A stretch of DNA of 64,000 nt from an uncultured Candidatus Saccharibacteria bacterium. Lineage in GTDB: Bacteria; Patescibacteriota; Minisyncoccia; Phycocordibacterales; UBA2100. Location: the NCBI GenBank assembly GCA_964398775.1, contig CAYNND010000006.1, positions 3,890-67,889 on the forward strand, written 5' to 3'. The notes under the pieces are model-generated. The model searched no databases. It saw nothing but the letters and a program-made list of their open reading frames with translations, and was not told the DNA's origin. Each line of letters begins with the position of its first letter. Positions within the stretch are counted from its first letter, which is position 1. This document shows positions 1 to 64,000 of this stretch, piece after piece. The translations under genes were made by a program, and so were the position numbers.

Positions 1-20
1 CTGCGGCATCAGAAGGTACG

Positions 21-791
21 GTGCAGCGTCGCTTCAAAGTCGTGGCTGCGCTCTATCAACAAATATCTGAACCACTCAACAGAAAAAAACTGAATGAAGT
101 AAGTAACGACATCGTGCCACCACGCTTCGATTCAATTCCTGAAGAGCGATTGTTTAGTATCGAAAAGTCTGAGCACGGTATCACGCGCGAACATAGGCAG
201 CGATGGTACTTCTATCCTGATAGTGATGGTGTCACGACGTATCGATATACTGAGCGCACGCTACTCCAAAAAGGTTTTGTGTTGGCGTCGAGCACTGATG
301 ACCCATACAGTGTCTTTACTCGCACGAAGCAGGGCGTAACTGTGACGCTATATATGAATAAGCCGTATACATGGGCGCATGAAGGTAACACACAACTTGA
401 TGAAGTGTTGAGCGGTGTGCCACTCCATGGCGCAGCGCTTCGCTCTCATACACCTCGAGCAGCTGAATTTTTTGCCGCACTTGCTGCGAGTAAGCATGAT
501 GCACTCAGTTTCATCTTCCTTGGTTCGTGTAATGGCACGCAAGACATACAGCGAGCAGCAACTCTGACAAAAGCAGAACATCCAATACATATGATCGCTT
601 CAGAAAAAGAAGGCAAGTTAATCAGCAATGCACACTTGCTTGGGTATATTCTTGATGATGTGCAGCATCGTCGAGTGTTGGTATGGGATACGCTTTGGCA
701 TCGTGCGGGTATGAAAACTAAAGATATGAATTACCAAAAACCTTCACTCAACATTCCACTATTATTCACGTATGCAATGAGGCAAAAATAA
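21..791 (+). CDS. hypothetical protein. Probably 5'-partial: the frame is open back to the window start.
   Basis: Long ORF ends at 791 and is followed by a stem-loop/T-run terminator. No stop codon between position 3 and 21 in frame. No recognisable motif. Confidence 0.45.
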   Translation: MQRRFKVVAALYQQISEPLNRKKLNEVSNDIVPPRFDSIPEERLFSIEKSEHGITREHRQRWYFYPDSDGVTTYRYTERTLLQKGFVLASSTDDPYSVFTRTKQGVTVTLYMNKPYTWAHEGNTQLDEVLSGVPLHGAALRSHTPRAAEFFAALAASKHDALSFIFLGSCNGTQDIQRAATLTKAEHPIHMIASEKEGKLISNAHLLGYILDDVQHRRVLVWDTLWHRAGMKTKDMNYQKPSLNIPLLFTYAMRQK

Positions 792-792
792 A

Positions 793-816
793 GCCGCACG
801 CGCGGTTTTTTTGCCA
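793..816. terminator. bidirectional intrinsic terminator
   Basis: aaaGCCGCACGCGCGGttttttt: GC stem flanked by an A-run and a T-run. Sits between convergent ORFs (21-791 + and 853-1128 -). Confidence 0.5.
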
Positions 817-852
817 GGGGGCCGTTTTCCTTGCGGAGCGTACCCCCTTCTG

Positions 853-1128
853 TCATGTTCTCGGGGCTGCATCAGCAGTTTGTCTCGACTTTCGCCGCTG
901 GAGCGCAACTTGTACGCACGAAGCCCTTGCGGACTCGAGCGCCTGGAGCGACGTTCCGGGTGTCGGGACGAAGGTGTGGTCGTGGACGGTATAATGCACA
1001 CCTTGGTATAACCCTTTCTGCGCGATGCATCCAAGGAAGAATCTCCACTCTTCCTCGGCGTCCTGGGCGTTAACCCAGCCGATAGGCAACAGTGCGGTGA
1101 GGAGAACCGCGGCTTTGAGCGTGCGCAT
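853..1128 (-). CDS. small secreted protein (about 92 aa) with a Sec signal peptide. An alternative ncRNA reading is given in findings.
   Basis: From the internal Met: MRTLKAAVLLTALLPIGWVNA|QDAEEEW..., a classic n-h-c signal with an AxA site. GGAG 13 nt upstream of the ATG. Region is unusually GC-rich (about 60-65%). Confidence 0.4.
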   Translation of the reverse strand: MRTLKAAVLLTALLPIGWVNAQDAEEEWRFFLGCIAQKGLYQGVHYTVHDHTFVPTPGTSLQALESARASCVQVALQRRKSRQTADAAPRT

Positions 1129-1334
1129 GGCGCAGCCCTTTCTCCCAGGACAAGGCCCCCTGGGTGGGGAGGAAGCTCGGGTGAGCAACCTCGAAATATC
1201 TTCAATTTGAATGCATTTCGAGTGCGCTCTTCAGCATCATGACATGAAACTTTAAATCTTTCAAGTCAAGCTTAGTTTACTGGTTTGGGGATAAACAACG
1301 ACATACTTAGACACTTAGGTAGTAAAATATTGTA

Positions 1335-3881
1335 ATGATAGAAAAAATAAGTGTTGTTTTTGCTGTAATAACAATGCTTATTTTCACTGTAGCTCATGCG
1401 GCTCTCCCCGATATAACCACTACAACCGTAAGGCCCGCACCAGTCACTTCACCACTTGTGCCTGCTCCTGCACCAGCAGCATCTGACAAGAACAAAGAAG
1501 ACGATGTTGCTAAAAAACGCAGAGAATGCGACTCGCAACTTCAGGTTGCGCAGAAAAAATGCGCTGATGATAAAAAATTAAAGACAGTTGATGCTGGTAA
1601 GCTCAAATTAGCGTGTGAAAATGGTACGATACCAGAACGACATCGTCTTACAACAAGTACTGCTAAAGCAAACAAAGATGAGAAGGCGCCAATTAATTGT
1701 GTGACGCAAGAGTCTGAGAAAAAGAAACTTAAAGGTAAGTGTAATTGTAAAACGGGCTCTACATCTTCTTCACTTATCGACGAGTCCCTCGTAAAAGCTG
1801 CAAAAATTAATTGTTATGGCGTTGAAAATAAAGTTGTAACGATATGTAATGAGGATGACAGTAAGCTCTGCGAACAACGTGCGCGCATGAGTGGTGTACC
1901 AGAAAAGGATATTCCCAGTCAATGCGCAAGGCGTATTCAGGTTGCAAGTAATACCACCGGTACGATGACGGATGCTTCACCTGGAGCCCCAGATGATAAA
2001 AAAAAGGAAAAAGATATTTTAAAAACTACAACGGCAGCAGCTGCTCCACCCGCTCCAGCTGCAAAACCTGAACAACCAAAGATAGATAAAACTGGAACAG
2101 GGGTTGCCCCAGCACCACAGCAACCTCCAAGAGATATCACGAGAACAACCACTGCGGTATCTGCGCAGTCAGTGCAGCAGCCAGCTCAACAAACCCCAAG
2201 AGATGTCACAAGAACAACCACAGATACAGCAGCTCCATTTGTTGCTTCAAATCAGCAAGGTCCTGCTGCTCAAACACCGTCAGCGCAAACCCCATCTGCA
2301 CCAGCTGCACAACAGGCTCCAGTACAGCAGCCATATCAAACAGGAAACCAGCAGCAACAGCCAACCGGAGTTCAAACAGGGAGGCAGCAGCGTGATTATG
2401 CTTCACCACAGCGCGACTATAGCTCAGCACCTCGAGTGGCACAGGCGACCCCACAACGTGAATCATGGCTCAGTTCGTGGCTTTCCCCTCGACAAGAGTC
2501 ACAAGCGCCACAACAAGCTCCCGTTGTAATCAACAACAATAATGCGCAGCCATGGTTCATAGCAGAAATGAAGCGCATGGAGGATGCGCGACTTAAAGCT
2601 GAGCTCGAAAAGAAGCAGATTGCTGATACCCTAAAACGAGAAGCAGAGGCAAAACAAAAAGCTGAAAAAGAAAAAAAGCTCGCGAAGAATACATCTGCCA
2701 CTAAGTTATCAAAAACGCAGAAGAATACTGAAGAGTCAGTGTCAGATATTGACCCGCAAACAACATTTCTAAAGGCGCTTATGGATGCCCCGTCTCTTGA
2801 GGAGGTGGCAAAGCAGTACGAAGAGGAACAACAAAAAGAACGGGAAGCGTATGCAAAGGAGCAAACAAAGACGACAACGATTGCGCAGCGCCCTGCACCG
2901 ACGCAGCCGTCAGCTGAAGTGAAAGAAACGAAAGTGGTAATTGAGGAAAAGATTGAGCAAAGGCAGCGTGTTGCACAGCAGACACAGCGGCGTGTTCAGC
3001 CAACGTACTCGGACATTGCGCCATTTACGCAAGACGCTCAAAATGCAAAAGGTGAAAATAATGTACCACAGAAAAGTAGCCTCGTAAGCATGCTTGACCA
3101 AGAGGCAATCAAGAAAGGTATACCTGCGCCTCGTATTCAGGAGATTCCACTCCCTGAGAAAATTGCGTTTACTCGAACGTCATACACAGTCGTTGTCCCG
3201 ACCATACGTCAGACCATCAAGACAATTATGCGTGCATATGAGAAAGGTGAACTGAGTCAGCTTGAGCGAGACAGGCATGCGACACAACTTGTTGCCCTCT
3301 CAGAGCAATTGGCGGGTTCGGCGTACGGAGCTGACTTCGACACTACACAGGTTCTCAATGACGCAGCACGTGCGACAGAGTTGACAGCTTTCATGATTGC
3401 TGAGCATGCAGATAATAAAGCAATCAGTGATTCTTTGTATGGCGTCTTTGCGACACTCACTCCACTTACAAAATCAGAACCTGTCGCGCTCACTCCTCCA
3501 ACTGGTTCTCTGAAAGAATGGTCTGAACAACACTTCGCGCTCATTAAGTACAAGATTGAAACTGCGATGGAGGATACACAGAGCGAAAAAGCAAAAGAAC
3601 TGTATAGTAAAGCGCTGAGTTTGGTGAAGTCTGCAGAATTGTATAAAGATAGTGATCAGCAATACTGGAACTCTTCAGCAGACATAAAAGAAGCCGTTCG
3701 AACATTGAGTCTTGCAACAGCTCTTGATAGGGCAAGTAAGGAACCAGCAACACTCGAAGATACTCAAACACAAGAGCAGAAATCAGCAGTACAAAAAGCA
3801 AAAACGCGAGAAGCACTCCTGAAAGATAAGGGACAAGAAAAGGGTATATGGGGCTCTTTCCTCAATATGCTAGGGCTGTAG
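1335..3881 (+). CDS. large secreted or surface protein. N-terminal signal anchor, a Cys-rich domain, a P/Q/T/A-rich repetitive linker, a KAEKE coiled-coil and a C-terminal globular region.
   Basis: 848-aa ORF. N-terminal hydrophobic segment MIEKISVVFAVITMLIFTVAHA. More than 14 Cys in the first 200 aa. Repeats PRD(I/V)TRTTT x2 and QRDYxSxP x2. Lys/Glu-rich heptad-like stretch. Followed by a terminator. Confidence 0.7.
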   Translation: MIEKISVVFAVITMLIFTVAHAALPDITTTTVRPAPVTSPLVPAPAPAASDKNKEDDVAKKRRECDSQLQVAQKKCADDKKLKTVDAGKLKLACENGTIPERHRLTTSTAKANKDEKAPINCVTQESEKKKLKGKCNCKTGSTSSSLIDESLVKAAKINCYGVENKVVTICNEDDSKLCEQRARMSGVPEKDIPSQCARRIQVASNTTGTMTDASPGAPDDKKKEKDILKTTTAAAAPPAPAAKPEQPKIDKTGTGVAPAPQQPPRDITRTTTAVSAQSVQQPAQQTPRDVTRTTTDTAAPFVASNQQGPAAQTPSAQTPSAPAAQQAPVQQPYQTGNQQQQPTGVQTGRQQRDYASPQRDYSSAPRVAQATPQRESWLSSWLSPRQESQAPQQAPVVINNNNAQPWFIAEMKRMEDARLKAELEKKQIADTLKREAEAKQKAEKEKKLAKNTSATKLSKTQKNTEESVSDIDPQTTFLKALMDAPSLEEVAKQYEEEQQKEREAYAKEQTKTTTIAQRPAPTQPSAEVKETKVVIEEKIEQRQRVAQQTQRRVQPTYSDIAPFTQDAQNAKGENNVPQKSSLVSMLDQEAIKKGIPAPRIQEIPLPEKIAFTRTSYTVVVPTIRQTIKTIMRAYEKGELSQLERDRHATQLVALSEQLAGSAYGADFDTTQVLNDAARATELTAFMIAEHADNKAISDSLYGVFATLTPLTKSEPVALTPPTGSLKEWSEQHFALIKYKIETAMEDTQSEKAKELYSKALSLVKSAELYKDSDQQYWNSSADIKEAVRTLSLATALDRASKEPATLEDTQTQEQKSAVQKAKTREALLKDKGQEKGIWGSFLNMLGL

Positions 3882-3931
3882 AAGCTTTACTCGCAGTATC
3901 ATCTATACTGACAAGCAACTCTGACTAACAC

Positions 3932-3953
3932 AAAACGCCCAAAGGGCGTTTTG
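3932..3953. terminator. bidirectional intrinsic terminator between the 1335-3881 gene and tRNA-His
   Basis: aaaaCGCCCaaaGGGCGtttt: perfect 5-bp GC stem, A-run 5' and T-run 3'. Confidence 0.55.
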
Positions 3954-3956
3954 TTC

Positions 3957-4032
3957 TGGGGTGGCCATCGGGAATCGAACCCGAATTAAAGGCTCCACAA
4001 GCCTCTGTGTTAACCGTTACACCATGGCCACC
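3957..4032 (-). tRNA. tRNA-His (anticodon GTG). The extra 5' G(-1) and the 3' CCA are genome-encoded.
   Basis: Reverse complement folds as a cloverleaf. Acceptor gGUGGCCA/UGGCCAC. D-stem GUGU/ACAC. Anticodon stem GAGGC/GCCUU with loop UUGUGGA. T-arm UCGGG-UUCGAUU-CCCGA, then C73-CCA. Confidence 0.85.
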
Positions 4033-4095
4033 AATGCGTGGATTTATAGCATTTTTTGCTACAAGTTACAATTTTTACAAAGTAACATCAAATGC

Positions 4096-4124
4096 TTGAC
4101 TTTTTAGATGAGATTTTTATTATA
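4096..4124 (+). promoter_or_regulatory. sigma70-like promoter candidate
   Basis: TTGACT, 16-17 nt spacer, TATTAT(A), upstream of ORFs at 4151/4197. Confidence 0.35.
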
Positions 4125-4196
4125 TTTTCGGAAGGGTATGTCTTCCAGGCATGAGGGAAACCTCAGATGATTATTTAGTAATATGTAATTATCGCT

Positions 4197-4586
4197 ATGG
4201 AATTGTATTCACAGGCAGTATCATTTATTGGTTTGCACGAAAAGAAGCTCCTATGGAGTATTGTAGCGTGCAGTGTACTCATAAATATCTATATGGGTTT
4301 GTACGTATGGCGCACCTCGGAGCCACATCCTGCATACATGGCTCCACCTGAACGTATGGCACCACGAGAAGAGCGATTGAATGCTCCGTATGGGTATCGA
4401 ACAGAAGTACGCACTGTTTACGACGGTGCCAATGCTCGCACATACACTGATTCAGTACCACTTACAGAAGCAGAAATACTGAACATGCGGGGGCGCATGC
4501 TTGAGCGTGACCGAATATTGCATGAGCATTTTAGAAAGCAGGAACAGTTATTCCAAGACTTGTGGAATTCATTTCCACGATGGTAA
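4197..4586 (+). CDS. hypothetical small membrane-anchored protein
   Basis: 129-aa ORF with one TM-like segment LLWSIVACSVLINIYMGLYVW. Start choice is uncertain: an overlapping 66-aa ORF at 4151 has a better SD. Confidence 0.35.
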   Translation: MELYSQAVSFIGLHEKKLLWSIVACSVLINIYMGLYVWRTSEPHPAYMAPPERMAPREERLNAPYGYRTEVRTVYDGANARTYTDSVPLTEAEILNMRGRMLERDRILHEHFRKQEQLFQDLWNSFPRW

Positions 4587-4597
4587 TAAGATAAAAC

Positions 4598-5047
4598 ATG
4601 AATAATACACCAACACACCGTGAACATAATCGTTCAATTTTCGACTCATTTTTTGACGATACGTTCTTTGAGCCAATGTTTACTGTCAGGCCGTTGCAAA
4701 CAATGCAGCGCATGCACACGTTCCCAAAGATTGACGTAGAGGAGCATGATCATGAATACGTAATAAAAGCGAACATCCCGGGTATTGAGCCAAAAGATGT
4801 TCACATTGAGGCAACCGAAGATGGTCTCTATATCTCAGGAACCTACTCGCGCGAGGAACGCAAAGAAGAAAAAGGCAAGCTGTCTCACTATGAACGGGAA
4901 TCCGGCTCATTTGCGCGACATATACCACTTGGTGCTGCTCTTAACAGCGATGGTATACGTGCACAGGCGAAGCATGGAGTCTATACAATCACAGTACCCA
5001 AGGCACAACATTCAAAAAAGAAAAAGATCGAGATTGAAACAGAATAA
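4598..5047 (+). CDS. Hsp20/alpha-crystallin family small heat-shock protein
   Basis: ACD-like motifs: VIKANIPGIEPKDVHIEATEDGLYISG...HYERESGSFARHIPL...GVYTITVPK. 149 aa. Confidence 0.8.
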   Translation: MNNTPTHREHNRSIFDSFFDDTFFEPMFTVRPLQTMQRMHTFPKIDVEEHDHEYVIKANIPGIEPKDVHIEATEDGLYISGTYSREERKEEKGKLSHYERESGSFARHIPLGAALNSDGIRAQAKHGVYTITVPKAQHSKKKKIEIETE

Positions 5048-5055
5048 CTAGCACT

Positions 5056-5433
5056 TTACTGCAATGCACGCCGTGTCATCGCGACATCGGCGTGCATTTG
5101 TTGTGTGAGTGTTTCGGCATCTTTAAATGTTGCGATATCACGGATAAATGCGACGTGTGTGCATGCAATGGGGGTGTTGTGTGGAGTAGGAGAAAGGTCT
5201 GTGACGTCGAGCAAATACACTTCGAGCTGTTCGGTCGTTATACCAAAGGTAATTGGAGGGCCGAAGTAGAGTGCTGCGGAATAGGTCGCTCCTTGCAATG
5301 TTACGCGCGCAGCATAAATACCTCTTTTTTCGTTGAGTAGTGCATCAGGAATCTCCATATTAATAGTTGGAAATCCAAGCGTTTTTCCTCTACCAAAGCC
5401 AGGTTTCGTAGTTGTGTTATAGGTAATCATCAT
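5056..5433 (-). CDS. monofunctional riboflavin kinase (RibF C-terminal-domain type)
   Basis: GFGRGKTLGFPTINM resembles the riboflavin kinase GxGRGxxLGFPTAN motif. 125 aa. Confidence 0.6.
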   Translation of the reverse strand: MMITYNTTTKPGFGRGKTLGFPTINMEIPDALLNEKRGIYAARVTLQGATYSAALYFGPPITFGITTEQLEVYLLDVTDLSPTPHNTPIACTHVAFIRDIATFKDAETLTQQMHADVAMTRRALQ

Positions 5434-6340
5434 GCGCAGTGTTGCTGACTTGTATCATGGCGTACAGGAGCACGATGGCTGCAATGTACTGAGTGAAGTG
5501 CAGTACTGAGTCATATAATACTACATCAATAATCACAGCGATAAGCGGGAATGCGAGTTCAAGAATCGTAGCAACGCGCACTGGAGTTTTCTCAAGTCCT
5601 TTGTAGTACAAAAAGAGTGCAACCATACCTGTAGAAAGCGCAATTGTGAGCAGAATGACGATATCCATACCTGTAACCGAGGCGAGTGATGAGACATGAC
5701 CCATTCCTACAATAAAAAATGGCGCAAAGAGGGCAGTGGCGATAAAACGAAGCGCAGTTGCGTTGACGGCTCCATGCATGAGGGTCAGTCTGCGAGAAAA
5801 CGCTGTGCTACTACCCCAGAGCAGCGCCGCACCAAGTGCAAATAATGCCGCAATCATTGTCCCGTCACCAGTGTTTAGATTTACAATGCCGAGTGGGAAT
5901 GTGACAAAAAATGCTGCAATAAGTGCCAGTGCTGCCCATGGCATAAAGTGCTTCGGCAGTGTTTCTTTAAGCACAATCCATCCAAAAAGTATTGCAAACA
6001 GAGGCTGGAGTTTCTGAAGAAGAAAGACTACGGAGAAAGGTATGAACTGTGTCGCGAGCAGTGCTTGCGTAAAGAACAATGTTCCCAAGATGCCCGAGAA
6101 GAGTGCTACACCCGCGATTAAGACAAGAGAAGTGCGGTCTAGATGTATTTTTCTTAAGCTGTTCCAGCAGAATAGTGCAATGAGGAGTGCGCCTATCCAA
6201 TGTTCAATTGAGATTATGGTTATAGCAGGGAGGTGATAGAGGCTGCGGCGGAGTATTCCATCAAGCGCCCAGAGCGCGGCGGCTGAAAGTATGAGTAGTG
6301 AGGAGTGGGAAATAAATGCGCCCCGTGTGTGAGATATCAT
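5417..6340 (-). CDS. EamA/DMT-family 10-TM transporter
   Basis: 307 aa, about 10 hydrophobic helices in two repeated halves. Overlaps the downstream gene by 17 nt. Confidence 0.55.
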   Translation of the reverse strand: MISHTRGAFISHSSLLILSAAALWALDGILRRSLYHLPAITIISIEHWIGALLIALFCWNSLRKIHLDRTSLVLIAGVALFSGILGTLFFTQALLATQFIPFSVVFLLQKLQPLFAILFGWIVLKETLPKHFMPWAALALIAAFFVTFPLGIVNLNTGDGTMIAALFALGAALLWGSSTAFSRRLTLMHGAVNATALRFIATALFAPFFIVGMGHVSSLASVTGMDIVILLTIALSTGMVALFLYYKGLEKTPVRVATILELAFPLIAVIIDVVLYDSVLHFTQYIAAIVLLYAMIQVSNTAHDDYL

Positions 6341-6375
6341 CGCGTAATTGTAGCTTGCGCATGCGTGTATACAAG

Positions 6376-8379
6376 CTATTTCTGTGGTGGGATACTTCGC
6401 GCGTCAAGTTCATACATGTAAGTCCCATCAGTTAGGAGTGTTGCATGCGGGTCGACAATAACAGGGATACCGGCCTCTCGAGCCATAATTGCGAGATGTG
6501 ACAATGTGCTGCCTGTCGTCGCGATAATACCTGTGATAGACGGAAAGTATTGGACAAGGTCAGGCGAAAGAGCTGTTGTGAAGAGAATGTACTCTTTCTT
6601 TTGAGCAGGAGCTTGTCTTAGGTATGTTTCATCAACTACCAAACCGCGAGCATACCCATGCGCAATGATGCGGACCGTAGTGTCTGATCCAAGTGGCACA
6701 GTGCTCAGTGTGAGTGACGGCACGATAGGTAGGGATTGTTCTCTGTATATCAGTCGCTCTCGCAGTAGTGATTCAATCGCAGCACCATTCTCCAATTCTT
6801 CAAAGAGCATGTATGGCGCAAGCTCATGTGGAATCGAACAAGTATCTGCGATGTGCTCAGCGAAATGACGTGTGTGATGCGCACACCATGCGCTCCCACA
6901 GCGCGCTTCTTCTCGGAGTGTCAGGAGTGCAGCGAGATTTTTTGCGAGCTCTCGCGCAGTGTGGTCGGTATGTGCATGGACTGGAGCAAAATGTCTCTCA
7001 TTTCGTTCTGCGTGCATAAATGTACTGAGGTCTTCGATTGCAAGTGAATTACCTTGTGGGTACCGAGCGCGAAGTGCATATGGTGCCTGAGGAATTTCGG
7101 CAACACAGAGTGGAATCGATGTCTCTTTTCCTTTGAGATGAGCTTTTAGTTTTGATTCGGCGACAAATGCTAATATATTTATTGTAAAAACAACTTGGTA
7201 CACCTCATGCAGGAGTGCAGTAAGTTCTTGCCAAGAATGTATCTCTGCTGCTTCGCAGCGAGAGAGTGCCGATGCGAGCATGTCGCTCTGTATGGTAAAC
7301 GCTTCTGCACCGGTATCAATACGAGCAAATGCAGCACTATTTGTATAGGTACTCCAAAACCCACGCAGCGATGCGACATGTGGCGTCAAATTCGAACTTC
7401 CAAAGTACGAATGAGAAGGGAAAAAACTCCGCAACTCAGCTTCTTTATCAGTATATAGATATACACCAACGCAGGTAAAAGGTTCTTTCATGCTGATCTG
7501 TACGCCCTGCTGTTTATACGCAGCTTGGATGGGACCACGTTCGCTGTACAAATACGAGAGGAGTGAGTATGTAAGTGGTACAGGGTGAGGGTATGTTTCT
7601 GCAGGACCTGAGCGCTCAAGGTATATACGCTCGCCGCGCTCTTTTTCAAGTTTCACATACAAGTCATGTAACGCTGCTGAGACGGTAGTGATGGGGCGTG
7701 TCTGTACGATATGTACGCGGACTCCGTCGTACACCCACTCAATATCTTGTGGGCACGCATATGTCGCTTCGAGAGAGAAACCAGTCGACACAATGGAGTG
7801 CATCCACGAAAATGGCAATTGCTTTGTGTTGTTTCGGTGGAAGGTACATTCAGAACTATCAGTACCTGAGACAACATGTGGTGTCGCACCTTTTGACCAT
7901 GCCATCATGCTCATCAAGCCGCCGCGTGGGTCGCGAGTGAATAAGACACCTGTGTAGTGCGGAGTAATATAAGGTTGTATGAGGAGAGAAAACGAGGTGA
8001 ATCCAGCAAGTTTTTCCTGTGCATCTGTAAGGACTGTCGTAAGCGCTTGCGCGATATCTGCAGGTGTCTGTGCAACAGCGCTTGTGAACTGCCCTGCATG
8101 CGCGTGCTCTGCGCCATCTTCATGCAAGCCACTTGAGCGTATAATACAGGGTGTGTGAATAGATTGGAGTAATGCCTCTGAGAGTTGAGTGATGCCAGTA
8201 GCAATTGATGGTTCGCAGAGCGCAACAAGGTTGCATGCGCTGACGCCAAATACGGGGAGGCCCATACCACTTTTCATGAGTGGCAAGAGTCGTGTTGTTT
8301 TTGGTCCAAAATCCTGTGGGTGCGTTTGGATTGCTGCAGCGTCTTCTATGAGTGGATTCATATATCTAGAGTGATTCAA
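6376..8379 (-). CDS. PEP-utilising enzyme family protein. N-terminal pyruvate-phosphate-dikinase ATP-grasp domain and a C-terminal phospho-histidine mobile domain.
   Basis: IRSSGLHEDGAEHAHAGQF and GVLFTRDPRGG are PPDK_N-like. C-terminus TGSTLSHLAIMAREAGIPVIV is mobile-domain-like. 667 aa. Confidence 0.7.
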   Translation of the reverse strand: MNHSRYMNPLIEDAAAIQTHPQDFGPKTTRLLPLMKSGMGLPVFGVSACNLVALCEPSIATGITQLSEALLQSIHTPCIIRSSGLHEDGAEHAHAGQFTSAVAQTPADIAQALTTVLTDAQEKLAGFTSFSLLIQPYITPHYTGVLFTRDPRGGLMSMMAWSKGATPHVVSGTDSSECTFHRNNTKQLPFSWMHSIVSTGFSLEATYACPQDIEWVYDGVRVHIVQTRPITTVSAALHDLYVKLEKERGERIYLERSGPAETYPHPVPLTYSLLSYLYSERGPIQAAYKQQGVQISMKEPFTCVGVYLYTDKEAELRSFFPSHSYFGSSNLTPHVASLRGFWSTYTNSAAFARIDTGAEAFTIQSDMLASALSRCEAAEIHSWQELTALLHEVYQVVFTINILAFVAESKLKAHLKGKETSIPLCVAEIPQAPYALRARYPQGNSLAIEDLSTFMHAERNERHFAPVHAHTDHTARELAKNLAALLTLREEARCGSAWCAHHTRHFAEHIADTCSIPHELAPYMLFEELENGAAIESLLRERLIYREQSLPIVPSLTLSTVPLGSDTTVRIIAHGYARGLVVDETYLRQAPAQKKEYILFTTALSPDLVQYFPSITGIIATTGSTLSHLAIMAREAGIPVIVDPHATLLTDGTYMYELDARSIPPQK

Positions 8380-9523
8380 TGTGTGCGATACCGACGACAG
8401 GTACTACGGAACCATCAGCACGTTTGACTGTGCCCGAAACAGTACGTCCATGGAGTTCACCAGCATAGCGTGTGCCTGAACTGAGTGAGAGTGTAAAAGG
8501 TACATCGAGTGAGGTTACCTCCCACGCAGTACTTTTTTCATTGAGTGCATTTCCTTGCACTGTCGCTCTGAAGCCTTTATACGCGGCACCATCAATTCGT
8601 TTTAGAAGGACCCACTGATGTGAAGTATATGCTGGAACTGGGTTGGTTACATCTGATCTATCGACAACATACGCATTTCCTTCGGTATCAAAAACTATAA
8701 ATTGTGTAGCAAGTCCGCGTACATCGTTGAAGCCTTCAAAATACACTTGCTTTGTGTAATCACGTGAGTAGACAGGGGAGACAAACACATATGCATCGAC
8801 ACTGACACCATTTACTTGTAGCTCGGCGGTCCCGATACTCGCTTCTTTAAAATAGAGTGGTGTATTTTTTTCCAAGAAGTCACCAGAAAGATTTTTGATA
8901 CGGGCATCTATGCGCTGCTCTTCTATGACTGCACTGAGGTCGATGCTATAGCGCGCTGACAAGTCTGGAGCTCGAGTTACTTCAAGGGTATGCAAGTATC
9001 CGACAGGGGCGATGGTGAGTGCATTCGTGGTACCTGCGGTGTACGCGCTATAGGTGCGTGTTCCAGATACAAATGCAGCGTAGTGATAGAACTCAAAAGA
9101 AGCTTCTTTCTCCCGCACATTTAAATCAAACTCAACTGCGAGTGGCTCAGCGGTGTTTTTTCCAATAAGCACAATACGCAAAGCGCTCATTTCTGGGCGT
9201 ACCCCTTCTTGCACATGAGGAACACTGACATGTGTTCGTGGTGGTTCTTGTTGTGAAAAGAGAAAAATAGACACGATGCCACCGATGAGTATCGCTGCAA
9301 TGCATACTTGCACTATCCAGAAACGAAATGAGTTAGCACGCATATATGTACTCAGTGACAGCCACATACCTGAAAGAATCACGCTTATGGCGACAAATGA
9401 TTGTGTGAGTGTCGAAGTTACTGAAAAAATAATATCAGGAGGGAGTACTGCGTGTGCCGGTGACGGGAGCAGTAGCAGTATGAGGAGTACAGAGGCAAAT
9501 GTGCGCATATGCCTAGTATACAA
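8366..9523 (-). CDS. hypothetical membrane protein. Signal peptide plus 2-3 TM helices, then an extracytoplasmic domain.
   Basis: 385-aa ORF. N-terminus MRTFASVLLILLLLPSPAHA. Sits directly downstream of trpA on the same strand. Confidence 0.5.
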   Translation of the reverse strand: MYTRHMRTFASVLLILLLLPSPAHAVLPPDIIFSVTSTLTQSFVAISVILSGMWLSLSTYMRANSFRFWIVQVCIAAILIGGIVSIFLFSQQEPPRTHVSVPHVQEGVRPEMSALRIVLIGKNTAEPLAVEFDLNVREKEASFEFYHYAAFVSGTRTYSAYTAGTTNALTIAPVGYLHTLEVTRAPDLSARYSIDLSAVIEEQRIDARIKNLSGDFLEKNTPLYFKEASIGTAELQVNGVSVDAYVFVSPVYSRDYTKQVYFEGFNDVRGLATQFIVFDTEGNAYVVDRSDVTNPVPAYTSHQWVLLKRIDGAAYKGFRATVQGNALNEKSTAWEVTSLDVPFTLSLSSGTRYAGELHGRTVSGTVKRADGSVVPVVGIAHIESL

Positions 9524-9536
9524 GATTTCGCATCGC

Positions 9537-10322
9537 TCACTTCATGCTCTGCACAGCGCGATGTACCTCCTTACTTCTATGTGCTTGCACAAGTTTTACA
9601 AACACAGAACCCGCGATAGCAATTGGTGCAAAGGCATGCACCGCACGGACATCATCTCGTGTGCTGATTCCGAAACCGATACCAATCGGGAGCTGCGTCA
9701 GGGCTCGCACAGTACTCAGGTAGTGTTTGACTCCATCAAGTGTTGCCTGTTTTCCGGTCGTTCCTTGTCGGGAGGTGCAGTATATGAATCCACTTCCAAG
9801 AGGGAGTATTTTTTTGAGGCGAGTTTTCGTAACTCCTGGCGAGATTACGGGGATGATGTGTATGTCATGTGCTCGAGCGGCTGAAACGATGCGAGACCCT
9901 TCCTCAGTATCGAGTGGTATATCAGGGATGATGAGTCCTGCAACGTGACTTGCGGCAGCATCTGCCACAAATGCCTCAATTCCATATCGAAACACTGAAT
10001 TGCCATAACACATGATAACGATAGGTGTTCTCGGGTGTCTGTGCCCAAATACATGTGCCATCTCAAAAGCATCAGCTGGAGCTGGTGCATGCTCGACAGC
10101 TATTTGGCATGCAGCAGCAATTGTTGGTCCGTCAGCCATAGGGTCTGAGAAGGGGATCTGCATTTCAAGGATGTCTGCGCCGCCACGAATCATGTCGTCT
10201 GCAATATGTGCAGAAGCATCTATGTCGGGGAAGCCCACTATCATATGTGTCATCAAGAGCTGCCCTTTTTTCTCTGCGAGGAGTTGCGTGAGGGTATTCA
10301 TATTAGTATCGAGAAAGTTCAT
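9537..10322 (-). CDS. trpA: tryptophan synthase alpha chain
   Basis: GADILEMQIPFSDPMADGPTI and a C-terminal GFGIST motif. 261 aa. Overlaps trpB by 20 nt. Confidence 0.9.
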   Translation of the reverse strand: MNFLDTNMNTLTQLLAEKKGQLLMTHMIVGFPDIDASAHIADDMIRGGADILEMQIPFSDPMADGPTIAAACQIAVEHAPAPADAFEMAHVFGHRHPRTPIVIMCYGNSVFRYGIEAFVADAAASHVAGLIIPDIPLDTEEGSRIVSAARAHDIHIIPVISPGVTKTRLKKILPLGSGFIYCTSRQGTTGKQATLDGVKHYLSTVRALTQLPIGIGFGISTRDDVRAVHAFAPIAIAGSVFVKLVQAHRSKEVHRAVQSMK

Positions 10323-11541
10323 CTGCTAAAAATGCCTTGAATGTGCCATCGCCATGTTCTCTTGCGAGAGTGAACAAATCTTTATCACCTCGACCAGAAA
10401 CATTGACCACAATCGTCTTTGTTTTTGAGAGGGTTGGTGCAAGCTTGAGTGCATACGCAAGCGCATGCGCACTTTCAAGCGCTGGAATAATTCCTTCGTT
10501 TCGCGCAAAAAACTCCACAGCAGCAAGTGCCTCAGTGTCTGTGGCTGTTGTAAGCTCAAGCCGCTTCGCTTCATAGAGCATCGCAAGGTCGGGGCCAAGC
10601 CCTGGATAATCAAGCCCAGCAGCGATACTGTGCGTCGGGGCAATCTGTCCATCTTTTGTTTGTAAGAACAGAGATTTGTATCCTTGGAAGATGCCTGGCT
10701 CTCCTGCAATTTTCCTGCTTGAATGCTCGCCAACTGCATTTCCTCTTCCTCCCGCTTCAACACCAATGAGTCGCACTTTTGTATGAGGAATGAATGCGTC
10801 AAATGCACCGATTGCATTACTACCACCTCCAACGCAAGCGATGACAGCAGCGGGGAGAGTGGCACCAGTGTGTTCTTTGAGTTGTGATTGTATTTCGCGC
10901 CCGATGATTGACTGGAAGTATCTGTTCATTTCAGGATATGGTTTCGGCCCGAGCACAGAACCAATCACATAGTGAGCATCTGCAAGGTGTTCCATCCAAT
11001 ACTTGAGCGCTTCGTTGACCGCATCTTTCAATGTTTTGCTCCCTGATTCAACTGAAATGACACGGGCACCCATGAGTTCCATAAAAAAAACATTTGGGCG
11101 TTGTCTGCGAATATCTTCTGCGCCCATAAACACTACGCACTTCATTCCAAGTTTTGCGGCGACGGTCGCTGTTGCGACGCCGTGCTGACCTGCACCAGTC
11201 TCTGCAATGAGTGTTGTTTTTCCGAGGGTGCGTGCGATGAGTGCTTGTCCAAGGCAGTGTGTAATTTTGTGAGCGCCCGTAATGTTCAGACCTTCATTTT
11301 TTAAATAAATGCGGGCACCTTTGCAATGTTTTGTTGCTTGTGCGGCAAAGGTAAGTGGTGTCGGGCGACCTGAAAAGTGTTTCAGTAGTTGTGCGTACTC
11401 TTTCCGGAATTGGGCTGAGCGCTGCGCTTTCTCAAATGTCTCTACAAGTTCTCTGAGGGGCTCATGCAACATTTCAGGAACATAGGCGCCACCATACTGT
11501 GGGTGTTGATTTTTTTTCCCGCTGACTGAGTGTTTTTTCAT
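10303..11541 (-). CDS. trpB: tryptophan synthase beta chain
   Basis: GRPTPL, the PLP-lysine context NITGAHKITH, ETGAGQHGVATA and GGGSNAIG. 412 aa. Confidence 0.95.
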   Translation of the reverse strand: MKKHSVSGKKNQHPQYGGAYVPEMLHEPLRELVETFEKAQRSAQFRKEYAQLLKHFSGRPTPLTFAAQATKHCKGARIYLKNEGLNITGAHKITHCLGQALIARTLGKTTLIAETGAGQHGVATATVAAKLGMKCVVFMGAEDIRRQRPNVFFMELMGARVISVESGSKTLKDAVNEALKYWMEHLADAHYVIGSVLGPKPYPEMNRYFQSIIGREIQSQLKEHTGATLPAAVIACVGGGSNAIGAFDAFIPHTKVRLIGVEAGGRGNAVGEHSSRKIAGEPGIFQGYKSLFLQTKDGQIAPTHSIAAGLDYPGLGPDLAMLYEAKRLELTTATDTEALAAVEFFARNEGIIPALESAHALAYALKLAPTLSKTKTIVVNVSGRGDKDLFTLAREHGDGTFKAFLADELSRY

Positions 11542-11547
11542 ATCTAT

Positions 11548-12327
11548 TTATACTACTAATGCGGCTTGTAATGAAGCAATATGTTCAGCAGGGTGCGATG
11601 ATTGCAATATTGATGCACCCACGAGTATGCCTCGCGCACCCGCTGCACGTACACGCGACACATCTGCAGCGTTCTGTATTCCAGATTCGCTGATGACTGG
11701 GATTGAGTGCGGGATAGTGGTGATCAGTTGTTCGGTTACCGACAGGTCAATGGTGAGCGTATCAAGGTTTCGATTGTTGATACCAATAATACGCGCGCCG
11801 CAACGGAGGGCTTTCTCCACTTCAAGTTCAGTATGCACTTCTACAAAATATCCAAGATTGCATGCAGTGCACGCTGCGATGCATGCAACAAGTTCTGCCT
11901 CATCAAGTACTGAGGCAATAAGTAAAACAGCATCAGCACTAGTCAACGCCGTTTCGTATATCTGGTAGACATCAACAACAAACTCCTTTCGTAAAATGGT
12001 TTGCGGGGCAAGAGCATGCACTTGCTCAAGCAATTCGAGGCTGCCACCAAAATACTTTGTATCTGTAAGTACTGATATGCAGTTAATCGTTGTTGGTGCA
12101 TACTTTTTCGCGACAGAAAGTGGGTCACTGGTGAGAGTCCCATGAGATGGTGATTTCGGTTTTATCTCACCAATGAGTACTCCTGTACTTTCAAATAGCT
12201 CAAAAAAAGGACGGCGGGGTCTGTACAAGTCGGTACGAGCCTGGAGTGTCTCAAGCGGCAGGCGCGCTTTGAGTGCTGCGACTTCTTCTTTTTTATGTGC
12301 GATGATTTCATCCAAGATGTTTGTCAT
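11548..12327 (-). CDS. trpC: indole-3-glycerol-phosphate synthase
   Basis: GEIKPKSPSHG, INCISVLTD, FVEVHTELE, IGINNRNL. 259 aa. Confidence 0.9.
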   Translation of the reverse strand: MTNILDEIIAHKKEEVAALKARLPLETLQARTDLYRPRRPFFELFESTGVLIGEIKPKSPSHGTLTSDPLSVAKKYAPTTINCISVLTDTKYFGGSLELLEQVHALAPQTILRKEFVVDVYQIYETALTSADAVLLIASVLDEAELVACIAACTACNLGYFVEVHTELEVEKALRCGARIIGINNRNLDTLTIDLSVTEQLITTIPHSIPVISESGIQNAADVSRVRAAGARGILVGASILQSSHPAEHIASLQAALVV

Positions 12328-12971
12328 ACTGTGTGTGCGTGACTGATAAATGTTCTCACTTTCTCCTCATCTTTTTCACCGGTTGCTCTGCAGACCCCTG
12401 AGCGAACGTCGACTGCATACGGGCGCACTTGCGCGATAGCTCCACGCACATTTTCTGGATTTAATCCGCCCGCAAGGATAACTGGAATAGATACCGTTCG
12501 CACGATGTCTGCGCTGACGCTCCAGTCGTGGGTAACCCCAGTCCCGCCGGTGGTGCCTTTCAGTGATGTATCAAGCAGGAGTGCATGTGCTGCAGCTTCA
12601 AAACTCTGTGCTCGTTCCACGCTGCTGCTATCTTGAACGTGGACGACAGCAATAAACTGCACGTAGGGGAATTGCACACGGAGCGTGCTGATATGTGCGG
12701 GAGTAATATGTGAGTGACATTGGACAACTGAAGTACCAGTTACAGATATAAGTGCAGCGATAGACTCAATACTTTCATGTGTGGTCACTATGACGCCCTG
12801 AACAAAGGGGGGCAGAGCAGTGAGTATGTCTCGAGCAGTCTCTGGAGTGACAAAATGCTTCTGTGATTCGGTATGCGGTCCAACAAGAATACCTACAGCG
12901 TCTGCACCGCTCCGTGCTGCAAGGAGTGCTTCATTAACACTTCGGTTACCGCATATTTTTATTCGAGTCAT
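12324..12971 (-). CDS. trpF: phosphoribosylanthranilate isomerase
   Basis: MTRIKICGN...GADAVGIL...LAGGLNPENV. 215 aa. 4-nt overlaps with both neighbours. Confidence 0.85.
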   Translation of the reverse strand: MTRIKICGNRSVNEALLAARSGADAVGILVGPHTESQKHFVTPETARDILTALPPFVQGVIVTTHESIESIAALISVTGTSVVQCHSHITPAHISTLRVQFPYVQFIAVVHVQDSSSVERAQSFEAAAHALLLDTSLKGTTGGTGVTHDWSVSADIVRTVSIPVILAGGLNPENVRGAIAQVRPYAVDVRSGVCRATGEKDEEKVRTFISHAHTV

Positions 12972-13990
12972 AGTGCAGAATATTTTTGTGATGCGCTGAT
13001 AAGTGACTCAAGTGCGTGCAGAGCGCGTCCAGTATCAATACTCTCGTGCGCGTGCGTAATACCTTGCGCGATTGAGTGTGTCACCCCTGCTGCATAGAGT
13101 CCTGCTGCTGCATTGAGTACAACTACGTCTCGCCGCGCACCAGTTTCACCACTGAGGATTGCACGCGTTATAGCTGCGTTTGCCACTGCATCACCACCAG
13201 TGAGGGCTCCTTTCTTCGGTTTTTTAAACCCAAGCTTTTGCGGGTCGATAGTAAGGCGCTTCACACGAGTCCGCTCGACGAGCACCGCATCTGTCGGAGC
13301 ACTCGTGCTCACCTCATCGAGGCCGTCGCGACTGTGAACGATAAGTGCTCGGGCGTATCCAAGTTTTTGAGCAACAGGTGCGAGTCTGTGGAGTCCGTTT
13401 ATGCTTGGGACACCGATGAGCTGTGTTCGTGTTCCTGCTGGGTTTGCAAAGGGGCCAAGGAGGTTAAAGAGTGTTCGTATACCAAGTGTTTTTCTGAGTG
13501 CTCCAACTTGTTTCAGTGCAGGATGAAAGAGTGGAGCAAATAGAAATACAATTCCCACTTCGCGGTACACTGCAGCTGCTAACTCTGGAGTCAGTTGCAC
13601 GTTCACACCTAGCGCTTCAAGTACATCAGCGCTTCCGCATTTGCTACTCGCTGCGCGGTTACCGTGCTTTGCAATGCAAACCCCTGCACCGGCAAGTACA
13701 AATGCTGCAGTTGTTGAAATGTTAAATGTATGTGCGCCGTCGCCACCAGTACCTACGATATCAAATGCGCCTGGAGCGTCGACTCGTTTCATGTGGTCGC
13801 GCAATGCATGAACTGCACCGACAATCTCTTCTGTCGTTTCTCCTTTCATGCGCAGCGCTGTAATGCATGCGCTTGCAAGTGCGCCGTCGACTGTCCCATC
13901 CATCAACGCACTGACAAACGAACGTATCTCTTTTGTAGAACAATCCGTATGTGCTACAAGCTGTGCGAGCAGTTGTTGTGTTGGGTTCAT
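12968..13990 (-). CDS. trpD: anthranilate phosphoribosyltransferase
   Basis: GTGGDGAHTFNISTTAAFVLAGAGVCIAKHGNRAASSKCGSADVLEALGV. 340 aa. Confidence 0.95.
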   Translation of the reverse strand: MNPTQQLLAQLVAHTDCSTKEIRSFVSALMDGTVDGALASACITALRMKGETTEEIVGAVHALRDHMKRVDAPGAFDIVGTGGDGAHTFNISTTAAFVLAGAGVCIAKHGNRAASSKCGSADVLEALGVNVQLTPELAAAVYREVGIVFLFAPLFHPALKQVGALRKTLGIRTLFNLLGPFANPAGTRTQLIGVPSINGLHRLAPVAQKLGYARALIVHSRDGLDEVSTSAPTDAVLVERTRVKRLTIDPQKLGFKKPKKGALTGGDAVANAAITRAILSGETGARRDVVVLNAAAGLYAAGVTHSIAQGITHAHESIDTGRALHALESLISASQKYSAL

Positions 13991-14586
13991 GAAAGTGATT
14001 GTATAAAATTGGTAAGCATCTGTTTGCCGCCTTCAGTTGCAAAAGATTCTGGATGAAACTGTATACCTTCAATTCGTCTTTCCTTGTGGCGAAGTCCCAT
14101 GATATCTCCCTCACTGGTCTCTGCGGTAATACTGAGGCACGCTGGAAGGGTAGAGCGTTCGGCGATAAGTGAATGGTACCGCATGACTTCTATACCTTGC
14201 GGTAGACCCGCAAAAACCCCAGCACTGTCATGGGAGATGGTGCTTGTTTTACCATGCATCGGAAGGGCAGCTCTGACGACATGCCCCCCACAGTAGTGTG
14301 CTATTCCTTGCATGCCGAGACATACGCCGAGAATAGGTACGGGGAAGTCTTCATCTGTCAGTACGTCAGCACACACACCAAAGTATGCACGATCACTCGG
14401 GTCACCTGGCCCGGGGGAGAGCACAACACCGTCGTAGCCGCGCTCTCGAATCTCATCGAGAGTGATGTCTGTATTACGGATGACATCCACACTACCAGTA
14501 CTATTTTTTGCGAGGAAAATCTCTCCAAAGTATTGGTAAAGGTTATACGTAAATGAATCGTAGTTGTCGATGATGAGTAGTTTCAT
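13987..14586 (-). CDS. trpG: anthranilate synthase component II (glutamine amidotransferase)
   Basis: MKLLIIDNYDSFTYNL...ILGVCLGMQ. Class-I GATase triad context. 199 aa. Confidence 0.9.
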   Translation of the reverse strand: MKLLIIDNYDSFTYNLYQYFGEIFLAKNSTGSVDVIRNTDITLDEIRERGYDGVVLSPGPGDPSDRAYFGVCADVLTDEDFPVPILGVCLGMQGIAHYCGGHVVRAALPMHGKTSTISHDSAGVFAGLPQGIEVMRYHSLIAERSTLPACLSITAETSEGDIMGLRHKERRIEGIQFHPESFATEGGKQMLTNFIQSLS

Positions 14587-14591
14587 ACGAT

Positions 14592-15947
14592 TTAGTTAAA
14601 AGTTTCGGTTAGAGTTTTTTTCATTGCAGCAAGTTTACGCACGATTTCTTCGTACTCATGCGCAGGCTCTGAGTCGTACACAATTCCACTACATGTCTGT
14701 GCATACGCGCGCGATTCATTAATAAATACCGAGCGCAGCGCGAGCGCAAACGTGCAGTCGCCGTTGAAACCAAACTGCCCGACGCCACCCCCGTATGGTC
14801 CGCGTGCCTCCTTTTCATTTGCTTCGATAATTTTCAGCGTCTCAACTTTTGGGGTGCCGCATATTGTTCCCATGGGGAAGTTACTCGCGAGTGCCGAAAA
14901 GGCATCTTCTGTAGGCTTGATGATGCCTGAAACTTCACTCGAGAGGTGTTGCACATGCGAAAAGCGTACTACCTTCATAAGGTCTCGCACACGCACCGTG
15001 CCAAACTGTGCGACACGGCCGATATCGTTTCTGTGCAGGTCAACGAGCATCACATGTTCTGCGCGCTCTTTTGGGTCATTCATGAGTGCACGTGCCAGCT
15101 GCTGGTCTTCTGCCTCATCTTTTCCGCGGCGTGTTGTGCCTGCAAGTGGCTTAGTTGTCATTTCTCCATCGCGCAGTGAGAACAATAACTCAGGAGAAGC
15201 ACCAATTATTTTTCGCTTCTGAAAAGAAAGATAATACATGAACGGAGAAGGGTTCACTTCGCGCAGTCGTTCGTAGATGCGTAGTGTGTCACCTGAGATG
15301 GTGTAGTGTGATTTCAAGCCAACTTCGCATTGAAATGTATTTCCAGCACGAATGTGTTCTTTCACTCGACCAACAATCTGTGCATGTTCATCTGCGGTCA
15401 GCTCATCACCATCAAAGGTGACTGCAAGTGGCGCAGGAGTGTATGTGTCAGCGAGTACTTCGTGCACGAGTGACTCACGGTCTCGTTCGTAGCAAAAGTA
15501 GAAGAGTTCATTCGTTGTTTTGTCATAGACGAGTCCATCGTCGTATGCGCCAAAGAGGAAGGTGGGGAAGTCAGGGTGAGTTTTCACAGGGACAGTTGGT
15601 TCAAAGTATTGGGTTGCCTCGTAGCCGAGATATCCCACAAGTCCACCACTGTAGTTTCGTGCAATCGTGTGCTCAGGCATCACTTTCCGGAGCGCGTCGT
15701 ATGCGTTAGTGACTGTATATGCAGTCCCATCAATAGAGAAATCAGTATTATTTCCGACAATGAGATGTTTCGGGTCAAAGCCGATGATTGAATAGCGAGC
15801 AAATCGTCCTTCCTCACCAAGAGACTCAAAAATGAAACTCGTGTCAAAGCGTCGCTCTATCTTTTTGAAAAGTTCAAAGAAATCGATATCGTCTGCAACT
15901 TTTCTGTACTGTGGTTTCTTGCCGAGTATGATGCGTGGTGGGTTCAT
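14592..15947 (-). CDS. trpE: anthranilate synthase component I
   Basis: Chorismate-binding C-terminus GTICGTPKVETLKIIEANEKEARGPYGGGVGQFGFNGDCTFALALR. 451 aa. Confidence 0.9.
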   Translation of the reverse strand: MNPPRIILGKKPQYRKVADDIDFFELFKKIERRFDTSFIFESLGEEGRFARYSIIGFDPKHLIVGNNTDFSIDGTAYTVTNAYDALRKVMPEHTIARNYSGGLVGYLGYEATQYFEPTVPVKTHPDFPTFLFGAYDDGLVYDKTTNELFYFCYERDRESLVHEVLADTYTPAPLAVTFDGDELTADEHAQIVGRVKEHIRAGNTFQCEVGLKSHYTISGDTLRIYERLREVNPSPFMYYLSFQKRKIIGASPELLFSLRDGEMTTKPLAGTTRRGKDEAEDQQLARALMNDPKERAEHVMLVDLHRNDIGRVAQFGTVRVRDLMKVVRFSHVQHLSSEVSGIIKPTEDAFSALASNFPMGTICGTPKVETLKIIEANEKEARGPYGGGVGQFGFNGDCTFALALRSVFINESRAYAQTCSGIVYDSEPAHEYEEIVRKLAAMKKTLTETFN

Positions 15948-16200
15948 AGAAGATATTAAAAATCGCCCTTATAAAATGACAAACATTCATTTTATAAGGG
16001 CGATTTTCACCGCGGTACCACCTTATTTGTTGCTCATCGACTCCATACTGCTATGACATCGATTATCTCTGTTACGGGAGCTCCCGAGTATTCACTTGTG
16101 CAACTACTACCATGCGCATGAAGCGCGATAGCGACCCAGTCTCCCGTACAGGTACTCCTGCGAGAGATCGCTATCAATGGCTATATCTATACATACTCTA
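15948..16200 (-). promoter_or_regulatory. T-box riboswitch leader (tRNA-Trp-responsive) with intrinsic terminator, upstream of trpE
   Basis: On the minus strand: conserved T-box sequence AAAUAAGGUGGUACCGCGGUG (+ coords about 16003-16025). Immediately followed by a long hairpin AAAAUCGCCCUUAUAAAAUGA...UCAUUUUAUAAGGGCGAUUUUU. Upstream Stem-I-like hairpin GAUAGCGA...AGAC-UGG-G-UCGCUAUC carries a UGG Trp specifier plus purine. AGAGA (GA-motif) upstream. -35/-10 candidate TTGACT...TATAGA further upstream. Confidence 0.75.
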
Positions 16201-16276
16201 TAGGGAGCAGCCCATGGAGTCAAGGTGCTCACAGGCTCGGTTTGTATTCACAGAAAGATAACGGTATGGTTCTTGT

Positions 16277-16981
16277 ATGAAAATCCATCGTTTCTTTATT
16301 GCAGATGACATCGTGGGTGCAACCTATGTCATCCAAGATGAAGATTTGGTGCATCAGATTACTCGTGTACTGCGTATCGGAACAGGGGAGCGCATTGCGC
16401 TTGTTGTTGGCGGTGGGAAACAGTTCCTTGCTGAGGTCGTTGAGACTGAGAAGCGTTTTGTAACAGTGCAGGTTTTGGAGGAACAGCAGGTCTGGGTCCC
16501 GAAACAACGCATAATTGTATGTCTCTCTGCGATACGGAAAGAGCGTTTTGAGTGGGCACTCGAAAAATGTACTGAAGTTGGTGTATCAGCAGTTGTGCCA
16601 CTTATTGCCGCTCGCAGTGAGCGTGGTGTTGTGCAACATGAGCGTGCGCAACGTATCATGCAAGAAGCAGCTGAGCAGTGTGGGCGTGGCGACATGCCCG
16701 AGCTTGGCACACCAGTCACGCTCGGAGATATGCTTCCAGAAGTTGGAGACGCATGTGTTGTCGCGTGTGATATGGGGGGCGGGCACTTCTCAGATGTGCC
16801 ACACATCGATACCGCAGATGTAATCTATCTCTGCATTGGCCCAGAAGGTGGGTGGAATGATGATGAGCGTGTATTGCTCCAATCCCATAATGCTGCTTTT
16901 GTATCCCTTGGCCCGACGGTACTGCGTGCAGAGACTGCAGCTGTCGCTGCGTGTGTTCTTGTACAACATGTTGTAGAATAG
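16277..16981 (+). CDS. rsmE: 16S rRNA (uracil1498-N3)-methyltransferase
   Basis: RFF...LRL...SERSV...AAEQCGR...GPEGGW...LGPTVLRAETAAV. 234 aa. Confidence 0.8.
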   Translation: MKIHRFFIADDIVGATYVIQDEDLVHQITRVLRIGTGERIALVVGGGKQFLAEVVETEKRFVTVQVLEEQQVWVPKQRIIVCLSAIRKERFEWALEKCTEVGVSAVVPLIAARSERGVVQHERAQRIMQEAAEQCGRGDMPELGTPVTLGDMLPEVGDACVVACDMGGGHFSDVPHIDTADVIYLCIGPEGGWNDDERVLLQSHNAAFVSLGPTVLRAETAAVAACVLVQHVVE

Positions 16982-16986
16982 CGCCC

Positions 16987-17985
16987 ATGCTTAAACATAT
17001 TCTCCCGGGAGGGTTTTTCTTTTACTCAGCGCTTGTGTCTGTCGGTGCTCTCCTTGTCATCTTATTTGGTTATGGTGTCGGGCTCTTCTTTACTGCCGCA
17101 CTCCTCGCACTCCTTGAAGTAACACTTTCTTTTGACAACGCTGTAGTGAACGCAAAGATTCTTAAAGATATGTCGCCCAAGTGGCAACAGCGCTTCCTGA
17201 CATGGGGAATTATCGTTGCCGTTGTAGGTACGCGTCTCGTTCTGCCGATCATAATCGTTGCAGTAGTTGCAGGGCTTTCGCCTATGGTTGTTACACAGTT
17301 GGCATTCTTTGATCCAAAAGAGTATGGTCATTTACTTCATGAATCACATCACACCATCTCAGCATTTGGCGCTGCATTTCTATTCATGGTAGCACTCAGA
17401 TATTTCTTCGATGAAAAAAAAGAAGTACACTGGATTGAGAGTATCGAGAAGCGCTTGAGTAAGTGGGGTAATATTGAGGCATTTGAAATTGGATTGGTAC
17501 TCCTCCTCCTTTTTATAGTTTCTTTCTTCATCCCAGAAGAACGCGGGCTCATACTCGGCGCAGGGATTATTGGTGTCGTGCTCTTCATATTTATGGAGGC
17601 AATTACACACATCTTAAGCTCAAATGTGAAAAGCGTCGCCCATTCAGGACTTGCAGGGTTTCTCTATCTTGAGGTGCTTGATACTGCTTTTTCGCTCGAT
17701 GGGGTCATTGCTGCGTTTGCAATTACAACAAATCTTGCAGTTATCGCTGTCGGTCTATGTATTGGTGCATACTTTGTCCGCTCAATCACCGTCTTCCTAG
17801 TTCGAGAGGGAACGCTATCACAGATAAAATATCTTGAGCATGGAGCTCATTGGGCTATTTTCGGGCTTGCTGCTTCTATGGTGCTATCGCTGCTCACGGA
17901 AGTTTCTGAGATTGTTGTTGCGGGTGTGGGGCTCGTCATCATTATGGCGGCCTACTATTCTTCAGTAAAAGAATATAAAAAATAA
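16987..17985 (+). CDS. TerC/DUF475-family integral membrane protein
   Basis: LEVTLSFDNAVVNA motif (TerC-like). Multiple TM helices. Start moved to the internal Met just after the rsmE stop. Confidence 0.55.
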   Translation: MLKHILPGGFFFYSALVSVGALLVILFGYGVGLFFTAALLALLEVTLSFDNAVVNAKILKDMSPKWQQRFLTWGIIVAVVGTRLVLPIIIVAVVAGLSPMVVTQLAFFDPKEYGHLLHESHHTISAFGAAFLFMVALRYFFDEKKEVHWIESIEKRLSKWGNIEAFEIGLVLLLLFIVSFFIPEERGLILGAGIIGVVLFIFMEAITHILSSNVKSVAHSGLAGFLYLEVLDTAFSLDGVIAAFAITTNLAVIAVGLCIGAYFVRSITVFLVREGTLSQIKYLEHGAHWAIFGLAASMVLSLLTEVSEIVVAGVGLVIIMAAYYSSVKEYKK

Positions 17986-18071
17986 AAGAATCTTTCTGCT
18001 CTGTGTACTTGTGCACATTTCAGTTTGGTGCTTGGTACTGTTGTGTATCAATACATACTATGATTTGAAGT

Positions 18072-19031
18072 ATGGACACCACCACAAGCACACCACCAAA
18101 TAATCACGAACGACCGCTCGTTATCTACTTTAGTGCTGGAGCAATGTCAGGAGTCTTTAGTGCAGGGTTTTCAAAAGTATTTGAAGATGCTGGGCTCAAA
18201 CAGCATGTGCACAGTGTCTACGGAAACTCAGCTGGCGCGCTGACTGCTGTATATTTTGTGTCAGGGCAAGAGGAACTGGGCGCGGGGCTCTACTGGGAAG
18301 ACCTCAATGAGGATAAATACATTCGCTGGAGCAGACTTCCTGGGTATGTGTTGAAATCCTTGAGTAATGCAATTTTTCGTACACGGTTTGAGCTATTGCC
18401 TGTGTTTGATATCGACTACATAGAGCGTATTGTGCTCACGAAACGCAAATGGGACTATGAAGCGATGGTGCGCTCCGGCATCGACCTTTATATGATTGCG
18501 TACAATTTAAATACTTCCCATCATGATTACCTTAAGATAGAAGCCGAGAAAGACATCGTCCCGTCACTTCGAGCAACGGGCGGTGGGCACCCAGCATATC
18601 CTCATGCGGAACGTATCCATGGAAATCTATATGTAGATGGAGGAACAATAGACGACGAGCGACGTATCATGCGTATGATAGAGCGCCACCCAGACAAAGA
18701 AATCATCTGCGTACTCAACAACCCAAAGTGGGTAGGGGGGAAGTTTAAAAATCTCGTTAATAAGCTCTCAATCGCGGCAGTCATGTTTCCTTTTTTTGGG
18801 CTGCGAGAGGCACGGAAGACCGCAAAGTCAGATTTCAGTAATATTGATGTTGAGCGTATGAAGGCTGCACATCCGTACTTACACTTCATCGCAAACGACC
18901 TGCCCGGCTATCAGATGTCTACAAAGGCAGAGGAACATGTGATGCTCTACAAGCGTGGGCAAGAACTTGCGCGCGAGTTCCTGCTCTCAAAGCAACTGCG
19001 CCGTGTCGGGCCCTCGGTTGCGCAAATCTAG
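18072..19031 (+). CDS. patatin-like phospholipase
   Basis: GxSxG nucleophile elbow YGNSAGAL and catalytic DGG (YVDGGTID). 319 aa. Confidence 0.75.
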   Translation: MDTTTSTPPNNHERPLVIYFSAGAMSGVFSAGFSKVFEDAGLKQHVHSVYGNSAGALTAVYFVSGQEELGAGLYWEDLNEDKYIRWSRLPGYVLKSLSNAIFRTRFELLPVFDIDYIERIVLTKRKWDYEAMVRSGIDLYMIAYNLNTSHHDYLKIEAEKDIVPSLRATGGGHPAYPHAERIHGNLYVDGGTIDDERRIMRMIERHPDKEIICVLNNPKWVGGKFKNLVNKLSIAAVMFPFFGLREARKTAKSDFSNIDVERMKAAHPYLHFIANDLPGYQMSTKAEEHVMLYKRGQELAREFLLSKQLRRVGPSVAQI

Positions 19032-19150
19032 CGCTTTTGCTTTTCTGTGGTGTAACTGGTACTATGGTGGTGTCCAAGGTACATGTGCGTTGCTCCTCGT
19101 GAGTCGCTGTCGAATGTAATTCTGGAAGTTAATAAATTGATATTGCATCT

Positions 19151-19441
19151 ATGGCGACAAAATTGTTCATAGGCAACCTCGCGTATAAGACAAACGACGA
19201 TAGTCTCAAGGCTCACTTTGCACAGTGTGGAAACGTAGTTTCTGCATCTGTAGTAATGGAGCGCGAGACTGGTCGTTCACGTGGCTTCGGCTTCGTGGAG
19301 TTTGCAACAGCAGAGGAGGCAACAGCAGCAGTCGAGAAGCTCAACGGAGTTGAGCTTGACGGCCGCGCGCTCAACGTCTCTGAAGCTCGCGAGCGAGCTG
19401 ACCGCCCAGCACGTGCTCCTCAGGGAGACCGCCGCTGGTAA
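19151..19441 (+). CDS. RRM-domain RNA-binding protein
   Basis: RNP-2 LFIGNL and RNP-1 RGFGFVEF. 96 aa with an Arg-rich tail. Terminator follows. Confidence 0.85.
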   Translation: MATKLFIGNLAYKTNDDSLKAHFAQCGNVVSASVVMERETGRSRGFGFVEFATAEEATAAVEKLNGVELDGRALNVSEARERADRPARAPQGDRRW

Positions 19442-19466
19442 TATCCTCTTCACAGAGAGTTATCAC

Positions 19467-19492
19467 AAAACCCCGCGCTCGCGGGGTTTTTG
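19467..19492 (+). terminator. intrinsic terminator
   Basis: aaaaCCCCGCGctcGCGGGGttttt. Confidence 0.6.
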
Positions 19493-19540
19493 TGTGGATA
19501 CGCACATAGCTCAAACAGGATACTGTGTCACACTACTCGG

Positions 19541-20458
19541 ATGAAACGTGAGCGAGTGAAAAAAACTCCGGAAAAAAAACCAACAACGAAGATTAAAAAA
19601 ACACGACGCACTCCAAAAGTTCCGAAGGTGCAACATAGTCGATGGGCTCATCGTATGAGTGTTGTTGTAGTTGGGGTTGTATGTGTTGGGTCGCTTGCCG
19701 CCGCTACATATGTATATGGTGCACGTCCGGCACTTTACACACTCAATATGCCACGGCTTGCAGCACTGCTACATACGAATGATGCTGATGTACTCATGGA
19801 GTTAGGGAATCGCTTCCTGAGTCCAGAATCATACAATCTTGCCAAAGCGCGCCAAGCATATGGGCGTGTGCTTACCATTGACCCAGCATACCCAGGAGCA
19901 AACTATCAAATCGGAAGAACGTATTTTCTCGTCGGTGACCATGCGCTTGCACTCATGTACCTCAGTGAAGAAGAGCGACTCAGACCGGAGTTCGGGAAGG
20001 TGCATTACATGAAAGGACTTGTATACGGTTACATGAAAAAGTTTGATGAAGCAGGTAGAGAATTTCGTGCGTTCATTGAATTCGATTCTTTTAATTGGGC
20101 TGGGTACAACGACCTTGCATGGGTATATTTTTCACAAGGGTACTATGAAGATGCAGAGGCAATCGCACGCGAGGGACTCGCTCGTGCATCAGGCAACCCA
20201 TGGCTGAACAACGCAATCGGCGTTTCGCTGCTTGCACAAGGGCGAGGTCCGGAAGCGGCGCTCTACTTTAAAGATGCGCGTACAGGATTTCAAAACATGA
20301 CAGCTGCAGAGTGGGGAGGTGCATACCCAGGTAATTCACCTGACGAACATGAGCGCGGACTTGCTGCATCATTGAGTGCAGTCGAACGTAATATCGAACG
20401 TGCCGAGTCAGCGCTCCTCCCCAGTGGAAAACCTGATATACAATCAAGTCAAGAATGA
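19541..20458 (+). CDS. membrane-anchored TPR-repeat protein
   Basis: Basic N-terminus, one TM (MSVVVVGVVCVGSLAAATYVY), then TPR-like helical repeats (AKARQAYGRVLTIDPAYPGANYQIGRTYF...). Start set to the internal Met. Confidence 0.55.
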   Translation: MKRERVKKTPEKKPTTKIKKTRRTPKVPKVQHSRWAHRMSVVVVGVVCVGSLAAATYVYGARPALYTLNMPRLAALLHTNDADVLMELGNRFLSPESYNLAKARQAYGRVLTIDPAYPGANYQIGRTYFLVGDHALALMYLSEEERLRPEFGKVHYMKGLVYGYMKKFDEAGREFRAFIEFDSFNWAGYNDLAWVYFSQGYYEDAEAIAREGLARASGNPWLNNAIGVSLLAQGRGPEAALYFKDARTGFQNMTAAEWGGAYPGNSPDEHERGLAASLSAVERNIERAESALLPSGKPDIQSSQE

Positions 20459-20474
20459 TACGCTAGAGTGAAGT

Positions 20475-22052
20475 ATGAAAACAAAGCACCATCGTGTGAA
20501 AAAAATTAGTAGCACGCTCTTGATTCCAGCTGGAATCGCGCTCGCATTAGTCCTGATGGTGCTCTACAAACCTGCAGATAGCACTTTTGTCGAGATTGGA
20601 TACACTGAGCAGTCACCACTCGGAGAGACAGGAGGTGAAATTATTCCTGCATCATGTCCTTCTCACTTGCACGATGCTCCAGTCAACTATGGTGCTACCT
20701 GTTATTCAGGGGCAAATGCATGTGGTCAAACAGCCACTGGAACGATTCAGTGTAATGGGGCATGTAGCGCTGCTACCCCAGGAGTTACAACTCCTACTGG
20801 TGCTACCTACGGTGCGGCATGTACTTCAGCAGCAAATGCATGTGGTCAGACAAACACAGGAACGATTCAATGTGATGGATATTGCAGTGTCGGACAACCA
20901 GCAAACCCTGTGGGGTATGGTAATGCATGCTCAGGTCCCGCGAACAGTTGTGGTAGTACCAACTCAGGAACGTTAACGTGCTCTGGTGGTAGTCCAACAC
21001 TCTACTGTACCGCAACATCAGCTCCAGCTGATCCAGTACTCCCCGCAACATGTGGCTGTGCAAGCCCACCTGTAAACTACGGTACAGCATGTACAAGTGG
21101 CGCAAATATCTGTGGATTTACGAATACGGGTACTATTCAGTGCAATAGCACCTGCAGCGCTACAACGCCATCTGACTCACTCTGCACAAGCACCTGTGGA
21201 AATGGTGTCTGTGATGCACATGAAACTGTCGGCAGCTGCCCAGCAGACTGTCCAGGTTCAGGAACACCACTCACAGGATGGGGATGGAGTGATAACATTG
21301 GCTGGATATCAGTGAACTGTTCTGACCTTGGGACTTGTGCGACGCGTAACTATGCGCTTCGAAAAAATACTTCAAACAAAATTGTCGGATACGCATGGAG
21401 TGAGAACATCGGGTGGATTAGTGCAAACGCGTCAGAGCTTGCAGGGTGCCCAAGTGGTTCGTGTGATGTCAGTGTCTCATCGCTTGGACGTGTGTCAGGA
21501 TGGATGAAGGCATTAAACGCAGCGGGTGGCTGGGACGGATGGATTTCACTCAATGGTACAAACTATCAAACTATGCTCGAGTCAGACAACATACTTTCAA
21601 ACTGGGCATGGGGAAGTGATGTAACGGGTTGGATTCTCTGGTCAGCACAACTTTCATGTGCGCAGACAGCAGGTGATTTCTGCTCGGGAGACTTGTGGCA
21701 GCATCGTCATCCAAACTGTACTGTGACAACGGTACTCGACTGTGCTCCAAGTACATGTTCAACAAGTACAAACCAGTGTGTCGTTATGCCACCACCATCT
21801 GCAATCACGGGACTTCGTGCGACGCCACAACTCGTCTCGCCAGGAGGTACATCGGTTATAAGTTGGAACATTAAGAACGCGACCTCATGTACAGTGAGCG
21901 GTAACGGCAACTCGTGGACTGGTGTGACCGGTACTCAGACAACCAACCCTATTAACACAGTCTCAACATATACACTCAGTTGTACTGGACTCGGAGGTAA
22001 CCTTACACAGACAGCAATCATCAAGTTTGCTCCGAAGTGGCAAGAGAAGTAA
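20475..22052 (+). CDS. secreted Cys-rich repeat protein with W-rich NIGWIS repeats and a C-terminal Ig-like domain
   Basis: Signal anchor. Four ~40-aa repeats (VN)YG(A/T)ACTSGANxCGQTNTGTIQC(N/D)GxCS. Four W(S)xNIGWIS-type repeats. C-terminus ...ISWNIKNATSCTVSGNGNSW...STYTLSCTGLGG is a beta-sandwich-like pattern. Confidence 0.6.
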   Translation: MKTKHHRVKKISSTLLIPAGIALALVLMVLYKPADSTFVEIGYTEQSPLGETGGEIIPASCPSHLHDAPVNYGATCYSGANACGQTATGTIQCNGACSAATPGVTTPTGATYGAACTSAANACGQTNTGTIQCDGYCSVGQPANPVGYGNACSGPANSCGSTNSGTLTCSGGSPTLYCTATSAPADPVLPATCGCASPPVNYGTACTSGANICGFTNTGTIQCNSTCSATTPSDSLCTSTCGNGVCDAHETVGSCPADCPGSGTPLTGWGWSDNIGWISVNCSDLGTCATRNYALRKNTSNKIVGYAWSENIGWISANASELAGCPSGSCDVSVSSLGRVSGWMKALNAAGGWDGWISLNGTNYQTMLESDNILSNWAWGSDVTGWILWSAQLSCAQTAGDFCSGDLWQHRHPNCTVTTVLDCAPSTCSTSTNQCVVMPPPSAITGLRATPQLVSPGGTSVISWNIKNATSCTVSGNGNSWTGVTGTQTTNPINTVSTYTLSCTGLGGNLTQTAIIKFAPKWQEK

Positions 22053-22082
22053 GTAAATCGAACGTACAGTTCGAACATAAGT

Positions 22083-22853
22083 ATGAAAAAATCTTTCTAC
22101 GTACTATTTTTCCTACTTCCATTTTCAGCACTCGCCTGGACGGGACCATCTGCAGCACCACCAGGGAACAATATCTCTGCACCAGTAAATACAAGTAGTG
22201 CAGATCAGTTCAAGCCTGCTGTAATGGGTGCAGATATTCTAAATATCACTGGGGCAAATCAGTACTTTAATTTTGGCAATACAACCGGTTCTGCAGGTTT
22301 TGGCTTTCGAAACAATGGCGGTATTGTCGAATACAAGCAAAATGCAGGACAAAACACTGCCGCAGGGTGGACCGAGTTTGGGCAGGGACGAGGGAGTCTG
22401 ATGAAGATACGACTCGCACAGTGTGGTGGCGGTTGCGCTAGTTATCATGCACTCAATACATGGATAAATGTCTCTGGATACGGATACACATGGTCTACCG
22501 CGCTCAACACAGACTCAAGTACATTTACGCATAACAATACAGGAACAATTACTGTCTCAAAGGCTGGTGTATATCGTGTACGAGTTGGCACTATGTTTGT
22601 CCCAACTACTGATGCTGCCTATGTTTACGGATGCCCGATTATAAATGGCTCTGCAAACTGTGGGCCGCTTGGCTCTGCTGAGGGGTTGCGCCACTCATAT
22701 CATCCAGCGGGCTGGTGGGGTCAGAATATTACGTCGTTTATTTTTGAACTTACTGCTGGTACGACCGTCGGGTATGGTTACTACACACCATACACACTTT
22801 CATACTGGGCGAACGATTCCTACACGTTTCTTGAAGTAACTCGAGTTAATTAA
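22083..22853 (+). CDS. secreted fibre/adhesin-like protein, paralog family member A1 (conserved N-module plus C-terminal domain type A)
   Basis: Signal peptide, then AWTGPSAAPPGNNISAPVNTSSADQFKP...NFGNTTGSAGFGFRNNGG. 256 aa. About 65% identical to the next gene. Confidence 0.7.
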   Translation: MKKSFYVLFFLLPFSALAWTGPSAAPPGNNISAPVNTSSADQFKPAVMGADILNITGANQYFNFGNTTGSAGFGFRNNGGIVEYKQNAGQNTAAGWTEFGQGRGSLMKIRLAQCGGGCASYHALNTWINVSGYGYTWSTALNTDSSTFTHNNTGTITVSKAGVYRVRVGTMFVPTTDAAYVYGCPIINGSANCGPLGSAEGLRHSYHPAGWWGQNITSFIFELTAGTTVGYGYYTPYTLSYWANDSYTFLEVTRVN

Positions 22854-22920
22854 TAATCATACTTGTATCATGCACACAAAACTTTATATAAAAAAATATA
22901 CGAAACAGGCACAGGGAATC

Positions 22921-23688
22921 ATGTTTATCCTGCTCGTTTCTTTTTTGGGCGCAGGTTTGGTAAGTGCATGGACTGGTCCAACAGCAGTACCTCCGAACAA
23001 CAACGTTGCTGCGCCAGTAAACGTAGGAGGGGCGAACCAGTCAAAACCAGGACTCATCGGCGCAAATATTTTCAATGTCTATGGTTCAGGACAGTACATA
23101 AACTTCGGCACTACCACAGGCTCATCAGGTTTTGGCTTCCGCAACAATGGTGGCATCATAGAATATAAACAAAGTGCAGGACAAAATACTGCAGCAGGAT
23201 GGACTGAAGTGGGGAAGGGCCGTGGTAGTTATGTACGTATCGCACTCAATTACTGTGGTGGCGGTTGTGGAAGCTACCATGCGCTCAACACTTGGGTGCG
23301 CGTGTCGAATTATGGATATACATGGACAACGTATACCAATACTGACACTGCAACATTCACACCAAACGGCACTGGCACCGTCACAATAAATAAAGCAGGC
23401 GTGTATCGTATTCGCCTCCAGACAATGATGATTCCAACCGCAAGCACTGCATGGACTGCATACGGATGTCCAATGATAAACGGAGTAGAAAACTGTGGAC
23501 CACTCGGAGCGGGTGAAGGATTAAAGCACGCATATTACCCAGCAGGGTGGTGGGGACAAAACATAACTGAATTCACTTTTGAACTTTCAGCTGGAAACAC
23601 AGTAGGATATGCATACTATATCCCTGTTGCGATGAGTTACTGGGCACACGATACGTATACATTCCTCGACATACTTCGTCTGAACTAA
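22921..23688 (+). CDS. secreted fibre/adhesin-like protein, paralog A2
   Basis: Start moved to the internal Met (MFILLVSFLGAGLVSAWTGPTAVPPNNNV...). Collinear with A1 over its full length, including the GCP(I/M)ING..NCGPLG...PAGWWGQNIT C-domain. Confidence 0.65.
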   Translation: MFILLVSFLGAGLVSAWTGPTAVPPNNNVAAPVNVGGANQSKPGLIGANIFNVYGSGQYINFGTTTGSSGFGFRNNGGIIEYKQSAGQNTAAGWTEVGKGRGSYVRIALNYCGGGCGSYHALNTWVRVSNYGYTWTTYTNTDTATFTPNGTGTVTINKAGVYRIRLQTMMIPTASTAWTAYGCPMINGVENCGPLGAGEGLKHAYYPAGWWGQNITEFTFELSAGNTVGYAYYIPVAMSYWAHDTYTFLDILRLN

Positions 23689-23693
23689 ATCGT

Positions 23694-24302
23694 ATGAATC
23701 GACTTATTCTCATAATTGTGAGTGGTATCGTTGCTGGTGGGGTTGTTTGGTATATTTTCTCTCACGGGATATCTACACCACAAAAATCTCAAACCACTTC
23801 GGCTGATACTATGACCATGGAAGCGGAAGTGAAGCGAGTACTTATGTTCATGCACCCACATATAACCGAAGAAGTTGCCGATGAGTACTTGGATGAACTT
23901 AAAACTTTAAACAAGCAATATGGGTATACTTCAGGTGGTGAGCCAAAAGGGGATATTGAGACGATGCGTGCGTATGCAGGAGCAGTCGAGGTAATCCAAA
24001 AAAAGTACAACATGATGCCGCAGGCAGATACCCAGGCAGCTCCAGCGTCAGGGTACCCGCAGCCACATCTTGCACCACAACAGACCGATACAATGTACAT
24101 GCCTCCGTCACAGATAGGTAGTCAGAGCACCACTACGCAGAGCCCTGCTCTGCAAACCGCAGGCTCGCAGAAACCACTCGGTCCAACTGCAAATCCAAAC
24201 AGTGGTGCGGCAAAGGGTGGTCCGGCGTCAACTCCACCACTAATCCAGCAAGACAATCTACCTCCAGCACCTCCTGTGCCTCCTCAAATGAGTAGTGAAT
24301 AA
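23694..24302 (+). CDS. membrane-anchored Pro/Gln-rich protein
   Basis: N-terminal TM LILIIVSGIVAGGVVWYIF, a helical segment, then a P/Q/T/A-rich tail ending PPAPPVPPQMSSE. 202 aa. Confidence 0.55.
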   Translation: MNRLILIIVSGIVAGGVVWYIFSHGISTPQKSQTTSADTMTMEAEVKRVLMFMHPHITEEVADEYLDELKTLNKQYGYTSGGEPKGDIETMRAYAGAVEVIQKKYNMMPQADTQAAPASGYPQPHLAPQQTDTMYMPPSQIGSQSTTTQSPALQTAGSQKPLGPTANPNSGAAKGGPASTPPLIQQDNLPPAPPVPPQMSSE

Positions 24303-24373
24303 AAAAACTGCTTCTATCTTGAAAGGTGTGCACAGAAAACATCTATGATGTTTTGACATGATACGATACATGC

Positions 24374-25636
24374 ATGTCTAAGCGTACTTTCTTATTGGTA
24401 GTACTGTCTTGCGCGATCCCTGTTGCACTCTTTGCCTGGACAGGACCATCAGCTGCACCACCAGGAAACAATGTCTCAGCTCCAGTGAACATCGGTTCAG
24501 CCGATCAGTTCAAACCAGGTATCATGGGGGCAAATATCATCAATATTTACGGCTCAAGTCAGTATCTTAGTTTTGGGAACACCACGGGAGCGAGCGGATT
24601 TGGTATCAGAAATAATGCAGGCTATTTAGAGTTCAAAAATAGTGGTGGTGCATGGAACCGCTTCGGCCCACCATTTACTGCAGGCTTAAGTGTGAGTGGT
24701 ACTCTCGGTACGCTCTATGGTGGCTCATATCGTATCAATGCAAACGGTGACAACGCAACAGGTGGAGGAATACTCATCGCAGACGATGGAGGCTTCTTTG
24801 ACTATAATGACGGGTGGGTTACATTTAACGGTTCAACAGGCATCAAGATTGCAGGAAATAATGGTGCGGCAAGTCAGGGCAATCAGCTACAGGTGAATGG
24901 AAGAATCGATGCAAATTCCTATGGAGGTAACGGGGGAATCATCTCATCAGGAAATTATGGTGGAACAGGAACCGCTGCATATTTTCCCTCAGGCATCTGG
25001 GCAAATGGTGCAAGTTCATGGCTCTATGGGACCATCTATACAAATGGACAGGTATACGATACTGCGGTTGGTACAGTGCGCGATGCGGGGGGTGGCTGGA
25101 TTCGTACCTATGGTGCAACTGGGTGGTACTCACAAACGTATGGAGGTGGCTGGCATATGTCCGACACGACATGGCTCAGAGCATACGGGAACAAAAATGT
25201 CTATACACCAGGCACAATCAGAGGTGATGCATCGCTCGACTCAAACAATCTCTGCGACCCTGCACACTCATATTGCTCAACGATATATGGTTTGTGGTAT
25301 GTGCATACGTACTACTATTCTGACAAACGGTTGAAAAAAGATATTAAAGATATGTCAGATGATTATGGTCTTGGAGCAATCATGAAGCTACGCCCTGTGC
25401 AATTTACATGGAAAGACAAAACTTCTTCAGAAAAACTTGGTCCACAAATTGGTCTCATCGCACAAGAAGTTGAACAAGTGATTCCTGAGGCTGTGGATAC
25501 TATGCCAAGTAAGGAAATTACTAACGAAGATGGCACGAAAGAAACAATTGAAAATCCAAAATCAGTCACGCATCAGAACCTTGTTGTACCGCTGATTAAG
25601 TATGCACAAGACTTAAAAGCACTCAACGATGTGTAA
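24374..25636 (+). CDS. secreted fibre protein with the conserved N-module and a C-terminal S74-type intramolecular chaperone (tail-fibre/endosialidase auto-processing) domain
   Basis: N-terminus FAWTGPSAAPPGNNVSAPVNIG...FGNTTGASGFGIRNNAG. Gly/Asn-rich middle. C-terminus YYSDKRLKKDIKD...LRPVQFTWKD...GLIAQEVEQVIPEAV matches the SDxRLKxNI / GxIAQEV..V.PE.V signature of the phage tail-spike chaperone domain. Confidence 0.75.
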   Translation: MSKRTFLLVVLSCAIPVALFAWTGPSAAPPGNNVSAPVNIGSADQFKPGIMGANIINIYGSSQYLSFGNTTGASGFGIRNNAGYLEFKNSGGAWNRFGPPFTAGLSVSGTLGTLYGGSYRINANGDNATGGGILIADDGGFFDYNDGWVTFNGSTGIKIAGNNGAASQGNQLQVNGRIDANSYGGNGGIISSGNYGGTGTAAYFPSGIWANGASSWLYGTIYTNGQVYDTAVGTVRDAGGGWIRTYGATGWYSQTYGGGWHMSDTTWLRAYGNKNVYTPGTIRGDASLDSNNLCDPAHSYCSTIYGLWYVHTYYYSDKRLKKDIKDMSDDYGLGAIMKLRPVQFTWKDKTSSEKLGPQIGLIAQEVEQVIPEAVDTMPSKEITNEDGTKETIENPKSVTHQNLVVPLIKYAQDLKALNDV

Positions 25637-25754
25637 CAGAAAAAATAGATGCCCCCAAGAAACAGGTCAGAGAGTTGCAGTCACGGTAGACATATACACA
25701 TATAGAAGCGTAGGAGTGACAGCCCCTGCGGGGAAAGTGCTACGATGGTAGGGT

Positions 25755-26477
25755 ATGCACCGAATCATCACTATTATTTGCGCTGTACTTTTTCCAGCAG
25801 CACTCTTTGCATGGACAGGTCCGACAGCTGCACCACCTGGAAACAACATCGCTGCGCCAGTCAACGTCGGCGGTACTGACCAGTTCAAGCCTGCAATTGT
25901 CGGCGCGAACATTGTCAACATTTACGGTTCAAACCAGTATTTGAACTTTGGTAACACAACTGGTTCAACAGGATACGGTATCCGCAACAACGGAGGGAAG
26001 CTCGAGGCAAAGAACTCAGGTGGCGCATGGATTAAGCTTATAGATAAGCCATGGTTTGTCGCAAGTGGCGATGGATACGGCTGGCAGGGACAATCAGCAG
26101 GTACGTGGCTCTACCCAACAACACTCACAACCTTACGAGGCAATGCAACCGCAAGTTACAACCCTGCAACGGCGCTCTTCACAGCACCTGAAGCAGGTCT
26201 CTATTTCTGTTTCTTCCAGGGGTATAAGAGTTATACAGCTGCAGGGTATCACCATACCATTTCAACATGTAATGGCACGGTCTGTAATGGTTTTGGTAGC
26301 TGGGACTATACACTCGCATCACAGGGGTATACCTCATATGACCAATCAACATCACAAATCTCTGGAATCTATAACCTCGCACTCGGGGAAACAATTGGCT
26401 TTCGTATGTACTCTGAACAAGCAAACAGCTACTCATACTACCCACCATACTCACGCACGGGATGCGCAAAATTGTAA
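25755..26477 (+). CDS. secreted fibre/adhesin-like protein, paralog B1 (conserved N-module plus C1q/TNF-like C-domain)
   Basis: FAWTGPTAAPPGNNIAAPVNVG...NFGNTTGSTGYGIRNNGG. C-domain FTAPEAGLYFCFF...YYPPYSRTGCAKL. 240 aa. Confidence 0.7.
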   Translation: MHRIITIICAVLFPAALFAWTGPTAAPPGNNIAAPVNVGGTDQFKPAIVGANIVNIYGSNQYLNFGNTTGSTGYGIRNNGGKLEAKNSGGAWIKLIDKPWFVASGDGYGWQGQSAGTWLYPTTLTTLRGNATASYNPATALFTAPEAGLYFCFFQGYKSYTAAGYHHTISTCNGTVCNGFGSWDYTLASQGYTSYDQSTSQISGIYNLALGETIGFRMYSEQANSYSYYPPYSRTGCAKL

Positions 26478-26917
26478 CTATGAGTAAAACACTATTCATC
26501 ACAATAGTCCTTATTGCAACGCTTGCAGGCGCGTGGTGGTTTTTAAGTACTGACTCAGGCTCATCGAGTATCATAGGAGTACCGGTTCACAAAGAGGAAA
26601 AAGCTGAACCACCAAACTTACCGAAGCCACCAAGTTTTGTTGAGCGAGTACTGAAGGACAATCCACATATTTCAAGAGAGACTGCAGAGCAATATGAAGC
26701 TGAGCGCATACAAACAAATGTCGCGCATCAAGAGTATCGTGTGCGCGTCTTAAAAGAAAAAAAAGTGAGCGACCCTGAGGAGATGATTGCAATTGAACAG
26801 GGTTTGGCACTTGAGCTGCAGGCACAATTTGAACAGCTTGAAGCAAAATACAATATCCATATGCAGCAGGGGAAGCCTGGTTTTATTGGGGCACCGATTC
26901 CGCCCCCACTCCCATAG
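26462..26917 (+). CDS. membrane-anchored Pro-rich small protein
   Basis: TM LFITIVLIATLAGAWWFL, a helical acidic middle, and a C-terminus GKPGFIGAPIPPPLP. The start may be the internal Met at about 26480. Confidence 0.5.
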   Translation: MRKIVTMSKTLFITIVLIATLAGAWWFLSTDSGSSSIIGVPVHKEEKAEPPNLPKPPSFVERVLKDNPHISRETAEQYEAERIQTNVAHQEYRVRVLKEKKVSDPEEMIAIEQGLALELQAQFEQLEAKYNIHMQQGKPGFIGAPIPPPLP

Positions 26918-26928
26918 TAGATGTATAT

Positions 26929-27702
26929 ATGAACAACAACAGCTATAGCACACTGATACGTACCATTTGCTCAGCAGTAGTCGCAGCGTTTTTGATTGCA
27001 ACCTGTGGGGTGCAGACGCTTGCTGCATGGACTGCTCCTACGGGAACACCGGGCAATAATAATGCAGCACCACCTGTAAATACCGGAACAGGGACTCAGG
27101 CAAAACCAGGCGTGCTTGGAGCAAACATTCTGAACATTTATGGTTCAAACTTGTATCTCAACTTCGGTAACCCAGACGGTGCAAGTGGTTTCGGTATTCG
27201 CAGTAACGCAGGTGTGCTCGAAGGTAAAGATTCTGGGGGAGCGTGGGGCAAGCTTATAGATAAGCCATGGTTTATTGCAAACGGCACTTCAGCAGTGTGG
27301 CAGTCTCAGGGTGCTGCGACTTGGCTCTATCCAACTGCGCTTGATAATAAAAAAGGTAATGCCGCAGCGAGTTTTAACTCAGCAACAGGGTACTTCACTG
27401 CTCCAGAGGCTGGAGTTTACCTCTGTTTTTTCAGTGGGTATAAGAGTTACTCCACTCCTGATGTTCACCACACCATATCTACATGTTCAGGCGGCCCGAG
27501 CTCAGTATGCAACAACTTCGGAAACTATGACTATACGCTTGCTTCACAAGGATATTCGGGCTATGACCAGTCAACATCACAGCTTATCGGACTCTACAAT
27601 CTCATTGCGGGTGAAAGCATCACATTCCGTATGTACTCAAGTGCGGGAAACAGCTATGCGTACTACCCACCGCAGAGTCGTATGGGCTGCGCTAAGCTGT
27701 AA
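26929..27702 (+). CDS. secreted fibre/adhesin-like protein, paralog B2
   Basis: AAWTAPTGTPGNNNAAPPVNTG... Collinear with B1 through FTAPEAGVYLCFF...YYPPQSRMGCAKL. 257 aa. Confidence 0.7.
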   Translation: MNNNSYSTLIRTICSAVVAAFLIATCGVQTLAAWTAPTGTPGNNNAAPPVNTGTGTQAKPGVLGANILNIYGSNLYLNFGNPDGASGFGIRSNAGVLEGKDSGGAWGKLIDKPWFIANGTSAVWQSQGAATWLYPTALDNKKGNAAASFNSATGYFTAPEAGVYLCFFSGYKSYSTPDVHHTISTCSGGPSSVCNNFGNYDYTLASQGYSGYDQSTSQLIGLYNLIAGESITFRMYSSAGNSYAYYPPQSRMGCAKL

Positions 27703-27753
27703 GACACACAGACCTCATTCGTCAGTAGTAGTATTAGGATATATACTTTCATT

Positions 27754-28551
27754 ATGGAAACATTTTTTGCAAACCCAATTATTCAGAAAGTAGGCATCGC
27801 AGCACTTGGTGCACTTGCGCTCCTCTTTGCAGTTCAGTCAATCACTGAGATAAAAGGCTGGAAGTTTATAGGCTCAGGCACAACAGCGACTAACACCATT
27901 GCTGTTACTGGTAAGGGAGAAATTTTTGCAGTGCCAGATATTGCACAATTTACCCTTGGTGTAACAAAAGAAGCGAAAGATGTAAAGGCTGCCCAAAAGG
28001 AGGCGACAGAAAAGATGAATGACATCATCGCGTACCTCAAATCAACGGGTATCGAAGAGAAAGATATAAAGACGATTAACTATTCTGCACAGCCAAAGTA
28101 TGAGTGGATACAGCCACCATGCCGCCCTGGAGAGTACTGTGGAAACGGACAAAACAAGCTTGTCGGATTTACCGTATCGCAGACACTCCAAGTAAAAGTT
28201 CGAAAGGATACAGATAAGGCAAGTGATGTATTGGGTGAAGCTGGTGCGCGCGGTGCAACTGAAATTGGCTCACTTGAGTTCATAAATGATGATGAGGACA
28301 AGCTCAAGGCAGATGCTCGAAGCAAGGCAATTGCTGACGCAAAACAAAAGGCAGATACACTCGCGCGCGAACTGGGAGTATCTATCGTACGCATCGTTGG
28401 TTTCTCTGAAGATGGGGGATACCAGCCTGTCATGTACAAAGCAGCGCGCATGGAGGCAGTAGCCATGGATGCCGGAGCACCAGCACCTGAGCTTCCTGTA
28501 GGTGAAAATAAGATTCTCTCAAATGTCACTGTGACATACGAGATCAGATAG
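27754..28551 (+). CDS. SIMPL/DUF541 (YggE/BP26-like) periplasmic protein
   Basis: N-terminal anchor, then GFTVSQTLQVKVRKDTDKASDVL...ADARSKAIADAKQKADTLARELGV. 265 aa. Confidence 0.7.
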   Translation: METFFANPIIQKVGIAALGALALLFAVQSITEIKGWKFIGSGTTATNTIAVTGKGEIFAVPDIAQFTLGVTKEAKDVKAAQKEATEKMNDIIAYLKSTGIEEKDIKTINYSAQPKYEWIQPPCRPGEYCGNGQNKLVGFTVSQTLQVKVRKDTDKASDVLGEAGARGATEIGSLEFINDDEDKLKADARSKAIADAKQKADTLARELGVSIVRIVGFSEDGGYQPVMYKAARMEAVAMDAGAPAPELPVGENKILSNVTVTYEIR

Positions 28552-28570
28552 ATAGATAGGTTTACGCAAG

Positions 28571-28596
28571 AAAAGCCCCGCGGTACGGGGCTTTTC
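28571..28596 (+). terminator. intrinsic terminator ending the 20475-28551 same-strand cluster
   Basis: aaaaGCCCCGcggtaCGGGGCtttt. Confidence 0.65.
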
Positions 28597-29021
28597 TATA
28601 TTGAAAATATAAAAGTGCTCGCGCGTTCTGGATTGAACCAGGGGCATCGCGCGAGCACTTGAGCACACGGACTCCTCCGTGCGCGGTGACCAGGTACTCA
28701 ACGGCGGAGCCGCATAGGTCACGAAAGTAGCATATCATTACGTGTAGAAAAATGCAGTTGACCACAAATATTTCACTGGTACGATGCTTCTCGGTCAATA
28801 GCGAGAGGGCCTTCAAATGGCAACGCGAAAACAGATGCGTCAGGTGACCATTTCACCCAGGTGGGGTGGCCACGTGCGGACGCCAAAAGTGCAGCAACCT
28901 GTAGATTGGTATACCCACCTCGAGTGGTGGTACTACCGTCTCGGGCTCTTTGCGGCGTCAGTATGTCGCATCTTCGTTTGAGACCAGTCGAGGGCGCGTT
29001 CGCGTGCCCTCGACACCCTAT

Positions 29022-29050
29022 TTGACTTACTCGAAAAGCAAGGTATTATA
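29022..29050 (+). promoter_or_regulatory. sigma70-like promoter for secE-nusG-rplK
   Basis: TTGACT, 16-nt spacer, TATTAT, about 50 nt upstream of the secE ATG. Confidence 0.45.
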
Positions 29051-29101
29051 CAGCTATACAGGGCCGCGAGGCCTTTTAAAATTGCTTTATAAACAAATAC
29101 T

Positions 29102-29287
29102 ATGAATAACCTCATTCAATATTTCAAAGAGACTCGAGCAGAGCTCGATCACGTCAACTGGCCAACACAGCGCACGACACTTATCTATACCGCGCTCGTT
29201 GTGGCGTTTTCTGCAATCGTCGGTGTGTATCTTTCACTCCTTGATTACGGTTTTACGTTCGGACTCGATAAGTTCTTGATTCAGTAG
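29102..29287 (+). CDS. secE: preprotein translocase subunit SecE
   Basis: 61 aa, single C-terminal TM. ...ELDHVNWPTQRTTLIYTALVVAFSAIVGVYLSLLD. Precedes nusG. Confidence 0.85.
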   Translation: MNNLIQYFKETRAELDHVNWPTQRTTLIYTALVVAFSAIVGVYLSLLDYGFTFGLDKFLIQ

Positions 29288-29318
29288 CACACATTAGTAC
29301 TCACTAAGTAATTTCACT

Positions 29319-29861
29319 ATGGCACTGCAAGCAATCAACGAGCGACACTGGTACGTCATCCACACCTACTCAGGATATGAGGAGGCGGTAGGTCGTAACT
29401 TGCGTCAGCGCATCGAGACGATGGGCATGAAGGATAAGATTTTTAACGTTGTAGTCCCGACAGAGAAGAAGATAAAGGTAAAGGGCGCAAAGCGCATTGA
29501 GGAGCGTGAGCGTGTCTACCCTGGATATGTACTTGTGGATATGATTGTAGACGACAACTCGTGGTATGTCGTGCGCAATACCCCTCGCGTTACAGGGTTC
29601 GTCGGCTCTGGGACACAGCCAGTGCCACTCTCTGAAGCAGAAGCGCAAGACCTCTTTAACCGCATGTCAGCTGACACTCCGACGCACGATATTGACTTGC
29701 AGCCAGATGACTCAGTCATGATTGTTGATGGACCATTTAAAGATCTGGAAGGGAAGGTTGGTGAGGTAAACGCAGCATCGGGCAAGGTGAAAGTGCTTGT
29801 GCCAATGTTTGGACGTGAGACCCCAGTTGAGCTGGACTTCCTCCAGGTGAAGAAGGTGTAG
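29319..29861 (+). CDS. nusG: transcription termination/antitermination factor NusG
   Basis: WYVIHTYSGYEEAV (NGN domain) and a C-terminal KOW FKDLEGKVGEV. 180 aa. Confidence 0.95.
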   Translation: MALQAINERHWYVIHTYSGYEEAVGRNLRQRIETMGMKDKIFNVVVPTEKKIKVKGAKRIEERERVYPGYVLVDMIVDDNSWYVVRNTPRVTGFVGSGTQPVPLSEAEAQDLFNRMSADTPTHDIDLQPDDSVMIVDGPFKDLEGKVGEVNAASGKVKVLVPMFGRETPVELDFLQVKKV

Positions 29862-29948
29862 TTGAATTTTTCCGGAAAATAGGTAGTATAACCCCATCAA
29901 ACGAAGCTTCTACCGTTTGTTGATTTGTAATCAATAACTTAAGCGTAT

Positions 29949-30377
29949 ATGGCAAAGAAAATTGTTAAGCAGCTCAAGCTCCTTATCCCAGCGGGTAAGG
30001 CAACACCAGCGCCACCTATCGGTCCAGCACTTGGTCAGGCAGGTATAAACATTGGTGATTTCGTCAACAAGTTCAACGAAAAGACTCGTGACCGCATGGG
30101 TGACACACTTCCAGTTGTCATCATGGTCTATGAAGATCGCTCATACGACTTCATTGCAAAGCAGCCTTCAATGACTGCGCTCATCAAGAAGGAGCTCGGT
30201 ATTGAAAGTGGCTCGGGCAAGAACACGCAGGTGAAAGTTGGTAAGCTCACAAAGGCAATGATGAAAAACATTGCTGAAAAGAAGATGCCAGACTTGAACA
30301 CTCCAGACATCGAGCAAGCTATGCGCATCGTTGCAGGGTCTGCACGCTCAATGGGTGTTGATACTGAAGCGCTCTAA
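29949..30377 (+). CDS. rplK: 50S ribosomal protein L11
   Basis: MAKKIVKQLKLLIPAGKATPAPPIGPALGQAGINIGDFVNKFN. 142 aa. Confidence 0.95.
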   Translation: MAKKIVKQLKLLIPAGKATPAPPIGPALGQAGINIGDFVNKFNEKTRDRMGDTLPVVIMVYEDRSYDFIAKQPSMTALIKKELGIESGSGKNTQVKVGKLTKAMMKNIAEKKMPDLNTPDIEQAMRIVAGSARSMGVDTEAL

Positions 30378-30390
30378 GCAAACAGAATAC

Positions 30391-30422
30391 AAAAAAAAGA
30401 CCGCACGAGCGGTCTTTTTTAT
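30391..30422. terminator. bidirectional intrinsic terminator
   Basis: aaaaaaaAGACCGCacgaGCGGTCTttttttatt, between convergent rplK and the dCMP deaminase gene. Confidence 0.65.
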
Positions 30423-31015
30423 TACTTAATTTTCATACTCCATTCATCTTGAAACAACCGCAAGCGTTCAGTTTGTCCAGGTGTACCTCTGTCAAACAAC
30501 TCTTTTGCATTCGGCAGCAAATAAATAGTTTTGACTCCGGCTTCCACTGCTTTCCCAGAGCATGGCTCGCACACCCACCATTGCCCGTATAAATATATCT
30601 CAGAGTCAGCAAGGTCCACTCCGTCACGCACTGCCTTGAGGATTGCGCATTGCTCGCTGTGGCGGTCGTGTTTGCATCCAGGGCACTTGTTGTAGTCGAC
30701 GTTTCCATCACTTTGCATGCGATCGCATGTTCCCGTCTGCGCGTGGTAGGTGATGTCATCCATACTCGCATCAGTCACTGTATCGCAAAGTTCACCTGCT
30801 ACACCAAGAGTAATTGTCCCATTTTTTGCGACTAGGGTAGAAGTTACAGCGCGCATTCCTGAAGCTGCCTGCAGTGCTTGGTGTTTCATTGCATGTATAA
30901 ATGCCCGCTGCATCATCGGGTGCGTCATCTCAGCCGCTTTGATACGCAAACCATCGGGAACTCGTACGTGAGCAGGCCAACCAAGGGTATTTCGCGGTTC
31001 TGAAGTCATGTCCAC
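30422..31015 (-). CDS. deoxycytidylate (dCMP) deaminase, cytidine/deoxycytidylate deaminase family
   Basis: Zinc-binding H(S)E...PC..C motifs: RHSEQCAILKA and CEPCSGKAV. 197 aa. Confidence 0.7.
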   Translation of the reverse strand: MDMTSEPRNTLGWPAHVRVPDGLRIKAAEMTHPMMQRAFIHAMKHQALQAASGMRAVTSTLVAKNGTITLGVAGELCDTVTDASMDDITYHAQTGTCDRMQSDGNVDYNKCPGCKHDRHSEQCAILKAVRDGVDLADSEIYLYGQWWVCEPCSGKAVEAGVKTIYLLPNAKELFDRGTPGQTERLRLFQDEWSMKIK

Positions 31016-31074
31016 ACTGTAATCTGTCCACTGTCAACTGTCCACTTTTTCACGGGGCTTGTATACTGAGTGCT

Positions 31075-31911
31075 ATGAACCGGTTTGACCAGACGTACCA
31101 AGAAATGCTCCGCTCAATTCTTGATACAGGAATACGAGAAAAAAATAACCGAACCGGACACGAGACAGCGGCACTCCCGGGACTCACGTTTCAGCATGAT
31201 ATAGAGAAAGATGGATTTCCACTACTCACACTTCGAAAGATTCCCACAAAGATGTTTATCGCTGAACAAGTCTGGTTTATTTCTGGAGCTCGAAAGCCTG
31301 CAGACTTTTTGCGAAAGTACACCAAGATATGGGACTTGTTTACGAACCCAGGAGACGTGGTCACTGTTGCGTACGGCTACCGCTGGAGGAAACATTTTGG
31401 ACGTGATCAACTCGGGCTCCTCGTGAAGCTTCTCGAGAGTGACCCATCGTCACGACATGGAGTGATTGTGACATGGGACCCAACATCAGATGGCTTAGGT
31501 GGTGTTGCGAAAAAAAATGTCCCATGTCCCTACACATTTACTGTCGGCATCATCGGTGGGCGACTGCATCTGCACAATGTGGTGCGCAGTAACGATATGG
31601 TGCTGGGCTGCCCAGCAGATGTAGCGGGATTTGCGCTGCTGCAGATGATCCTCGCTGAGCGTCTCGGAGTAAAGCCAGGCATCTATACGCATACGATTTC
31701 AAACGCGCATATATATGACAATCACTACGATGCGGCACGCGAAATGATACTGCGCCCAAACGTTCACGCGCCGATACATATTAAGATTCCTCAAGATGCA
31801 TTTTCTCGAGCTGAGATAAAAGATGATGCACTTGTGGAGGAGTTTCTCGAGCAGTTCGATAAACTGTACACACCACAGCCAGTCATTAAAGGTTTGCAGA
31901 TAGCGTTGTAA
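31075..31911 (+). CDS. thyA: thymidylate synthase
   Basis: RTG...FPLLT(L/T)K, WDP, the catalytic-Cys context VPCPYTFTV, and SNAHIYDNH. 278 aa. Confidence 0.85.
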   Translation: MNRFDQTYQEMLRSILDTGIREKNNRTGHETAALPGLTFQHDIEKDGFPLLTLRKIPTKMFIAEQVWFISGARKPADFLRKYTKIWDLFTNPGDVVTVAYGYRWRKHFGRDQLGLLVKLLESDPSSRHGVIVTWDPTSDGLGGVAKKNVPCPYTFTVGIIGGRLHLHNVVRSNDMVLGCPADVAGFALLQMILAERLGVKPGIYTHTISNAHIYDNHYDAAREMILRPNVHAPIHIKIPQDAFSRAEIKDDALVEEFLEQFDKLYTPQPVIKGLQIAL

Positions 31912-31931
31912 TTATTTTTTAAATTTATACC

Positions 31932-32573
31932 ATGGCAGTACTTACGAAGTCAGAAATTCTTGCACGAGTGAAAGAGGGAAGTATTGCATTTGGCCCAAAC
32001 CTCGATACGTTTCAAGTTCGGGCGCATTCGGTTGACTTACGCCTCGGGTACACATTTATCATCCCGAAGCTCGCTCGCATCACACCGCAAGGTCGCGAGG
32101 CGATTCGTGTTGTAGACCCACTAAAGACTGGCTATACGCAAGAATTTTTCGATGTCATTGAGCTTGAAGAAGGTCAGTATTTTGAACTCCTTCCTGGAGA
32201 GCATGTCTCTGTTTCGAGCCTTGAGTCTATAAAGCTCCCCGAGGATGTTATGGCAGTCTTGTATCCACGCTCATCAGTCTCGCGCCGTGGTCTTGCAGTT
32301 GATCTTACAGGAATAGTCGATGCAGGATACGAAGGCCAGCTCATGATTCCAATACGAAACAACACCAGTTCACAGGTCATTCGTGTATATCCAGGTGAGC
32401 GCTTTTGTCAGGTAGTGTTTGAGACACTCGAACAAGCGGTAGCGCCGATTGCGAGTCGTTACCATAAACGAGACATCGCAGATGGTGCGCAAAAAGACAG
32501 AGCCACAGAATCAAAGCTTATTGAAAAAGGGAAAATCCGAGAGTTGAAGACAAAGCACGCACAAAAAATATAA
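31932..32573 (+). CDS. dcd: dCTP deaminase
   Basis: VDLRLGYTF...LYPRSSVSRRGL...DAGYEGQLMIPIRN: dUTPase-fold dCTP deaminase motifs. 213 aa. Confidence 0.8.
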   Translation: MAVLTKSEILARVKEGSIAFGPNLDTFQVRAHSVDLRLGYTFIIPKLARITPQGREAIRVVDPLKTGYTQEFFDVIELEEGQYFELLPGEHVSVSSLESIKLPEDVMAVLYPRSSVSRRGLAVDLTGIVDAGYEGQLMIPIRNNTSSQVIRVYPGERFCQVVFETLEQAVAPIASRYHKRDIADGAQKDRATESKLIEKGKIRELKTKHAQKI

Positions 32574-32575
32574 AT

Positions 32576-33055
32576 ATGAAAATCTCGATGATTGCTGCGA
32601 TAGGGAAGAATCGAGAACTCGGCGCGGGGAATACATTACTCTGGCATATTCCAGAAGACATGCAATTTTTCAGGGAGAAGACAAAGGGTAAGCCAGTCAT
32701 CATGGGCTCAAAAACATTTGAATCCATCGGACACGCGCTCCCGGGAAGGCTTAACATCGTACTCTCTCGCGAGCCGAAACAATACGAGGGTGCGACCGTT
32801 GTTTCAACACTTCGTGATGCATACGCCTGCGCAGAACACTCGGGAGCTGAGGAGGTATTTAACATCGGCGGCGCAACAGTGTACGCACTCGGTATCAAGG
32901 ATGTACATACACTCTATCTCACGCACATTGATGCGACTTTCCCAGAAGCAGACGCTTTTTTCCCCTCATATGAACATCTGTTCAAGCGAATCAGAGGAAA
33001 AACATCAGGTAATGAGAAGTATTGCTATGAATTTGTAGAGTATGAGAGAGCATAG
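32576..33055 (+). CDS. folA: dihydrofolate reductase
   Basis: MKISMIAAIGKNRELGAGNTLLWHIPEDMQFFREKTKGKPVIMGSKTFESIG..LPGRLNIVLS. 159 aa. Confidence 0.9.
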   Translation: MKISMIAAIGKNRELGAGNTLLWHIPEDMQFFREKTKGKPVIMGSKTFESIGHALPGRLNIVLSREPKQYEGATVVSTLRDAYACAEHSGAEEVFNIGGATVYALGIKDVHTLYLTHIDATFPEADAFFPSYEHLFKRIRGKTSGNEKYCYEFVEYERA

Positions 33056-33449
33056 TAGTACTACCGCAGATACTCAGCGCCACTCCGCCGGAGGCAAGGC
33101 ATTTTTTACAGCGATGCGAGAGCTCAACCCAGACTGCAAGCTCATCAGTGAAAGTGGTGAGGAAGTTCTCTTTACTGTCGCTGTGCACAACGAGGTTGGG
33201 AGTGGTGAAGTGAGGATTCGTGCCTTGATGCGGGGCTCAGAGTGTGTCGTCGAATATATTCGATCAACCCCAGAAGGCAAAGGTCTTGCATCACTCGCTC
33301 TTGCTCAGTTTGAACACGTTGCTCGAAAGCTCGGTTACACACGCATCATTGCAGATACTGCCATGGCCGGCGCAACACATATGTGGAAGAGAAATGGTTA
33401 TGACTATGTAGGGGCAGCAACAGACATGATGAAGCGAATCAAAGAATAA
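33042..33449 (+). CDS. GNAT-family N-acetyltransferase (putative)
   Basis: 135 aa. C-terminal ...KGLASLALAQFEHVARKLGYTRIIADT resembles the acetyl-CoA-binding segment. Weak. Confidence 0.4.
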   Translation: MREHSSTTADTQRHSAGGKAFFTAMRELNPDCKLISESGEEVLFTVAVHNEVGSGEVRIRALMRGSECVVEYIRSTPEGKGLASLALAQFEHVARKLGYTRIIADTAMAGATHMWKRNGYDYVGAATDMMKRIKE

Positions 33450-33451
33450 AC

Positions 33452-33904
33452 ATGGATGATTTTCGAAGATCAACGCATATAACCAGAAATGCTGATGCAT
33501 ACAAACAGCATAATGAAGCATCAGCGCAACAATTTACACACAGTCTATCTGGGGCACTGCAACAAGTTGGATTCCCAGCCCTGACTGAACACAGCGCATC
33601 ACGCCTTGTGTATGGGCCTGCAGATGCATTTCATACCGCTCATACGGGTATGACACTGCGCACGGTGCCGCAGAGAGGTATCGTGTATGTAGACTATATA
33701 TCCGTGCATCCAGATGAGCGCGGTGCTGAGATGGGGAGGCGAGCCGTTGCCGCAGTCATTGCTGCTGCTCAGGAATCACACTTTAAGTATGTACGTGCCG
33801 CACGAGTCATGTTGGTTGCTGAAGACTTCTGGGAACACTGCGGTTTTCGTCGCGTCGAAGTACAACTTGACGGTAGTCGAGTCGATTATGAAAAAGCTCT
33901 GTGA
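33452..33904 (+). CDS. GNAT-family N-acetyltransferase (putative)
   Basis: 150 aa. ...VHPDERGAEMGRRAVAAVIAAAQESHFKYVRAARVML: Q/RxxGxG/A-like motif. Confidence 0.45.
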   Translation: MDDFRRSTHITRNADAYKQHNEASAQQFTHSLSGALQQVGFPALTEHSASRLVYGPADAFHTAHTGMTLRTVPQRGIVYVDYISVHPDERGAEMGRRAVAAVIAAAQESHFKYVRAARVMLVAEDFWEHCGFRRVEVQLDGSRVDYEKAL

Positions 33905-33913
33905 TATTCTGCA

Positions 33914-34249
33914 TTGATGAACTTCAATGAATATCAAATAGCTGCATCAAAAACAGCTGGCTATCCTGAGCCAGGCGGCATTCCTTTTATTTACCCGACA
34001 CTCGGACTTGCGGGCGAGGCAGGGGAAGTCGCAGAAAAAATAAAAAAAGTGATTCGAGATGAAGGTGGGGTAGTAACTGATGCAAAACGAGAAGAAATCA
34101 AAAAAGAACTCGGGGATGTACTCTGGTATGTGAGTGAAATCGCGCGGCAGCTTGGACTTGAACTTGGTGCTGTTGCTGCAGCAAACATTGAGAAACTTGC
34201 GTCTCGAAAAGAGCGCGGCATGATTCATGGTAGTGGTGATAACCGATAG
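33914..34249 (+). CDS. MazG-like nucleoside-triphosphate pyrophosphohydrolase (all-alpha NTP-PPase)
   Basis: LGLAGEAGEVAEKIKK...ELGDVLWYVSEIARQLGLEL: EExxE/D and ExxD motifs of the MazG fold. 111 aa. Confidence 0.75.
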   Translation: MMNFNEYQIAASKTAGYPEPGGIPFIYPTLGLAGEAGEVAEKIKKVIRDEGGVVTDAKREEIKKELGDVLWYVSEIARQLGLELGAVAAANIEKLASRKERGMIHGSGDNR

Positions 34250-34739
34250 TATGGAAGAACAACGACAGGGAGACGCGAGTACAGAGGAGCGCATCGACGA
34301 GATGCAGCTCACGACACTGAGTGGTGTAAATAAAGCGCGTATCCTTGAAATGAATGCGTTATTGCGTGGCGAGTCTGCTGCTGCTTCATACGAAGACCTT
34401 CTAGCGGAAATGAATGATGCGTCGCACAGGATTATTGGAGTGTATCAAGGAGAGACTATTGTTGGGATGATTGCGCTCCATGATGTTGGAGAGGGACATA
34501 TATGGATTCGTCACAATGTAGTACATCCCGATGCGGGACGACAGGGTATCGGCAAGCGCATGTTTCTTGAGGCGCTGAGTCGAGCGCAGAGGCTTGGAGC
34601 GCAAACTATTCATCTGCACTGCAAAAATATTCCTGAGCGAGATGCAGCGCGCAAAATATATCTGGATGCTGGCTTTACGAATATCACCAATGGTCCACTC
34701 GGTTCGCTTGATGAGTATGTGCTCATGGTACGCGCGTAA
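34227..34739 (+). CDS. GNAT-family N-acetyltransferase
   Basis: VHPDAGRQGIGKRMFLEALSRAQRLGAQTIHLHC...AARKIYLDAGF: canonical R/Q-x-x-G-x-G/A motif. 170 aa. Confidence 0.6.
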   Translation: MVVVITDSMEEQRQGDASTEERIDEMQLTTLSGVNKARILEMNALLRGESAAASYEDLLAEMNDASHRIIGVYQGETIVGMIALHDVGEGHIWIRHNVVHPDAGRQGIGKRMFLEALSRAQRLGAQTIHLHCKNIPERDAARKIYLDAGFTNITNGPLGSLDEYVLMVRA

Positions 34740-34776
34740 GTTGCACTTGGTCTGAGAATTGTTAGTCTTTCCCTAT

Positions 34777-36441
34777 ATGTCTATCCGTTCTCGCATAGAG
34801 ACTGCACTCAAAGAAAAGGTTGCTGCACTTGGGTTTCTTGATGTGACAATTACACTCACACACCCAGATGTACTCGCATACGGTGATTTTGCTACATCTA
34901 TCGCGCTTGCGCTCAGTAAGCAGGCAGGCAAACCACCGCGTGCTGTTGCAGAAGACATTGTACGCGACCTTACAGTAGATGGTGTTGTGCGTATTGAAAT
35001 TGCAGGCCCTGGGTTTATAAATTTCCACTTGAGTCCTGACTTTTTCGCCGCGTCACTTAATGAGATATCTACTGCGGCTGTGTGGGGGAGTACTCAAGCG
35101 ACTGAGAAAAAAGAGATTGTTGTTGAATACACTGACCCGAATCCATTCAAGGCATTTCATATCGGGCACTTGATGAGTAATGCAATCGGCGAATCAATCG
35201 CACGCCTGTTTGAGAGTCAGGGCGTGACTGTCTATCGAGCAAACTACCAAGGTGATGTCGGTATACACATTGCCTGTGCATTGTGGGGTATCAAACAGCT
35301 CGGTATTGATGCAGGTAACGGCGCTGAGCTCGGGCGCGCGTACAGTCACGGTGCGACAGCATACAAGAATGATCCGGCGGCAAAAGAAGAAATCAATGCA
35401 ATAAACAAAATTGTCTACGATAAGACTGACGAAACACTTAATGAACAATATCGTATCGGAAGACAGGCATCACTCGACCTCTTTGAGAAACTCTACGCGC
35501 TCCTAGGTACAAAATTCAATCGCTATTTCTTTGAGTCAGAGCTTGCAGAACATGGAAAGGAGATAGTACTTGCGCATCCACATGTATTTGAAGATTCAGA
35601 TGGTGCAAAAGTGTACAAGGGTGAAAAAGTCGGGTTACATACGAGAGTGTTTTTAAGCGCAAAAGGTTTGCCAATCTATGAGACCAAAGAGCTTGCGCTT
35701 GCATATGAAAAACAAAAGTATTTTCCAAACGCCGAGACCTTTTATGTCGTAACTGCAAACGAAATCACTGAATACTATAAAGTGGTCATCGCAGCAATGA
35801 AAGAGATAGACCCAGTGATAGCAGCAAAGATGCACCATGTACCGCATGGCATGATGCGACTCCCTGACGGGAAAATGTCCTCACGCACTGGGAACGTCAT
35901 TACTGGTGAGTCATTGCTAGCTGATTTGATAGAGGCGGCAAAGGCGCGTGCGGCGGAGTCGCGCGCGGAAAACCCCCAGCAGCTTGCTGAAGAAATCGCC
36001 GTAGCGGCGATTAAGTTTCAAGTACTCAGACAGGGAACAGGGAAAGATATTATTTTTGAGCAAGAAAAAGCACTTTCTCTTGAAGGTGATTCCGGTCCAT
36101 ATATTCAGTACGCACACGCGCGGTGCACTTCAATCCTCCATAAAGGGAAAGAAGCTGGATTTCTCCCTGCTGCAACAGTACATACTGACTTGAGTGATTT
36201 AGAGCGCACACTCTATCGATTCCCCGATGTAGTAGCGCGAGCAGCAGAGAACCTTGAGCCGCACCATGTTGCTCATTTTCTGACACATGTTGCAGGGCTC
36301 TTCAACAGTTGGTACGCACAAGTGCAAGTGCTCGATGACAGTGATGCGGTCCCACATAAACTTGCGATAGTGAGAGCGGTGCAACAGACACTCGCACAAG
36401 GGCTCCATTTCCTTGGTATAAAAGCACCTGCTCAGATGTAA
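34777..36441 (+). CDS. argS: arginyl-tRNA synthetase
   Basis: Class-I HIGH (FHIGHLMS) and KMSK-like (GKMSSRTGN). DALR anticodon-binding C-terminus ending in Met. About 554 aa from the internal start. Confidence 0.8.
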   Translation: MSIRSRIETALKEKVAALGFLDVTITLTHPDVLAYGDFATSIALALSKQAGKPPRAVAEDIVRDLTVDGVVRIEIAGPGFINFHLSPDFFAASLNEISTAAVWGSTQATEKKEIVVEYTDPNPFKAFHIGHLMSNAIGESIARLFESQGVTVYRANYQGDVGIHIACALWGIKQLGIDAGNGAELGRAYSHGATAYKNDPAAKEEINAINKIVYDKTDETLNEQYRIGRQASLDLFEKLYALLGTKFNRYFFESELAEHGKEIVLAHPHVFEDSDGAKVYKGEKVGLHTRVFLSAKGLPIYETKELALAYEKQKYFPNAETFYVVTANEITEYYKVVIAAMKEIDPVIAAKMHHVPHGMMRLPDGKMSSRTGNVITGESLLADLIEAAKARAAESRAENPQQLAEEIAVAAIKFQVLRQGTGKDIIFEQEKALSLEGDSGPYIQYAHARCTSILHKGKEAGFLPAATVHTDLSDLERTLYRFPDVVARAAENLEPHHVAHFLTHVAGLFNSWYAQVQVLDDSDAVPHKLAIVRAVQQTLAQGLHFLGIKAPAQM

Positions 36442-37404
36442 TTATGCGTACTTCGCTGCCGCGTGTGATGCACAGGCACGTATCATATCTTTAAGGAGTG
36501 GATGGTAAAACATTGGGCATCCAACTCTGAGCTCAAGCGTGTTGTTTTTGCCCACAGCTTTGACAATGTCTAGATGGTTCTGTGTTGCAGTTATCTGTCG
36601 TGTCACAAACAGATGACCTTCTGCATCTGTGCATAGGACAAGTGGGGATGGTTCAGAAATTATCGATTGTGTGGCACTATTGTAGAGCGACTCGACAGCT
36701 TGCGCGTGTGAGGCAAGAGGAAGCAAGTTGTTTAAGAGTGTGTACTCAATGATTTCCTTTTTCCGCGCGAATAGTTCTGGAGTTTCATTTGCAAACTGAA
36801 CAGCGGCTTCGGTAAATGCGTCGACATGGTCAGCAAACGCCGCAAGTGCGCCTTTTGTTGTCATTAACATGGGGAGGCTTGTGAGGGCAGACTCTTTCGC
36901 AGAAAATTGGAGCACTGTTCGCAGGAGTGTCTCAGTGTCATGACTGTTTAAGGCGTTTCCACTTCGCACAGCTTCATTGAAACTGAGCATGCATGCGCGG
37001 ATGCTGCGCTGATATGATTGCGGTAGTTTCTGTAGTGCCGCATCAAACTCAGCAGTGCTCAGACCTTTTCCCGAATAGGGTGCTCCAAAGATGACTGAAA
37101 GCGATGCATCGCCATGAGGGATGCCGTGCTGCTCTATATAGGCAAGCGCTGCCGCAGCGCGCTCTTTATACACAATACTATAAAAGGTGAACATGCATAC
37201 ATATGCACGTTGCTTTGGGTTCAGTGCGTGGAAGTCTTCATTACCAAGGAGCACGACAATGTCTGTATGTGGCTCGGGTGTGTTTTTCAGTGCCTTTGTT
37301 ACTGAGCCGATGAGGGAGAGTGTCCGTGCGTCGATGGTTGCTGCACGTCCAATCTGCTCGAGATGCGTTTTTGGGTCATGAAATGGGCATGCGCGTTCAT
37401 CCAT
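36442..37404 (-). CDS. hypothetical protein
   Basis: 320-aa ORF convergent with argS. No motif recognised. Confidence 0.4.
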   Translation of the reverse strand: MDERACPFHDPKTHLEQIGRAATIDARTLSLIGSVTKALKNTPEPHTDIVVLLGNEDFHALNPKQRAYVCMFTFYSIVYKERAAAALAYIEQHGIPHGDASLSVIFGAPYSGKGLSTAEFDAALQKLPQSYQRSIRACMLSFNEAVRSGNALNSHDTETLLRTVLQFSAKESALTSLPMLMTTKGALAAFADHVDAFTEAAVQFANETPELFARKKEIIEYTLLNNLLPLASHAQAVESLYNSATQSIISEPSPLVLCTDAEGHLFVTRQITATQNHLDIVKAVGKNNTLELRVGCPMFYHPLLKDMIRACASHAAAKYA

Positions 37405-37507
37405 ACACTTAATAGTACCAGAGAAAATAATTGATACAGGTGCATGGCTTCATTGCGGCTGTCCGTGCACGCGCTACACTGTTAGTATTATTGCTAGCAC
37501 GTATATT

Positions 37508-40500
37508 ATGAAAAAAGCGCTCGTATTAGTTATTTCACTGCTCACTATTACCTCATCAGCAGATGCGCTGCGTGTACGCCCGCAGACAGATGATATTCCT
37601 GACACAGGGAATGCATTGTACTGCCCGCAACTCTCTCAAACATTGAAACGAGGAATGCGTGACGCCTCCACCTACCCAGCAGGGCAGGTTTCAGAACTTC
37701 AAAACTTTCTTGCAGACTATTTTGAACTAAACGAGCAAGACGTAATCTCAGGCTTCTTTGGAAGAAACACACAGCGATACGTCATGAATTTTCAGCAAAA
37801 GTACGGACTTCCGGCGTACGGAATCGCTGGAACACTCACGCGGATGAAAATCGCTGAGATATGTACAAGTCAAACAGTACAACCTCCTGTATGCAATAAC
37901 TACCCCAAGCCTACCTGTGGTCCGAATCAAAAATTGCTTGAAGAATGGAATGATTATCGTGGATGTCCAACGGTTGGTCGCTGTGTAGATGTAGTAAATC
38001 TCGGTCAACCAAACGTGAGTATTTCAACACCCCGAACATCGTACATTACTGGCGAACCAGTCCTTGTCACAACAAAAGCGACACGCACTCTCGGGAATGA
38101 TTACGGTGCTGCAACTCCTGCAGAAGGATACAAAGTACTTGTCACTGTAACGTATCCAGAAGGTGCATTCATTACAAACTTCAACCCAACATATAACGCA
38201 AGTACAGGGTACTGGGAAGGCAGTTATGTTCCAAGCTATAACGGTGGTGCACACGTGATTCGAACTGAGTTGTACTGTACAAACAAATCATTACCGTGCG
38301 GTAGCTATATTGGTGTAACGACTGACCAAGTCATTACTTCTGCAAAGACGACAATTTCTGTCACGCAGGCAAGCTCAGTTCCGACATGTACAATAAGTAC
38401 TGATAAATCATCCTACCAGCTCAATGACACAATAACGTTTTCATGGACTTCTACAGGTGCTTCGTACGCGCAATTCCTCTCCGATACTTCTGGGAAAGAT
38501 GCTTTACAAGTACCTGGCGACAAGCTGCCAGCACAAGGTTCACAGCAAATACGCGCAACTGTCTATGGTAATCCATACGTGACATTAAAAGTTGTCGGAC
38601 CAGAAGGTCAGAGTGCGCTTTGCCAAAAAACAGTCTCTGTTACATATACCAACTCTGGACCACTGACAGTACAGGCATCACTTGCAGATCCAAAAGGTCT
38701 TGGACGTGAATCATTTCCATTTGGTGAACAACTTGTTATAAAATGGAATGTATCAGACCCGAGCGATGTTGAGACTGCAGGATGGGGGATATACGGAAAA
38801 TCAGAAACAAGCATTGAGCTTCACCCCGTAGATAATCCAACAGCTGCGAGTACCCGTGTTATACGTGTAGCTGAGACGGGCGTATTCCCACACACATTCA
38901 CCTGGAACGTCACACAAGAAGGACTCTTTGGTGACCGAGTCGCACCGGGGCGCTACTATATTTATGTAAATGTACCTTCAAAGAAACAGAGAGGGTATGT
39001 AGTAGGTGTGGCTGGTCCAATAGGAATAGGAGGTACGACAGCTTCAAATGGTATTACTGTCACCGCACCAAATGGTGGTGAGCAGTGGCAGCTCGGTAGT
39101 ACAAACTCAATCACCTGGTCACCGTATAGTTACAATCCCGACGTCAATCCCTCAAGGGATGTGAAGGCATACTTAGAGCAGAAAGACGCGTACGGTAATT
39201 TTGTCACCGTCGGGCGCATCACAGATTCGGGCAAGGCGTCAATTCATTGGAACGGGTACCTTGAAGATGACGTCGCACAGGGGTATGTAAATCACAGGAT
39301 GGCGAGACCAGGCAGTGGATACTATATCCGCGTTGTAAATAAAGTGACTGGAGCCTCTGACAGAAGTGACAATCCGTTCAGTATCATGCCGCAAGGGAGC
39401 ATAAAAGTGTCTGTAGAGATGCTGAGCTACCCTCCAGGCTCGCGAGTAGTATATGACCCGCAGTTCCATGAAGATGCACGCAATGTTGTAGAAATTACAG
39501 ACCAGAAATTGCTGAACTCATTTGGAAATTACACTGTTTCTTGGAGATCAACTGTAGCGGTGGGTACATGTTCTCTGATTTACCCTGGAAGAACTATGGC
39601 AGCAACTGGAAATACGCTGGATAAAATTGATAATCTTCCAACAAGCGGCACTCAGGCTATCAGTCTCTTTCATGACGGAAGACAGCCATTCTTCAGTGTG
39701 AGTGTTCATTGTGACCATGCGGCAACTGGTTCAGTTCAAGGCTCAAGTATAGGATATGTCTATATTAAGCCAATGTTTACTGCGCTCTCAATCACTGAGC
39801 CAAACGGTGGTGTTGTCAACGCTGACCAAGAGAGTACTATCAAGTGGACTTCTGCGGGGATTGCGCAGAATTCAATCGCGCTCTATAAAAATGATCAATG
39901 GTATAAGTGGATACTGCGAGATTACCCAGGTGGAAACAGTGGTACTTCATGGACCCCAAGAAACTACATTACTGATGCAGACATTGCATCAGGGTCAATC
40001 TGGAAGATATACATCACGGGGCAACGTTCAGATGGCACAGGATACCTTGATGATAAGAGCGATACACCGTTCTCATTTTCAAGTAGCACGATTCCAGATT
40101 CTATATCTCTGACGCAACCTGCTGCCAGCACGTTCTACACGCTCGGTCAGCCGATACCAATCGCGTGGAATATACCGGTCCCAAATGCACGTCAGAAGAC
40201 GCAGGTACTAGTGGAGCTGAAAGGAGTCAATACAACAGGAGGTAATGGTGGTGGTATATGGCAAAGCGCTGAAATACAAACAACCCCTGGTCAAACAAAT
40301 GGCTCATACGCGTGGCAGACTGGTGGTTATGGAGGGCTCAATGCTACAGGAACATACGCAGTAACTGTGTACTGGGTTGACTGTGAACCGCAAGGTTGTA
40401 CGTATAACTATGACCAACAAGGAGGTCTTGGTAGGAGACGTTATGCTCAGTCAAATCCTGTATACATCACTATCAATCCTGCCGTGAGCCAAGGGAATGC

Positions 40501-40591
40501 AGGAAGTAGCGCAGGTGGCGTTTCAGGAAGTACAGTAAATCCGTATGACCTGCTCTGGTCATTTAGTCCGGTGCGCATATTTGGTAATTAA
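37508..40591 (+). CDS. large secreted protein with a putative peptidoglycan-binding (PG_binding_1-like) domain and multiple beta-rich extracellular domains
   Basis: Signal peptide MKKALVLVISLLTITSSADA. GQVSELQNFLADYF...GFFGRNTQRYVMNFQQKYGLPAYGIAGTLT fits the PG-binding 3-helix domain. 1027 aa. Terminator follows. Confidence 0.6.
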   Translation: MKKALVLVISLLTITSSADALRVRPQTDDIPDTGNALYCPQLSQTLKRGMRDASTYPAGQVSELQNFLADYFELNEQDVISGFFGRNTQRYVMNFQQKYGLPAYGIAGTLTRMKIAEICTSQTVQPPVCNNYPKPTCGPNQKLLEEWNDYRGCPTVGRCVDVVNLGQPNVSISTPRTSYITGEPVLVTTKATRTLGNDYGAATPAEGYKVLVTVTYPEGAFITNFNPTYNASTGYWEGSYVPSYNGGAHVIRTELYCTNKSLPCGSYIGVTTDQVITSAKTTISVTQASSVPTCTISTDKSSYQLNDTITFSWTSTGASYAQFLSDTSGKDALQVPGDKLPAQGSQQIRATVYGNPYVTLKVVGPEGQSALCQKTVSVTYTNSGPLTVQASLADPKGLGRESFPFGEQLVIKWNVSDPSDVETAGWGIYGKSETSIELHPVDNPTAASTRVIRVAETGVFPHTFTWNVTQEGLFGDRVAPGRYYIYVNVPSKKQRGYVVGVAGPIGIGGTTASNGITVTAPNGGEQWQLGSTNSITWSPYSYNPDVNPSRDVKAYLEQKDAYGNFVTVGRITDSGKASIHWNGYLEDDVAQGYVNHRMARPGSGYYIRVVNKVTGASDRSDNPFSIMPQGSIKVSVEMLSYPPGSRVVYDPQFHEDARNVVEITDQKLLNSFGNYTVSWRSTVAVGTCSLIYPGRTMAATGNTLDKIDNLPTSGTQAISLFHDGRQPFFSVSVHCDHAATGSVQGSSIGYVYIKPMFTALSITEPNGGVVNADQESTIKWTSAGIAQNSIALYKNDQWYKWILRDYPGGNSGTSWTPRNYITDADIASGSIWKIYITGQRSDGTGYLDDKSDTPFSFSSSTIPDSISLTQPAASTFYTLGQPIPIAWNIPVPNARQKTQVLVELKGVNTTGGNGGGIWQSAEIQTTPGQTNGSYAWQTGGYGGLNATGTYAVTVYWVDCEPQGCTYNYDQQGGLGRRRYAQSNPVYITINPAVSQGNAGSSAGGVSGSTVNPYDLLWSFSPVRIFGN

Positions 40592-40668
40592 GACGACAAC
40601 CCCCGAACGGGGGTTGTTTCGTGATGGGGGTGCACCAATGTCCATTTTTTGCTACTATCCGTAGCATT

Positions 40669-43605
40669 ATGGCAGATACAAAGCCCCAACAAGCGGCAAA
40701 AGATATAGCTCCTGTTAAAAGCGAGACAGCACTTCGAGAAGAAGCACTCGTGCAGTACTGGAAGGAGCACAACATCTTTGAACGTTCTATTGAGAAGAAG
40801 GCACCGAAGGGAGACTTCGTCTTTTATGATGGACCACCGTTTGCAACAGGGCTGCCGCACATGGGGCACTTGCTTGCCTCATCATATAAAGATGCTGTTG
40901 GTCGCTACAAGACGATGCAAGGCTATCGTGTGCCGCGCCGATGGGGGTGGGACTGTCATGGACTTCCAGTTGAATCACTTGTTGAGAAAAAACTTGGACT
41001 GAAAACAAAAAAAGATATTGAGGTGCTTGGTGTTGAGAAGTTCAACGCAGAAGCGCGTGCATCCGTGACGCAGTTCGTCTCTGACTGGGAATGGTATGTA
41101 GACCGTATCGGCCGCTGGGTAGATTTCAAAAATTCATACAAAACAATGGACAACTCCTATATGGAGTCTGTCTGGTGGGCACTCAAGCGCTTGCATGAGA
41201 AGAAGCTGTTATATGAAGGTAACCGCGTCTTGATGTACTGTACGCATTGTGAGACGCCGCTCGCGAAGGCTGAGATTCAGATGGATAACACATATAAAGA
41301 TGTCATCGATGAAGCGGTAACTGTGAAGTTCAAGGTAAAAGAGCCGACAAAACATGGGCTTCCGGAAAACACATACATCCTCGCATGGACGACGACGCCG
41401 TGGACTTTGCCAGGGAACGTGGGATTGGCAGTCGGGGCTGAGATTGAATATGTTGTCGTGAAACAAGGTGCAGAACAATTTGTACTTGCAAAAGAGCTTC
41501 TAGAAAAGGTGCTTGGTAGTGATACTGCAATTACCGCTACCATAAAAGGTTCTGACCTTGTCGGCATCAAATACGAACCACTCTACACAGTCGCGGCAGT
41601 TGAGGCGCACACAGGAAAGAAGCATGAAGTACTCGCAGCTGATTTCGTCACGACAACTGATGGTACAGGAGTCGTGCACACTGCTGTTATGTACGGTGAA
41701 GACGACTACAATCTCGGAAAAAAGGAAGGACTACCAATGGTACAGCTCCTCACACAAAACGGTCACTACAACGAGAAAGCACCTGAGCTTGTGCGTGACA
41801 TGTTTTACAAAAAAGGAGGACGATACGTGCTTGAAGATTTGGAGAAGCGAGCGCTCGTGTTTAAAAAAGAAAACTATAACCACAGCTACCCACACTGCTA
41901 TCGCTGCGGCACGGCACTCATCTATAACGCTGTCTCTTCATGGTTCTTGGGCATCAATTCAATCCCTGAAGGTGGTACAAAGACCGTGAAAGAGCGCATG
42001 CTTGAAGAGAACAAGGAGATTGGATGGGTACCTGGACACCTCCGCGATGGGCGCTTCAATAACATCCTCGAAGGTGCGCCTGATTGGACGATTTCTCGAA
42101 ATCGTTTTTGGGCAACACCGCTTCCAATATGGCGCTGTACTGGATGTTCTGATATTGCTGTCATCGGATCAGTTGAGGAGCTCAGAACGCGGGCACAACA
42201 ACCAGTTCCAGAAGGGCAGGATTTGCACCGACCATACGTTGACGCATTCACGCTGACCTGCGAAGGGTGTCATGCAGAAATGAAGCGAACCCCTGAAGTG
42301 GTGGACTGTTGGGTAGAGTCAGGGTCAATGCCATTTGCAGAACTTTCATATCCACGCGAAAACAAAGACTTGTTCGAGAAACGTTTTCCTGGAGATTTCA
42401 TCACCGAGTACATCGCACAGACGCGCACATGGTTCTACTACACACATGCAATGGGCGTGATGGTCTTCGATACAAAAGCGTTTAAGAATGTGACTTCGAC
42501 AGGAACAATCCTTGCGGCAGATGGAGAGAAGATGAGTAAGAGTAAGGGTAACTATACAGACCCGAAAATAAATCTCGACCTATATGGAGCAGATGCATTG
42601 CGCTTCTACCTCATGGGTTCACCGGTGATGCAGGCCGAGGACACCAACTTCCGTGACGACGATTTGAAGGAGACACACAGTCGTATCATCAACATGCTCT
42701 GGAATTCGTACACCTTTTATTCGATGTATGCGAAAGATGTTCCTCAGGGAATTGATGTCACAAAATCACCAAATGTCCTTGATAGATGGATTCTCTCTCG
42801 ACTTTCTCAGGTGATTACTGAAGTAACGGTGTCACTTGATGGCTATGAGACGACCCCAGCATGCCGCTCTATCCGCAGTTTCGTAGAAGACTATTCAACG
42901 TGGTATTTGCGCCGCTCACGTGAACGCATCAAGGAAGAAGGGGATGATAAAGCATATGCACTTGCAACGATGCGTACGACACTCCTCACGCTTTCAAAAG
43001 TGATTGCTCCTGTCATGCCGTTTATTGCTGAGAGTATGTACCAAGGACTGAAAGGAAATGAAGAGAGTGTGCATCTTGATGTGTGGCCGCAACCACTCAT
43101 GACCGTGAGTACAACTCTGCATGATGATATGCAGGCAGCGCGAGTTGTAACTTCAGCAGCGCTCGAGGCACGCTCAGCAGCGAAGATAAAGGTACGACAA
43201 CCACTTTCTCGCCTTGTTGTCTCAAGTGAGCATTCACTTGCAAAAAGTTTTGACAAGGAGTCGCTCCTTGAAATCATCGCATCAGAAGTAAACGTGAAAG
43301 AGGTAACAATGGGGGACACAGGCACTGACATGGTTATGCTTGATGTTGTGGTGACAGCTGAACTCCAGGCAGAAGGATTTCTTCGTGATCTCATCCGCGC
43401 CGTGCAAGATTTCCGTAAACAAAAAGGCCTCAACCCAAGTGACCTTCCAACCCTCGCGCTCATGGTGACGGGTGACTCAAGGGTATTTGTAGAAACGTAC
43501 CGAGATGAGCTCATTAAGGCAACACACTTGAAGGACATTACATTTGTAGAGACAGCAGAAACGACAGTCACTGCCGGTACTTTGTCATTTGGTCTTTCCC
43601 TCTAG
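40669..43605 (+). CDS. ileS: isoleucyl-tRNA synthetase
   Basis: HMGH and KMSKSKGN class-I motifs. WTISRNRFWATPLPIW editing/CP1 motif. About 978 aa. Start set to the Met after the upstream terminator. Confidence 0.8.
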   Translation: MADTKPQQAAKDIAPVKSETALREEALVQYWKEHNIFERSIEKKAPKGDFVFYDGPPFATGLPHMGHLLASSYKDAVGRYKTMQGYRVPRRWGWDCHGLPVESLVEKKLGLKTKKDIEVLGVEKFNAEARASVTQFVSDWEWYVDRIGRWVDFKNSYKTMDNSYMESVWWALKRLHEKKLLYEGNRVLMYCTHCETPLAKAEIQMDNTYKDVIDEAVTVKFKVKEPTKHGLPENTYILAWTTTPWTLPGNVGLAVGAEIEYVVVKQGAEQFVLAKELLEKVLGSDTAITATIKGSDLVGIKYEPLYTVAAVEAHTGKKHEVLAADFVTTTDGTGVVHTAVMYGEDDYNLGKKEGLPMVQLLTQNGHYNEKAPELVRDMFYKKGGRYVLEDLEKRALVFKKENYNHSYPHCYRCGTALIYNAVSSWFLGINSIPEGGTKTVKERMLEENKEIGWVPGHLRDGRFNNILEGAPDWTISRNRFWATPLPIWRCTGCSDIAVIGSVEELRTRAQQPVPEGQDLHRPYVDAFTLTCEGCHAEMKRTPEVVDCWVESGSMPFAELSYPRENKDLFEKRFPGDFITEYIAQTRTWFYYTHAMGVMVFDTKAFKNVTSTGTILAADGEKMSKSKGNYTDPKINLDLYGADALRFYLMGSPVMQAEDTNFRDDDLKETHSRIINMLWNSYTFYSMYAKDVPQGIDVTKSPNVLDRWILSRLSQVITEVTVSLDGYETTPACRSIRSFVEDYSTWYLRRSRERIKEEGDDKAYALATMRTTLLTLSKVIAPVMPFIAESMYQGLKGNEESVHLDVWPQPLMTVSTTLHDDMQAARVVTSAALEARSAAKIKVRQPLSRLVVSSEHSLAKSFDKESLLEIIASEVNVKEVTMGDTGTDMVMLDVVVTAELQAEGFLRDLIRAVQDFRKQKGLNPSDLPTLALMVTGDSRVFVETYRDELIKATHLKDITFVETAETTVTAGTLSFGLSL

Positions 43606-44089
43606 TATGCATATAGCAACTGAATGGTTCTATAAGCCAGGAGAGAAAGCACCTGCAGTACTGAAACTGTTTCAGCGTGGGGAGGTGATTCCTGATGTGC
43701 GCCGCGCACGTGTTGTATGTTTTTGTAAAGGTAAGCTCGTTCTTGTATATGAATCAAGTAGTGCGGAGTGGAGCTTTCCTGGTGGAAAAGTGGAAGTGGG
43801 TGAAACAGCAGAGCAGGGAGCGACACGTGAAGTCTTTGAAGAGTCAGGGCGTAGTGTGAAGAGTATTACTCCACTTGGAGTACTTCAGTGCCTCCCGCCG
43901 CATGAGGACGTGCAGCGTCTTTGGTTTGCCGCTGAAGTAACAGAAGGTCCACTTGGTGCAATAGACGACCCTGCAGGAGAAGTTGCAGCTGTCATGGAGT
44001 GTGAACCACACGAGGTAAGAAAATACATTCCGTGGCTGCACAGTGTAGAGGACATAGTTTCTGCAGCGGAGCAACTCACGCGGCAGTAA
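43589..44089 (+). CDS. Nudix hydrolase
   Basis: Nudix box GGKVEVGETAEQGATREVFEESG. 166 aa. Overlaps the ileS end by 17 nt. Confidence 0.85.
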   Translation: MVFPSSMHIATEWFYKPGEKAPAVLKLFQRGEVIPDVRRARVVCFCKGKLVLVYESSSAEWSFPGGKVEVGETAEQGATREVFEESGRSVKSITPLGVLQCLPPHEDVQRLWFAAEVTEGPLGAIDDPAGEVAAVMECEPHEVRKYIPWLHSVEDIVSAAEQLTRQ

Positions 44090-44092
44090 GTA

Positions 44093-45247
44093 TTATTGTT
44101 CATCCTCTGTTGGAGCTTGTTTTTTTGTTGGGGTGATTGTGCAATTTGCTTTTGCGATAACGACTCTGTTGCGGCTACATCTGAGCTCGTATGTGGTTTT
44201 GCGAGTGGGGTGGATACTTACTGCACCGCGGAGTGCGCCTTTCGTTCTCCAGCGAGCATCAGCAGGTTTTGAGACTGCTCCTGATTTGGTAGAGCGACCT
44301 CCACATGAGAAGTGAATGCGGGTCTGTGAGCAATTCATTTTTGCGATAGTTTCGTCAGTACTCTCACTCCCTGCATTTGTGCTGCTTTTTGTGTCAGTTA
44401 CGTCAAATATGTTCTTTTGTTTGGGTTGGTTTCCAGAAGATACGCCAACACCTTTTGTTGTCGGATTTCCACTTTGTTCTGAAGGTTGTGTTCCTGTCTG
44501 TGCTGTGGCCGGTGCTGTTTGAGGGGTATTCGTATTTCCGAATGAACTAGGTTGTTGCTGTGTTGCAAGTGGTGCAGGTGCTACGCCTGGCGTGCAGTTA
44601 TATTTTCCGGAGGATGGATCGTACGAGCACTGCGCGCTGCCACTGTACGTGCACTGTGGGGCACAGCCGACGAATGGCATGTGCTGCTCAATTTTATTAT
44701 CGATGCCGAAATGATCTAAGTTCGGGTAGCGAACATTCGTAATCGGTGATGAGCCGCGAAGGTTTACTCCGGCATAACTTCCTGAGTTAGAAAAGAGTCC
44801 GACAGCTTGCACGACGTTACCAGGTACGGTCCCGGCAGAGCCAGCACTCGGGTCAGCGACAACAAGTGCGCTCACGCGGACATTTTGACCTGCAAGTTGG
44901 CGTGTCAGCTGTATGGCGCGGTTTGCTCCTGCAGAGTGTCCGACGATAGCTATCGTTGCGTTCGGATTTTGTGCACGACGCTGCATGATGTATTGGTATG
45001 CTTCACTGACTTGTGTGTGTTCATATACTGCGCCTCCGAATTTCTGTATAGCGCTATCGACACCATCAGATGGATTTCTACCGCCAGTGACTGAACGAAG
45101 CCCACGAAAGCCAACCATAATGTCCACTTTTTGCTGTCCCTGCGCATCGTTCGCACTTTCTGTTGCGTACGGGTATGTAGAAAATGCGATGCCGCACAGA
45201 GCGAGTACGCCCAGAAATACGCATGCCCGCACTCTCCTAGAAGTCAT
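44093..45247 (-). CDS. secreted alpha/beta-hydrolase (lipase/esterase-like) with a low-complexity linker and a C-terminal Ig-like domain
   Basis: Signal peptide, then GHSAG nucleophile elbow (ATIAIVGHSAGANRAI). S/T/Q/P-rich linker. C-terminus ...HFSCGG...TTYELRCS...ANCTI resembles the Ig-like tail of the 20475 gene. Confidence 0.5.
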   Translation of the reverse strand: MTSRRVRACVFLGVLALCGIAFSTYPYATESANDAQGQQKVDIMVGFRGLRSVTGGRNPSDGVDSAIQKFGGAVYEHTQVSEAYQYIMQRRAQNPNATIAIVGHSAGANRAIQLTRQLAGQNVRVSALVVADPSAGSAGTVPGNVVQAVGLFSNSGSYAGVNLRGSSPITNVRYPNLDHFGIDNKIEQHMPFVGCAPQCTYSGSAQCSYDPSSGKYNCTPGVAPAPLATQQQPSSFGNTNTPQTAPATAQTGTQPSEQSGNPTTKGVGVSSGNQPKQKNIFDVTDTKSSTNAGSESTDETIAKMNCSQTRIHFSCGGRSTKSGAVSKPADARWRTKGALRGAVSIHPTRKTTYELRCSRNRVVIAKANCTITPTKKQAPTEDEQ

Positions 45248-45335
45248 ATCTATAAGACTATCGTGGTCTGCGCATATTGATAGTATGTTATGCACAAAAA
45301 GTCTTACTCAGTTTCAGCGCTGTTTTTGGTATACT

Positions 45336-45884
45336 ATGTGTGTGGCATATCATACGTACACAACACGTTCCTACATACTGAGTGCTGGGCAATATAGCGA
45401 ACACGACGCACTCTATACGTGCATCACTGATGAGTTTGGTGTGCTCCGTGCGCGCGCTACAGGCGTACGTAAAGAGGATTCTAAATTGCGCTACTCGCTC
45501 CAAGTGGGCGCTTGTGTATCACTTTCGCTTGTACAAGGAAGGGCTGGGTGGCGCATCACCGGTGCGGTACTCATACACGAGCCATCAAGAGCAACCATTA
45601 CGCTGTTTGCTCGCCTTGGGAAATTAGCTGAGCGGCTCGTCCATGGACAGGAACGTAATGATGCACTCTTTGAAATATTTACTGCATGTAGGCAGGCGCA
45701 GGATGTGCGAAGTAGTGAACTCCTATTAGTCATACAGATGCTGGTTTCACTCGGCTATATACCGCCGTACATTATTGAAGGTATATTAGAAAAGCCTGAA
45801 ACGGAGCGTATCGCGTACATTGAGTCGCACCGCCCCATCTTATTGAAGACAGTAAACAATGCGCTCAACGCGAGCCATCTGTGA
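45336..45884 (+). CDS. possible DNA repair protein RecO (start uncertain)
   Basis: OB-fold-like N-terminus (SYILSAGQYSEHDALYTCITDEFGVLRARATGVRKEDSKLRYSL) and a helical C-terminus (LLLVIQMLVSLGYIP). No Zn-finger Cys. Weak. Confidence 0.35.
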   Translation: MCVAYHTYTTRSYILSAGQYSEHDALYTCITDEFGVLRARATGVRKEDSKLRYSLQVGACVSLSLVQGRAGWRITGAVLIHEPSRATITLFARLGKLAERLVHGQERNDALFEIFTACRQAQDVRSSELLLVIQMLVSLGYIPPYIIEGILEKPETERIAYIESHRPILLKTVNNALNASHL

Positions 45885-45927
45885 ACACAGGAGATAGGGG
45901 AGCGCGTTTCGTTGCTATACTACGAGT

Positions 45928-47886
45928 ATGCAGGATGACCTTCGGGGTGACCTCAACAATCAGTATGCAAATGCTGAATCGAAAACCAAAGCAGAGCACT
46001 TGAAAGAGCGGCTCTACTCGCGTGAGACTGAAGGTTTTTTGCCATGGCGTGCGCGAAAGAAGCTGGGGCTCGATAGACCGAAGATAGACACTGACTGGGC
46101 ACAACCGAAAGAACTCCCAATCGATTTCACCCCGAAGAAAACTTCCTCAGCAGGTATCGCAATGTTTTTTGCAGCATCACTCATCTTTCTTATCGTTGCT
46201 GGCGCCTTTGCGCTCAATTATGTACGAACAAGTTCAGCGACCGTCTCTGCGTCTGAAATTGATTTGCAGGTGACAGGCCCACAGACGATTCTTGCGGGAG
46301 AAGTAATAGAGTTGCAGATTGTTGCAGCAAATCGCTCAGAAGGAACGCTTGACCTGACCGACTTAGTGATCGAATACCCAAAAGGTGCGCGCTCTGCTTC
46401 TGATTTCACTCAGGACCTTGTTGCGGATCGTCTCCCGATAGGTCGTCTCTCACCGCGCAGTATCCGTCGCGGTACCATCCGTGCTGTGCTCCTTGGGAAA
46501 GATGGAGACAGGCAGCACATCAAGCTGGCGCTTGAGTATCGCGTGAAAGGCGGTGATGTGATTTATACGAAAGAGACAGAATATACAGTACTACTGACAG
46601 CGGGTGCACTCACCATTGCGGTTGATGCAAACAAAGAGGCGACAACGGGTCAAGAGACCGACCTGGAAGCGACAGTTACTTCGCACGCAGTGACGACGCT
46701 CCATGACGTCCTTTTGAAAGTGCAGTATCCATTTGGCTTTACCCAAACAGAAAGTGCACCGGAGGCAACGGCAGAAGGCATCTGGGAGCTCGGTGACTTT
46801 TTCCCTGGAGAGCAGCGTAAGGTACATATCCGTGGACGCATCGTCGGAGAAGATAACGATAAGCGCATCTTTAAGTTCAGCGCTGGAACGCGTATTAACA
46901 AAGAAAAAGTTGAACTTGAAACACCACTTATCGCATACAACCACTCACTTGCGGTGAAAGACCCATTCCTTGCAACTGAGCTGCTCATCAATGGAGAGCG
47001 ACCAGAATTATTTACCTTTCAGCCAGGAGTGCAGGCGCGTGGCGAGTTAAAGTTTAAAAATGCGCTCACTGTACCGATTACCGGCGCGACTATCGCGGTC
47101 ACACTGGGCGGTACTGCGCTCAACAAAGCGGGAGTGAAAGTGGAGCATGGATTTTATCGCTCTACCGACAGTATCATTTTGTGGGACCAGCAAAGCAGTG
47201 AGCAGTTGAAGAGCATGACGCCGGGGAAATCAGGAACATTGAACTTCACCATCCAGACACTTCCAGAGGAAGAGTTGCAGCACGTCGACAACCCATCGGT
47301 CACTTTTGATTTGCATGCGGCTGGACGACGCTTGACCGAAAAAGGAGTGCCGGAAAACATGCAGGCAACATCAAGCCATGTTGCAAAGGTGGGAACAAAA
47401 GTCACTCTGACTGCTGAAGGTAAGTACTTCACGTCACCATTTCCAAAGCGAGGACCACTACCGCCACGTGTTGAAGTCGAGACTATTTATGGCATTACGT
47501 TTGAGTTGAAAAATACAAGTAACCGTGTCGAAAACGCAGAGGTAACAGCTATCTTGCCACCAAATATACGTTGGACGGGAGTGCGCACTCCTGCTGCAGA
47601 AAATATTGTCTTTGATGACCGTCTCAACACTATTACATGGCATGTTGATTCCCTTATTTCCGGTGCAGGAGTTGCGGGTGAACCGTCACGCAGTGTTTCT
47701 TTTGCTATCGGACTGGTGCCAAGTGCGAGTCAGTTGAATGAAGAACCAGATCTTGTCCGCAGCATTCGCTTCAAGGGAGTCGATACATTTACTGGTGACC
47801 CTATCGACCAATCTATCACCAACGTCAACACACGCCTCACCGAAGATGGCTTCAATGAAAAATATGCTGATGTGGTACAACAGTAG
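45928..47886 (+). CDS. hypothetical N-terminally membrane-anchored large extracytoplasmic protein
   Basis: 652 aa. One TM (GIAMFFAASLIFLIVAGAFAL), then beta-rich repeats. Confidence 0.5.
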   Translation: MQDDLRGDLNNQYANAESKTKAEHLKERLYSRETEGFLPWRARKKLGLDRPKIDTDWAQPKELPIDFTPKKTSSAGIAMFFAASLIFLIVAGAFALNYVRTSSATVSASEIDLQVTGPQTILAGEVIELQIVAANRSEGTLDLTDLVIEYPKGARSASDFTQDLVADRLPIGRLSPRSIRRGTIRAVLLGKDGDRQHIKLALEYRVKGGDVIYTKETEYTVLLTAGALTIAVDANKEATTGQETDLEATVTSHAVTTLHDVLLKVQYPFGFTQTESAPEATAEGIWELGDFFPGEQRKVHIRGRIVGEDNDKRIFKFSAGTRINKEKVELETPLIAYNHSLAVKDPFLATELLINGERPELFTFQPGVQARGELKFKNALTVPITGATIAVTLGGTALNKAGVKVEHGFYRSTDSIILWDQQSSEQLKSMTPGKSGTLNFTIQTLPEEELQHVDNPSVTFDLHAAGRRLTEKGVPENMQATSSHVAKVGTKVTLTAEGKYFTSPFPKRGPLPPRVEVETIYGITFELKNTSNRVENAEVTAILPPNIRWTGVRTPAAENIVFDDRLNTITWHVDSLISGAGVAGEPSRSVSFAIGLVPSASQLNEEPDLVRSIRFKGVDTFTGDPIDQSITNVNTRLTEDGFNEKYADVVQQ

Positions 47887-47937
47887 TCTCTACAGGAGGA
47901 ACTAGATTCATAGATAAAACTATGCGACCATGGACAG

Positions 47938-48780
47938 ATGCATCCAGCTCCAGCTCCATCTTCATTTAAAAAAAAGATTATTATTGTTGCGCTCGTACTA
48001 CTCTCCTTTGGGATAGCACTTCTCGGGGCGACGGGGGAGACGGGCACATCTGCACTCGGTAAGTCGTGCAACGTTTCTGTTGTGCGCATCACAGGCTCGA
48101 TGGCAGTCTCACGGAAAGATGCGACGATTACTGTTCCTGCTGAAGGCGAGAGTTCACAATACACACCAGTTACATATGCGGATACTGTCGTCGAGCTGAT
48201 TGAGGCTGCGGAAGCAGATGATGACATGAAAGCGATACTCTATATTGTAAACTCAGATGGTGGTACGACGGTATCAGGTGAGTACATAGCAAACGCTATT
48301 ACCAGAAGCACAAAGCCAAACGTCGCGGTGATTCTCGAGCGTTCACTCTCAGCAAGTATGATGGCGATAGCACCAATACAAAAGATTTTCGCATCACCGT
48401 ATTCAAGTGTTGGTTCAATAGGTATCACCATGTCCTATTTCACTGAAGTTGAGAAAAATAAAAAAGAAGGCTATTCATTTGTGAGCCTGACATCAGTGCC
48501 AAGAAAAGATGTCGGTAACCCTGCACTCCCAGCCTCAGAAGATGATTTGAAATACATTCGCTCTATCTTAGAAGAAGACCAGAAGACTCTTGTCACGCAG
48601 GTCGCAGCGGCACGTAAAAAGCCGGTGGAACAGATTCAGGCTGTAGCAGATGGTGGCTACATCAGTGTCAAAAAGGCGCTTGAAGTTGGGCTGGTGGATG
48701 CACTCGGTGACATGACCGATGCAAAGAAGTATCTCACTGAAAAAATAGGGGAGGAGGTAGTACTGTGCGAAGAGCAATAG
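47938..48780 (+). CDS. sppA: signal peptide peptidase SppA (S49 family)
   Basis: N-terminal TM, then VVRITGSMAV...AILYIVNSDGGTTVSG...ILERSLSASMMAIAPIQKIFASPYSSVGSIGI (ClpP/S49 fold). Confidence 0.75.
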   Translation: MHPAPAPSSFKKKIIIVALVLLSFGIALLGATGETGTSALGKSCNVSVVRITGSMAVSRKDATITVPAEGESSQYTPVTYADTVVELIEAAEADDDMKAILYIVNSDGGTTVSGEYIANAITRSTKPNVAVILERSLSASMMAIAPIQKIFASPYSSVGSIGITMSYFTEVEKNKKEGYSFVSLTSVPRKDVGNPALPASEDDLKYIRSILEEDQKTLVTQVAAARKKPVEQIQAVADGGYISVKKALEVGLVDALGDMTDAKKYLTEKIGEEVVLCEEQ

Positions 48781-48831
48781 GATATTTTATACAATGCTTG
48801 CACCTTTTTGTGGCTCTAGTAGAGTACGGGG

Positions 48832-50205
48832 ATGACAACGTCAATGGAAAATATCATCTCACTCTGCAAGCGCAGAGGCTTTATATACCAAGGTTCTGAA
48901 ATATACGGTGGACTTGCTGGGACCTGGGACTATGGGCCACTTGGCGTAGCGCTGAAGAAAAATATTGAAAATCTCTGGTGGAAACGGTTTGTCCTTGACC
49001 GCGAGAATATCTACGGTGTCGATGCGGCGATCCTTATGAACCAAGATGTCTGGAAGGCGAGTGGTCACGTCGGCGGTTTCTCTGACCCGCTCACTGAGGA
49101 TTTGAAGACAAAGAAGCGCTATCGTGCAGATCACCTTCTTGAAGAAAACGGCATCGACCCGCGTGGCATGAACCTCGAGAAGATGGACGCTGTCATCAAG
49201 GAAAAGGGACTCAAGAGTCCCGAAGGAAACCCACTTGGTGATGTGCGTCAGTTCAACATGATGTTCAAGACGCATGCAGGTGCAACACAAGATGATGCAT
49301 CCATCACGTACCTCCGACCTGAGACAGCGGGCGGTATGTTTGTAAATTTTAAAAACATCATAGACTCATTCCACCCGAAATTACCGTTTGGTATGGCGCA
49401 AGTTGGAAAAGCGTTCCGCAATGAAATTGCGCCCCGCGATTTTATATTCCGTGTTCGTGAACTTGAGCAAATGGAGATTGAGTTTTTCGTAAAGCCTGAT
49501 GACTGGAAACCACACTTTGAAAGTTTCCAAAAAGAGCAGGTTGAGTTCCTCACCCAAGACCTCGGTCTGAACCCTTCGCACATCCATCAGGTGGAAATTG
49601 CAGCAGAGGACAGAGCGCACTACTCAAAGTGGTCAGTCGATACTGAGTTCGATTTCCCGATGGGACAGAAGGAGCTCCTTGGTCTTGCGTACCGTACTGA
49701 CTTCGACCTCAAGAGTCACACTGTTGCGAGTAAGGTGGACCTTTCATACTATGATGAGGAGACAAAGGAGCGATTTACACCACACTGTGTAGAGCCTACA
49801 TTCGGTCTCGGTCGTCTTATGCTCGCAGTGCTCTCAGATGCGTATTGTGAGGATGAGCAAAATGGCGAGAAGCGTGTGTACCTCAAGTTTGATAAAAAAG
49901 TTGCACCTGTTAAGGCAGCTGTCTTTCCGCTCCTGAAGAATAAGCCTGAGCTTGTCACAAAAGCACGCGAAGTGTATGGCGCATTGAAGAGACAGATTCC
50001 ACAGGTGATGTGGGATGACAATGGAAATATCGGTAAACGCTACCGACGGCAAGATGAGATAGGGACACCCTATTGTATCACTGTGGATTTTGATACGCTC
50101 GGGGAAAATCCTGAACATGCTGACACTGTCACGGTCCGTGACCGTGATACGGGTAAGCAAGAGCGAGTGCCGATTGCAAAACTAAAAGACTGGATAATAA
50201 ACTAA
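48832..50205 (+). CDS. glyQS: glycyl-tRNA synthetase, alpha2 dimeric type
   Basis: GFIYQGSEIYGGLAGTWDYGPLGVALKKNIENLWW...ETAGGMFVNF...FRNEIAPRDF: class-II motifs of GlyRS. 457 aa. Confidence 0.9.
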   Translation: MTTSMENIISLCKRRGFIYQGSEIYGGLAGTWDYGPLGVALKKNIENLWWKRFVLDRENIYGVDAAILMNQDVWKASGHVGGFSDPLTEDLKTKKRYRADHLLEENGIDPRGMNLEKMDAVIKEKGLKSPEGNPLGDVRQFNMMFKTHAGATQDDASITYLRPETAGGMFVNFKNIIDSFHPKLPFGMAQVGKAFRNEIAPRDFIFRVRELEQMEIEFFVKPDDWKPHFESFQKEQVEFLTQDLGLNPSHIHQVEIAAEDRAHYSKWSVDTEFDFPMGQKELLGLAYRTDFDLKSHTVASKVDLSYYDEETKERFTPHCVEPTFGLGRLMLAVLSDAYCEDEQNGEKRVYLKFDKKVAPVKAAVFPLLKNKPELVTKAREVYGALKRQIPQVMWDDNGNIGKRYRRQDEIGTPYCITVDFDTLGENPEHADTVTVRDRDTGKQERVPIAKLKDWIIN

Positions 50206-50242
50206 ACAATACTTCCCGAATCTGTCAATGTATGTGCAGAAA

Positions 50243-50267
50243 AGAGCGGATGTAAGCCGCTGTTTTT
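50243..50267 (+). terminator. intrinsic terminator after glyQS
   Basis: AGCGGatgtaaGCCGCTgttttt. Confidence 0.45.
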
Positions 50268-50367
50268 CAGTGGTACCCCTGAAGCGGATAGTGAGAGTTG
50301 ACTCTTGACGCAAGGAGGAGCAGGCTTCCGGGCGAAGTAAGCGCAAACAAAGCCTCGGGAGGGGCCC

Positions 50368-50460
50368 ATGATGGCAGACTTCAAGAAACATCCGATTGTC
50401 TCAATTGCAGCGGGGGCAGCACTCGCATTCCTCACAGCGATAGTGTTCAATCTGGTGTGA
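50368..50460 (+). CDS. candidate small hydrophobic peptide (30 aa)
   Basis: MMADFKKHPIVSIAAGAALAFLTAIVFNLV*. Strong SD GGGAGGGG 4-5 nt upstream. Followed by hairpin GGCAGC...GCTGCC. Below the ORF-track length cutoff. Confidence 0.35.
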   Translation: MMADFKKHPIVSIAAGAALAFLTAIVFNLV

Positions 50461-50635
50461 CTGACGGGCAGCATCCATGCGGAGGCTGCCCTGAATTTGT
50501 ATACGGCTGTAAGAAAGTCTGTGCTCCATCGTCTCCACAGTTAGCTCGGGTACGTGAGATGTTCTCATGTACAATGTCGAGATACGTACCCACATGGCGT
50601 ACCAATTTAGTATTCATTAGTTTTACATTCATTAT

Positions 50636-51508
50636 ATGAACAAGCACATACTTATTACAGCCGGCATCATGGTACTTGCAACTGCAGGTATTGCATCAGC
50701 TCAGACCGACACTGGCACACCAACTGCGCAGCCACCACAAAGTGCGCCGACAGTTGCTGCTCCAAACATGCCAGTACCTCCAGTACCACCACCTGCAAAT
50801 GGTAAGGCAAAGAAGCGCATGGAGGAGTTCCAGCAGAACAGACAGCAGCGTCAGGAAGATCGCGGCGAGCGTCGAGAAGATCGTAGAGAAGACCGACAGA
50901 AAGTACAGGAAGTTCGAAAAGACCTTCGTGACGACCGCGGTGAGTTCCGAGAGAAAGTTCGGGAAGGACGCGAGGATATTCGAGAGGAAGGAAAGGCAGT
51001 TCGTGAAGATATGAAGAATAAGATAAAAGCTGCAGAGACACCTGAGGCACGAAAGGCACTCAAAGACGAAATGAAGGACAAGCGAGAAGCACTTCAGGAT
51101 AAACGACAGGAGTTTCGTGGCAAGGTGAAAGAGGAGCGCAAAGAGTTTGTGAAAAAGCATCTTGATATCGCTGGACAACGCTTTGGTGGGGTCATCAACC
51201 AGTTCAACACTATCATTACGAAGTTGAATGAGTATGTTGCCAAGCGAAAGACCGAGGGAGCAAACACTGCAGATGCAGAGGCGGCGATAGCGGCAGCACA
51301 GACTACAGCAGGTACTGCAAAGACTGCGATAGCAAAGGTCAGTGAACTTTCTACGCAAGTTGGTACCGGCCAGGCTGATAAAGAGGGAATCAAGGCCGCA
51401 GTACAGGCAGCAAATGATGCTATCAAGGCAGCACATGCAGCACTCAAGACTGCAGGCGAAAAAGTTCGCGCATTGAAGCCAGCAACGACCACAACGACAA
51501 CACAGTAA
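50636..51508 (+). CDS. secreted Arg/Glu/Asp/Lys-rich repetitive coiled-coil protein
   Basis: Signal peptide MNKHILITAGIMVLATAGIASA. Imperfect repeats of (E/D)DR(G/R)E(R/F)RE(D/K). Ala-rich C-terminus and a TTTTTQ tail. 290 aa. Confidence 0.55.
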   Translation: MNKHILITAGIMVLATAGIASAQTDTGTPTAQPPQSAPTVAAPNMPVPPVPPPANGKAKKRMEEFQQNRQQRQEDRGERREDRREDRQKVQEVRKDLRDDRGEFREKVREGREDIREEGKAVREDMKNKIKAAETPEARKALKDEMKDKREALQDKRQEFRGKVKEERKEFVKKHLDIAGQRFGGVINQFNTIITKLNEYVAKRKTEGANTADAEAAIAAAQTTAGTAKTAIAKVSELSTQVGTGQADKEGIKAAVQAANDAIKAAHAALKTAGEKVRALKPATTTTTTQ

Positions 51509-51568
51509 TATTTACACAGCGTCGCGCTCCGCCTCTAGGCGGAGCGCGTACGTATATTTTCATAACCT

Positions 51569-51889
51569 ATGAACAACCGTATAGTACTTATCGCTGCCGG
51601 CACGCTCATCGTCCTCGGCGTTTTTGCGTTTTTGTTTAACACATTCATGTCTTCTCCGCTTGAGCCCGTCGAGACGACGACTCCTGATACGACAACAGAA
51701 GTGATGCCACAAGAGGCAACATTTGAAGATGGTACTGTCGATACGACAGCACTCATTGGTGGCGAAGCAGAGGGGAAGCCAATAACGAATGTTGCTGAGG
51801 CGGTCCAAGCAATCGACACTATGAACTTTGATGCACTCGATGCACAGCTTGCGGCAGACCTTGCTGATATTGAAGCATCGTTCGAGTAA
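51569..51889 (+). CDS. small membrane-anchored acidic protein
   Basis: TM IVLIAAGTLIVLGVFAFLF, acidic tail. Strong terminator follows at 51906-51934. Confidence 0.45.
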   Translation: MNNRIVLIAAGTLIVLGVFAFLFNTFMSSPLEPVETTTPDTTTEVMPQEATFEDGTVDTTALIGGEAEGKPITNVAEAVQAIDTMNFDALDAQLAADLADIEASFE

Positions 51890-51905
51890 GAACTCGATTC
51901 ATAAA

Positions 51906-51934
51906 CAAAAAGTGCCCTTTCAGGGCACTTTTTG
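51906..51934 (+). terminator. intrinsic terminator
   Basis: aaaaAGTGCCCtttcaGGGCACTttttg. Confidence 0.65.
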
Positions 51935-51952
51935 TACCCACCTTTCTGAGGT

Positions 51953-53017
51953 ATGATGCATAGCATGGATACACCGATGCAGATATCTATTACCTACGGG
52001 ACCATTGTAAAAACGATCCTGACACTGTTGGGGTTGTATGCGCTGTACATGCTCTCAGACCTGGTGTTAGTGGTCATAACGGCAATCGTTATTGCATCAG
52101 CAACTGAGCCAGGTTCACGATGGTTTATGAAGTATGGAATACCGAGGCTCTACTCGGTCATCGCCGTGTACGTGGCATTCATCGGTGTCTTTGTCTCTAT
52201 TGGGTATTTCTTTGTGCCGTCAGTGCTCAATGAGTTCTCGCATATGGTCGCATCACTCTCAAGCCCTACAGCTGCAGAAGCGGTAACCTTCGAGGCGCCA
52301 TTTTTTGGGACAGTATCACTGAGTGAAATCGCGATACAAATCAGAGAAGTATTTAAAGTCGTGTCCGAAAGTCCATTTGAAGCATTGAGTGCAATTTTTG
52401 GTGGCATCACTTCTTTTATTCTCGTAATTGTATTTTCATTTTATTTTGCTGTGCAAGAGCGGGGGATAGAAGACTTTTTGCGCATTGTCACGCCGTTGCG
52501 CTATGAGACATACATTGTCGGCTTGTGGAATCGCACAAAGGACAAGATCGGTCTCTGGATGCAAGGGCAGTTCATACTCGGACTAGTTATTGGTGTCCTC
52601 ACGTTTCTCTGCCTCTCATTACTCCAAGTGCCATACCCAGCACTGCAGTACACACTTGCGCTCGCAGTCATTGCTGGACTTTTCGAGATTATCCCACTTT
52701 TTGGTCCGACACTTTCTGCGATTCCTGCAATTGCTTTTGGGTTCATAGCGGGAGGTTTTCCGCTTGCGCTCATCATTGTCGTGCTCTACTTCATTATCCA
52801 GCAATTTGAAAACCACCTTATTTACCCACTTGTGGTTACAAAGGTGGTCGGTGTGCCACCAGTCATGGTCATCCTCGCACTTGTTATTGGTCTTAAGCTT
52901 GCTGGATTCTTTGGGGTATTGCTTGCTGTCCCGATGGCAGCACTCGTGCAGGAGATCATCTCAGACTGGGACAAGGGAAGACAGCTCGGCAACATACGAC
53001 CAACCTCTAACGCATAA
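51953..53017 (+). CDS. AI-2E family transporter (UPF0118/PerM-like)
   Basis: 8 TM. Conserved C-terminal region ...GLFEIIPLFGPTLSAIPA...IQQFENHLIYPLVV...PPVMVILALVIG. 354 aa. Confidence 0.75.
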   Translation: MMHSMDTPMQISITYGTIVKTILTLLGLYALYMLSDLVLVVITAIVIASATEPGSRWFMKYGIPRLYSVIAVYVAFIGVFVSIGYFFVPSVLNEFSHMVASLSSPTAAEAVTFEAPFFGTVSLSEIAIQIREVFKVVSESPFEALSAIFGGITSFILVIVFSFYFAVQERGIEDFLRIVTPLRYETYIVGLWNRTKDKIGLWMQGQFILGLVIGVLTFLCLSLLQVPYPALQYTLALAVIAGLFEIIPLFGPTLSAIPAIAFGFIAGGFPLALIIVVLYFIIQQFENHLIYPLVVTKVVGVPPVMVILALVIGLKLAGFFGVLLAVPMAALVQEIISDWDKGRQLGNIRPTSNA

Positions 53018-53020
53018 TCA

Positions 53021-54454
53021 ATGAAACATTTCTATATTACAACTACGATTCCATATGTAAACGCAGCACCGCATATTGGTTTTGCACTTGAAATCACTCA
53101 GGCAGATGCAATCGCCCGCTATAAGCGGCTCATGGGATACGATGTTTTTTTCAACTTTGGTTCCGATGAGCATGGGCAAAAGATTTGGCAAAATGCACAA
53201 GACGCTGGTGTTGACCCGCAAGCATATACTGATGAATACGCAGCAAAGTTTCAAGCGCTGAAAGAGAAATTGAACCTTACATATGATGCGTTCATTCGCA
53301 CAACAGACAGTAAGCATAAAGCTGCTGCCCAGGAGATGTGGCGTCGCTGTCTCGCAAAAGGTGACATCTACAAGAAAAACTATGAAGTAAAATACTGTAT
53401 CGGGTGTGAACTCGAAAAGACTGACTCAGAACTTATCGATGGGAAATGCCCACTGCATCCAAACAAGCCACTCGAGTTGCGCAGTGAAGAAAACTATTTC
53501 TTCAAACTCTCTGCATATCAAGACAAGCTTAAGGAGTTGTATACGCGGACAGACTTCGTTGTTCCTGATTTTCGGCTGAACGAAATACGTTCGCTCATCG
53601 ATGGCACCGGGCTGCAAGATTTTTCAATATCACGACTCAAGACAAAAATGCCATGGGGTGTTCCGGTGCCTGATGATGAGTCGCAGGTCATGTATGTCTG
53701 GTTCGATGCGCTGGTCAACTATATTTCTACGCTTGATTGGCCACAGGATGACGCGCGCTTTCGCCACTTCTGGACAGGGACCGCTGACAGTATCCAAGTC
53801 GCAGGGAAGGATCAAGTACGACAACAGGCATGCATGTGGCAAGCGATGCTTATGTCAGCAGAATTGCCACTCACCGGGCAGATATTCATACACGGTTTTA
53901 TCATGGGTGCAGGTGGACAGAAGATGAGCAAGTCATTGGGCAATGTCATCGACCCTATTACGATTGTCGATGAATATGGCGTAGATGCGTTGCGCTACTT
54001 CCTCCTGCGCCACATACACCCCACAGAAGACTCAGAATTCACCATGGAGCTCTTTAAGGAGGCATACACTGCAGGACTCACAAACGGCATCGGTAACCTC
54101 ACAGCGCGTATTATGAAGCTTGCAGAGCAGTATCTGAGTGCTCCGATAGAACATCCAGCGCCTGCAGGCTTTCCAGCTGAATTTACTACTGCACTCGAGC
54201 AATATCAGTTTAACGCTGCGGCTGAGTACGTCTGGGGACGCATTCAGGCACTCGACCAGAAGATTCACACTGAAGAGCCGTTCAAAGTTGTGAAAGTTGA
54301 TGCGGCTCGTGGTGCGGAGATGATTGCTGGACTTGCACGTGAGCTCTACGCTATTGCGCGACTTTTGCAGCCATTACTGCCGCAGACAAGCGATACGATT
54401 AAGGCAGCAGTACTCGCAAATAAGAAGCCAGAGAATATGTTCCCACGTAAATAG
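53021..54454 (+). CDS. metG: methionyl-tRNA synthetase
   Basis: [12 protein letters not shown] (HIGH), [12 protein letters not shown], and a CxxC...C pair in the connective peptide. 477 aa. Confidence 0.9.
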
Positions 54455-54461
54455 AACACCT

Positions 54462-55271
54462 ATGATTCAACCAAACTATTTTGATACGCACAGTCACATC
54501 CATTTTCCGCAATTTGATGCGGATAGGGCAGATGTGATTGAGCGCATGCAGCATGCCGGTGTCTGGACAGTGCTTGTTGCAACAAACGACGCGACATCGC
54601 GTTCAGCGATAGCGCTTGCTGAAAAATATTCATTCATGTTTGCAACGATTGGAGTGCATCCGACAGAGTTTGAGACATTTACAAAGACACACTATGAGGC
54701 ACTCGCTAAAAAGACAAAAGTGGTCGCAATAGGTGAGTGTGGGCTCGACTATTTCAGGAAAGACATCACAAACGAGTACATCACCGAACCGAAGCGTCAG
54801 CAAGACTTGTTTGAGTCACAGATTCGATTTGCACTTGAACATGAGAAGCCGCTCATGATGCACATTCGACCCTCATCTGGCTCTACAAACGCGCATGACG
54901 ATGCTCTGGCAATTCTTGAGCGCTATAGTAAAGAGTATGGTGAGAAGCTCCGCGGCACAGCACACTTTTTCACCTCTACTCCTGAGATGGCGAAGCGATA
55001 CCTTGAGCTTGGGTTTCATATTTCTATCCCGGGTGTTATTACCTTTGATAAGGACCTTGAGGAGACGGTGCGATATGCACCCATTGAACGTATTTTGTCC
55101 GAAACAGACTCTCCGTACGCTGCCCCTGAACCACACCGCGGTAAGCGTAATGAGCCAGTCTATGTGCAGCAGGTTGTACACGCAGTCGCGCGCATAAAAA
55201 AAATGACCGATGAAAAGACTCGTATGCAGCTGTTCGTCAATGCTGCGCGGCTCTTTGGTGTAACACTCTAG
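54462..55271 (+). CDS. tatD: TatD-family metal-dependent DNase/hydrolase
   Basis: FDTHSHIHF...IGECGLDYF...ETDSPYAAPEPHRGKRNEP. Start moved to the internal Met after the metG stop. Confidence 0.8.
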   Translation: MIQPNYFDTHSHIHFPQFDADRADVIERMQHAGVWTVLVATNDATSRSAIALAEKYSFMFATIGVHPTEFETFTKTHYEALAKKTKVVAIGECGLDYFRKDITNEYITEPKRQQDLFESQIRFALEHEKPLMMHIRPSSGSTNAHDDALAILERYSKEYGEKLRGTAHFFTSTPEMAKRYLELGFHISIPGVITFDKDLEETVRYAPIERILSETDSPYAAPEPHRGKRNEPVYVQQVVHAVARIKKMTDEKTRMQLFVNAARLFGVTL

Positions 55272-55388
55272 GAGCCTTACAGAGCGGCAGTTTGTAGAAT
55301 CTACGCCACTATGGTAGAGTGCCCGGCATTGCACGCCTCCACGCGCGCAATCGCACTTTCGGGTGCGTTTATAGGTTAATAAGTCACA

Positions 55389-55913
55389 ATGACGGAAGAC
55401 ACAACTCTTTCGTCTGAGGCTGAGGCGCAAGCTTCAGTATCGGATGAGCGCCGAGTTTACGAACTTGGCTACCTTATGGTATCCACGCTCTCTGAGGCAG
55501 AACGCGAGACAGTACTCGCGGATTTGCGCACAGAGGTGAGTAACCATGGAGGCACTTTTATTAGCGAAGGAGCACCGGTAGAGCATACACTTGCCTACAC
55601 GATGTTCACTCGCGACCGAGAGAAGAATGTTGCTCACGAGCAAGCATTTTTCGGGTGGATTAAGTGTGAGATTCCTGCAGCAGCTGCTGAGACAATCGCA
55701 GCATATGCACGAGCGCACAAGAAACTGATTCGCTCACTCTTCTTCAAGACAGTAAAGGAAGATACACGTGCAAATATCATCCCGGGGACACTCAAGGATG
55801 TGAAGCGCACAGGTACTATCAGTACTGGTCCTCGCACTGAAGAAGATAAGAAAGAGGTTTCAGAGGCAGAACTCGACAAAACTGTCGATAGTATCGTCGC
55901 TGACCTCGTCTAA
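55389..55913 (+). CDS. rpsF: 30S ribosomal protein S6 with N- and C-terminal extensions
   Basis: Position first in an rpsF-ssb-rpsR arrangement. Core RVYELGYLMVSTLSEAE...EHTLAYTM...SLFFKT is S6-like. 174 aa. Confidence 0.65.
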   Translation: MTEDTTLSSEAEAQASVSDERRVYELGYLMVSTLSEAERETVLADLRTEVSNHGGTFISEGAPVEHTLAYTMFTRDREKNVAHEQAFFGWIKCEIPAAAAETIAAYARAHKKLIRSLFFKTVKEDTRANIIPGTLKDVKRTGTISTGPRTEEDKKEVSEAELDKTVDSIVADLV

Positions 55914-55954
55914 TGCTGGGTTGCGTTTTACGGCGCAGCTCGTACACTTAGGGT

Positions 55955-56407
55955 ATGTATATCAACAAAGTCATTATCTACGGTAACCTCACTCGAGACC
56001 CAGAGCTCAAAGCACTTCCAAGTGGCAGCCACGTTGCAACATTTTCTGTTGCGACAAACCGCGTCTACAAGGATGCGCAGGGTGCCCGCCAAGAATCAAC
56101 TGATTATCACAACATTGTGGTATTCGGTCGACAGGCTGAGACTGCAGCGCAGTACCTGAAGAAGGGTGCAGGTGTGTTTATTGAAGGCCGACTCCAGACC
56201 CGTTCATGGGATAAGGACGGACAGAAGCAGTACCGCACTGAGATAGTGGCAGATAGAGTTCAATTCGGACCAAAGGGTGGTGTCTCAGGTGGTGCAAAGT
56301 CACAGAGCATCGCAGGCGATGAAGAAGCTGAGCCGACACCAAAGGGCCCGAAGAATGAAATTGCATACCCAGAAGACGAGATAAACCCAGACGACATACC
56401 GTTCTAA
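55955..56407 (+). CDS. ssb: single-stranded DNA-binding protein
   Basis: OB-fold N-terminus MYINKVIIYGNLTRDPEL. Gly-rich linker. Acidic tip ending DDIPF. 150 aa. Confidence 0.95.
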   Translation: MYINKVIIYGNLTRDPELKALPSGSHVATFSVATNRVYKDAQGARQESTDYHNIVVFGRQAETAAQYLKKGAGVFIEGRLQTRSWDKDGQKQYRTEIVADRVQFGPKGGVSGGAKSQSIAGDEEAEPTPKGPKNEIAYPEDEINPDDIPF

Positions 56408-56430
56408 ACATTTACCACTAAACTCGTATC

Positions 56431-56628
56431 ATGGCCGACTATTTCACAACGCATAACGTTCAGTTCATCGACTACAAGGATATCGAAATCCTTAAGAAAT
56501 TCATTGACCCACACGGCCGCATCATCAACCGTCGCCGCAGTGGACTGTCAGCGAAGCACCAGCGCCAGCTCACAGAAGCTATCAAGCGCGCACGATTCAT
56601 GGGACTCATCCCATTCATCATGTCGTAA
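56431..56628 (+). CDS. rpsR: 30S ribosomal protein S18
   Basis: FIDYKDIEILKKFIDPHGRIINRRRSGLSAKHQRQLTEAIKRARFMGLIPF. 65 aa. Confidence 0.95.
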   Translation: MADYFTTHNVQFIDYKDIEILKKFIDPHGRIINRRRSGLSAKHQRQLTEAIKRARFMGLIPFIMS

Positions 56629-56644
56629 CTCCTCTTGGAGACAC

Positions 56645-56677
56645 TAAAAAACCCCGAGCATGCTCGGGGTTTTTTGT
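56645..56677. terminator. bidirectional intrinsic terminator
   Basis: aaaaaACCCCGAGCAtGCTCGGGGTtttttg, between convergent rpsR and the 56693-57160 gene. Confidence 0.7.
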
Positions 56678-56692
56678 TGAACGAAAAGGGGA

Positions 56693-57160
56693 TTATGCCT
56701 TCGGATTCTTCATGTATCCTGCAGCTGCACCAGCGAGTACAGTAGTACCGACGCTAATCCAGAATGCGATGTTTGAAAGGATGCCAGTCAAGAATGGACC
56801 AATTTGGTCAGTCTGACCTTGGACAACAGCCTGCGGCACGATTTGTATGAGTGTAATTGCCATACTCATGACCGCGAAGAATGCTCCAAGGATAAGGCCA
56901 TTCTCCCAGCCAGCCTTCTGGTGAGAGAAGTACCAGAGAGCAGTGTAGTAGACAACAGCTGCTGCGATAGCAAGTGTAACTACCTGACCAATCATGTCAG
57001 GACTAGGAAGCTTTGAGATGATGAATCCCAAGATGCCACCCAAGATACCGATAATTGCGTTGTTGAATGCGTATGCTGCAAATCCAGCTTTAAGTGCTTT
57101 AACGAAGTTGAGTTCCACGATTAATATGTTAACTGATAACGTGTTCAGTAAGTATATCAT
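56693..57160 (-). CDS. hypothetical 4-TM membrane protein
   Basis: 155 aa, 4 hydrophobic helices. Confidence 0.45.
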   Translation of the reverse strand: MIYLLNTLSVNILIVELNFVKALKAGFAAYAFNNAIIGILGGILGFIISKLPSPDMIGQVVTLAIAAAVVYYTALWYFSHQKAGWENGLILGAFFAVMSMAITLIQIVPQAVVQGQTDQIGPFLTGILSNIAFWISVGTTVLAGAAAGYMKNPKA

Positions 57161-57249
57161 GCACAGAATGAGACGTGAATAACTCCATGTGTTCTTTTCC
57201 CCATACGCAAAAGCGCCCTGTTGGGCGCTTTTGGTGGGGTATAAACAGC

Positions 57250-57828
57250 TTATTTTGCTTTCGTGACACGCTCAACGTACTCACCATTTGTGGTGTTTAC
57301 TCTGATCACGTCACCTGTCTCAATGAAGAGCGGGGTAGAGACTGTCGCACCTGTCTCGACAGTGACGTTTTTGTTGCCGCCCTGTGCTGTGTCGCCCTTG
57401 ATGTTTGGGGGAGCTTCTGTGACTTTGAGGTCAACTTTCACTGGCATTTTCATCGCGAAGATGTTTTCTTCGTATGACATCATTTCAACTTCCATGTTCG
57501 GAAGGAGATACTGACCTTGGTCGCCAATAACATCGTCGTCAAGTTTGAAGCGGTTACCAGCATTTTTTGGATCACAGAACCACCACTCACCATTACGGTT
57601 ATAGATAAATTTACCAGGAAGTGTTTCAATCTCAGCAGCGTCAGCCTTATCTGTCTGCTGGAACGTATGTTCGATGACTGACCCGGTAATGAGGTTCTTC
57701 AGCTTAGTCTGGTTGACCGGCTTGCGCATCTGCTTTCTAAAAATCCATGAAGAGAGTACCACATATGGCTCATCGTCATGAACAATAACTTTCTTTGGTA
57801 AGATTTCGTTGTATTCAAGCATTGACAT
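57250..57828 (-). CDS. efp: elongation factor P
   Basis: KOW-like N-terminus (VVLSSWIFRKQMRKPVNQTKLKNLITGSVIEHTF). OB domains with C-terminus ...TGATVSTPLFIETGDVIRVNT. Start set to the internal Met, giving about 192 aa. Confidence 0.8.
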   Translation of the reverse strand: MSMLEYNEILPKKVIVHDDEPYVVLSSWIFRKQMRKPVNQTKLKNLITGSVIEHTFQQTDKADAAEIETLPGKFIYNRNGEWWFCDPKNAGNRFKLDDDVIGDQGQYLLPNMEVEMMSYEENIFAMKMPVKVDLKVTEAPPNIKGDTAQGGNKNVTVETGATVSTPLFIETGDVIRVNTTNGEYVERVTKAK

Positions 57829-57872
57829 AATGGTCGTGAGTATACCTACAGGGATTACAAAAGGCAATGACC

Positions 57873-58940
57873 CTACTCATCACCACCCGATGGGGCAGCA
57901 ACAGTTGTGAGAGAAGCCTTGATCTTCTCAAGCAGGTCTTGCGCCTCAGGTTTATGTTCTCGAAGCCATGTGCGTGCTGCATCGTACCCGCGTCCAAGTT
58001 TGAACTCACCAGCTTCATATGAACCAGAAGATGACTTCTTCACAAAACCAAATTTCTCACCAAGTGCGAGGAGCTCACCTTCTCGAGAGATACCTTCGTT
58101 GTACATAAGGTCGTACTCACTTTGTCGGAATGGGGCAGCGACCTTGTTCTTCACAATCTTTGCTCGGTGCCGACCTCCCATGATTTCATCGCCTTTCTTA
58201 ATCTGTGCGATACGGCGAACGTCGATGCGCACTGAGGTGTAGAACTTGAGCGCCTTGCCACCTGGTGTTGTCTCAGGGTTACCAAACATGACACCGATTT
58301 GCATACGGATTTGGTTGATGAAGATAACAACAGTCTTAGTTTTAGAAACAATTGCAGTGAGCTTGCGAAGCGCCTGACTCATAAGTCGCGCTTGCTTTCC
58401 GACATGCTGCGCACCCATGTCTCCTTCGATTTCGTCTTTCGGAGTAAGAGCAGCAACTGAATCGATGACAATTACATCCATCTTTCCAGAACGAACAAGC
58501 GACTCGACGATTTCAAGCGCCTGCTCACCAGTATCAGGTTGTGAGATGAGGAGCTCGTTGATGTTCACGCCGATTTTTGCTGAGTACTCCGGATCCATTG
58601 CGTGCTCTGCGTCAATGAATGCACAGACACCACCTTTTTTTTGTGCTTCCGCGACTACATGCAGCGCGAGTGTTGTCTTACCAGATGATTCAGGCCCGTA
58701 AATTTCAACGATACGTCCGCGGGGAAGTCCGCCAATGCCGAGTGCCCAGTCGATACCGATTGAGCCTGTCGAGATAGCATCAACATCAACCTTCGGCCGC
58801 TCGTTAAGTCGCATGATTGCCTCATCGCCAAAGCGACTCTTGATATCAGCAATCGTCGATTCTACCGCATGACCAGCACTTCCTGATTTTGTCCCAACAG
58901 TTTTCGGTGCAGCATCTTTTTTCTTTTTTTGCATTGCCAT
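57873..58940 (-). CDS. recA: recombinase RecA
   Basis: Walker [11 protein letters not shown]1/L2 loops. ...[29 protein letters not shown]. 355 aa. Confidence 0.95.
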
Positions 58941-59030
58941 GGTGATGATGTTCTAAACAAATAATAGTGACCTACGACAAGTGTGAGTATGTCTTTGACG
59001 GAGGTTCTGTTCGGTATTGTATCGACTCTT

Positions 59031-59429
59031 CTAGGGGTTGTCTATTGGTGGAGTTTCGGGTGTTTCAGGTGCTGTGGGTGCTGGCTCTGGTTGGGGGACA
59101 TGGTAGACATGTATGTGTTCTTCGTATGTCGAACCAAACCTATCCGATGCTTCGATGATGAATGTGTTGTCTCCCTCGACAAGCGCTGTTGTAAATCCAA
59201 ATGCCCCTTCGGTCGTGAGTGGAATTGAAAGTGAGTTAATGGTCACCATTTCTGCGCGCACAGCAGTTCCACTAATCGTAACGACAGGCGCTGCAACAGG
59301 TGACGGGATAGGAACGATCGTGACATGCGGCCCGCGGAGTGCGTTTCGCAAAGCAAATCCACTATAGAGAATCACACCACCGAAGATGAGGAGAAAGACA
59401 AGTCGTCGTATCAGTCGTTGTAAGTGCAT
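59031..59429 (-). CDS. hypothetical membrane-anchored protein
   Basis: 132 aa. N-terminal TM LVFLLIFGGVILY. Pro/Glu-rich C-terminus. Confidence 0.45.
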   Translation of the reverse strand: MHLQRLIRRLVFLLIFGGVILYSGFALRNALRGPHVTIVPIPSPVAAPVVTISGTAVRAEMVTINSLSIPLTTEGAFGFTTALVEGDNTFIIEASDRFGSTYEEHIHVYHVPQPEPAPTAPETPETPPIDNP

Positions 59430-59431
59430 AC

Positions 59432-61795
59432 TTATGATTCATCAGATGACTGTTCACTCTGCTGAGCGCCGATGACCTCACGAGGTTTTGCTCCATCTGC
59501 AGGACCGATAACTCCACGCTGTTCGAGTATGTCCATTAGGCGGGCAGCACGAGAATATCCGACGCGGAGTTTTCGTTGTAGATATGAAGTCGATGCCTTG
59601 CCAGCTTCCATGACAGCAGCTTTTGCATCTTCGTACATATCATCATCGCCACTGTCTTCACCCATCCCGCCTGAGAGTGCTGCCTCAGGTATGCCACCGA
59701 GACTTGCATCACCCGCACCTTCTGCAGTGAAGCCAAACGTAATATCGTCAGGGAGCCTCGACTCAAATTCTTTTGCGAGATACTTTACGATTGCCTTGAG
59801 TTCAGTCTCAGAAATGTACGGTGCTTGTATACGGACCGGCTTACTCATTTCTCCAGAGAGGTACAACATATCACCAGCTCCAAGCAAGTTCTCCGCGCCA
59901 CCCATATCAAGGATAGTTCGTGAATCAATTTGCGACGCAACCTGAAGCGCGATACGCGCAGGAATGTTTGCCTTAATGAGTCCGGTGATGACTTTCACTG
60001 ATGGGCGTTGCGTTGCGATAACAAGGTGTATACCAACAGCACGTGACATCTGCGCAAGACGTACGATAGCAGCCTCAAGTTCTCGTGGGTATGTTTGCAT
60101 GAGGTCAGCCAATTCATCGATAACAGTCACGATGTACGGCATTGCTTCAGGGAGTTGTTCTTCAGGTGAGGAAGCAACTTCGTCGCCAGTACCACTGTTG
60201 TCCTTTACTTGTATGTCCTTTACATCAGATTTCGCTTTCTTTGCAAGAGCAGGGTAATAGATATTCTGGTGGTACGAAGAAATGTCTCTAACGCTTTCTG
60301 CTTCAAGGACACTATAGCGTCTATCCATTTCTTTCGTGAGCCACTTCAAAGACAGTACTGCTTTCTTTGGGTCAGTTATGACTGGAGTAAGAAGATGTGG
60401 AATTTCATTATACACAGTGAGCTCAACTCGTTTCGGGTCAATCATGACAAAGCGAAGTTGGTCTGGTCCTGACCGATAGAGTAGGGAGACGATAAGGTCA
60501 TGAATTGTAACGGACTTTCCAGAACCTGTAGCACCAGCGATGAGTACATGCGGCATCTTTGCGAGGTTCGCGTAGTGTGCTGTCCCTGATATGTCCGAAC
60601 CGAGGGCAATCATCAATGGCTTCTTCGGATCTTTAAATTCGTCATTTGAAAGAATGCTCCCCATACCGAGCATTGTGCGTGATTGATTCGGTACTTCGAT
60701 TCCGACAAGTGCTTTTCCTGGTATTGGTGCTTCGATGCGAACAGGGGATGCAGCGAGCGCGAGTTCGAGGTTATTCTGGAGTGATACGATTCGTGAGAGG
60801 CGGACACCTTCAGCAGGCTTCAGTGCAAAACGAGTTACTGATGGTCCGATAGAAACTTCGTCCATTTCAACATCGATACCAAAGTTTTGAAGGGTACGTT
60901 TTATGATGTTTGCATTCGCCTTCACATCACCAACTGTTGGCTTGCCTTTGTTCTTTTCAAGAAGAGAAAGTGGGGGTGGTGTATAGTCGCGAAGAGGTTG
61001 AGTAAGGACAGGTATGACTGCCGCTTCCTCGTCTGCTACTTTGACTTGTTTTGCTCCACGTGTTCGTGGGCGTTCTGCTTCTTCTGATGGGACCTCCTCA
61101 GGGATATCTGCGACTGGTATCTCTGCCTCAGGTTCTGAAAGGTGTGATGAAATCTCGAGTGACTCAATGTCGTCCACTTCCTCGTCAGGGCGTGCGGTAA
61201 ACCATGATGGGAGTTTGAGTTGTGTATCAAAGATCAACATCAACGAGATAGTAATAAGAGCTAAGAGTAAGGTGACTGTTGCGGGGATTGCGATTGCTGC
61301 AATGAGGGGGTTTGTGACAACTGAGCCGACGAGGCCGCCACTCTTTGGAGAGATGGTGTGTATGAGAGAAAGGGAAGCAAAAAAGAAAATTCCAGTACCG
61401 ATGCCGCGCCAAAATGCTACACGCTGGGTGATGTCCTTAAAGAGAGCGACAGACCATAAGCAGAGTGAGACTGGTATGAGGGCGTAGCCAGTGCCAAAGA
61501 GGTATGTCAGGAACCCAAAGACAAGCTCACCGACATATCCTGCAAGACTAAATCCAGCAAGGGTGAAGAAGGTAGCAAACGCAAGGCATGCGACACCAGC
61601 TATGCCTCGTTTTGTCTGATCACGGAGCGCAGCTCGCTTCTCTTGCTGTACCTCCTTTGCGCTTTTACGTTTCTGTATCTTCCTTCGTCGCAAGCGCGGC
61701 TCTCCGACTTCATCAACGTCAGGCTCATCATGGATAATAGGGGGAAGTGGACTCTCCTTTAGTTTCGGTTCTGCACCTTTCTTTTTCTCAGCCAT
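59432..61795 (-). CDS. ftsK: DNA translocase FtsK/SpoIIIE
   Basis: 4-5 N-terminal TM helices. Walker A GATGSGKS. C-terminal gamma wHTH ...ASTSYLQRKLRVGYSRAARLMDILEQRGVIGP. Start set to the internal Met (MAEKKKG...). Confidence 0.9.
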   Translation of the reverse strand: MAEKKKGAEPKLKESPLPPIIHDEPDVDEVGEPRLRRRKIQKRKSAKEVQQEKRAALRDQTKRGIAGVACLAFATFFTLAGFSLAGYVGELVFGFLTYLFGTGYALIPVSLCLWSVALFKDITQRVAFWRGIGTGIFFFASLSLIHTISPKSGGLVGSVVTNPLIAAIAIPATVTLLLALITISLMLIFDTQLKLPSWFTARPDEEVDDIESLEISSHLSEPEAEIPVADIPEEVPSEEAERPRTRGAKQVKVADEEAAVIPVLTQPLRDYTPPPLSLLEKNKGKPTVGDVKANANIIKRTLQNFGIDVEMDEVSIGPSVTRFALKPAEGVRLSRIVSLQNNLELALAASPVRIEAPIPGKALVGIEVPNQSRTMLGMGSILSNDEFKDPKKPLMIALGSDISGTAHYANLAKMPHVLIAGATGSGKSVTIHDLIVSLLYRSGPDQLRFVMIDPKRVELTVYNEIPHLLTPVITDPKKAVLSLKWLTKEMDRRYSVLEAESVRDISSYHQNIYYPALAKKAKSDVKDIQVKDNSGTGDEVASSPEEQLPEAMPYIVTVIDELADLMQTYPRELEAAIVRLAQMSRAVGIHLVIATQRPSVKVITGLIKANIPARIALQVASQIDSRTILDMGGAENLLGAGDMLYLSGEMSKPVRIQAPYISETELKAIVKYLAKEFESRLPDDITFGFTAEGAGDASLGGIPEAALSGGMGEDSGDDDMYEDAKAAVMEAGKASTSYLQRKLRVGYSRAARLMDILEQRGVIGPADGAKPREVIGAQQSEQSSDES

Positions 61796-61960
61796 ATAGG
61801 GTGTATTGTAGCCTGAGAATAGGAAGCATGCATGCGACAAAACACAGGAAAGAGACAGGGAGGTAGCGAGCTGTTGCATATGGGACAGTCACAGTGTAGT
61901 GTGTCCCTATAGAGACAAGGACAGCTCAGATTCCATCCGAAAATAATCTAAAGGACATAT

Positions 61961-62782
61961 ATGAATCAAGTACAAAAAAATATAGACAAGTCTGAAAGTT
62001 ATATACGACAAAATGAGGTTGCAAATCCATTCGGTCAAAATGTCTCTTCGGCACTTCTCTATAAAAAGATTGAAAGAATCGTTGTCGCTACTACATACAT
62101 ACTTGCACAGATAAAAGACAATCAAACATTGCGCGACGAGGTGCAGGTAATTAATTCCCAGCTCCTCAAAGACGCAATTGTCCTTAAAGATGGATTTCGT
62201 GCGTCGGGTCAGAAGAAAACGAGTGGACTCCTTGGAACACTTCGCATGCTCATGACATACACAGATATACTTCGCGCATCAGGGTATATATCAGATAGTA
62301 ATCTTGAATTGCTGAAGGCTGCGTGTGGTCGTGTTGTTACTTTCGTACAATCCTCAGAGCAGTCACCACTCGCAGAAGCGCACGTGCTGGCCGAAGATTT
62401 GTTAGGTAAAGGACATGAGTATGTCCGAGAGGTTTCAGGTGAACAAGGAGTTGAGCGAGCAGAAAAGAGTGTCCCGTACATTGATGACGTCCCTGTACCT
62501 CGAATTTCGAAGCCCATGAGTGAAGTAAAGCAAAAGCAACATGCTGGTGGTGCAGGAAAGGCTCCTGCAAAGCAGGTATATACACCAAAGGGTAATAATG
62601 AGCGCAGAGGGGCGTTGCTTGCAGTCATTGATAGTCGTGGTGCAGTCACAATTCGCGACTTGGTCTCTGTAGTCCCCGACATTAGTGAGAAGACTATCCA
62701 GCGTGAACTGCAGGCGATGATAGTTGATGGACTGCTTAAGAAAGAAGGGGACCGTCGCTGGACGACCTATAGCCGAGTATAG
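61961..62782 (+). CDS. hypothetical protein with a C-terminal winged-helix-like segment
   Basis: 273 aa. C-terminus ...TIRDLVSVVPDISEKTIQRELQAMIVDGLLKKEGDRRWTTY is wHTH-like. Confidence 0.45.
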   Translation: MNQVQKNIDKSESYIRQNEVANPFGQNVSSALLYKKIERIVVATTYILAQIKDNQTLRDEVQVINSQLLKDAIVLKDGFRASGQKKTSGLLGTLRMLMTYTDILRASGYISDSNLELLKAACGRVVTFVQSSEQSPLAEAHVLAEDLLGKGHEYVREVSGEQGVERAEKSVPYIDDVPVPRISKPMSEVKQKQHAGGAGKAPAKQVYTPKGNNERRGALLAVIDSRGAVTIRDLVSVVPDISEKTIQRELQAMIVDGLLKKEGDRRWTTYSRV

Positions 62783-63150
62783 ACTTGACCGGTAGCCTCC
62801 TGTGCTGGAAACTGCGTGACTAAGGACCACTCCAGGACCTGCCTACAGGGCTCCTTGACACACCATCCATGCATGTTCTTGTATGTTGTTCGGAAAGACC
62901 AAGTTTGACTATACGTCTATATATTTGTATCCTTATGGAACCGGTTAGCGACTGGTTTGAGCCATTTCTAGAGGGGATACCTTTGGAGTGGTTTATTCGC
63001 GTAGCATATCGGTTGTCCACAAAGCCAGAGTAAACTTTGGTTTAGGGTAGAAAAACGTACTACAATAGTAGTGCGCTCTATCTATCAAGACAGGGCACAA
63101 CGTTCTTTGAAAACTAAATAGAGAATAAAAAAGCACGCTGTGCTCTGGAC

Positions 63151-63175
63151 TTGTTCCAGTTTTTCCGTTCGACTG
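63151..63175 (+). terminator. candidate intrinsic terminator inside a long non-coding gap
   Basis: CTGGActtgtTCCAGttttt, preceded by a second hairpin AGCACgctGTGCT. Confidence 0.35.
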
Positions 63176-63486
63176 ATTTTGTCCCACAATGGCGTAAGCC
63201 CACATACATACTATATGTATGGAGTCCTGCATCTCCGAAAGACACATTCATTCTTGTCAGCTACCCTTTCACACATTTCGTCTCACTCGCTCATGCAAGT
63301 GAGTGAGTGGAGTCAGTGGGAGGTGAGTTGTTGCAAATGGCTCGGTGCGTCAGATACACAGAGTCACTTGTATGTGCATGCCGTCGATACGTATGCACAA
63401 GCTCGGGCAACCGAGTTTACCAAATCGTGTTTATCAATTTTACAAAAGGGTGACGCGCAAGCGTTACTCCAAAATTATTCTGTATA

Positions 63487-64000
63487 TGAGTATCACAAAG
63501 ATCGCAGCTGCGGTCGCGGGTATTACACTCGCAGCTCTTGCTTCAACAGCAAGCGCACAGACCACAACTTGCTATTCGTTCACACTTAACCACAAGCTCG
63601 GCAACGTAGGTGGTGAAGTCATGATGGTTCAGAAGTTCCTCAACATGTCAGCAGCAACACAGGTTGCAGCAACAGGTGCAGGTTCAGCTGGCCTCGAGAC
63701 TACACGCTTCGGAGGTCTCACAAAGGCTGCTGTAGCAAAGTTCCAGGCTGCTAACGGTGTTTCACCGGTATCAGGTTACTGGGGCCCGCTTACACGAGCA
63801 AAGGCAAATGCACTTGAGGCAGCTCGCTGTGCAAACAACAACAACAGCAACAACAACACAACACCAGCAACTGGTGATGCGACACTTGCTGCTGCACCAC
63901 AGCCAGGTAACTCACTTGCACCAGCAGGTGCTGCTCGCGTACCGTTCACTAAGTTCACAGTTACAGCAGGTTCAACTGCAGTTACATTGAACTCAGTAAC
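63487..64000 (+). CDS. secreted protein with a putative peptidoglycan-binding domain. 3'-partial: it runs off the window.
   Basis: Open frame from the ATG at 63487 to the window end, absent from the ORF track because it has no stop. Signal peptide MSITKIAAAVAGITLAALASTASA. LGNVGGEVMMVQKFLN...GLTKAAVAKFQAANGVSPVSGYWGPLT is PG_binding_1-like. Asn-rich linker. Confidence 0.6.

Follow-up and report, generated by a model that had tools for sequence, protein, structure and literature searches.

A tandem array of candidate surface-fibre genes with a shared N-terminal module and exchangeable C-terminal heads in Patescibacteria

Organization of the locus

The window analyzed here, a stretch of 64,000 nucleotides from an ultrasmall, uncultivated member of the CPR (Patescibacteria), carries five paralogous fibre genes, all of them on the plus strand and at the positions given in the original prediction. 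That prediction had the unit begin at 22083; we place its upstream limit at 20475, which takes in a gene on the same strand (20475–22052) for a 525-aa candidate partner or anchor protein. Fibre paralogue A1 (22083–22853, 256 aa) consists of a signal peptide, the shared N-terminal module (N-module) and a type A TNF/C1q-like head, and is 66% identical to A2 (22870–23688), which also has a type A head. The start of A2 may be 22870 and not 22921: the resulting 272-aa form is used by gene callers and by the orthologue P0180, and gives a charged n-region. We nevertheless leave the start between the two, because an AGGGA sequence stands directly before 22921, from which a 255-aa protein would be made. 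Next on the plus strand are a gene for a small bitopic membrane protein (23694–24302, 202 aa) and the S74 paralogue (24374–25636, 420 aa), in which the N-module is joined to a Gly/Asn-rich shaft and a Peptidase_S74 intramolecular chaperone. Paralogue B1 (25755–26477, 240 aa) has a signal peptide, the N-module and a type B C1q-like head with a GCAKL end. It is followed, again on the plus strand, by a second small bitopic membrane protein (26462–26917, 151 aa) and by B2 (26929–27702, 257 aa), which has a type B C1q-like head.

A promoter and terminator scan gave a signal no higher than that of shuffled controls. Between positions 19000 and 29000 a search for near-identical repeats, direct or inverted, gave none, the only inverted pair being 23 nt long and 74% complementary; shufflon-type and DGR-type diversification were therefore rejected.

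The shared N-module

All five proteins have the same N-terminal module, as predicted, with 31 invariant columns in 83 and the consensus AWT(G/A)P...PVN...Q.KP..GA.I.N..G..Y..FG..G..G.G.R.N.G..E.K...G..W after the signal peptide. The consensus first proposed applies to the array, with B2, whose N-module is the most divergent of the five, departing most from it. When all six frames of the 64-kb window were searched with an HMM of the module, exactly these five ORFs matched (E about 1e-39 to 1e-45; 8.5e-39 for B2) and no sixth copy was detected. The genes had been described as old duplicates under purifying selection, and this agrees with the values obtained over a 68-codon ungapped core: pS was 0.72–0.92 (saturated), dN 0.17–0.35 and nucleotide identity 57–70%, with dN/dS far below 1.

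Sec signal peptides were predicted for all five fibre genes, with cleavage of A1 predicted at ALA↓WTGP. Among 169 family members, the residue at −1 to the invariant Trp was A in 156, S in 8 and G in 4, and that at −3 was A, V, L, I, S or T. This A-x-A↓W pattern fits signal peptidase I, and the hydrophobic stretch lies upstream of the conserved motif. The module does not correspond to a known annotated domain: it was in no domain library, scans of Pfam, NCBIfam and PHROG giving no match, and a search of PDB sequences returned nothing at E up to 10. In AF2 monomer models the N-module had pLDDT below 50, so that its fold could not be assigned.

C-terminal heads

Beyond the module the proteins had been divided into three C-terminal architectures. 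The 2 + 2 + 1 split and the motifs were borne out, including GCPxING...PAGWWGQNIT in type A and FTAPEAGxY and GCAKL in type B. By fold, however, there are only two classes, since types A and B are both TNF/C1q jelly-rolls. In the monomer models, which were built from shallow alignments (11–13 sequences; mean pLDDT 58) and are usable for the heads only, both types form a ten-strand jelly-roll superimposable on C1q/TNF domains. The predicted tips were not enzymes, and among the best structural matches of both are BclA and the fibre tips of phage tails and of Bdellovibrio. From this fold, trimerization of the fibres would be expected. At the sequence level, no head reached the Pfam gathering score for C1q/TNF membership: Pfam C1q (PF00386) matched B2 only, below threshold (16.1 bits against a cut-off of 23.7), and did not match the type A heads. 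B2 also had a profile match to cerebellin-1 in the PDB (E 3e-4 over 36 residues). When type A and type B heads alone were compared by hhalign, the match was not significant (E 0.084), and their common origin is thus supported at the fold level only. Within orthologous groups tips and N-modules diverged at similar rates; diversifying selection on the tips was therefore rejected, and nothing points to an arms race.

The S74 chaperone was confirmed by a match to Pfam Peptidase_S74 (PF13884; 66.6 bits against a cut-off of 22, E 2.4e-18, residues 316–374). Its S-D-x-x-x-K catalytic motif, SDKRLK at residue 316, is invariant in four orthologues, and self-cleavage at Ser316 is predicted. This is the only one of the five paralogues with a Gly-rich shaft (~200 aa). 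It matched PHROG tail-fibre families at up to 7e-19 and Pfam Shufflon_N at 7e-10, the latter over profile positions 166–278 only, which correspond to the Gly-rich shaft and not to the pilin N-terminus. The S74 gene is missing from two other strains and is dispensable in some strains; here its 3' end is 16–18 codons shorter than in orthologues.

A candidate partner and two small membrane proteins

The protein encoded at 20475–22052 has a hydrophobic segment at its N-terminal end, then four repeats rich in Cys (YG..C.S.AN.CGQTNTGTIQC.G.CS) and five rich in Trp, of the G(W/Y)AWS(D/E)NIGWIS type; after a Cys-rich linker comes a C-terminal domain that, judged by its sequence, is possibly Ig-like. 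It ends in APKWQEK, and the family alignment has an invariant C-terminal P-x-[FW]-x-E-x. No match was found in Pfam, NCBIfam or PHROG, nor among PDB sequences at E up to 10, and it was the only match when the 64-kb window was searched for the partner. We examined whether the N-module co-occurs with a specific partner, as the original prediction had suggested checking. Of 54 loci seeded with the module, 31 had a homologue of residues 255–525 no further than 3 kb from an N-module gene, with the two almost always on one strand; reciprocally, when loci were seeded with the partner, an N-module gene was present in 28 of the 39 metagenome loci that were 6 kb or longer. The association is frequent, not universal. 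Adjacency is co-location, and binding to the N-module is a candidate role only. Some partner homologues have apparently cleavable signal peptides and not membrane anchors.

The membrane-anchored Pro-rich genes reported to be interleaved with the fibre genes are those at 23694–24302 and 26462–26917, each with a single hydrophobic helix at the N-terminal end and a C-terminus rich in Pro; the two proteins have only a short motif in common (BLASTP E 0.007). The former starts 5 nt after the type A pair, has an orthologue at the equivalent position in another locus (L005) and had no family match in Pfam, NCBIfam and PHROG scans; it is a candidate assembly or anchoring accessory. The latter had no family match beyond a sub-threshold TolA. 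Its 16-nt overlap with B1 suggests that the two are translationally coupled, and its orthologues adjoin type B genes in two other loci (L006 and L008).

Occurrence of the family

An exhaustive HMMER scan identified 6951 N-module representatives at 50% identity. A word-indexed profile search had returned six fragments only and was discarded as a census of the family. Among the best 150 representatives the module was N-terminal in 143, the exceptions being six giant multi-copy proteins and one protein of 1,867 aa. The first ~45 mature residues (WTGPT..PP..N..P.N..Q.K) are conserved over thousands of proteins with unrelated C-termini. Tabulation of the domains fused to the module, which had been proposed as a check, showed 119 members elsewhere with S74 (29 of them), Collar, Collagen (2), Gp34_trimer, GP38, C1q or Gly_rich_2. 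Tandem arrays occur in other CPR lineages (e.g., eight genes and two partners on a Kaiserbacteria contig), and the array with its partner recurs across distant CPR lineages near ribosomal-protein operons. Four N-module matches came from MAGs labelled as non-CPR; in three of these loci (L009, L013 and L023) the proteins are CPR-like and the partner is adjacent, and in the fourth (L053) no partner homologue was detected.

The predicted housekeeping context was also found here, with no phage structural gene among the part of the window ORFs scanned against Pfam and PHROGs. With no such gene among the ORFs scanned and no confirmed match of the N-module in the 2.9 M viral contigs of IMG/VR, a prophage origin was rejected. 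Together, the jelly-roll tips, the modularity of the 119 members and the lack of phage genes among the scanned ORFs support the idea of a conserved N-module with exchangeable fibre tips in a cellular setting.

Relation to known fibre systems

Literature searches on CPR with tail fibre, S74, C1q or adhesin did not find a description of this family. The closest architecture we discuss is that of the mosaic adhesive trimer (MAT) fibres of Bdellovibrio bacteriovorus (Caulton et al. 2024, PMC10769870), in which a signal peptide precedes an N-domain that is invariant and is believed to attach to an element of the surface, and the tips are of the S74 or TNF kind; one of these fibres, Bd2439, binds GlcNAc. 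The MAT paper and its supplements do not mention CPR. The fibres described here likewise have a signal peptide, an N-terminal domain conserved in all paralogues and an S74 or TNF-like tip, a likeness of architecture only. MAT proteins are ~1000 aa long with long beta-helix/beta-prism shafts and a beta-rich N-domain of ~130 aa, whereas the proteins of this locus are 240–420 aa with a module of ~80 aa and almost no shaft. An adjacent Trp-repeat partner of the kind seen here has not been reported for MAT genes. Bdellovibrio is Gram-negative, whereas the array analyzed here belongs to CPR, for which the usual description is of cells without an outer membrane.

A second comparison is with the nap of the Bacillus exosporium, in which BclA (and BclB/BetA, F-BclA) is attached to BxpB/ExsFA, residues 20–38 of BclA binding trimeric BxpB (PMC10470788). 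BclA has a collagen-like GXY region, whereas the five window genes have no Collagen Pfam match; it assembles in the mother cell, whereas the CPR fibres are predicted to be exported via a Sec signal peptide. The partner of BclA is a TNF-like trimer, and the CPR candidate carries Trp repeats and a C-terminal domain that may be Ig-like. The BclA targeting motif (..GPT.PP..) is one that we take to resemble WTGPT..PP, although this may be coincidence. Phage tail fibres and receptor-binding proteins also have S74 or C1q-like tips. They are, however, virion components, whereas the CPR fibres have Sec signal peptides, with no virion genes among the scanned window ORFs, and their genes, unlike those of phages, are chromosomal, near ribosomal-protein operons and conserved across a phylum-level radiation.

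Proposed function and alternative explanations

On balance, we think it likely that these genes equip a cell of the Patescibacteria (Minisyncoccia) with several short surface fibres. The proteins would be exported by Sec and, judging from the −3/−1 pattern, cut by signal peptidase I just before the invariant Trp, leaving a mature N-terminus of W-T-G-P-T-x-x-P-P-x-x-N...P-V-N. Three chains would then form a trimer, nucleated by the TNF/C1q-like head in types A and B or by the S74 chaperone, which, from the known behaviour of these folds, would subsequently remove itself at Ser316. The conserved N-module would keep the fibre on the cell via a common envelope element, for which the Trp-repeat protein is the best candidate in view of its conserved adjacency and the BclA–BxpB analogy. 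The variable heads may bind surface ligands, probably glycans, on other cells, and several paralogues would widen the ligand range. The weakest step concerns the small membrane proteins encoded after the A pair and after B1, which would be accessories that help to assemble or anchor the fibres. We infer both the surface location and a role in host attachment, and consider the five fibre proteins good candidates for how CPR episymbionts grip other cells.

The same proteins might instead be soluble secreted lectins or C1q/TNF-like effectors, unanchored, that agglutinate, opsonise or signal, the N-module being a short trimerization stalk. We regard this as unlikely. Conservation of the ~45 mature residues on so many unrelated C-termini, nearly always at the N-terminus, is more easily reconciled with a common role in docking or sorting than with a plain stalk, and the conserved adjacent partner would be left unexplained. 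It is quite unlikely, in our estimate, that the fibres are accessory adhesins of type IV pili, with the N-module docked on the pilus tip or a pilus-associated complex and not on the cell body. Type IV pili are reported to be the sole appendages that have been linked to the binding of hosts by CPR to date (PMC12206443). A PilB-like T2SSE ATPase gene adjoins fibre or partner genes in 9–12 of 134 related loci, and its density of ~11 per Mb of surveyed flank is perhaps 2–5 times that expected, the expectation being an estimate of 2–5 such ATPases per genome of ~1 Mb. The S74 paralogue, moreover, matches Shufflon_N, to which PilV, the thin-pilus adhesin of R64, belongs. However, that match is limited to the shaft, without the pilin N-terminus; neither sfx-like inverted repeats nor, among the ORFs scanned, a recombinase was found; no type IV pilus genes were present among the window ORFs scanned; and the class III prepilin signal (G↓F/M-x-x-x-E, then a hydrophobic helix) is absent, the hydrophobic stretch preceding the conserved motif.

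Domesticated or decaying phage tail-fibre genes without an organised cellular function, such as prophage remnants or defunct tailocin cargo, could account for the phage homologues of the S74 domain, the Gly-rich shaft and the C1q heads, and for an S74 gene that is deleted in some strains and truncated at its 3' end here. This origin appears very improbable given the Sec signal peptides on all five genes, which virion proteins lack, the low dN/dS, the lack of other phage genes among the scanned window ORFs and of the N-module in viral contigs, and the recurrence of array and partner across distant CPR lineages in ribosomal-operon neighbourhoods.

Returning to surface fibres, a more general proposal, which we offer as speculative and rather doubtful, is that the cleavage-exposed W-T-G-P-T...P-P...N...P-x-N...Q-x-K is a Patescibacteria-wide sorting or docking signal that mounts thousands of fibre, lectin and giant surface proteins on a single conserved receptor, namely the Trp-repeat protein with P-x-[FW]-x-E-x-COOH at its C-terminus. 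If so, it would be a previously unrecognised surface-display system, similar in role to LPXTG/sortase or BclA/BxpB, and might be what CPR episymbionts chiefly use to recognise their hosts.

Implications

A very large family without a match in Pfam, NCBIfam or PHROG thus has the architecture of receptor-binding fibres and a conserved partner gene, and two new domain families, the N-module and the Trp-repeat partner, are to be defined. Cellular fibres with swapped phage-like tips would extend a principle from a predator, with its MAT fibres, to a whole symbiont radiation. To our knowledge, all cultivated Patescibacteria are obligate episymbionts, and little is understood of the way in which they identify a host and keep hold of it. 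The fibre locus supplies concrete candidates, both for host-range determinants and for surface-display tags in genetically tractable CPR strains.

A tandem array of five putative fibre genes

We identified five ORFs, all on the + strand, in the region 22083–27702, encoding proteins of 256, 272 (or 255), 420, 240 and 257 aa (A1, 22083–22853; A2, 22870–23688; the S74 paralogue, 24374–25636; B1, 25755–26477; B2, 26929–27702). All window proteins are designated 'hypothetical protein' in source annotations, and one relative of these proteins bears the name 'Minisyncoccia bacterium'. Starting after the hydrophobic leader, the five sequences could be aligned without gaps over ~68 residues, and in the alignment of their common N-terminal part (N-module) 31 of 83 columns were invariant. 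A six-frame search of the 64-kb window with an N-module HMM detected exactly these five ORFs (E 1e-39 to 1e-45) and no sixth match, confirming the original observation of a tandem five-gene array with one N-terminal module.

Nucleotide identity within the N-module was only 57–70% among the five genes, the proportion of synonymous differences was 0.72–0.92 (saturated), and dN was 0.17–0.35. A repeat search of the array region found the N-module copies (60–71%) as the only direct repeats; no inverted repeat of note was present. Since synonymous sites are saturated, dN is low and the direct repeats reach only 60–71%, the genes are old duplicates under purifying selection, and the earlier suggestion to this effect was borne out. 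The S74 fibre gene is a strain-level presence/absence polymorphism: contigs of other samples that encode an identical B1 protein lacked window positions 24303–25545, and in two metagenome contigs (L002 1750–1790; L003 580–620) the gene was exchanged for ~41 nt, with a 3' remnant kept. The window S74 copy stops 16–18 codons before its orthologues P0184–P0186. Inside orthologous groups, heads (the C-terminal tips of types A and B) and N-modules showed similar divergence rates.

C-terminal tips

The 420-aa paralogue contained a Peptidase_S74 domain (66.6 bits, cut-off 22) with an intact catalytic SDxxxK motif at residue 316; further matches were to many PHROG tail-fibre families and, in the shaft part of the profile, to Shufflon_N. 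Foldseek searches of the heads against viral models returned C1q-domain phage proteins and tail fibres. The relationship between type A and type B heads was undetectable in sequence (hhalign E 0.084); nevertheless, moderate-confidence models place both in the jelly-roll fold. Thus, of the three C-terminal architectures proposed originally, the 2+2+1 grouping was retained, but the predicted fold classes are two: jelly-roll heads (four, in two families) and a shaft with S74 (one). Some family members were only ~200 aa and consisted of a signal peptide, the WTGPT peptide, one GNVGIGT turn and the S74 chaperone (L023 8–664, L010 7887–8513); after predicted self-cleavage their mature chain would be ~70 residues.

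The N-module defines a protein family

No match to the N-module was found in Pfam, NCBIfam, PHROGs or PDB. When 1.84 billion cluster representatives were scanned exhaustively with HMMER, 6951 proteins were detected at E ≤1e-3, including 759 at E ≤1e-10. In 143 of the best 150 representatives, the module occupied residues ~1–140 of 100–830-aa proteins; of the other seven, six were giant multi-copy proteins and one was a protein of 1,867 aa. Many relatives aligned with only the first ~45 mature residues of the module, and its second half recurs elsewhere, which defines the specific N-terminal element as W-T-G-P-T-x-x-P-P-x-x-N-V-x-A-P-I-N-V-G-x-x-x-Q-x-K. The second half (YLNFG..GYGIRDNAGTLEFKNSGGxW) was repeated 3–13 times within giant proteins of 1,867–6,031 aa (P0041–P0047, P0122), and looks like a first shaft unit or generic shaft repeat.

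Among 169 family members, the residue preceding the invariant Trp was Ala (156), Ser (8), Gly (4) or Thr (1), and position -3 was A, V, L, I, S or T. These -3/-1 residues follow the signal peptidase I pattern; therefore, the Trp is the predicted first residue of the mature protein. S74 was present in 29 of 119 family representatives, and further domains included Gly_rich_2, Shufflon_N, phage Collar, Collagen, Gp34_trimer, GP38, Hint and C1q; all but Hint are fibre-type parts.

A conserved candidate partner gene and small membrane proteins

Directly upstream of the array, 30 nt before the first fibre gene, is a gene (20475–22052, +), the sole member of its family in the window, which encodes a 525-aa protein with a hydrophobic N-terminus, Cys-rich repeats and five Trp-rich repeats of the G(Y/W)AWS(D/E)NIGWIS type. 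Pfam and PDB searches with this candidate partner gave no match; its C-terminal domain was read from sequence as Ig-like. Of the 54 module-seeded loci, 31 had a homologue of its C-terminal half no more than 3 kb from an N-module gene, usually at <500 bp and with the strand almost always shared. The search was also run the other way, from the partner: a metagenome scan confirmed 529 relatives, of which 80 were kept, and an N-module gene was located ≤3 kb away in 43 of these 80 loci (28 of 39 when only loci ≥6 kb were counted), in every case in the same orientation. A P-x-[FW]-x-E-x motif was nearly invariant at the extreme C-terminus of the family (alignment A7; APKWQEK in the window, 22028–22052) and resembles a sorting or docking signal. 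Other loci had arrays of three or four N-module genes, and one Kaiserbacteria contig contained eight such genes and two partners, located between tuf/rpsJ and rplC.

Two genes for small membrane proteins (23694–24302 and 26462–26917; 202 and 151 aa) are interleaved with the fibre genes. In each protein a single hydrophobic helix at the N-terminus is combined with a Pro-rich end, and the two have only a short motif in common. When ORFs flanking related loci were clustered without bias, two further groups of small bitopic membrane proteins emerged whose genes abut fibre genes. One, in 15 loci, is ~190 aa, single-pass, and adjoins N-module genes (e.g., L016 1052–1621, L084 2257–2853, L014 7108–7611); the other, in 11 loci, is ~115 aa, single-pass, with EKLKIL-type repeats (e.g., L022 7564–7920, L014 3796–4113). 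Neither had a Pfam match or was detectably related to the two window proteins.

Genomic context and taxonomic range

The matches from Pfam and PHROG scans of the larger window ORFs were all to housekeeping genes (the full trp operon, several tRNA synthetases, thymidylate synthase, recA and ftsK); phage structural, type IV pilus (T4P) and PilB-like ATPase genes were not found. ORFs directly downstream of the array were read as secE-nusG-rplK by sequence and position. Neighbour clustering placed fusA/tuf near fibre or partner genes in 13 loci. In many CPR lineages, fibre/partner arrays were inserted between fusA/tuf-rpsJ and rplC (e.g., L014 1617–3370, 13886–15745). Their repeated occurrence near ribosomal operons suggests that expression is strong and constitutive. 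In 9–12 loci, approximately a tenth of related loci (L012, L026, L038, L046, L047, L052, L103, L109, L116), fibre or partner genes were directly adjoined by the gene for a PilB-like T2SSE/MshEN ATPase (~11 per Mb of flank), which may link the fibres to T4P.

The tryptophan operon (9537–15947, - strand) contained trpE, G, D, F, C, B and A by Pfam. Close relatives of this genome are labelled Minisyncoccia/CPR, and CPR genomes usually lack amino-acid biosynthesis, so the complete operon is unusual here. Three other large ORFs may encode further envelope proteins: a 1027-aa ORF with PG_binding_1 as its only domain (37508–40591), and two with no Pfam or PHROG match (1335–3881, 848 aa; 45928–47886, 652 aa).

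With each GTDB species represented by one genome and labels taken as given, a scan detected 54 N-module loci, nearly all labelled Patescibacteria/CPR, including Kaiser-, Yonath-, Taylor-, Moran- and Wildermuthbacteria, Paceibacterota and MAGs called 'Saccharibacteria'. Four carried non-CPR MAG labels: Hyphomicrobium (L009), Alphaproteobacteria (L013, on a 964-kb contig), Bdellovibrionales (L023) and Gammaproteobacteria (L053). The first three were CPR-like in appearance with an adjoining partner gene, and no partner homologue was detected in L053; either mislabelling or gene transfer could account for these cases. When 2.9 M viral contigs were screened with an N-module pattern, no match was confirmed.

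Possible function and relation to known systems

The fibre proteins combine a Sec-type leader bearing a signal peptidase I motif, a common N-module and jelly-roll or S74 C-termini, and are encoded in a cellular context beside a conserved neighbour gene. The original view of a conserved N-module with exchangeable fibre tips in a cellular setting is supported, with fold classes corrected to two. From these features and moderate-confidence models, we infer that signal peptidase would cleave before the Trp and that trimerisation would be driven by the TNF/C1q head, or by an S74 chaperone that then removes itself. The N-module would retain the fibre on the cell, and the best candidate for its receptor is the Trp-repeat protein encoded next to the array; the heads would bind ligands, probably glycans. 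An accessory role is possible for the two small membrane proteins, whose genes come after the type A pair and after B1; in phages, too, the gene for a fibre chaperone lies immediately downstream of the fibre gene.

The short length of the fibre proteins and the lack of a known anchor motif would also fit soluble secreted lectins, but this reading is unlikely, as it leaves both the strictly N-terminal peptide conserved family-wide and the partner gene unexplained. Pilus-associated adhesins, which the modest pilB enrichment near other loci favours, appear slightly less probable still, given that the prepilin signal is missing and the scanned window ORFs include no T4P gene. An origin as phage remnants is very improbable: the proteins carry signal peptides, the genes are under purifying selection, their synteny is phylum-wide, and the viral contigs yielded no confirmed N-module.

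The overall logic of fibres borne by a cell and not by a virion, with a conserved N-terminal adaptor and swapped trimeric tips, is already known, and two characterised systems operate in this manner. Bdellovibrio mosaic adhesive trimer fibres resemble these proteins in architecture but have a long beta-helical shaft that is missing here; their listed relatives are in Micavibrio, Uabimicrobium and Omnitrophica, and CPR are not among them (PMC10769870). In Bacillus BclA, N-terminal residues 20–38 bind trimeric BxpB with extreme stability (PMC10470788); its collagen region is also missing here. The fibre proteins belong neither to phage virion proteins nor to pilins. In the literature searched, no description of the N-module or partner was found, and both are missing from the domain libraries searched. 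The analysis brings to light a conserved two-gene module, consisting of the N-module gene and its candidate partner, and the locus offers candidates whose role in host recognition can be tested within a major uncultivated radiation.

Follow-up and report, generated by a model that had tools for sequence, protein, structure and literature searches.

The closest precedent for a cellular paralog family with S74-tipped members is the mosaic adhesive trimer (MAT) fibre family of Bdellovibrio bacteriovorus (Caulton et al. 2024, PMC10769870). The MAT genes are chromosomal and encode a signal peptide followed by a conserved N-domain, and the tips comprise thirteen S74 domains and eight others, TNF/C1q-like domains among them (PMC10769870). 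Bd3182, for example, bears an S74 tip, and Bd2439 and Bd2734 bear TNF/C1q-like tips; experiments on these fibres showed self-cleavage that is blocked by an S->A exchange, location at the cell surface and glycan binding (PMC10769870).

Here we analysed a 64-kb stretch of Patescibacterial DNA (the window), which encodes a 420-aa protein with a C-terminal S74 domain. This domain belongs to the same domain family and has the same fold as the chaperones of K1F endoNF (3GW6), GA-1 (3GUD), a T5-like phage (8HQZ) and S16 (6F45). The phage chaperones and the 420-aa protein also share the S-x4-K spacing of the Ser/Lys dyad and the position of S74 at the extreme C-terminus, downstream of a fibre region. 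In contrast to the phage carriers, the 420-aa protein is predicted to be Sec-exported, its gene lies among housekeeping genes rather than in a virion module, and the region upstream of S74 contains no recognisable endosialidase or T5-type shaft. MYRF, a membrane-bound transcription factor whose cleavage frees a nuclear fragment, is another example of an S74 domain taken over by a cellular gene, in which it serves for self-cleavage that depends on trimerisation. The MYRF ICA (7DC3) is the best single-sequence and structural PDB match to the S74 domain described here, although the biology of MYRF is unrelated to that of the 420-aa putative fibre protein.

The R64 PilV shufflon adhesin and the 420-aa protein have in common a region of ~115 aa with the motif GGGW.M.D.TW.R...K..YT, and R64 PilV and the Patescibacterial paralogs follow one concept in joining variable C-tips to a constant N-part. 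Unlike R64 PilV, the 420-aa protein has no prepilin leader, its gene is accompanied neither by inverted repeats of a DNA inversion system in 20-29 kb nor by pilus genes among the window ORFs scanned, and tip variation is spread over separate paralogous genes in one operon instead of arising by DNA inversion. The name trimeric autotransporter adhesin, given by JGI to a 90%-identical homolog, was also considered and rejected: there is no YadA-like outer-membrane anchor, Pfam matches only S74 and Shufflon_N, and the C-terminus is S74.

The 420-aa protein ends in an S74 intramolecular chaperone

The putative fibre precursor gene and its parts are the following.

24374..25636, + strand: gene of the 420-aa putative fibre precursor (ORF with Pfam S74 and Shufflon_N matches)
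24374..24436, + strand: predicted Sec signal peptide, aa 1-21, read from the sequence as MSKR plus a hydrophobic core ending ...P-V-A-L-F-A before W
24437..24664, + strand: N-module, aa 22-97, WTGPSAAPPGNNVSAPVN...QFKPG..GANI.N..G..YL.FG...G..GFGIRNN.G.LE.KNSGG.W
24884..25228, + strand: Shufflon_N-like region, aa 171-285 (Pfam PF04917, E=7.1e-10), ...GGGW.M.D.TW.R.Y..K..YT...
25319..25633, + strand: Peptidase_S74 intramolecular chaperone, aa 316-420 (Pfam, profile alignment, AF2 and Foldseek)
25319-25321, + strand: codon of the predicted scissile/nucleophile Ser316 (aligned with solved chaperones)
25334-25336, + strand: codon of the predicted general base Lys321 (aligned with solved chaperones)

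From N- to C-terminus, the protein consists of the signal peptide, the N-module, a Gly-rich middle part containing the Shufflon_N-like region, and the S74 chaperone. AF2 places a helix at aa 3-18, within the signal peptide, and beta strands at aa 55-97, within the N-module. The pattern around the predicted signal peptidase I site recurs among 178 members of the N-module family: 161 of them have Ala at position -1, A/V/L occupies position -3, and the median position of the Trp is 26. The shaft was modelled with low confidence in the AF2 monomer (pLDDT <50 for aa 99-191), and a PDB sequence search with aa 97-315 returned no relative. The beta-helical fibre of the preliminary description of this DNA is accordingly a prediction only.

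The preliminary description, made from the letters alone, had recognised an S74 domain at positions 25300-25636, which correspond to aa 309-420 plus the stop codon, and the C-terminus reads exactly as quoted there. The profile search bears this out: Pfam Peptidase_S74 (PF13884) matched aa 316-374 over profile positions 1-57 of 58, with E=2.4e-18 and 66.6 bits, far above its curated cutoff of 22 bits. A C-terminal-domain profile built from 25 sequences matched five solved chains in the PDB, namely 6F45 (long tail fibre of phage S16, 1.7e-17), 7DC3 (MYRF ICA, 7e-15), 8JOV (9e-15), 3GUD (GA-1 neck appendage chaperone, 3e-8) and 8HQZ (T5-like L-shaped tail fibre assembly chain, 4e-7). The S-D-x-R-L-K motif falls in register, with Ser316 and Lys321 aligned to the cleavage Ser and catalytic Lys of 6F45, 8JOV, 3GUD and 8HQZ, and the Ser that aligns to Ser316 in 3GUD is the first residue of the released GA-1 chaperone chain. 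The Ser, Asp and Lys of S-D-x-x-x-K are invariant across the 25 homologs. Neither of the two outcomes that the preliminary description had named as refuting, a profile search with no significant S74 match or a cleavage motif out of register, thus occurred. The AF2 model of the S74 domain (pLDDT 86-96) gave Foldseek matches to 7DC3 (1.7e-6), 3GW6 (endoNF, 3.9e-4) and 3GUD (2.3e-3), with no further significant match. We conclude that aa 316-420 are a bona fide Peptidase_S74 intramolecular chaperone. The residues for cleavage before Ser316 by a Ser316/Lys321 dyad are present, and we infer from them that the protein is cut there; the predicted released fragment (aa 316-420) has 105 aa and 11.8 kDa, in agreement with the ~12 kDa anticipated earlier.

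The gene is under strong purifying selection, S74 domain included. In comparison with an 89%-identical ortholog, dN/dS was 0.048 for the whole gene and 0.027 for the S74 domain alone, and omega ranged from 0.02 to 0.07 for all eight operon genes.

The idea of a phage-type domain in a cellular gene stands as a domain assignment but not as a novelty, because a homolog with 59% identity already goes under the name 'tail fiber domain-containing protein' at NCBI and the MATs set an experimentally proven precedent (PMC10769870). Because Bdellovibrio MATs are chromosomal with S74 or TNF-like tips, the surprise of finding a phage domain in a cellular gene is modest, and as far as the S74 domain alone is concerned, our result does little more than confirm what public pipelines already annotate.

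Five paralogs combine a common N-module with differing tips

The paralog family claimed in the preliminary description is real and has five members in one operon, all on the same strand. All begin with a signal peptide and a ~75-aa "AWTGP" N-module, which is the only region conserved among them, and their tips comprise one S74, two C1q/TNF-like and two of a further kind, type A. The four paralogs other than the 420-aa gene are listed below.

22083..22853, + strand: paralog with N-module and Cys-containing type-A tip (dN/dS 0.065)
22870..23688, + strand: second paralog with type-A tip (dN/dS 0.057)
25755..26477, + strand: paralog with N-module and C1q/TNF-like head (AF2 and Foldseek; phrog_15750, 2.6e-9; dN/dS 0.023)
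26929..27702, + strand: second paralog with C1q/TNF-like head (weak Pfam C1q match, E=0.014; phrog_15750, 1.4e-8)

Foldseek with the AF2 model of the head at 25755-26477, whose tip has a pLDDT of 65-81, matched C1QL1-3, the Caprin-2 C1q domain and 4-1BBL with a TM-score to target of up to 0.72 and E~1e-5, and nearly all of the top 50 matches were domains of the C1q/TNF family. The paralog at 26929-27702 is 63% identical to the modelled one, and the Pfam C1q match reaches 1.2e-9 in wider members of the N-module family. According to this model and these matches, two paralogs end in a trimeric C1q/TNF fold, a ten-strand jelly roll. Pfam and PDB sequence searches with the type-A tip found no relative. 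Type-A and type-B tips compared alone by hhalign gave no significant match (probability 1.5%), and their apparent full-length match arises because of the common N-module. At the DNA level, the paralogs agree in only 62-71% of N-module positions, which gives no hint that gene conversion took place recently.

A profile of the N-module retrieved 4,328 representative clusters at E<=1e-3, nearly all from Patescibacteria. Among 114 N-module proteins, the attached domains were S74 (20), C1q (3), Gp34_trimer (2) and collagen (2). Giant proteins contain repeats of the second half of the module, and in P0060 this half stands directly ahead of an S74 domain. The suggestion that the whole family is tied to fibre biology thus gains indirect support from the two C1q/TNF tips and from the S74, C1q, Gp34_trimer and collagen domains of the wider family.

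The parallels with the MAT fibres extend to the whole gene set. Both sets consist of chromosomal, non-phage genes and show an analogous arrangement at the N-terminus, where a domain conserved throughout the family comes right after the signal peptide, and in both there are multiple paralogs, some with an SDxxxK S74 chaperone and others with non-S74 trimeric tips. TNF/C1q-like heads occur in both, and 4QPY, one of our top Foldseek matches, is also a close match cited for Bd2734 (PMC10769870). Both sets are found in bacteria living on other cells, the epibiotic life of the Patescibacterial host being our proposal.

There are also clear differences. The Patescibacterial paralogs have 240-420 aa versus ~1,000 aa for MATs, and the N-module has ~75 aa versus ~130 aa for the MAT N-domain, which it resembles in its arrangement. 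A regular-expression search for V-G-G/N-pi-x-x-P-x-x-x-L, the capping-loop consensus of the MAT beta-helix, gave 0 matches in the five window proteins and 181 N-module proteins. Of these 181, 53 contain another motif, VGIGT..P...L, which is absent from the window proteins. The Patescibacterial genes lie in one operon with genes for GW-repeat and small membrane proteins, whereas the MAT paper contains neither 'operon' nor 'gene cluster', and Patescibacteria are absent from its survey table (PMC10769870). The MAT fibres have been studied by experiment, whereas the Patescibacterial family is known here from sequence and models.

GW-repeat and small membrane proteins accompany the paralogs

Three further genes of the operon encode proteins that are predicted to be associated with the membrane.

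20475..22052, + strand: GW-repeat, Cys-rich, Ig-like, membrane-anchored protein, a conserved neighbour of N-module genes
23694..24302, + strand: small single-pass membrane protein with Pro-rich tail, interleaved in the operon
26462..26917, + strand: second small membrane/Pro-rich protein (dN/dS 0.052)

Of 52 species-representative loci, 31 have a homolog of the GW protein at most 6 kb to either side of an N-module gene; in 30 of these 31 the two genes are on the same strand, and in 25 they are within 600 nt of each other (P=1.2e-5). The protein has >765 homologs, every one of them named 'hypothetical'. From this gene adjacency, the GW-repeat membrane protein is the best candidate for a base on which the N-module might dock.

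The same operon was found in L002, L062 and L063, and a reduced version in Minisyncoccia MAGs keeps the GW protein, a C1q-like paralog, an S74 paralog and two small proteins. Orthologs of the small protein at 23694-24302 hold the same position in L002 and L063 and evolve fast (48% aa identity), and the position of the one at 26462-26917 is conserved in L002, L063 and L003. The two small membrane proteins share with each other only a weak 20-aa match (E=0.007). No match to NCBIfam was obtained for the six cluster proteins tested. Because promoter and terminator scans of 19-29.4 kb returned sites no more numerous than in shuffled sequence, these scans were uninformative on operon structure. Nothing relevant came up in our literature searches, which covered S74, tail fibres and C1q in Patescibacteria as well as the AWTGP motif. 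Neither the N-module family of Patescibacteria, with its >4,000 clusters, nor its GW-protein partner seems to have been described.

The 420-aa protein as probable precursor of a trimeric surface fibre

We consider it probable that the product of the 420-aa ORF is exported by the Sec route and is the precursor of a short, trimeric fibre on the cell surface, most likely serving in adhesion to or recognition of a host or partner. Judging from the sequence pattern, signal peptidase I would remove aa 1-21, before the invariant Trp. Outside the membrane, the S74 domain (aa 316-420) would trimerise and template the folding of the Gly-rich Shufflon_N-like region, as established knowledge of endoNF, T5 pb1 and Bdellovibrio Bd3182 suggests. 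The Ser316/Lys321 dyad would then cut before Ser316, giving the 11.8-kDa chaperone and a mature trimer of ~30.6 kDa per chain, in which the new C-terminus ...HTYYY would be the exposed tip; the Shufflon_N-like region is presumed to be the distal part of this mature fibre. The ~75-aa N-module probably fixes the five paralogs to a common cell-surface base, with the GW-repeat protein as best candidate, so that they would present interchangeable trimeric tips, one S74-matured, two C1q/TNF-like and two other. By analogy with phage receptor-binding proteins and Bdellovibrio MATs, an epibiotic bacterium might thus adhere to or recognise the surfaces of its host or partner. The mature chain is short (~294 aa) and may not project sufficiently beyond a cell wall or S-layer.

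Apart from type IV pili, little is known of the means by which ultrasmall Patescibacteria find and hold their hosts. The conserved operon, with its predicted secreted fibres, their exchangeable tips and a dedicated partner protein, supplies concrete candidates for host-range determinants that can be cloned. It would also extend the theme of a phage-fibre toolkit domesticated by cells living on other cells from Bdellovibrio to a monoderm, genome-reduced phylum. A bolder proposal, which we put forward tentatively, is a lineage-wide, hitherto undescribed host-recognition apparatus of Patescibacteria. It would consist of Sec-exported short trimeric fibres with an invariant mature N-terminus (W-T-G-P...PP..N..AP.N) and a shaft module docking on the GW-repeat protein, and its tips (S74-matured, C1q/TNF, collagen, Gp34-type and others) would be swapped between paralogs and genomes and set the host range. 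Such a system would be the cellular equivalent of the receptor-binding-protein cassettes of phages and would have evolved independently of, or very distantly from, the Bdellovibrio MATs.

The same domain evidence (S74 and C1q/TNF) would also fit a surface or secreted trimeric protein that is not a host adhesin, such as a structural fibre associated with the envelope or S-layer, a nutrient or particle lectin or an antagonistic factor, with S74 as a folding device only. A complete trp operon, as encoded in the window, would be unusual for an obligate epibiont, and the organism may therefore be less host-dependent than typical epibionts. However, diverse tips on a constant N-module and a Patescibacteria-wide expansion follow the pattern of receptor-binding proteins, as in MATs, and C1q/TNF tips are lectin- or receptor-type domains, which makes a role other than adhesion rather unlikely.

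The 3′ end of this allele is shortened

The end of the gene bears on the function of the chaperone.

25634..25689, + strand: premature TAA stop and out-of-frame remnant (TEKIDAPKKQVRELQSR*) of an ancestral coiled-coil tail

The ortholog C-terminus reads ...ALNDAQQREIDALKEQVKQLQSR*. Compared with it, the window allele carries a CAG->TAA change followed by a 1-nt deletion just downstream, so that the coiled coil at the end of the chaperone, which orthologs keep, is cut short by ~16 residues. This loss could impair trimer nucleation. In the extreme case the allele would be decaying or hypomorphic, with a fibre that no longer folds or cleaves in this strain, and the presence of two lesions suggests that the tail is no longer selected. 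Against such decay, the rest of the gene, aa 316-420 included, is intact and constrained (omega 0.027-0.055), and the Pfam core (aa 316-374) remains, as does most of the last S74 helix (AF2 helix 401-419, pLDDT >90). The identical 420-aa protein is also present in both NCBI and a Logan assembly, that is, as one allele in two assemblies. We regard a crippled chaperone as improbable.

Relation to pilus and phage fibre genes

The Shufflon_N-like region invites comparison with the PilV/shufflon-type adhesins at the tips of type IV pili. Pfam Shufflon_N matches aa 171-285 (E=7e-10), relatives are annotated as 'shufflon system ... pilus tip adhesin PilV', and a prepilin N_methyl domain is present in a few of the more distant matches. 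However, the match covers only the middle of the profile (positions 166-278 of 324), and in place of a prepilin motif (G before F/M...E) the protein has a classical Sec signal, in which Ala (-1) and Trp (+1) flank the predicted cleavage site. A shufflon is contradicted by the lack of inverted repeats in 20-29 kb and by the location of all paralogs on one strand, and the scan of window ORFs revealed neither a recombinase nor pil genes. Assignment to the pilus is thus very unlikely.

The source organism belongs to Patescibacteria and is Minisyncoccia-like, and the window is plainly chromosomal. It contains the trp operon and genes for NusG/L11, thyA, dcd, folA, RecA and FtsK as well as the Arg-, Ile- and Met-tRNA synthetases, so that the description of a chromosomal non-phage gene holds. 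The cluster is flanked by housekeeping genes alone. At E<=0.05, the 420-aa protein matched 21 PHROG families, of which 15 are tail-fibre or baseplate families (best phrog_5668, 6.6e-19). Because the tail-fibre families phrog_5668 and phrog_1980 cover aa 163-416, the Shufflon_N-like region and S74 also co-occur in phage fibres. Despite these tail-fibre matches and a 39%-identical homolog that adjoins relaxase/TraG-like mobile-element genes, it is highly improbable that the gene encodes a phage, tailocin or eCIS tail fibre, whether as a prophage remnant or supplied in trans to a particle encoded elsewhere: the ORFs of the 64 kb include no phage or tailocin genes and none for a sheath, tube, baseplate or integrase, the fibre of a virion, which is put together in the cytoplasm, would not be expected to bear a Sec signal peptide, and the operon is kept together with its cellular partners across genomes under purifying selection.

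The S74 domain of the 420-aa protein

The C-terminus of the 420-aa protein (ORF 24374..25636, + strand) reads exactly as quoted in the preliminary description, which placed the domain at 25300-25636, that is, at aa 309-420 plus the stop codon. The Peptidase_S74 domain claimed there is borne out by a Pfam match of PF13884 at aa 316-374 (E=2.4e-18), which covers nearly the whole profile and scores 66.6 bits where the curated cutoff is 22 bits. The protein also matches 22 PHROG families, mostly tail-fibre families, and the best two span aa 163-416. A profile of the ~115 last residues, made from 25 diverse homologs, was searched against PDB sequences and matched five entries.

PDB entries matched by the C-terminal profile, with the significance of each match
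6F45, phage S16 long-tail-fibre C-terminus, 1.7e-17
7DC3, MYRF ICA domain, 7e-15
8JOV, phage tail fibre, 9e-15
3GUD, GA-1 neck-appendage chaperone, 3e-8
8HQZ, L-shaped tail fibre assembly chain, 4e-7

In every PDB alignment, Ser316 and Lys321 (S-D-K-R-L-K) occupy the two positions of the S-x4-K dyad, and the 3GUD chain, the chaperone as released, has the Ser aligned to Ser316 as its first residue. The Ser, Asp and Lys of the motif are invariant in the 25-sequence alignment. An AlphaFold2 model of the 420-aa protein (43 homologs) is confident only at aa ~320-420 (pLDDT 86-96), and its significant Foldseek matches in the PDB are intramolecular chaperones only (MYRF 7DC3, endoNF 3GW6 and GA-1 3GUD). 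Because of the PDB profile alignments and Foldseek matches, both the domain assignment and the expected placement of the cleavage motif on the Ser/Lys dyad of solved chaperones hold, and the S74 reading of the C-terminal domain is supported. The S74 observation is thus genuine, and chance cannot account for it. A cut before Ser316 is predicted to free 105 aa (11.8 kDa) and to leave, with the signal peptide removed, a mature chain of 294 aa (30.6 kDa).

Orthologs run ~16-17 residues past the end of the window protein (...ALNDAQQREIDALKEQVKQLQSR). In the window gene, a CAG to TAA change makes the stop at 25634-25636 and is followed by a 1-nt deletion; at 25634-25689 the ancestral tail (TEKIDAPKKQVRELQSR) can still be read in another frame, as far as the original stop. 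The shortened protein keeps the Pfam core and most of the last helix.

An operon of five paralogs with three tip types

The S74 gene is one of five same-strand paralogs that share an operon with a GW-repeat protein (hereafter GW protein) and two small membrane proteins.

Genes of the fibre operon
20475-22052 (+), GW protein, 525 aa, upstream of the paralogs
22083-22853 (+), paralog with Cys-containing type-A tip
22870-23688 (+), paralog with Cys-containing type-A tip
23694-24302 (+), small single-pass membrane protein with Pro-rich tail
24374-25636 (+), paralog with Gly-rich segment, Shufflon_N-like region (aa 171-285, E=7e-10) and S74 domain
25755-26477 (+), paralog with C1q/TNF-like tip
26462-26917 (+), small single-pass membrane protein with Pro-rich tail
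26929-27702 (+), paralog with C1q/TNF-like tip

The paralogs are alike over the first ~95 residues only, where a signal peptide is followed by W-T-G-P-[ST]-x-x-P-P-x-N-N-x-x-A-P-V-N ... Q-x-K-P-G ... Y-L-N-F-G ... G-F-G-I-R-N-N-x-G-x-L-E-x-K ... G-G-x-W; past this N-module they split into the three tip types. The type-A tip carries a conserved CGGGC with further invariant Cys and Trp and is without a relative in Pfam, PHROGs or the PDB. The AF2 model of the C1q/TNF-like tip (tip pLDDT 65-81) matches C1q/TNF jelly-rolls at TM-scores of up to 0.72, including C1QL1-3, Caprin-2 C1q, 4-1BBL and collagen X NC1. The GW protein, which no Pfam model matches, has a hydrophobic anchor at its N-terminus and an Ig-like C-terminus, and also carries 'GYAWS..IGWIS.N' repeats and four or five Cys-rich repeats. 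The two small membrane proteins, interleaved among the fibre genes, have a short motif in common (HPHITEEVADEY / NPHISRETAEQY) and keep their positions in the related loci L002, L003 and L063; of the two, the 202-aa protein changes far more rapidly than the proteins encoded around it (48% aa identity).

Three other metagenomic contigs (L002, L062 and L063) have this gene order, and two Minisyncoccia MAGs carry, at another chromosomal site, a reduced operon of GW protein, C1q-type paralog, small protein, S74 paralog and small protein. In the window, and in the close relatives L002 and L063, the fibre operon adjoins SIMPL-SecE-NusG; in two Minisyncoccia MAGs (L003/L004), the operon lies between dcd and folA. 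Neither site has an integrase or transposase nearby.

Pairwise dN/dS against an ortholog set that is 89% identical was 0.02-0.07 in seven of the eight operon genes, ratios that are approximate because dS is high (0.9-2.8); for the 202-aa small protein, dS was saturated and gave no ratio. Within the S74 gene, the values were 0.042 for the N-module, 0.055 for the middle and 0.027 for the S74 domain. The direction is clear: the operon genes are under strong constraint and are working genes, not phage debris.

Genomic setting

The 64-kb window encodes cellular functions only.

Cellular genes of the window
9537-15947 (-), complete trpEGDFCBA operon
SecE, NusG, L11, thyA, dcd and folA
Arg-, Ile- and Met-tRNA synthetases and a class II aminoacyl-tRNA synthetase
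RecA, FtsK, EF-P, SSB, TatD and tRNA-His

In the unannotated window ORFs, scans with PHROG and Pfam detected no genes for capsid, tail, sheath, baseplate or integrase, and together with the surrounding housekeeping genes this agrees with the chromosomal, non-phage setting proposed earlier. The identical 420-aa protein is present in NCBI and in a Logan assembly, and its named relatives come from 'Minisyncoccia', 'Patescibacteria group' or 'Pacebacteria' MAGs; Minisyncoccia is a class within the phylum Minisyncoccota, which corresponds to Patescibacteria/CPR. Patescibacteria are generally described as being without amino-acid biosynthesis; here, a complete trp operon stands in a genome whose relatives are Patescibacteria. 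The only recognisable part of a 1,027-aa protein (37508-40591, +) is an N-terminal peptidoglycan-binding domain (PG_binding_1), and the large ORFs 1335-3881 and 45928-47886 are without any family match.

The N-module family and its GW partner

A profile of the five paralog N-termini, scored against 1.84 billion representative proteins, matched 4,328 clusters at E<=1e-3 and 485 at E<=1e-10, mostly proteins of 170-600 aa with the module at the extreme N-terminus. [A]W[T]GP lies within the first 70 residues in 104 of 118 short matches. Among 178 members, the invariant Trp has a median position of 26 and is preceded by Ala in 161, with A/V/L at -3, a pattern that identifies the leader, at sequence level, as a standard Sec/SPase I signal and not a prepilin leader. 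The domains attached to the module in 114 members (Pfam) were Peptidase_S74 (20), Gly_rich_2 (4), HCBP_related (4), C1q (3, best E=1.2e-9), T4 Gp34_trimer (2) and collagen (2); S74, C1q, Gp34_trimer and collagen are all trimeric-fibre domains. The second half of the module (YLNFG..G..GYGIR.N.G.LE.KNSGG.W) is repeated 3-12 times in giant proteins of 2,000-6,000 aa (P0145-P0150, P0162, P0168) and directly abuts the S74 domain in a Caballeronia 'tail fiber domain-containing protein', which is consistent with a fibre-shaft repeat. At least one of the giants, P0150, ends in an S74 motif.

Nearly all of the 56 N-module loci in a scan of one genome per species are Patescibacterial (Paceibacterota, Yonath-, Kaiser-, Taylor-, Wildermuth- and Moranbacteria, and MAGs labelled Saccharibacteria); the family is large and essentially Patescibacterial. 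We searched species-representative N-module loci (n=52) by phmmer for GW homologs within +-6 kb and found one in 31, on the same strand in 30 of the 31 pairs and with a gap below 600 nt in 25. This adjacency, also examined in a regex version, has P=1.2e-5, with 42% expected under uniform placement. More than 765 proteins belong to the GW family, and every one is annotated 'hypothetical'. The adjacency of the two genes suggests that the N-module may dock on the GW protein. The pairing is also present in three loci labelled non-Patescibacteria (L010, L012 and L040). In L012 (4698-6924, a 964-kb contig of a MAG labelled Alphaproteobacteria) and L040 (29-2678, labelled Bdellovibrionales), a GW-repeat gene accompanies an SP-AWTGP...S74 gene, through either horizontal transfer or mislabelled bins.

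Proposed mechanism and comparison with known systems

Established knowledge of endoNF, GA-1, T5 pb1, MYRF and Bdellovibrio Bd3182, in which cleavage is blocked by S782A (PMC10769870), suggests how the window fibre could mature. Sec would export the precursor, the C-terminal S74 chaperone would nucleate the trimer and the upstream Gly-rich/Shufflon_N-like region would fold, after which autoproteolysis by Ser316/Lys321 would free the 11.8-kDa chaperone and expose a new C-terminal tip. The family architecture suggests that the N-module holds all paralogs on one surface base and that the tips provide alternative binding specificities.

Readings as PilV, a trimeric autotransporter or a prophage/tailocin fail on their defining features. 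The closest known system is the Bdellovibrio mosaic adhesive trimer (MAT) superfamily, 21 chromosomally encoded proteins that all combine a signal peptide with a conserved N-terminal domain and whose tips comprise 13 SDxxxK S74 domains and 8 others, including TNF/C1q-like heads; MATs are surface-located and glycan-binding, and the authors' survey lists other predators and epibionts but not Patescibacteria (PMC10769870). The structure 4QPY, compared there with MAT Bd2734 (PMC10769870), is also among the top matches of the window C1q-like tip. We can claim a functional analogy but do not claim membership: the MAT capping-loop motif is absent from the window fibre family. The window proteins are also much shorter than MATs, their N-module differs in size from the MAT N-domain, and their genes form an operon with those for the GW protein and the two small membrane proteins, an arrangement that the MAT paper's text does not mention. 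The host phylum, Patescibacteria, which is monoderm, likewise differs from that of MAT hosts.

That a cellular gene carries a phage domain is only a modest surprise: in public annotation, homologs already bear the name 'tail fiber domain-containing protein', and an experimental precedent exists in Bdellovibrio. The AWTGP N-module family, found across the Patescibacteria with interchangeable trimeric tips and a conserved GW-repeat partner, appears to be undescribed in the literature searched, and it merits follow-up as a candidate system for host recognition. Another S74 fibre homolog (P0008, 39% identical; L005 1-11309) is encoded at the end of a contig, next to Replic_Relax, TrwB/TraG-like, DnaG zinc-ribbon and PadR genes, and may belong to a conjugative or mobile element.

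Follow-up and report, generated by a model that had tools for sequence, protein, structure and literature searches.

The gap that separates the SIMPL/DUF541 gene from secE in this Paceibacteria/Kaiserbacteria-like genome of the Patescibacteria contains an insertion that probably carries a self-contained small-protein gene together with a candidate sRNA on the opposite strand, after which come the promoter and leader of secE. The gap runs from the SIMPL stop codon to the secE ATG (28552-29101). At 550 nt it is longer than any other in the window, by which is meant the whole 64-kb stretch of DNA that was analysed and whose numbering is used throughout; the 66 gaps of a crude ORF map have a median length of about 18 nt, and seven of them reach 200 nt or more. 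The unusual length of the spacer before secE, which a sequence-only reading of this DNA had pointed out, is thus borne out. The features of the gap and its neighbors, in order along the plus strand, are as follows:

27754-28551, plus strand: SIMPL/DUF541 gene, the upstream neighbor of the gap
28569-28597, both strands: bidirectional intrinsic terminator of the SIMPL gene, AGAAAAGCCCCG-cggta-CGGGGCTTTTCT, with 12-bp perfect arms
28604-28760, minus strand: three-hairpin element, a candidate divergent sRNA of ~157 nt (from folding and conserved architecture)
28660-28613, minus strand: hairpin H1 of that element, 13 bp, followed by UUUUAUAUUUUC
28684-28663, minus strand: hairpin H2, 9 bp
28722-28686, minus strand: hairpin Hb, a GUGACC/GGUCAC stem around a small hairpin
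28760-28723, minus strand: AU-rich single-stranded tail, the 5' end of the three-hairpin element
28758-28785, plus strand: sigma-70-type promoter of the small ORF, with -35 TTGACC, a 16-nt spacer and TG-extended -10 TACGAT
28767-28775, minus strand: possible extended -10 for the minus-strand RNA, TGaAATATT
28803-28809, plus strand: Shine-Dalgarno sequence GAGAGGG, 7 nt before the ATG
28817-28981, plus strand: 54-codon ORF, MATRKQMRQVTISPRWGGHVRTPKVQQPVDWYTHLEWWYYRLGLFAASVCRIFV, absent from the annotation; stop codon at 28979-81
28987-29014, plus strand: stem-loop that begins 6 nt past the stop codon and probably terminates the small gene; its tail ACCCUAUUU enters the secE -35
29022-29049, plus strand: secE-nusG promoter, TTGACT-16-TATTAT, with 10 of 12 consensus positions
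29060-29077, plus strand: secE leader hairpin AGGGCC-GCGA-GGCCUU, followed by a U/A-rich stretch; terminator-like, at the 5' end of the secE mRNA
29102-29287, plus strand: secE, whose ATG at 29102 marks the right edge of the gap
29319-29861: nusG, downstream of secE
29949-30377: rplK, downstream of nusG

The gap upstream of secE and its clade-specific module

The entire gap folds more stably than its dinucleotide shuffles on both strands (z = -5.3 for the plus, -4.2 for the minus). The inverted repeat that had been given as 11 bp long (28615-28658) is real and is in fact perfect over 13 pairs (28613-25/28648-60); its core pattern TGCTCGCG-N-CGCGAGCA has a single occurrence in the 64 kb and none in 100 shuffles. 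The stem at 28987-29014, described as 9 bp, is equally real and reaches 12 pairs with 92% complementarity. A GGTGA-ccatt-TCACC hairpin (28843-57) does exist, but within the ORF, and relatives have not preserved it; the TTGACC/TACGAT promoter is present at 28758-28785, with a TG before the -10 but a spacer of 16 rather than 17 nt. With these repeats, the promoter, the folding z-scores and the empty tRNA and Rfam scans described below, the observation of an unusual gap is therefore correct and well beyond chance. Two things had been missed: the promoter and leader of secE itself take up the final 80 nt, and the 13-bp repeat is part of a separate three-hairpin element upstream of the promoter, one that folds better when read on the minus strand.

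A tRNA-Trp, a 6S-like RNA and the leader of the ribosomal-protein operon had all been considered as possible occupants of the gap, and none of them is found there. ARAGORN gives tRNA-His (3957-4031) as the sole tRNA of the 64-kb window and no tRNA upstream of secE in 80 related loci; neither it nor Rfam reports a tRNA-Trp in the gap, and no degraded tRNA-Trp is present either. Rfam yields no match at the gathering threshold in the window, the gap or nine relatives, and even at E <= 10 no family falls in the gap, so that no known leader is indicated; across these scans there are chance-level matches only, none of them to 6S RNA (RF00013). 6S RNA is a ~180-nt rod with a central bubble, and the left half of the gap folds instead into three separate hairpins, unlike that closed rod. 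An origin as a dispersed repeat (MITE or REP) was rejected, since the 64 kb contain a single copy of the H1 stem motif, and a comparison of about 100 related loci showed it solely in the gap upstream of secE. Other long gaps of the window (54455-54872, 62783-63139, 15948-16276, 45628-45927 and 56408-56692; 285-418 nt in the crude ORF map) have no Rfam match at the gathering threshold.

The comparisons made here draw on 80 species-level genomes that share SIMPL-secE-nusG synteny with the window; the NusG relatives of the window are all Patescibacteria MAGs. When the gap was searched against these 80 with blastn and nhmmer, L001 alone proved alignable (its NusG is 98% identical to that of the window). 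A metagenome scan with SecE brought in one more lineage, L081, and exact-protein look-ups found near-identical copies of the window lineage (L084, L087 and L089) and of the L081 lineage (L085 and L086). The locus is also present in identical form in the Logan assemblies SRR12404947 and SRR12487013 and in JGI 3300045332 and 3300045333. There are in this way three independent lineages (window, L001 and L081) and, with L085, four distinct sequences. The pairwise distances among the three lineages are about equal, and synonymous sites are saturated between them (nusG dS ~1.5; 45% of third codon positions differ). The ORF, promoter and hairpins are kept in all three, which is what the alignment of relatives proposed in the sequence-only reading returned, alongside the lack of any known RNA or tRNA. 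That reading had also named absence of conservation in relatives as grounds for abandoning it, and this is half the case, the module being confined to a very narrow clade. One additional contig, L088, is 93-100% identical to the window over the ORF and secE region, but its first stretch (1-60), which begins some 50 nt ahead of the Shine-Dalgarno sequence, is unrelated to the promoter and hairpins that would be expected there; this is either an assembly-end artefact or a variant without the left half of the module.

An equivalent of the SIMPL terminator is found in all relatives, and its position in the window (28569-28597) forms the left boundary of the module. In closely related sister lineages the SIMPL-secE gap is far shorter: 110 nt in L100 (NusG 96% identical to that of the window), 141 nt in L092-L095 (91%) and 145 nt in L097 (88%). 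These gaps contain a terminator, promoter and leader only, with the SIMPL terminator abutting the secE -35. The window clade therefore has about 420 extra bases, roughly 28598-29021, and by this comparison the ~420-nt module is a clade-specific insertion between the SIMPL terminator and the secE promoter. In L085/L086 an ABC1-kinase-like gene replaces SIMPL upstream, and the module still adjoins secE. The SIMPL-secE gaps of six other relatives (L013, L017, L042, L062, L098 and L101) hold mutually unrelated small ORFs of 37-89 aa with Shine-Dalgarno-like sequences, which suggests that this slot is a hotspot for small accessory genes in Paceibacteria. Upstream of the SIMPL gene lies a pair of paralogous genes (25755-26477 and 26929-27702; ~240-257 aa) with a weak C1q-like Pfam match (E = 0.014) and a conserved C-terminal ...GCAKL; these paralogs are also present in L001, L081 and L084.

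To the right of the module, the secE promoter occupies the place directly after the SIMPL terminator in the sister lineages that have no module. The leader hairpin that follows it, short and GC-rich with a loop of tetraloop size, is invariant within the clade, and an equivalent hairpin with a U-run is present in at least 54 of 97 related loci (for example L092, L096-L101 and many of L003-L080), 11-50 nt before secE, or in a few of them up to ~80 nt. The stems differ among these loci with compensation (GGCC, CGCCC, CCCC, ACCCC and others). The secE gene itself has no Shine-Dalgarno sequence, and the hairpin looks like a terminator-like attenuator or a 5' stabilizer of the secE-nusG mRNA.

The small-protein gene

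The right half of the module would make up a complete transcription unit: an extended -10 promoter, a 5' UTR of about 25 nt that includes GAGGG, 54 codons and a stem-loop terminator. Transcription is predicted to start near 28792. The extended -10 promoter is kept in three of three lineages (TTGACC-16-TGgTACGAT in the window, with -10 TAGGAT in L081 and TTGACG/TACGCT in L001), and GAGGG or AGGGG lies 6-7 nt before the ORF's ATG in all three as well. The ORF has the same length, start and stop in the window, L001 and L081/L085; the alignment is gapless, and its ATG and stop columns match. It is missing from all public gene calls for the six independent contigs on which the region is found.

Several measures agree that the ORF is protein-coding. 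Frame +0 is the only one of six that is free of stops across the four distinct sequences, and its BLOSUM62 sums are 116-151, vs 2-73 in the other frames. Amino acid identity is 42-49%, compared with 26-32% under neutral simulation with an equal number of substitutions; in that simulation the observed identity was never reached for two of the lineage pairs (P < 2e-4) and gave P = 4e-4 for the third, and the chance of the ORF remaining open was about 0.1 per lineage pair. The dN values are 0.43-0.54 against a saturated dS, with dN/dS of about 0.24. Thus the generic marks of a coding sequence (frame-specific conservation, start and stop, ribosome binding site, no indels) are all present. The protein nevertheless changes rapidly, and its 42-49% identity compares with 92-99% in the neighboring genes.

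The sequence-only reading had proposed a transcript of about 220 nt here, possibly an sRNA. The independent unit, with a conserved promoter and the 28987-29014 hairpin, stands; its non-coding nature does not, since it carries the conserved 54-codon ORF preceded by a Shine-Dalgarno sequence. It is very unlikely that the ORF is incidental and that the transcript acts as a non-coding sRNA or mainly at the level of RNA. The strong structure of the transcript (z = -4.3) and the conservation of promoter and terminator would suit such an RNA, but the conservation is frame-specific, ORF length, start, stop and Shine-Dalgarno sequence are all maintained, and nucleotide identity within the ORF (53-59%) is below that of the flanking non-coding parts (window vs L081) while the protein frame is kept. 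Furthermore, there is no Rfam match, and the hairpin at 28843-57 is not conserved. The frame-specific signal is what makes a purely non-coding sRNA the less likely reading. The ORF fills about 75% of the predicted transcript, behind a short 5' UTR, so the unit looks like an ordinary small mRNA; as judged from these comparisons, it is a small protein-coding mRNA and not a non-coding sRNA.

The predicted mRNA is folded in its own right. The ORF mRNA has folding z-scores of -2.3 to -4.5 (the value of -4.3 given above is that of the ~220-nt window transcript), and in the consensus structure the 3' end of the ORF supplies a CUUC that pairs with the GAGG of the Shine-Dalgarno sequence, with an additional 5'-GGUC/GACC-3' closure; the covariation term of this consensus is about 0. 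The hairpin at 28987-29014 is conserved with a compensatory change of U-A to C-G, and its L081 version is scored as terminator-like by scan.

The position of this hairpin raises the idea of a regulatory upstream ORF, in which translation to the stop codon would block the terminator and so allow read-through into secE-nusG, tying the operon to the cell's capacity for translation. Only 6 nt separate the stop codon (28979-81) from the hairpin's 5' arm, which a terminating ribosome would therefore cover, and the module stays with secE even where the upstream gene differs. But secE has a strong conserved promoter of its own past the hairpin, sister lineages manage without the module, and amino acid constraint over 54 codons is unusual for a leader peptide. 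Chiefly because of the first two of these points, such a regulatory role seems most improbable, and we prefer the reading of a self-contained small-protein gene.

The protein itself has no recognizable relatives outside the clade. A word-indexed search and HMMER found no homologues among 1.84-5.8 billion predicted proteins; full HMMER against 1.84 billion representatives returned repetitive long proteins only. There is no family for it in Pfam or NCBIfam at E <= 1-10 and no match in PHROGs or PADLOC, and the best match among PDB sequences (eS19, E = 0.35) is not significant. Identification as bL33 (rpmG) or another small ribosomal protein was rejected on the absence of a Pfam or NCBIfam match. 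A three-sequence HMM run against six-frame ORFs of about 100 loci recovered the same three lineages only, and with no homologue elsewhere the family therefore rests on these three. Modeled by AlphaFold from the single sequence, the protein has a low-confidence, probably disordered basic N-terminal segment of 30 residues and a single C-terminal helix at residues 31-53 (pLDDT ~90) that is aromatic-rich and moderately hydrophobic and carries Glu36, Arg41 and Arg51. The residues conserved among the lineages are T3, K5, I12, P14, W16, G18, R21, V29, D30, E36, Y39, Y40, G43 and R51-I52-F53. Most likely, this small protein associates with the membrane or with a partner. Its predicted tryptic peptides include VQQPVDWYTHLEWWYYR and LGLFAASVCR. 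A 58-aa ORF in the L101 gap has a similar composition (basic N-terminus and C-terminal ...LRFFH) but no demonstrable homology to it.

The three-hairpin element, a candidate opposite-strand sRNA

The left half of the gap (28604-28760) lies upstream of the small gene's promoter and so is not part of the small mRNA. Its best reading, a tentative one, is an sRNA some 157 nt long that would be transcribed divergently. The order Hb-H2-H1 is common to the window, L081, L085 and L001, even though L001 shares only ~31% nucleotide identity with the others in the Hb/H2 region, and two double compensatory changes separate the H2 of the window from that of L081. The minus strand is favored by folding: RNAalifold gives consensus energies of -57.0 kcal/mol for the minus strand and -45.8 for the plus, energies of the single sequences are likewise lower on the minus, and z-scores for the four sequences are -4.5, -2.3, -3.1 and -4.1 on the minus vs -3.2, -0.9, -1.4 and -2.9 on the plus. 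Three positions of H2 and one more in Hb are A.C mismatches when read on the plus strand but pair as G.U when read on the minus; the strand call hangs on these few positions, because inverted repeats fold on both strands. With just three independent lineages, which cannot yield statistical covariation, the covariation is anecdotal and confidence in the sRNA is limited accordingly.

The putative RNA would end at the 13-bp hairpin and its U-run. Two of the three lineages have such a run directly after H1 when the minus strand is read (UUUUAUAUUUUC in the window, CUUUUUUU in L081/L085); L001 has none after H1, and there the bidirectional SIMPL terminator lies about 20 nt further on. The start would be set by the minus-strand -10-like element, which is weak and was not reported by a consensus promoter scan. 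The window (AATATT) and L001 (CATTGT) both have the pattern TGn plus xAxxxT at the corresponding place, and L081 has a weaker form of it (AATATA, without the final T). This element overlaps the plus-strand promoter, so both promoters would be mutually exclusive. The expression of the two genes would then be coupled by mutually exclusive promoter occupancy, and possibly also by pairing of their RNAs.

A covariance model, R1, built from the window and L081 lineages recovered the window and L081/L085 only; the L001 version was not recovered as a whole, and weak minus-strand matches in the L101 and L096 gaps were driven by the terminator. R1 therefore gives no independent support for the sRNA. A minus-strand ORF at 28562-28816 was considered as well and was ruled out because it is not conserved. 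In the secE-upstream gaps of L096 (620-735) and L101 (704-846), whose NusG is 88% identical, the minus strand carries terminator-like hairpins with U-runs, though there is no minus-strand protein gene there to terminate. One of these hairpins has a TGCTCGCG...CGCGAGCA stem as in H1, and both loci have in common a long hairpin with a AGAATCAA loop; they may be diverged relatives of the candidate sRNA.

The joint arrangement of the two halves raises the question of a type I toxin-antitoxin-like pair, in which the 54-aa product would be a membrane-active toxin, the folded mRNA would restrain its translation and the divergent sRNA would repress it. This is a functional refinement of the explanation preferred here and does not contradict it. 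In type I systems the pairing of sRNA and toxin mRNA is typically 18 nt or more. In the three lineages it amounts to only 10-13 bp, at non-homologous sites and only marginally above shuffles (p = 0.07, 0.01 and 0.10), any overlap in cis would depend on where the two transcripts start, and full-length sRNA-mRNA duplex energies are no better than those of shuffles; the mRNA consensus has practically no covariation, the helix with Glu36, Arg41 and Arg51 is just moderately hydrophobic, and neither PADLOC nor any other family source gave a match. What speaks for such a pair is the small ORF with its single predicted C-terminal helix, the adjacent divergent and structured sRNA candidate, the folding of the mRNA (z = -2.3 to -4.5) with GAGG paired in the consensus, the patchy, insertion-like distribution together with fast protein evolution, and a gene arrangement like that described for timP/timR and its relatives (PMC7667032). 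Because the complementarity is unconvincing and the helix only moderately hydrophobic, the locus is not filed as type I and the reading is judged unlikely. That a type I-like pair with overlapping promoters stands directly before the essential secE-nusG genes of an ultrasmall Patescibacteria genome is, on the present analysis, quite unlikely. The preferred reading remains an inserted small-protein gene with a candidate opposite-strand sRNA.

Significance and comparison with known systems

The case illustrates that automated annotation leaves real genes in "non-coding" gaps. To our knowledge, the regulatory RNAs and small proteins of Patescibacteria are almost unexplored, and the present locus adds to them an orphan small-protein family and a candidate sRNA. 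The orphan small-protein gene is new, but the elements found are of known kinds and do not amount to a novel type of system. Small genes at the SIMPL-secE junction vary from lineage to lineage, in keeping with a hotspot. We know of no type I system described in Patescibacteria, and the term "type I toxin-antitoxin" was in none of the 8 top-ranked papers out of 407 that matched two or more of three literature search terms; if the toxin-antitoxin reading were true, the range of type I systems would come to include reduced epibiotic genomes. Failing that, the result is a modest, annotation-level one in a poorly studied phylum.

In other bacteria, tRNA-Trp and/or rpmG precede secE-nusG-rplKA. The module resembles this canonical upstream region in its position immediately before secE-nusG-rplK, and is unlike it in that there is no tRNA, the ORF is neither bL33 nor otherwise ribosomal, and the conserved neighbor in the clade is SIMPL/DUF541. 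A second parallel is with the dual-function sRNAs SgrS/SgrT, RNAIII/Hld and SR1/SR1P, in which a short, highly structured transcript, with a promoter and terminator to itself, was taken for non-coding yet hides a conserved small ORF; such small proteins hidden in supposed sRNAs have been reviewed (PMC12310071). Unlike those, the transcript here is a putative small mRNA whose ORF takes up ~75% of its length.

The closest counterparts are divergently arranged loci of the type I toxin-antitoxin-like class: timP/timR of Salmonella and tisB/istR-1, shoB/ohsC, zor/orz and dinQ/agrB of E. coli. The module differs from this class in having no convincing conserved sRNA-mRNA complementarity, in a C-terminal helix with three charged residues, in the lack of similarity to known toxins and in its Patescibacteria host. 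It shares with the class an ORF of fewer than 60 codons that annotation has missed, an adjacent sRNA candidate on the opposite strand that would end in a terminator hairpin, a strongly folded mRNA and a patchy distribution, and the divergent arrangement of a small ORF with an adjacent, oppositely oriented sRNA is that of timP/timR (PMC7667032).
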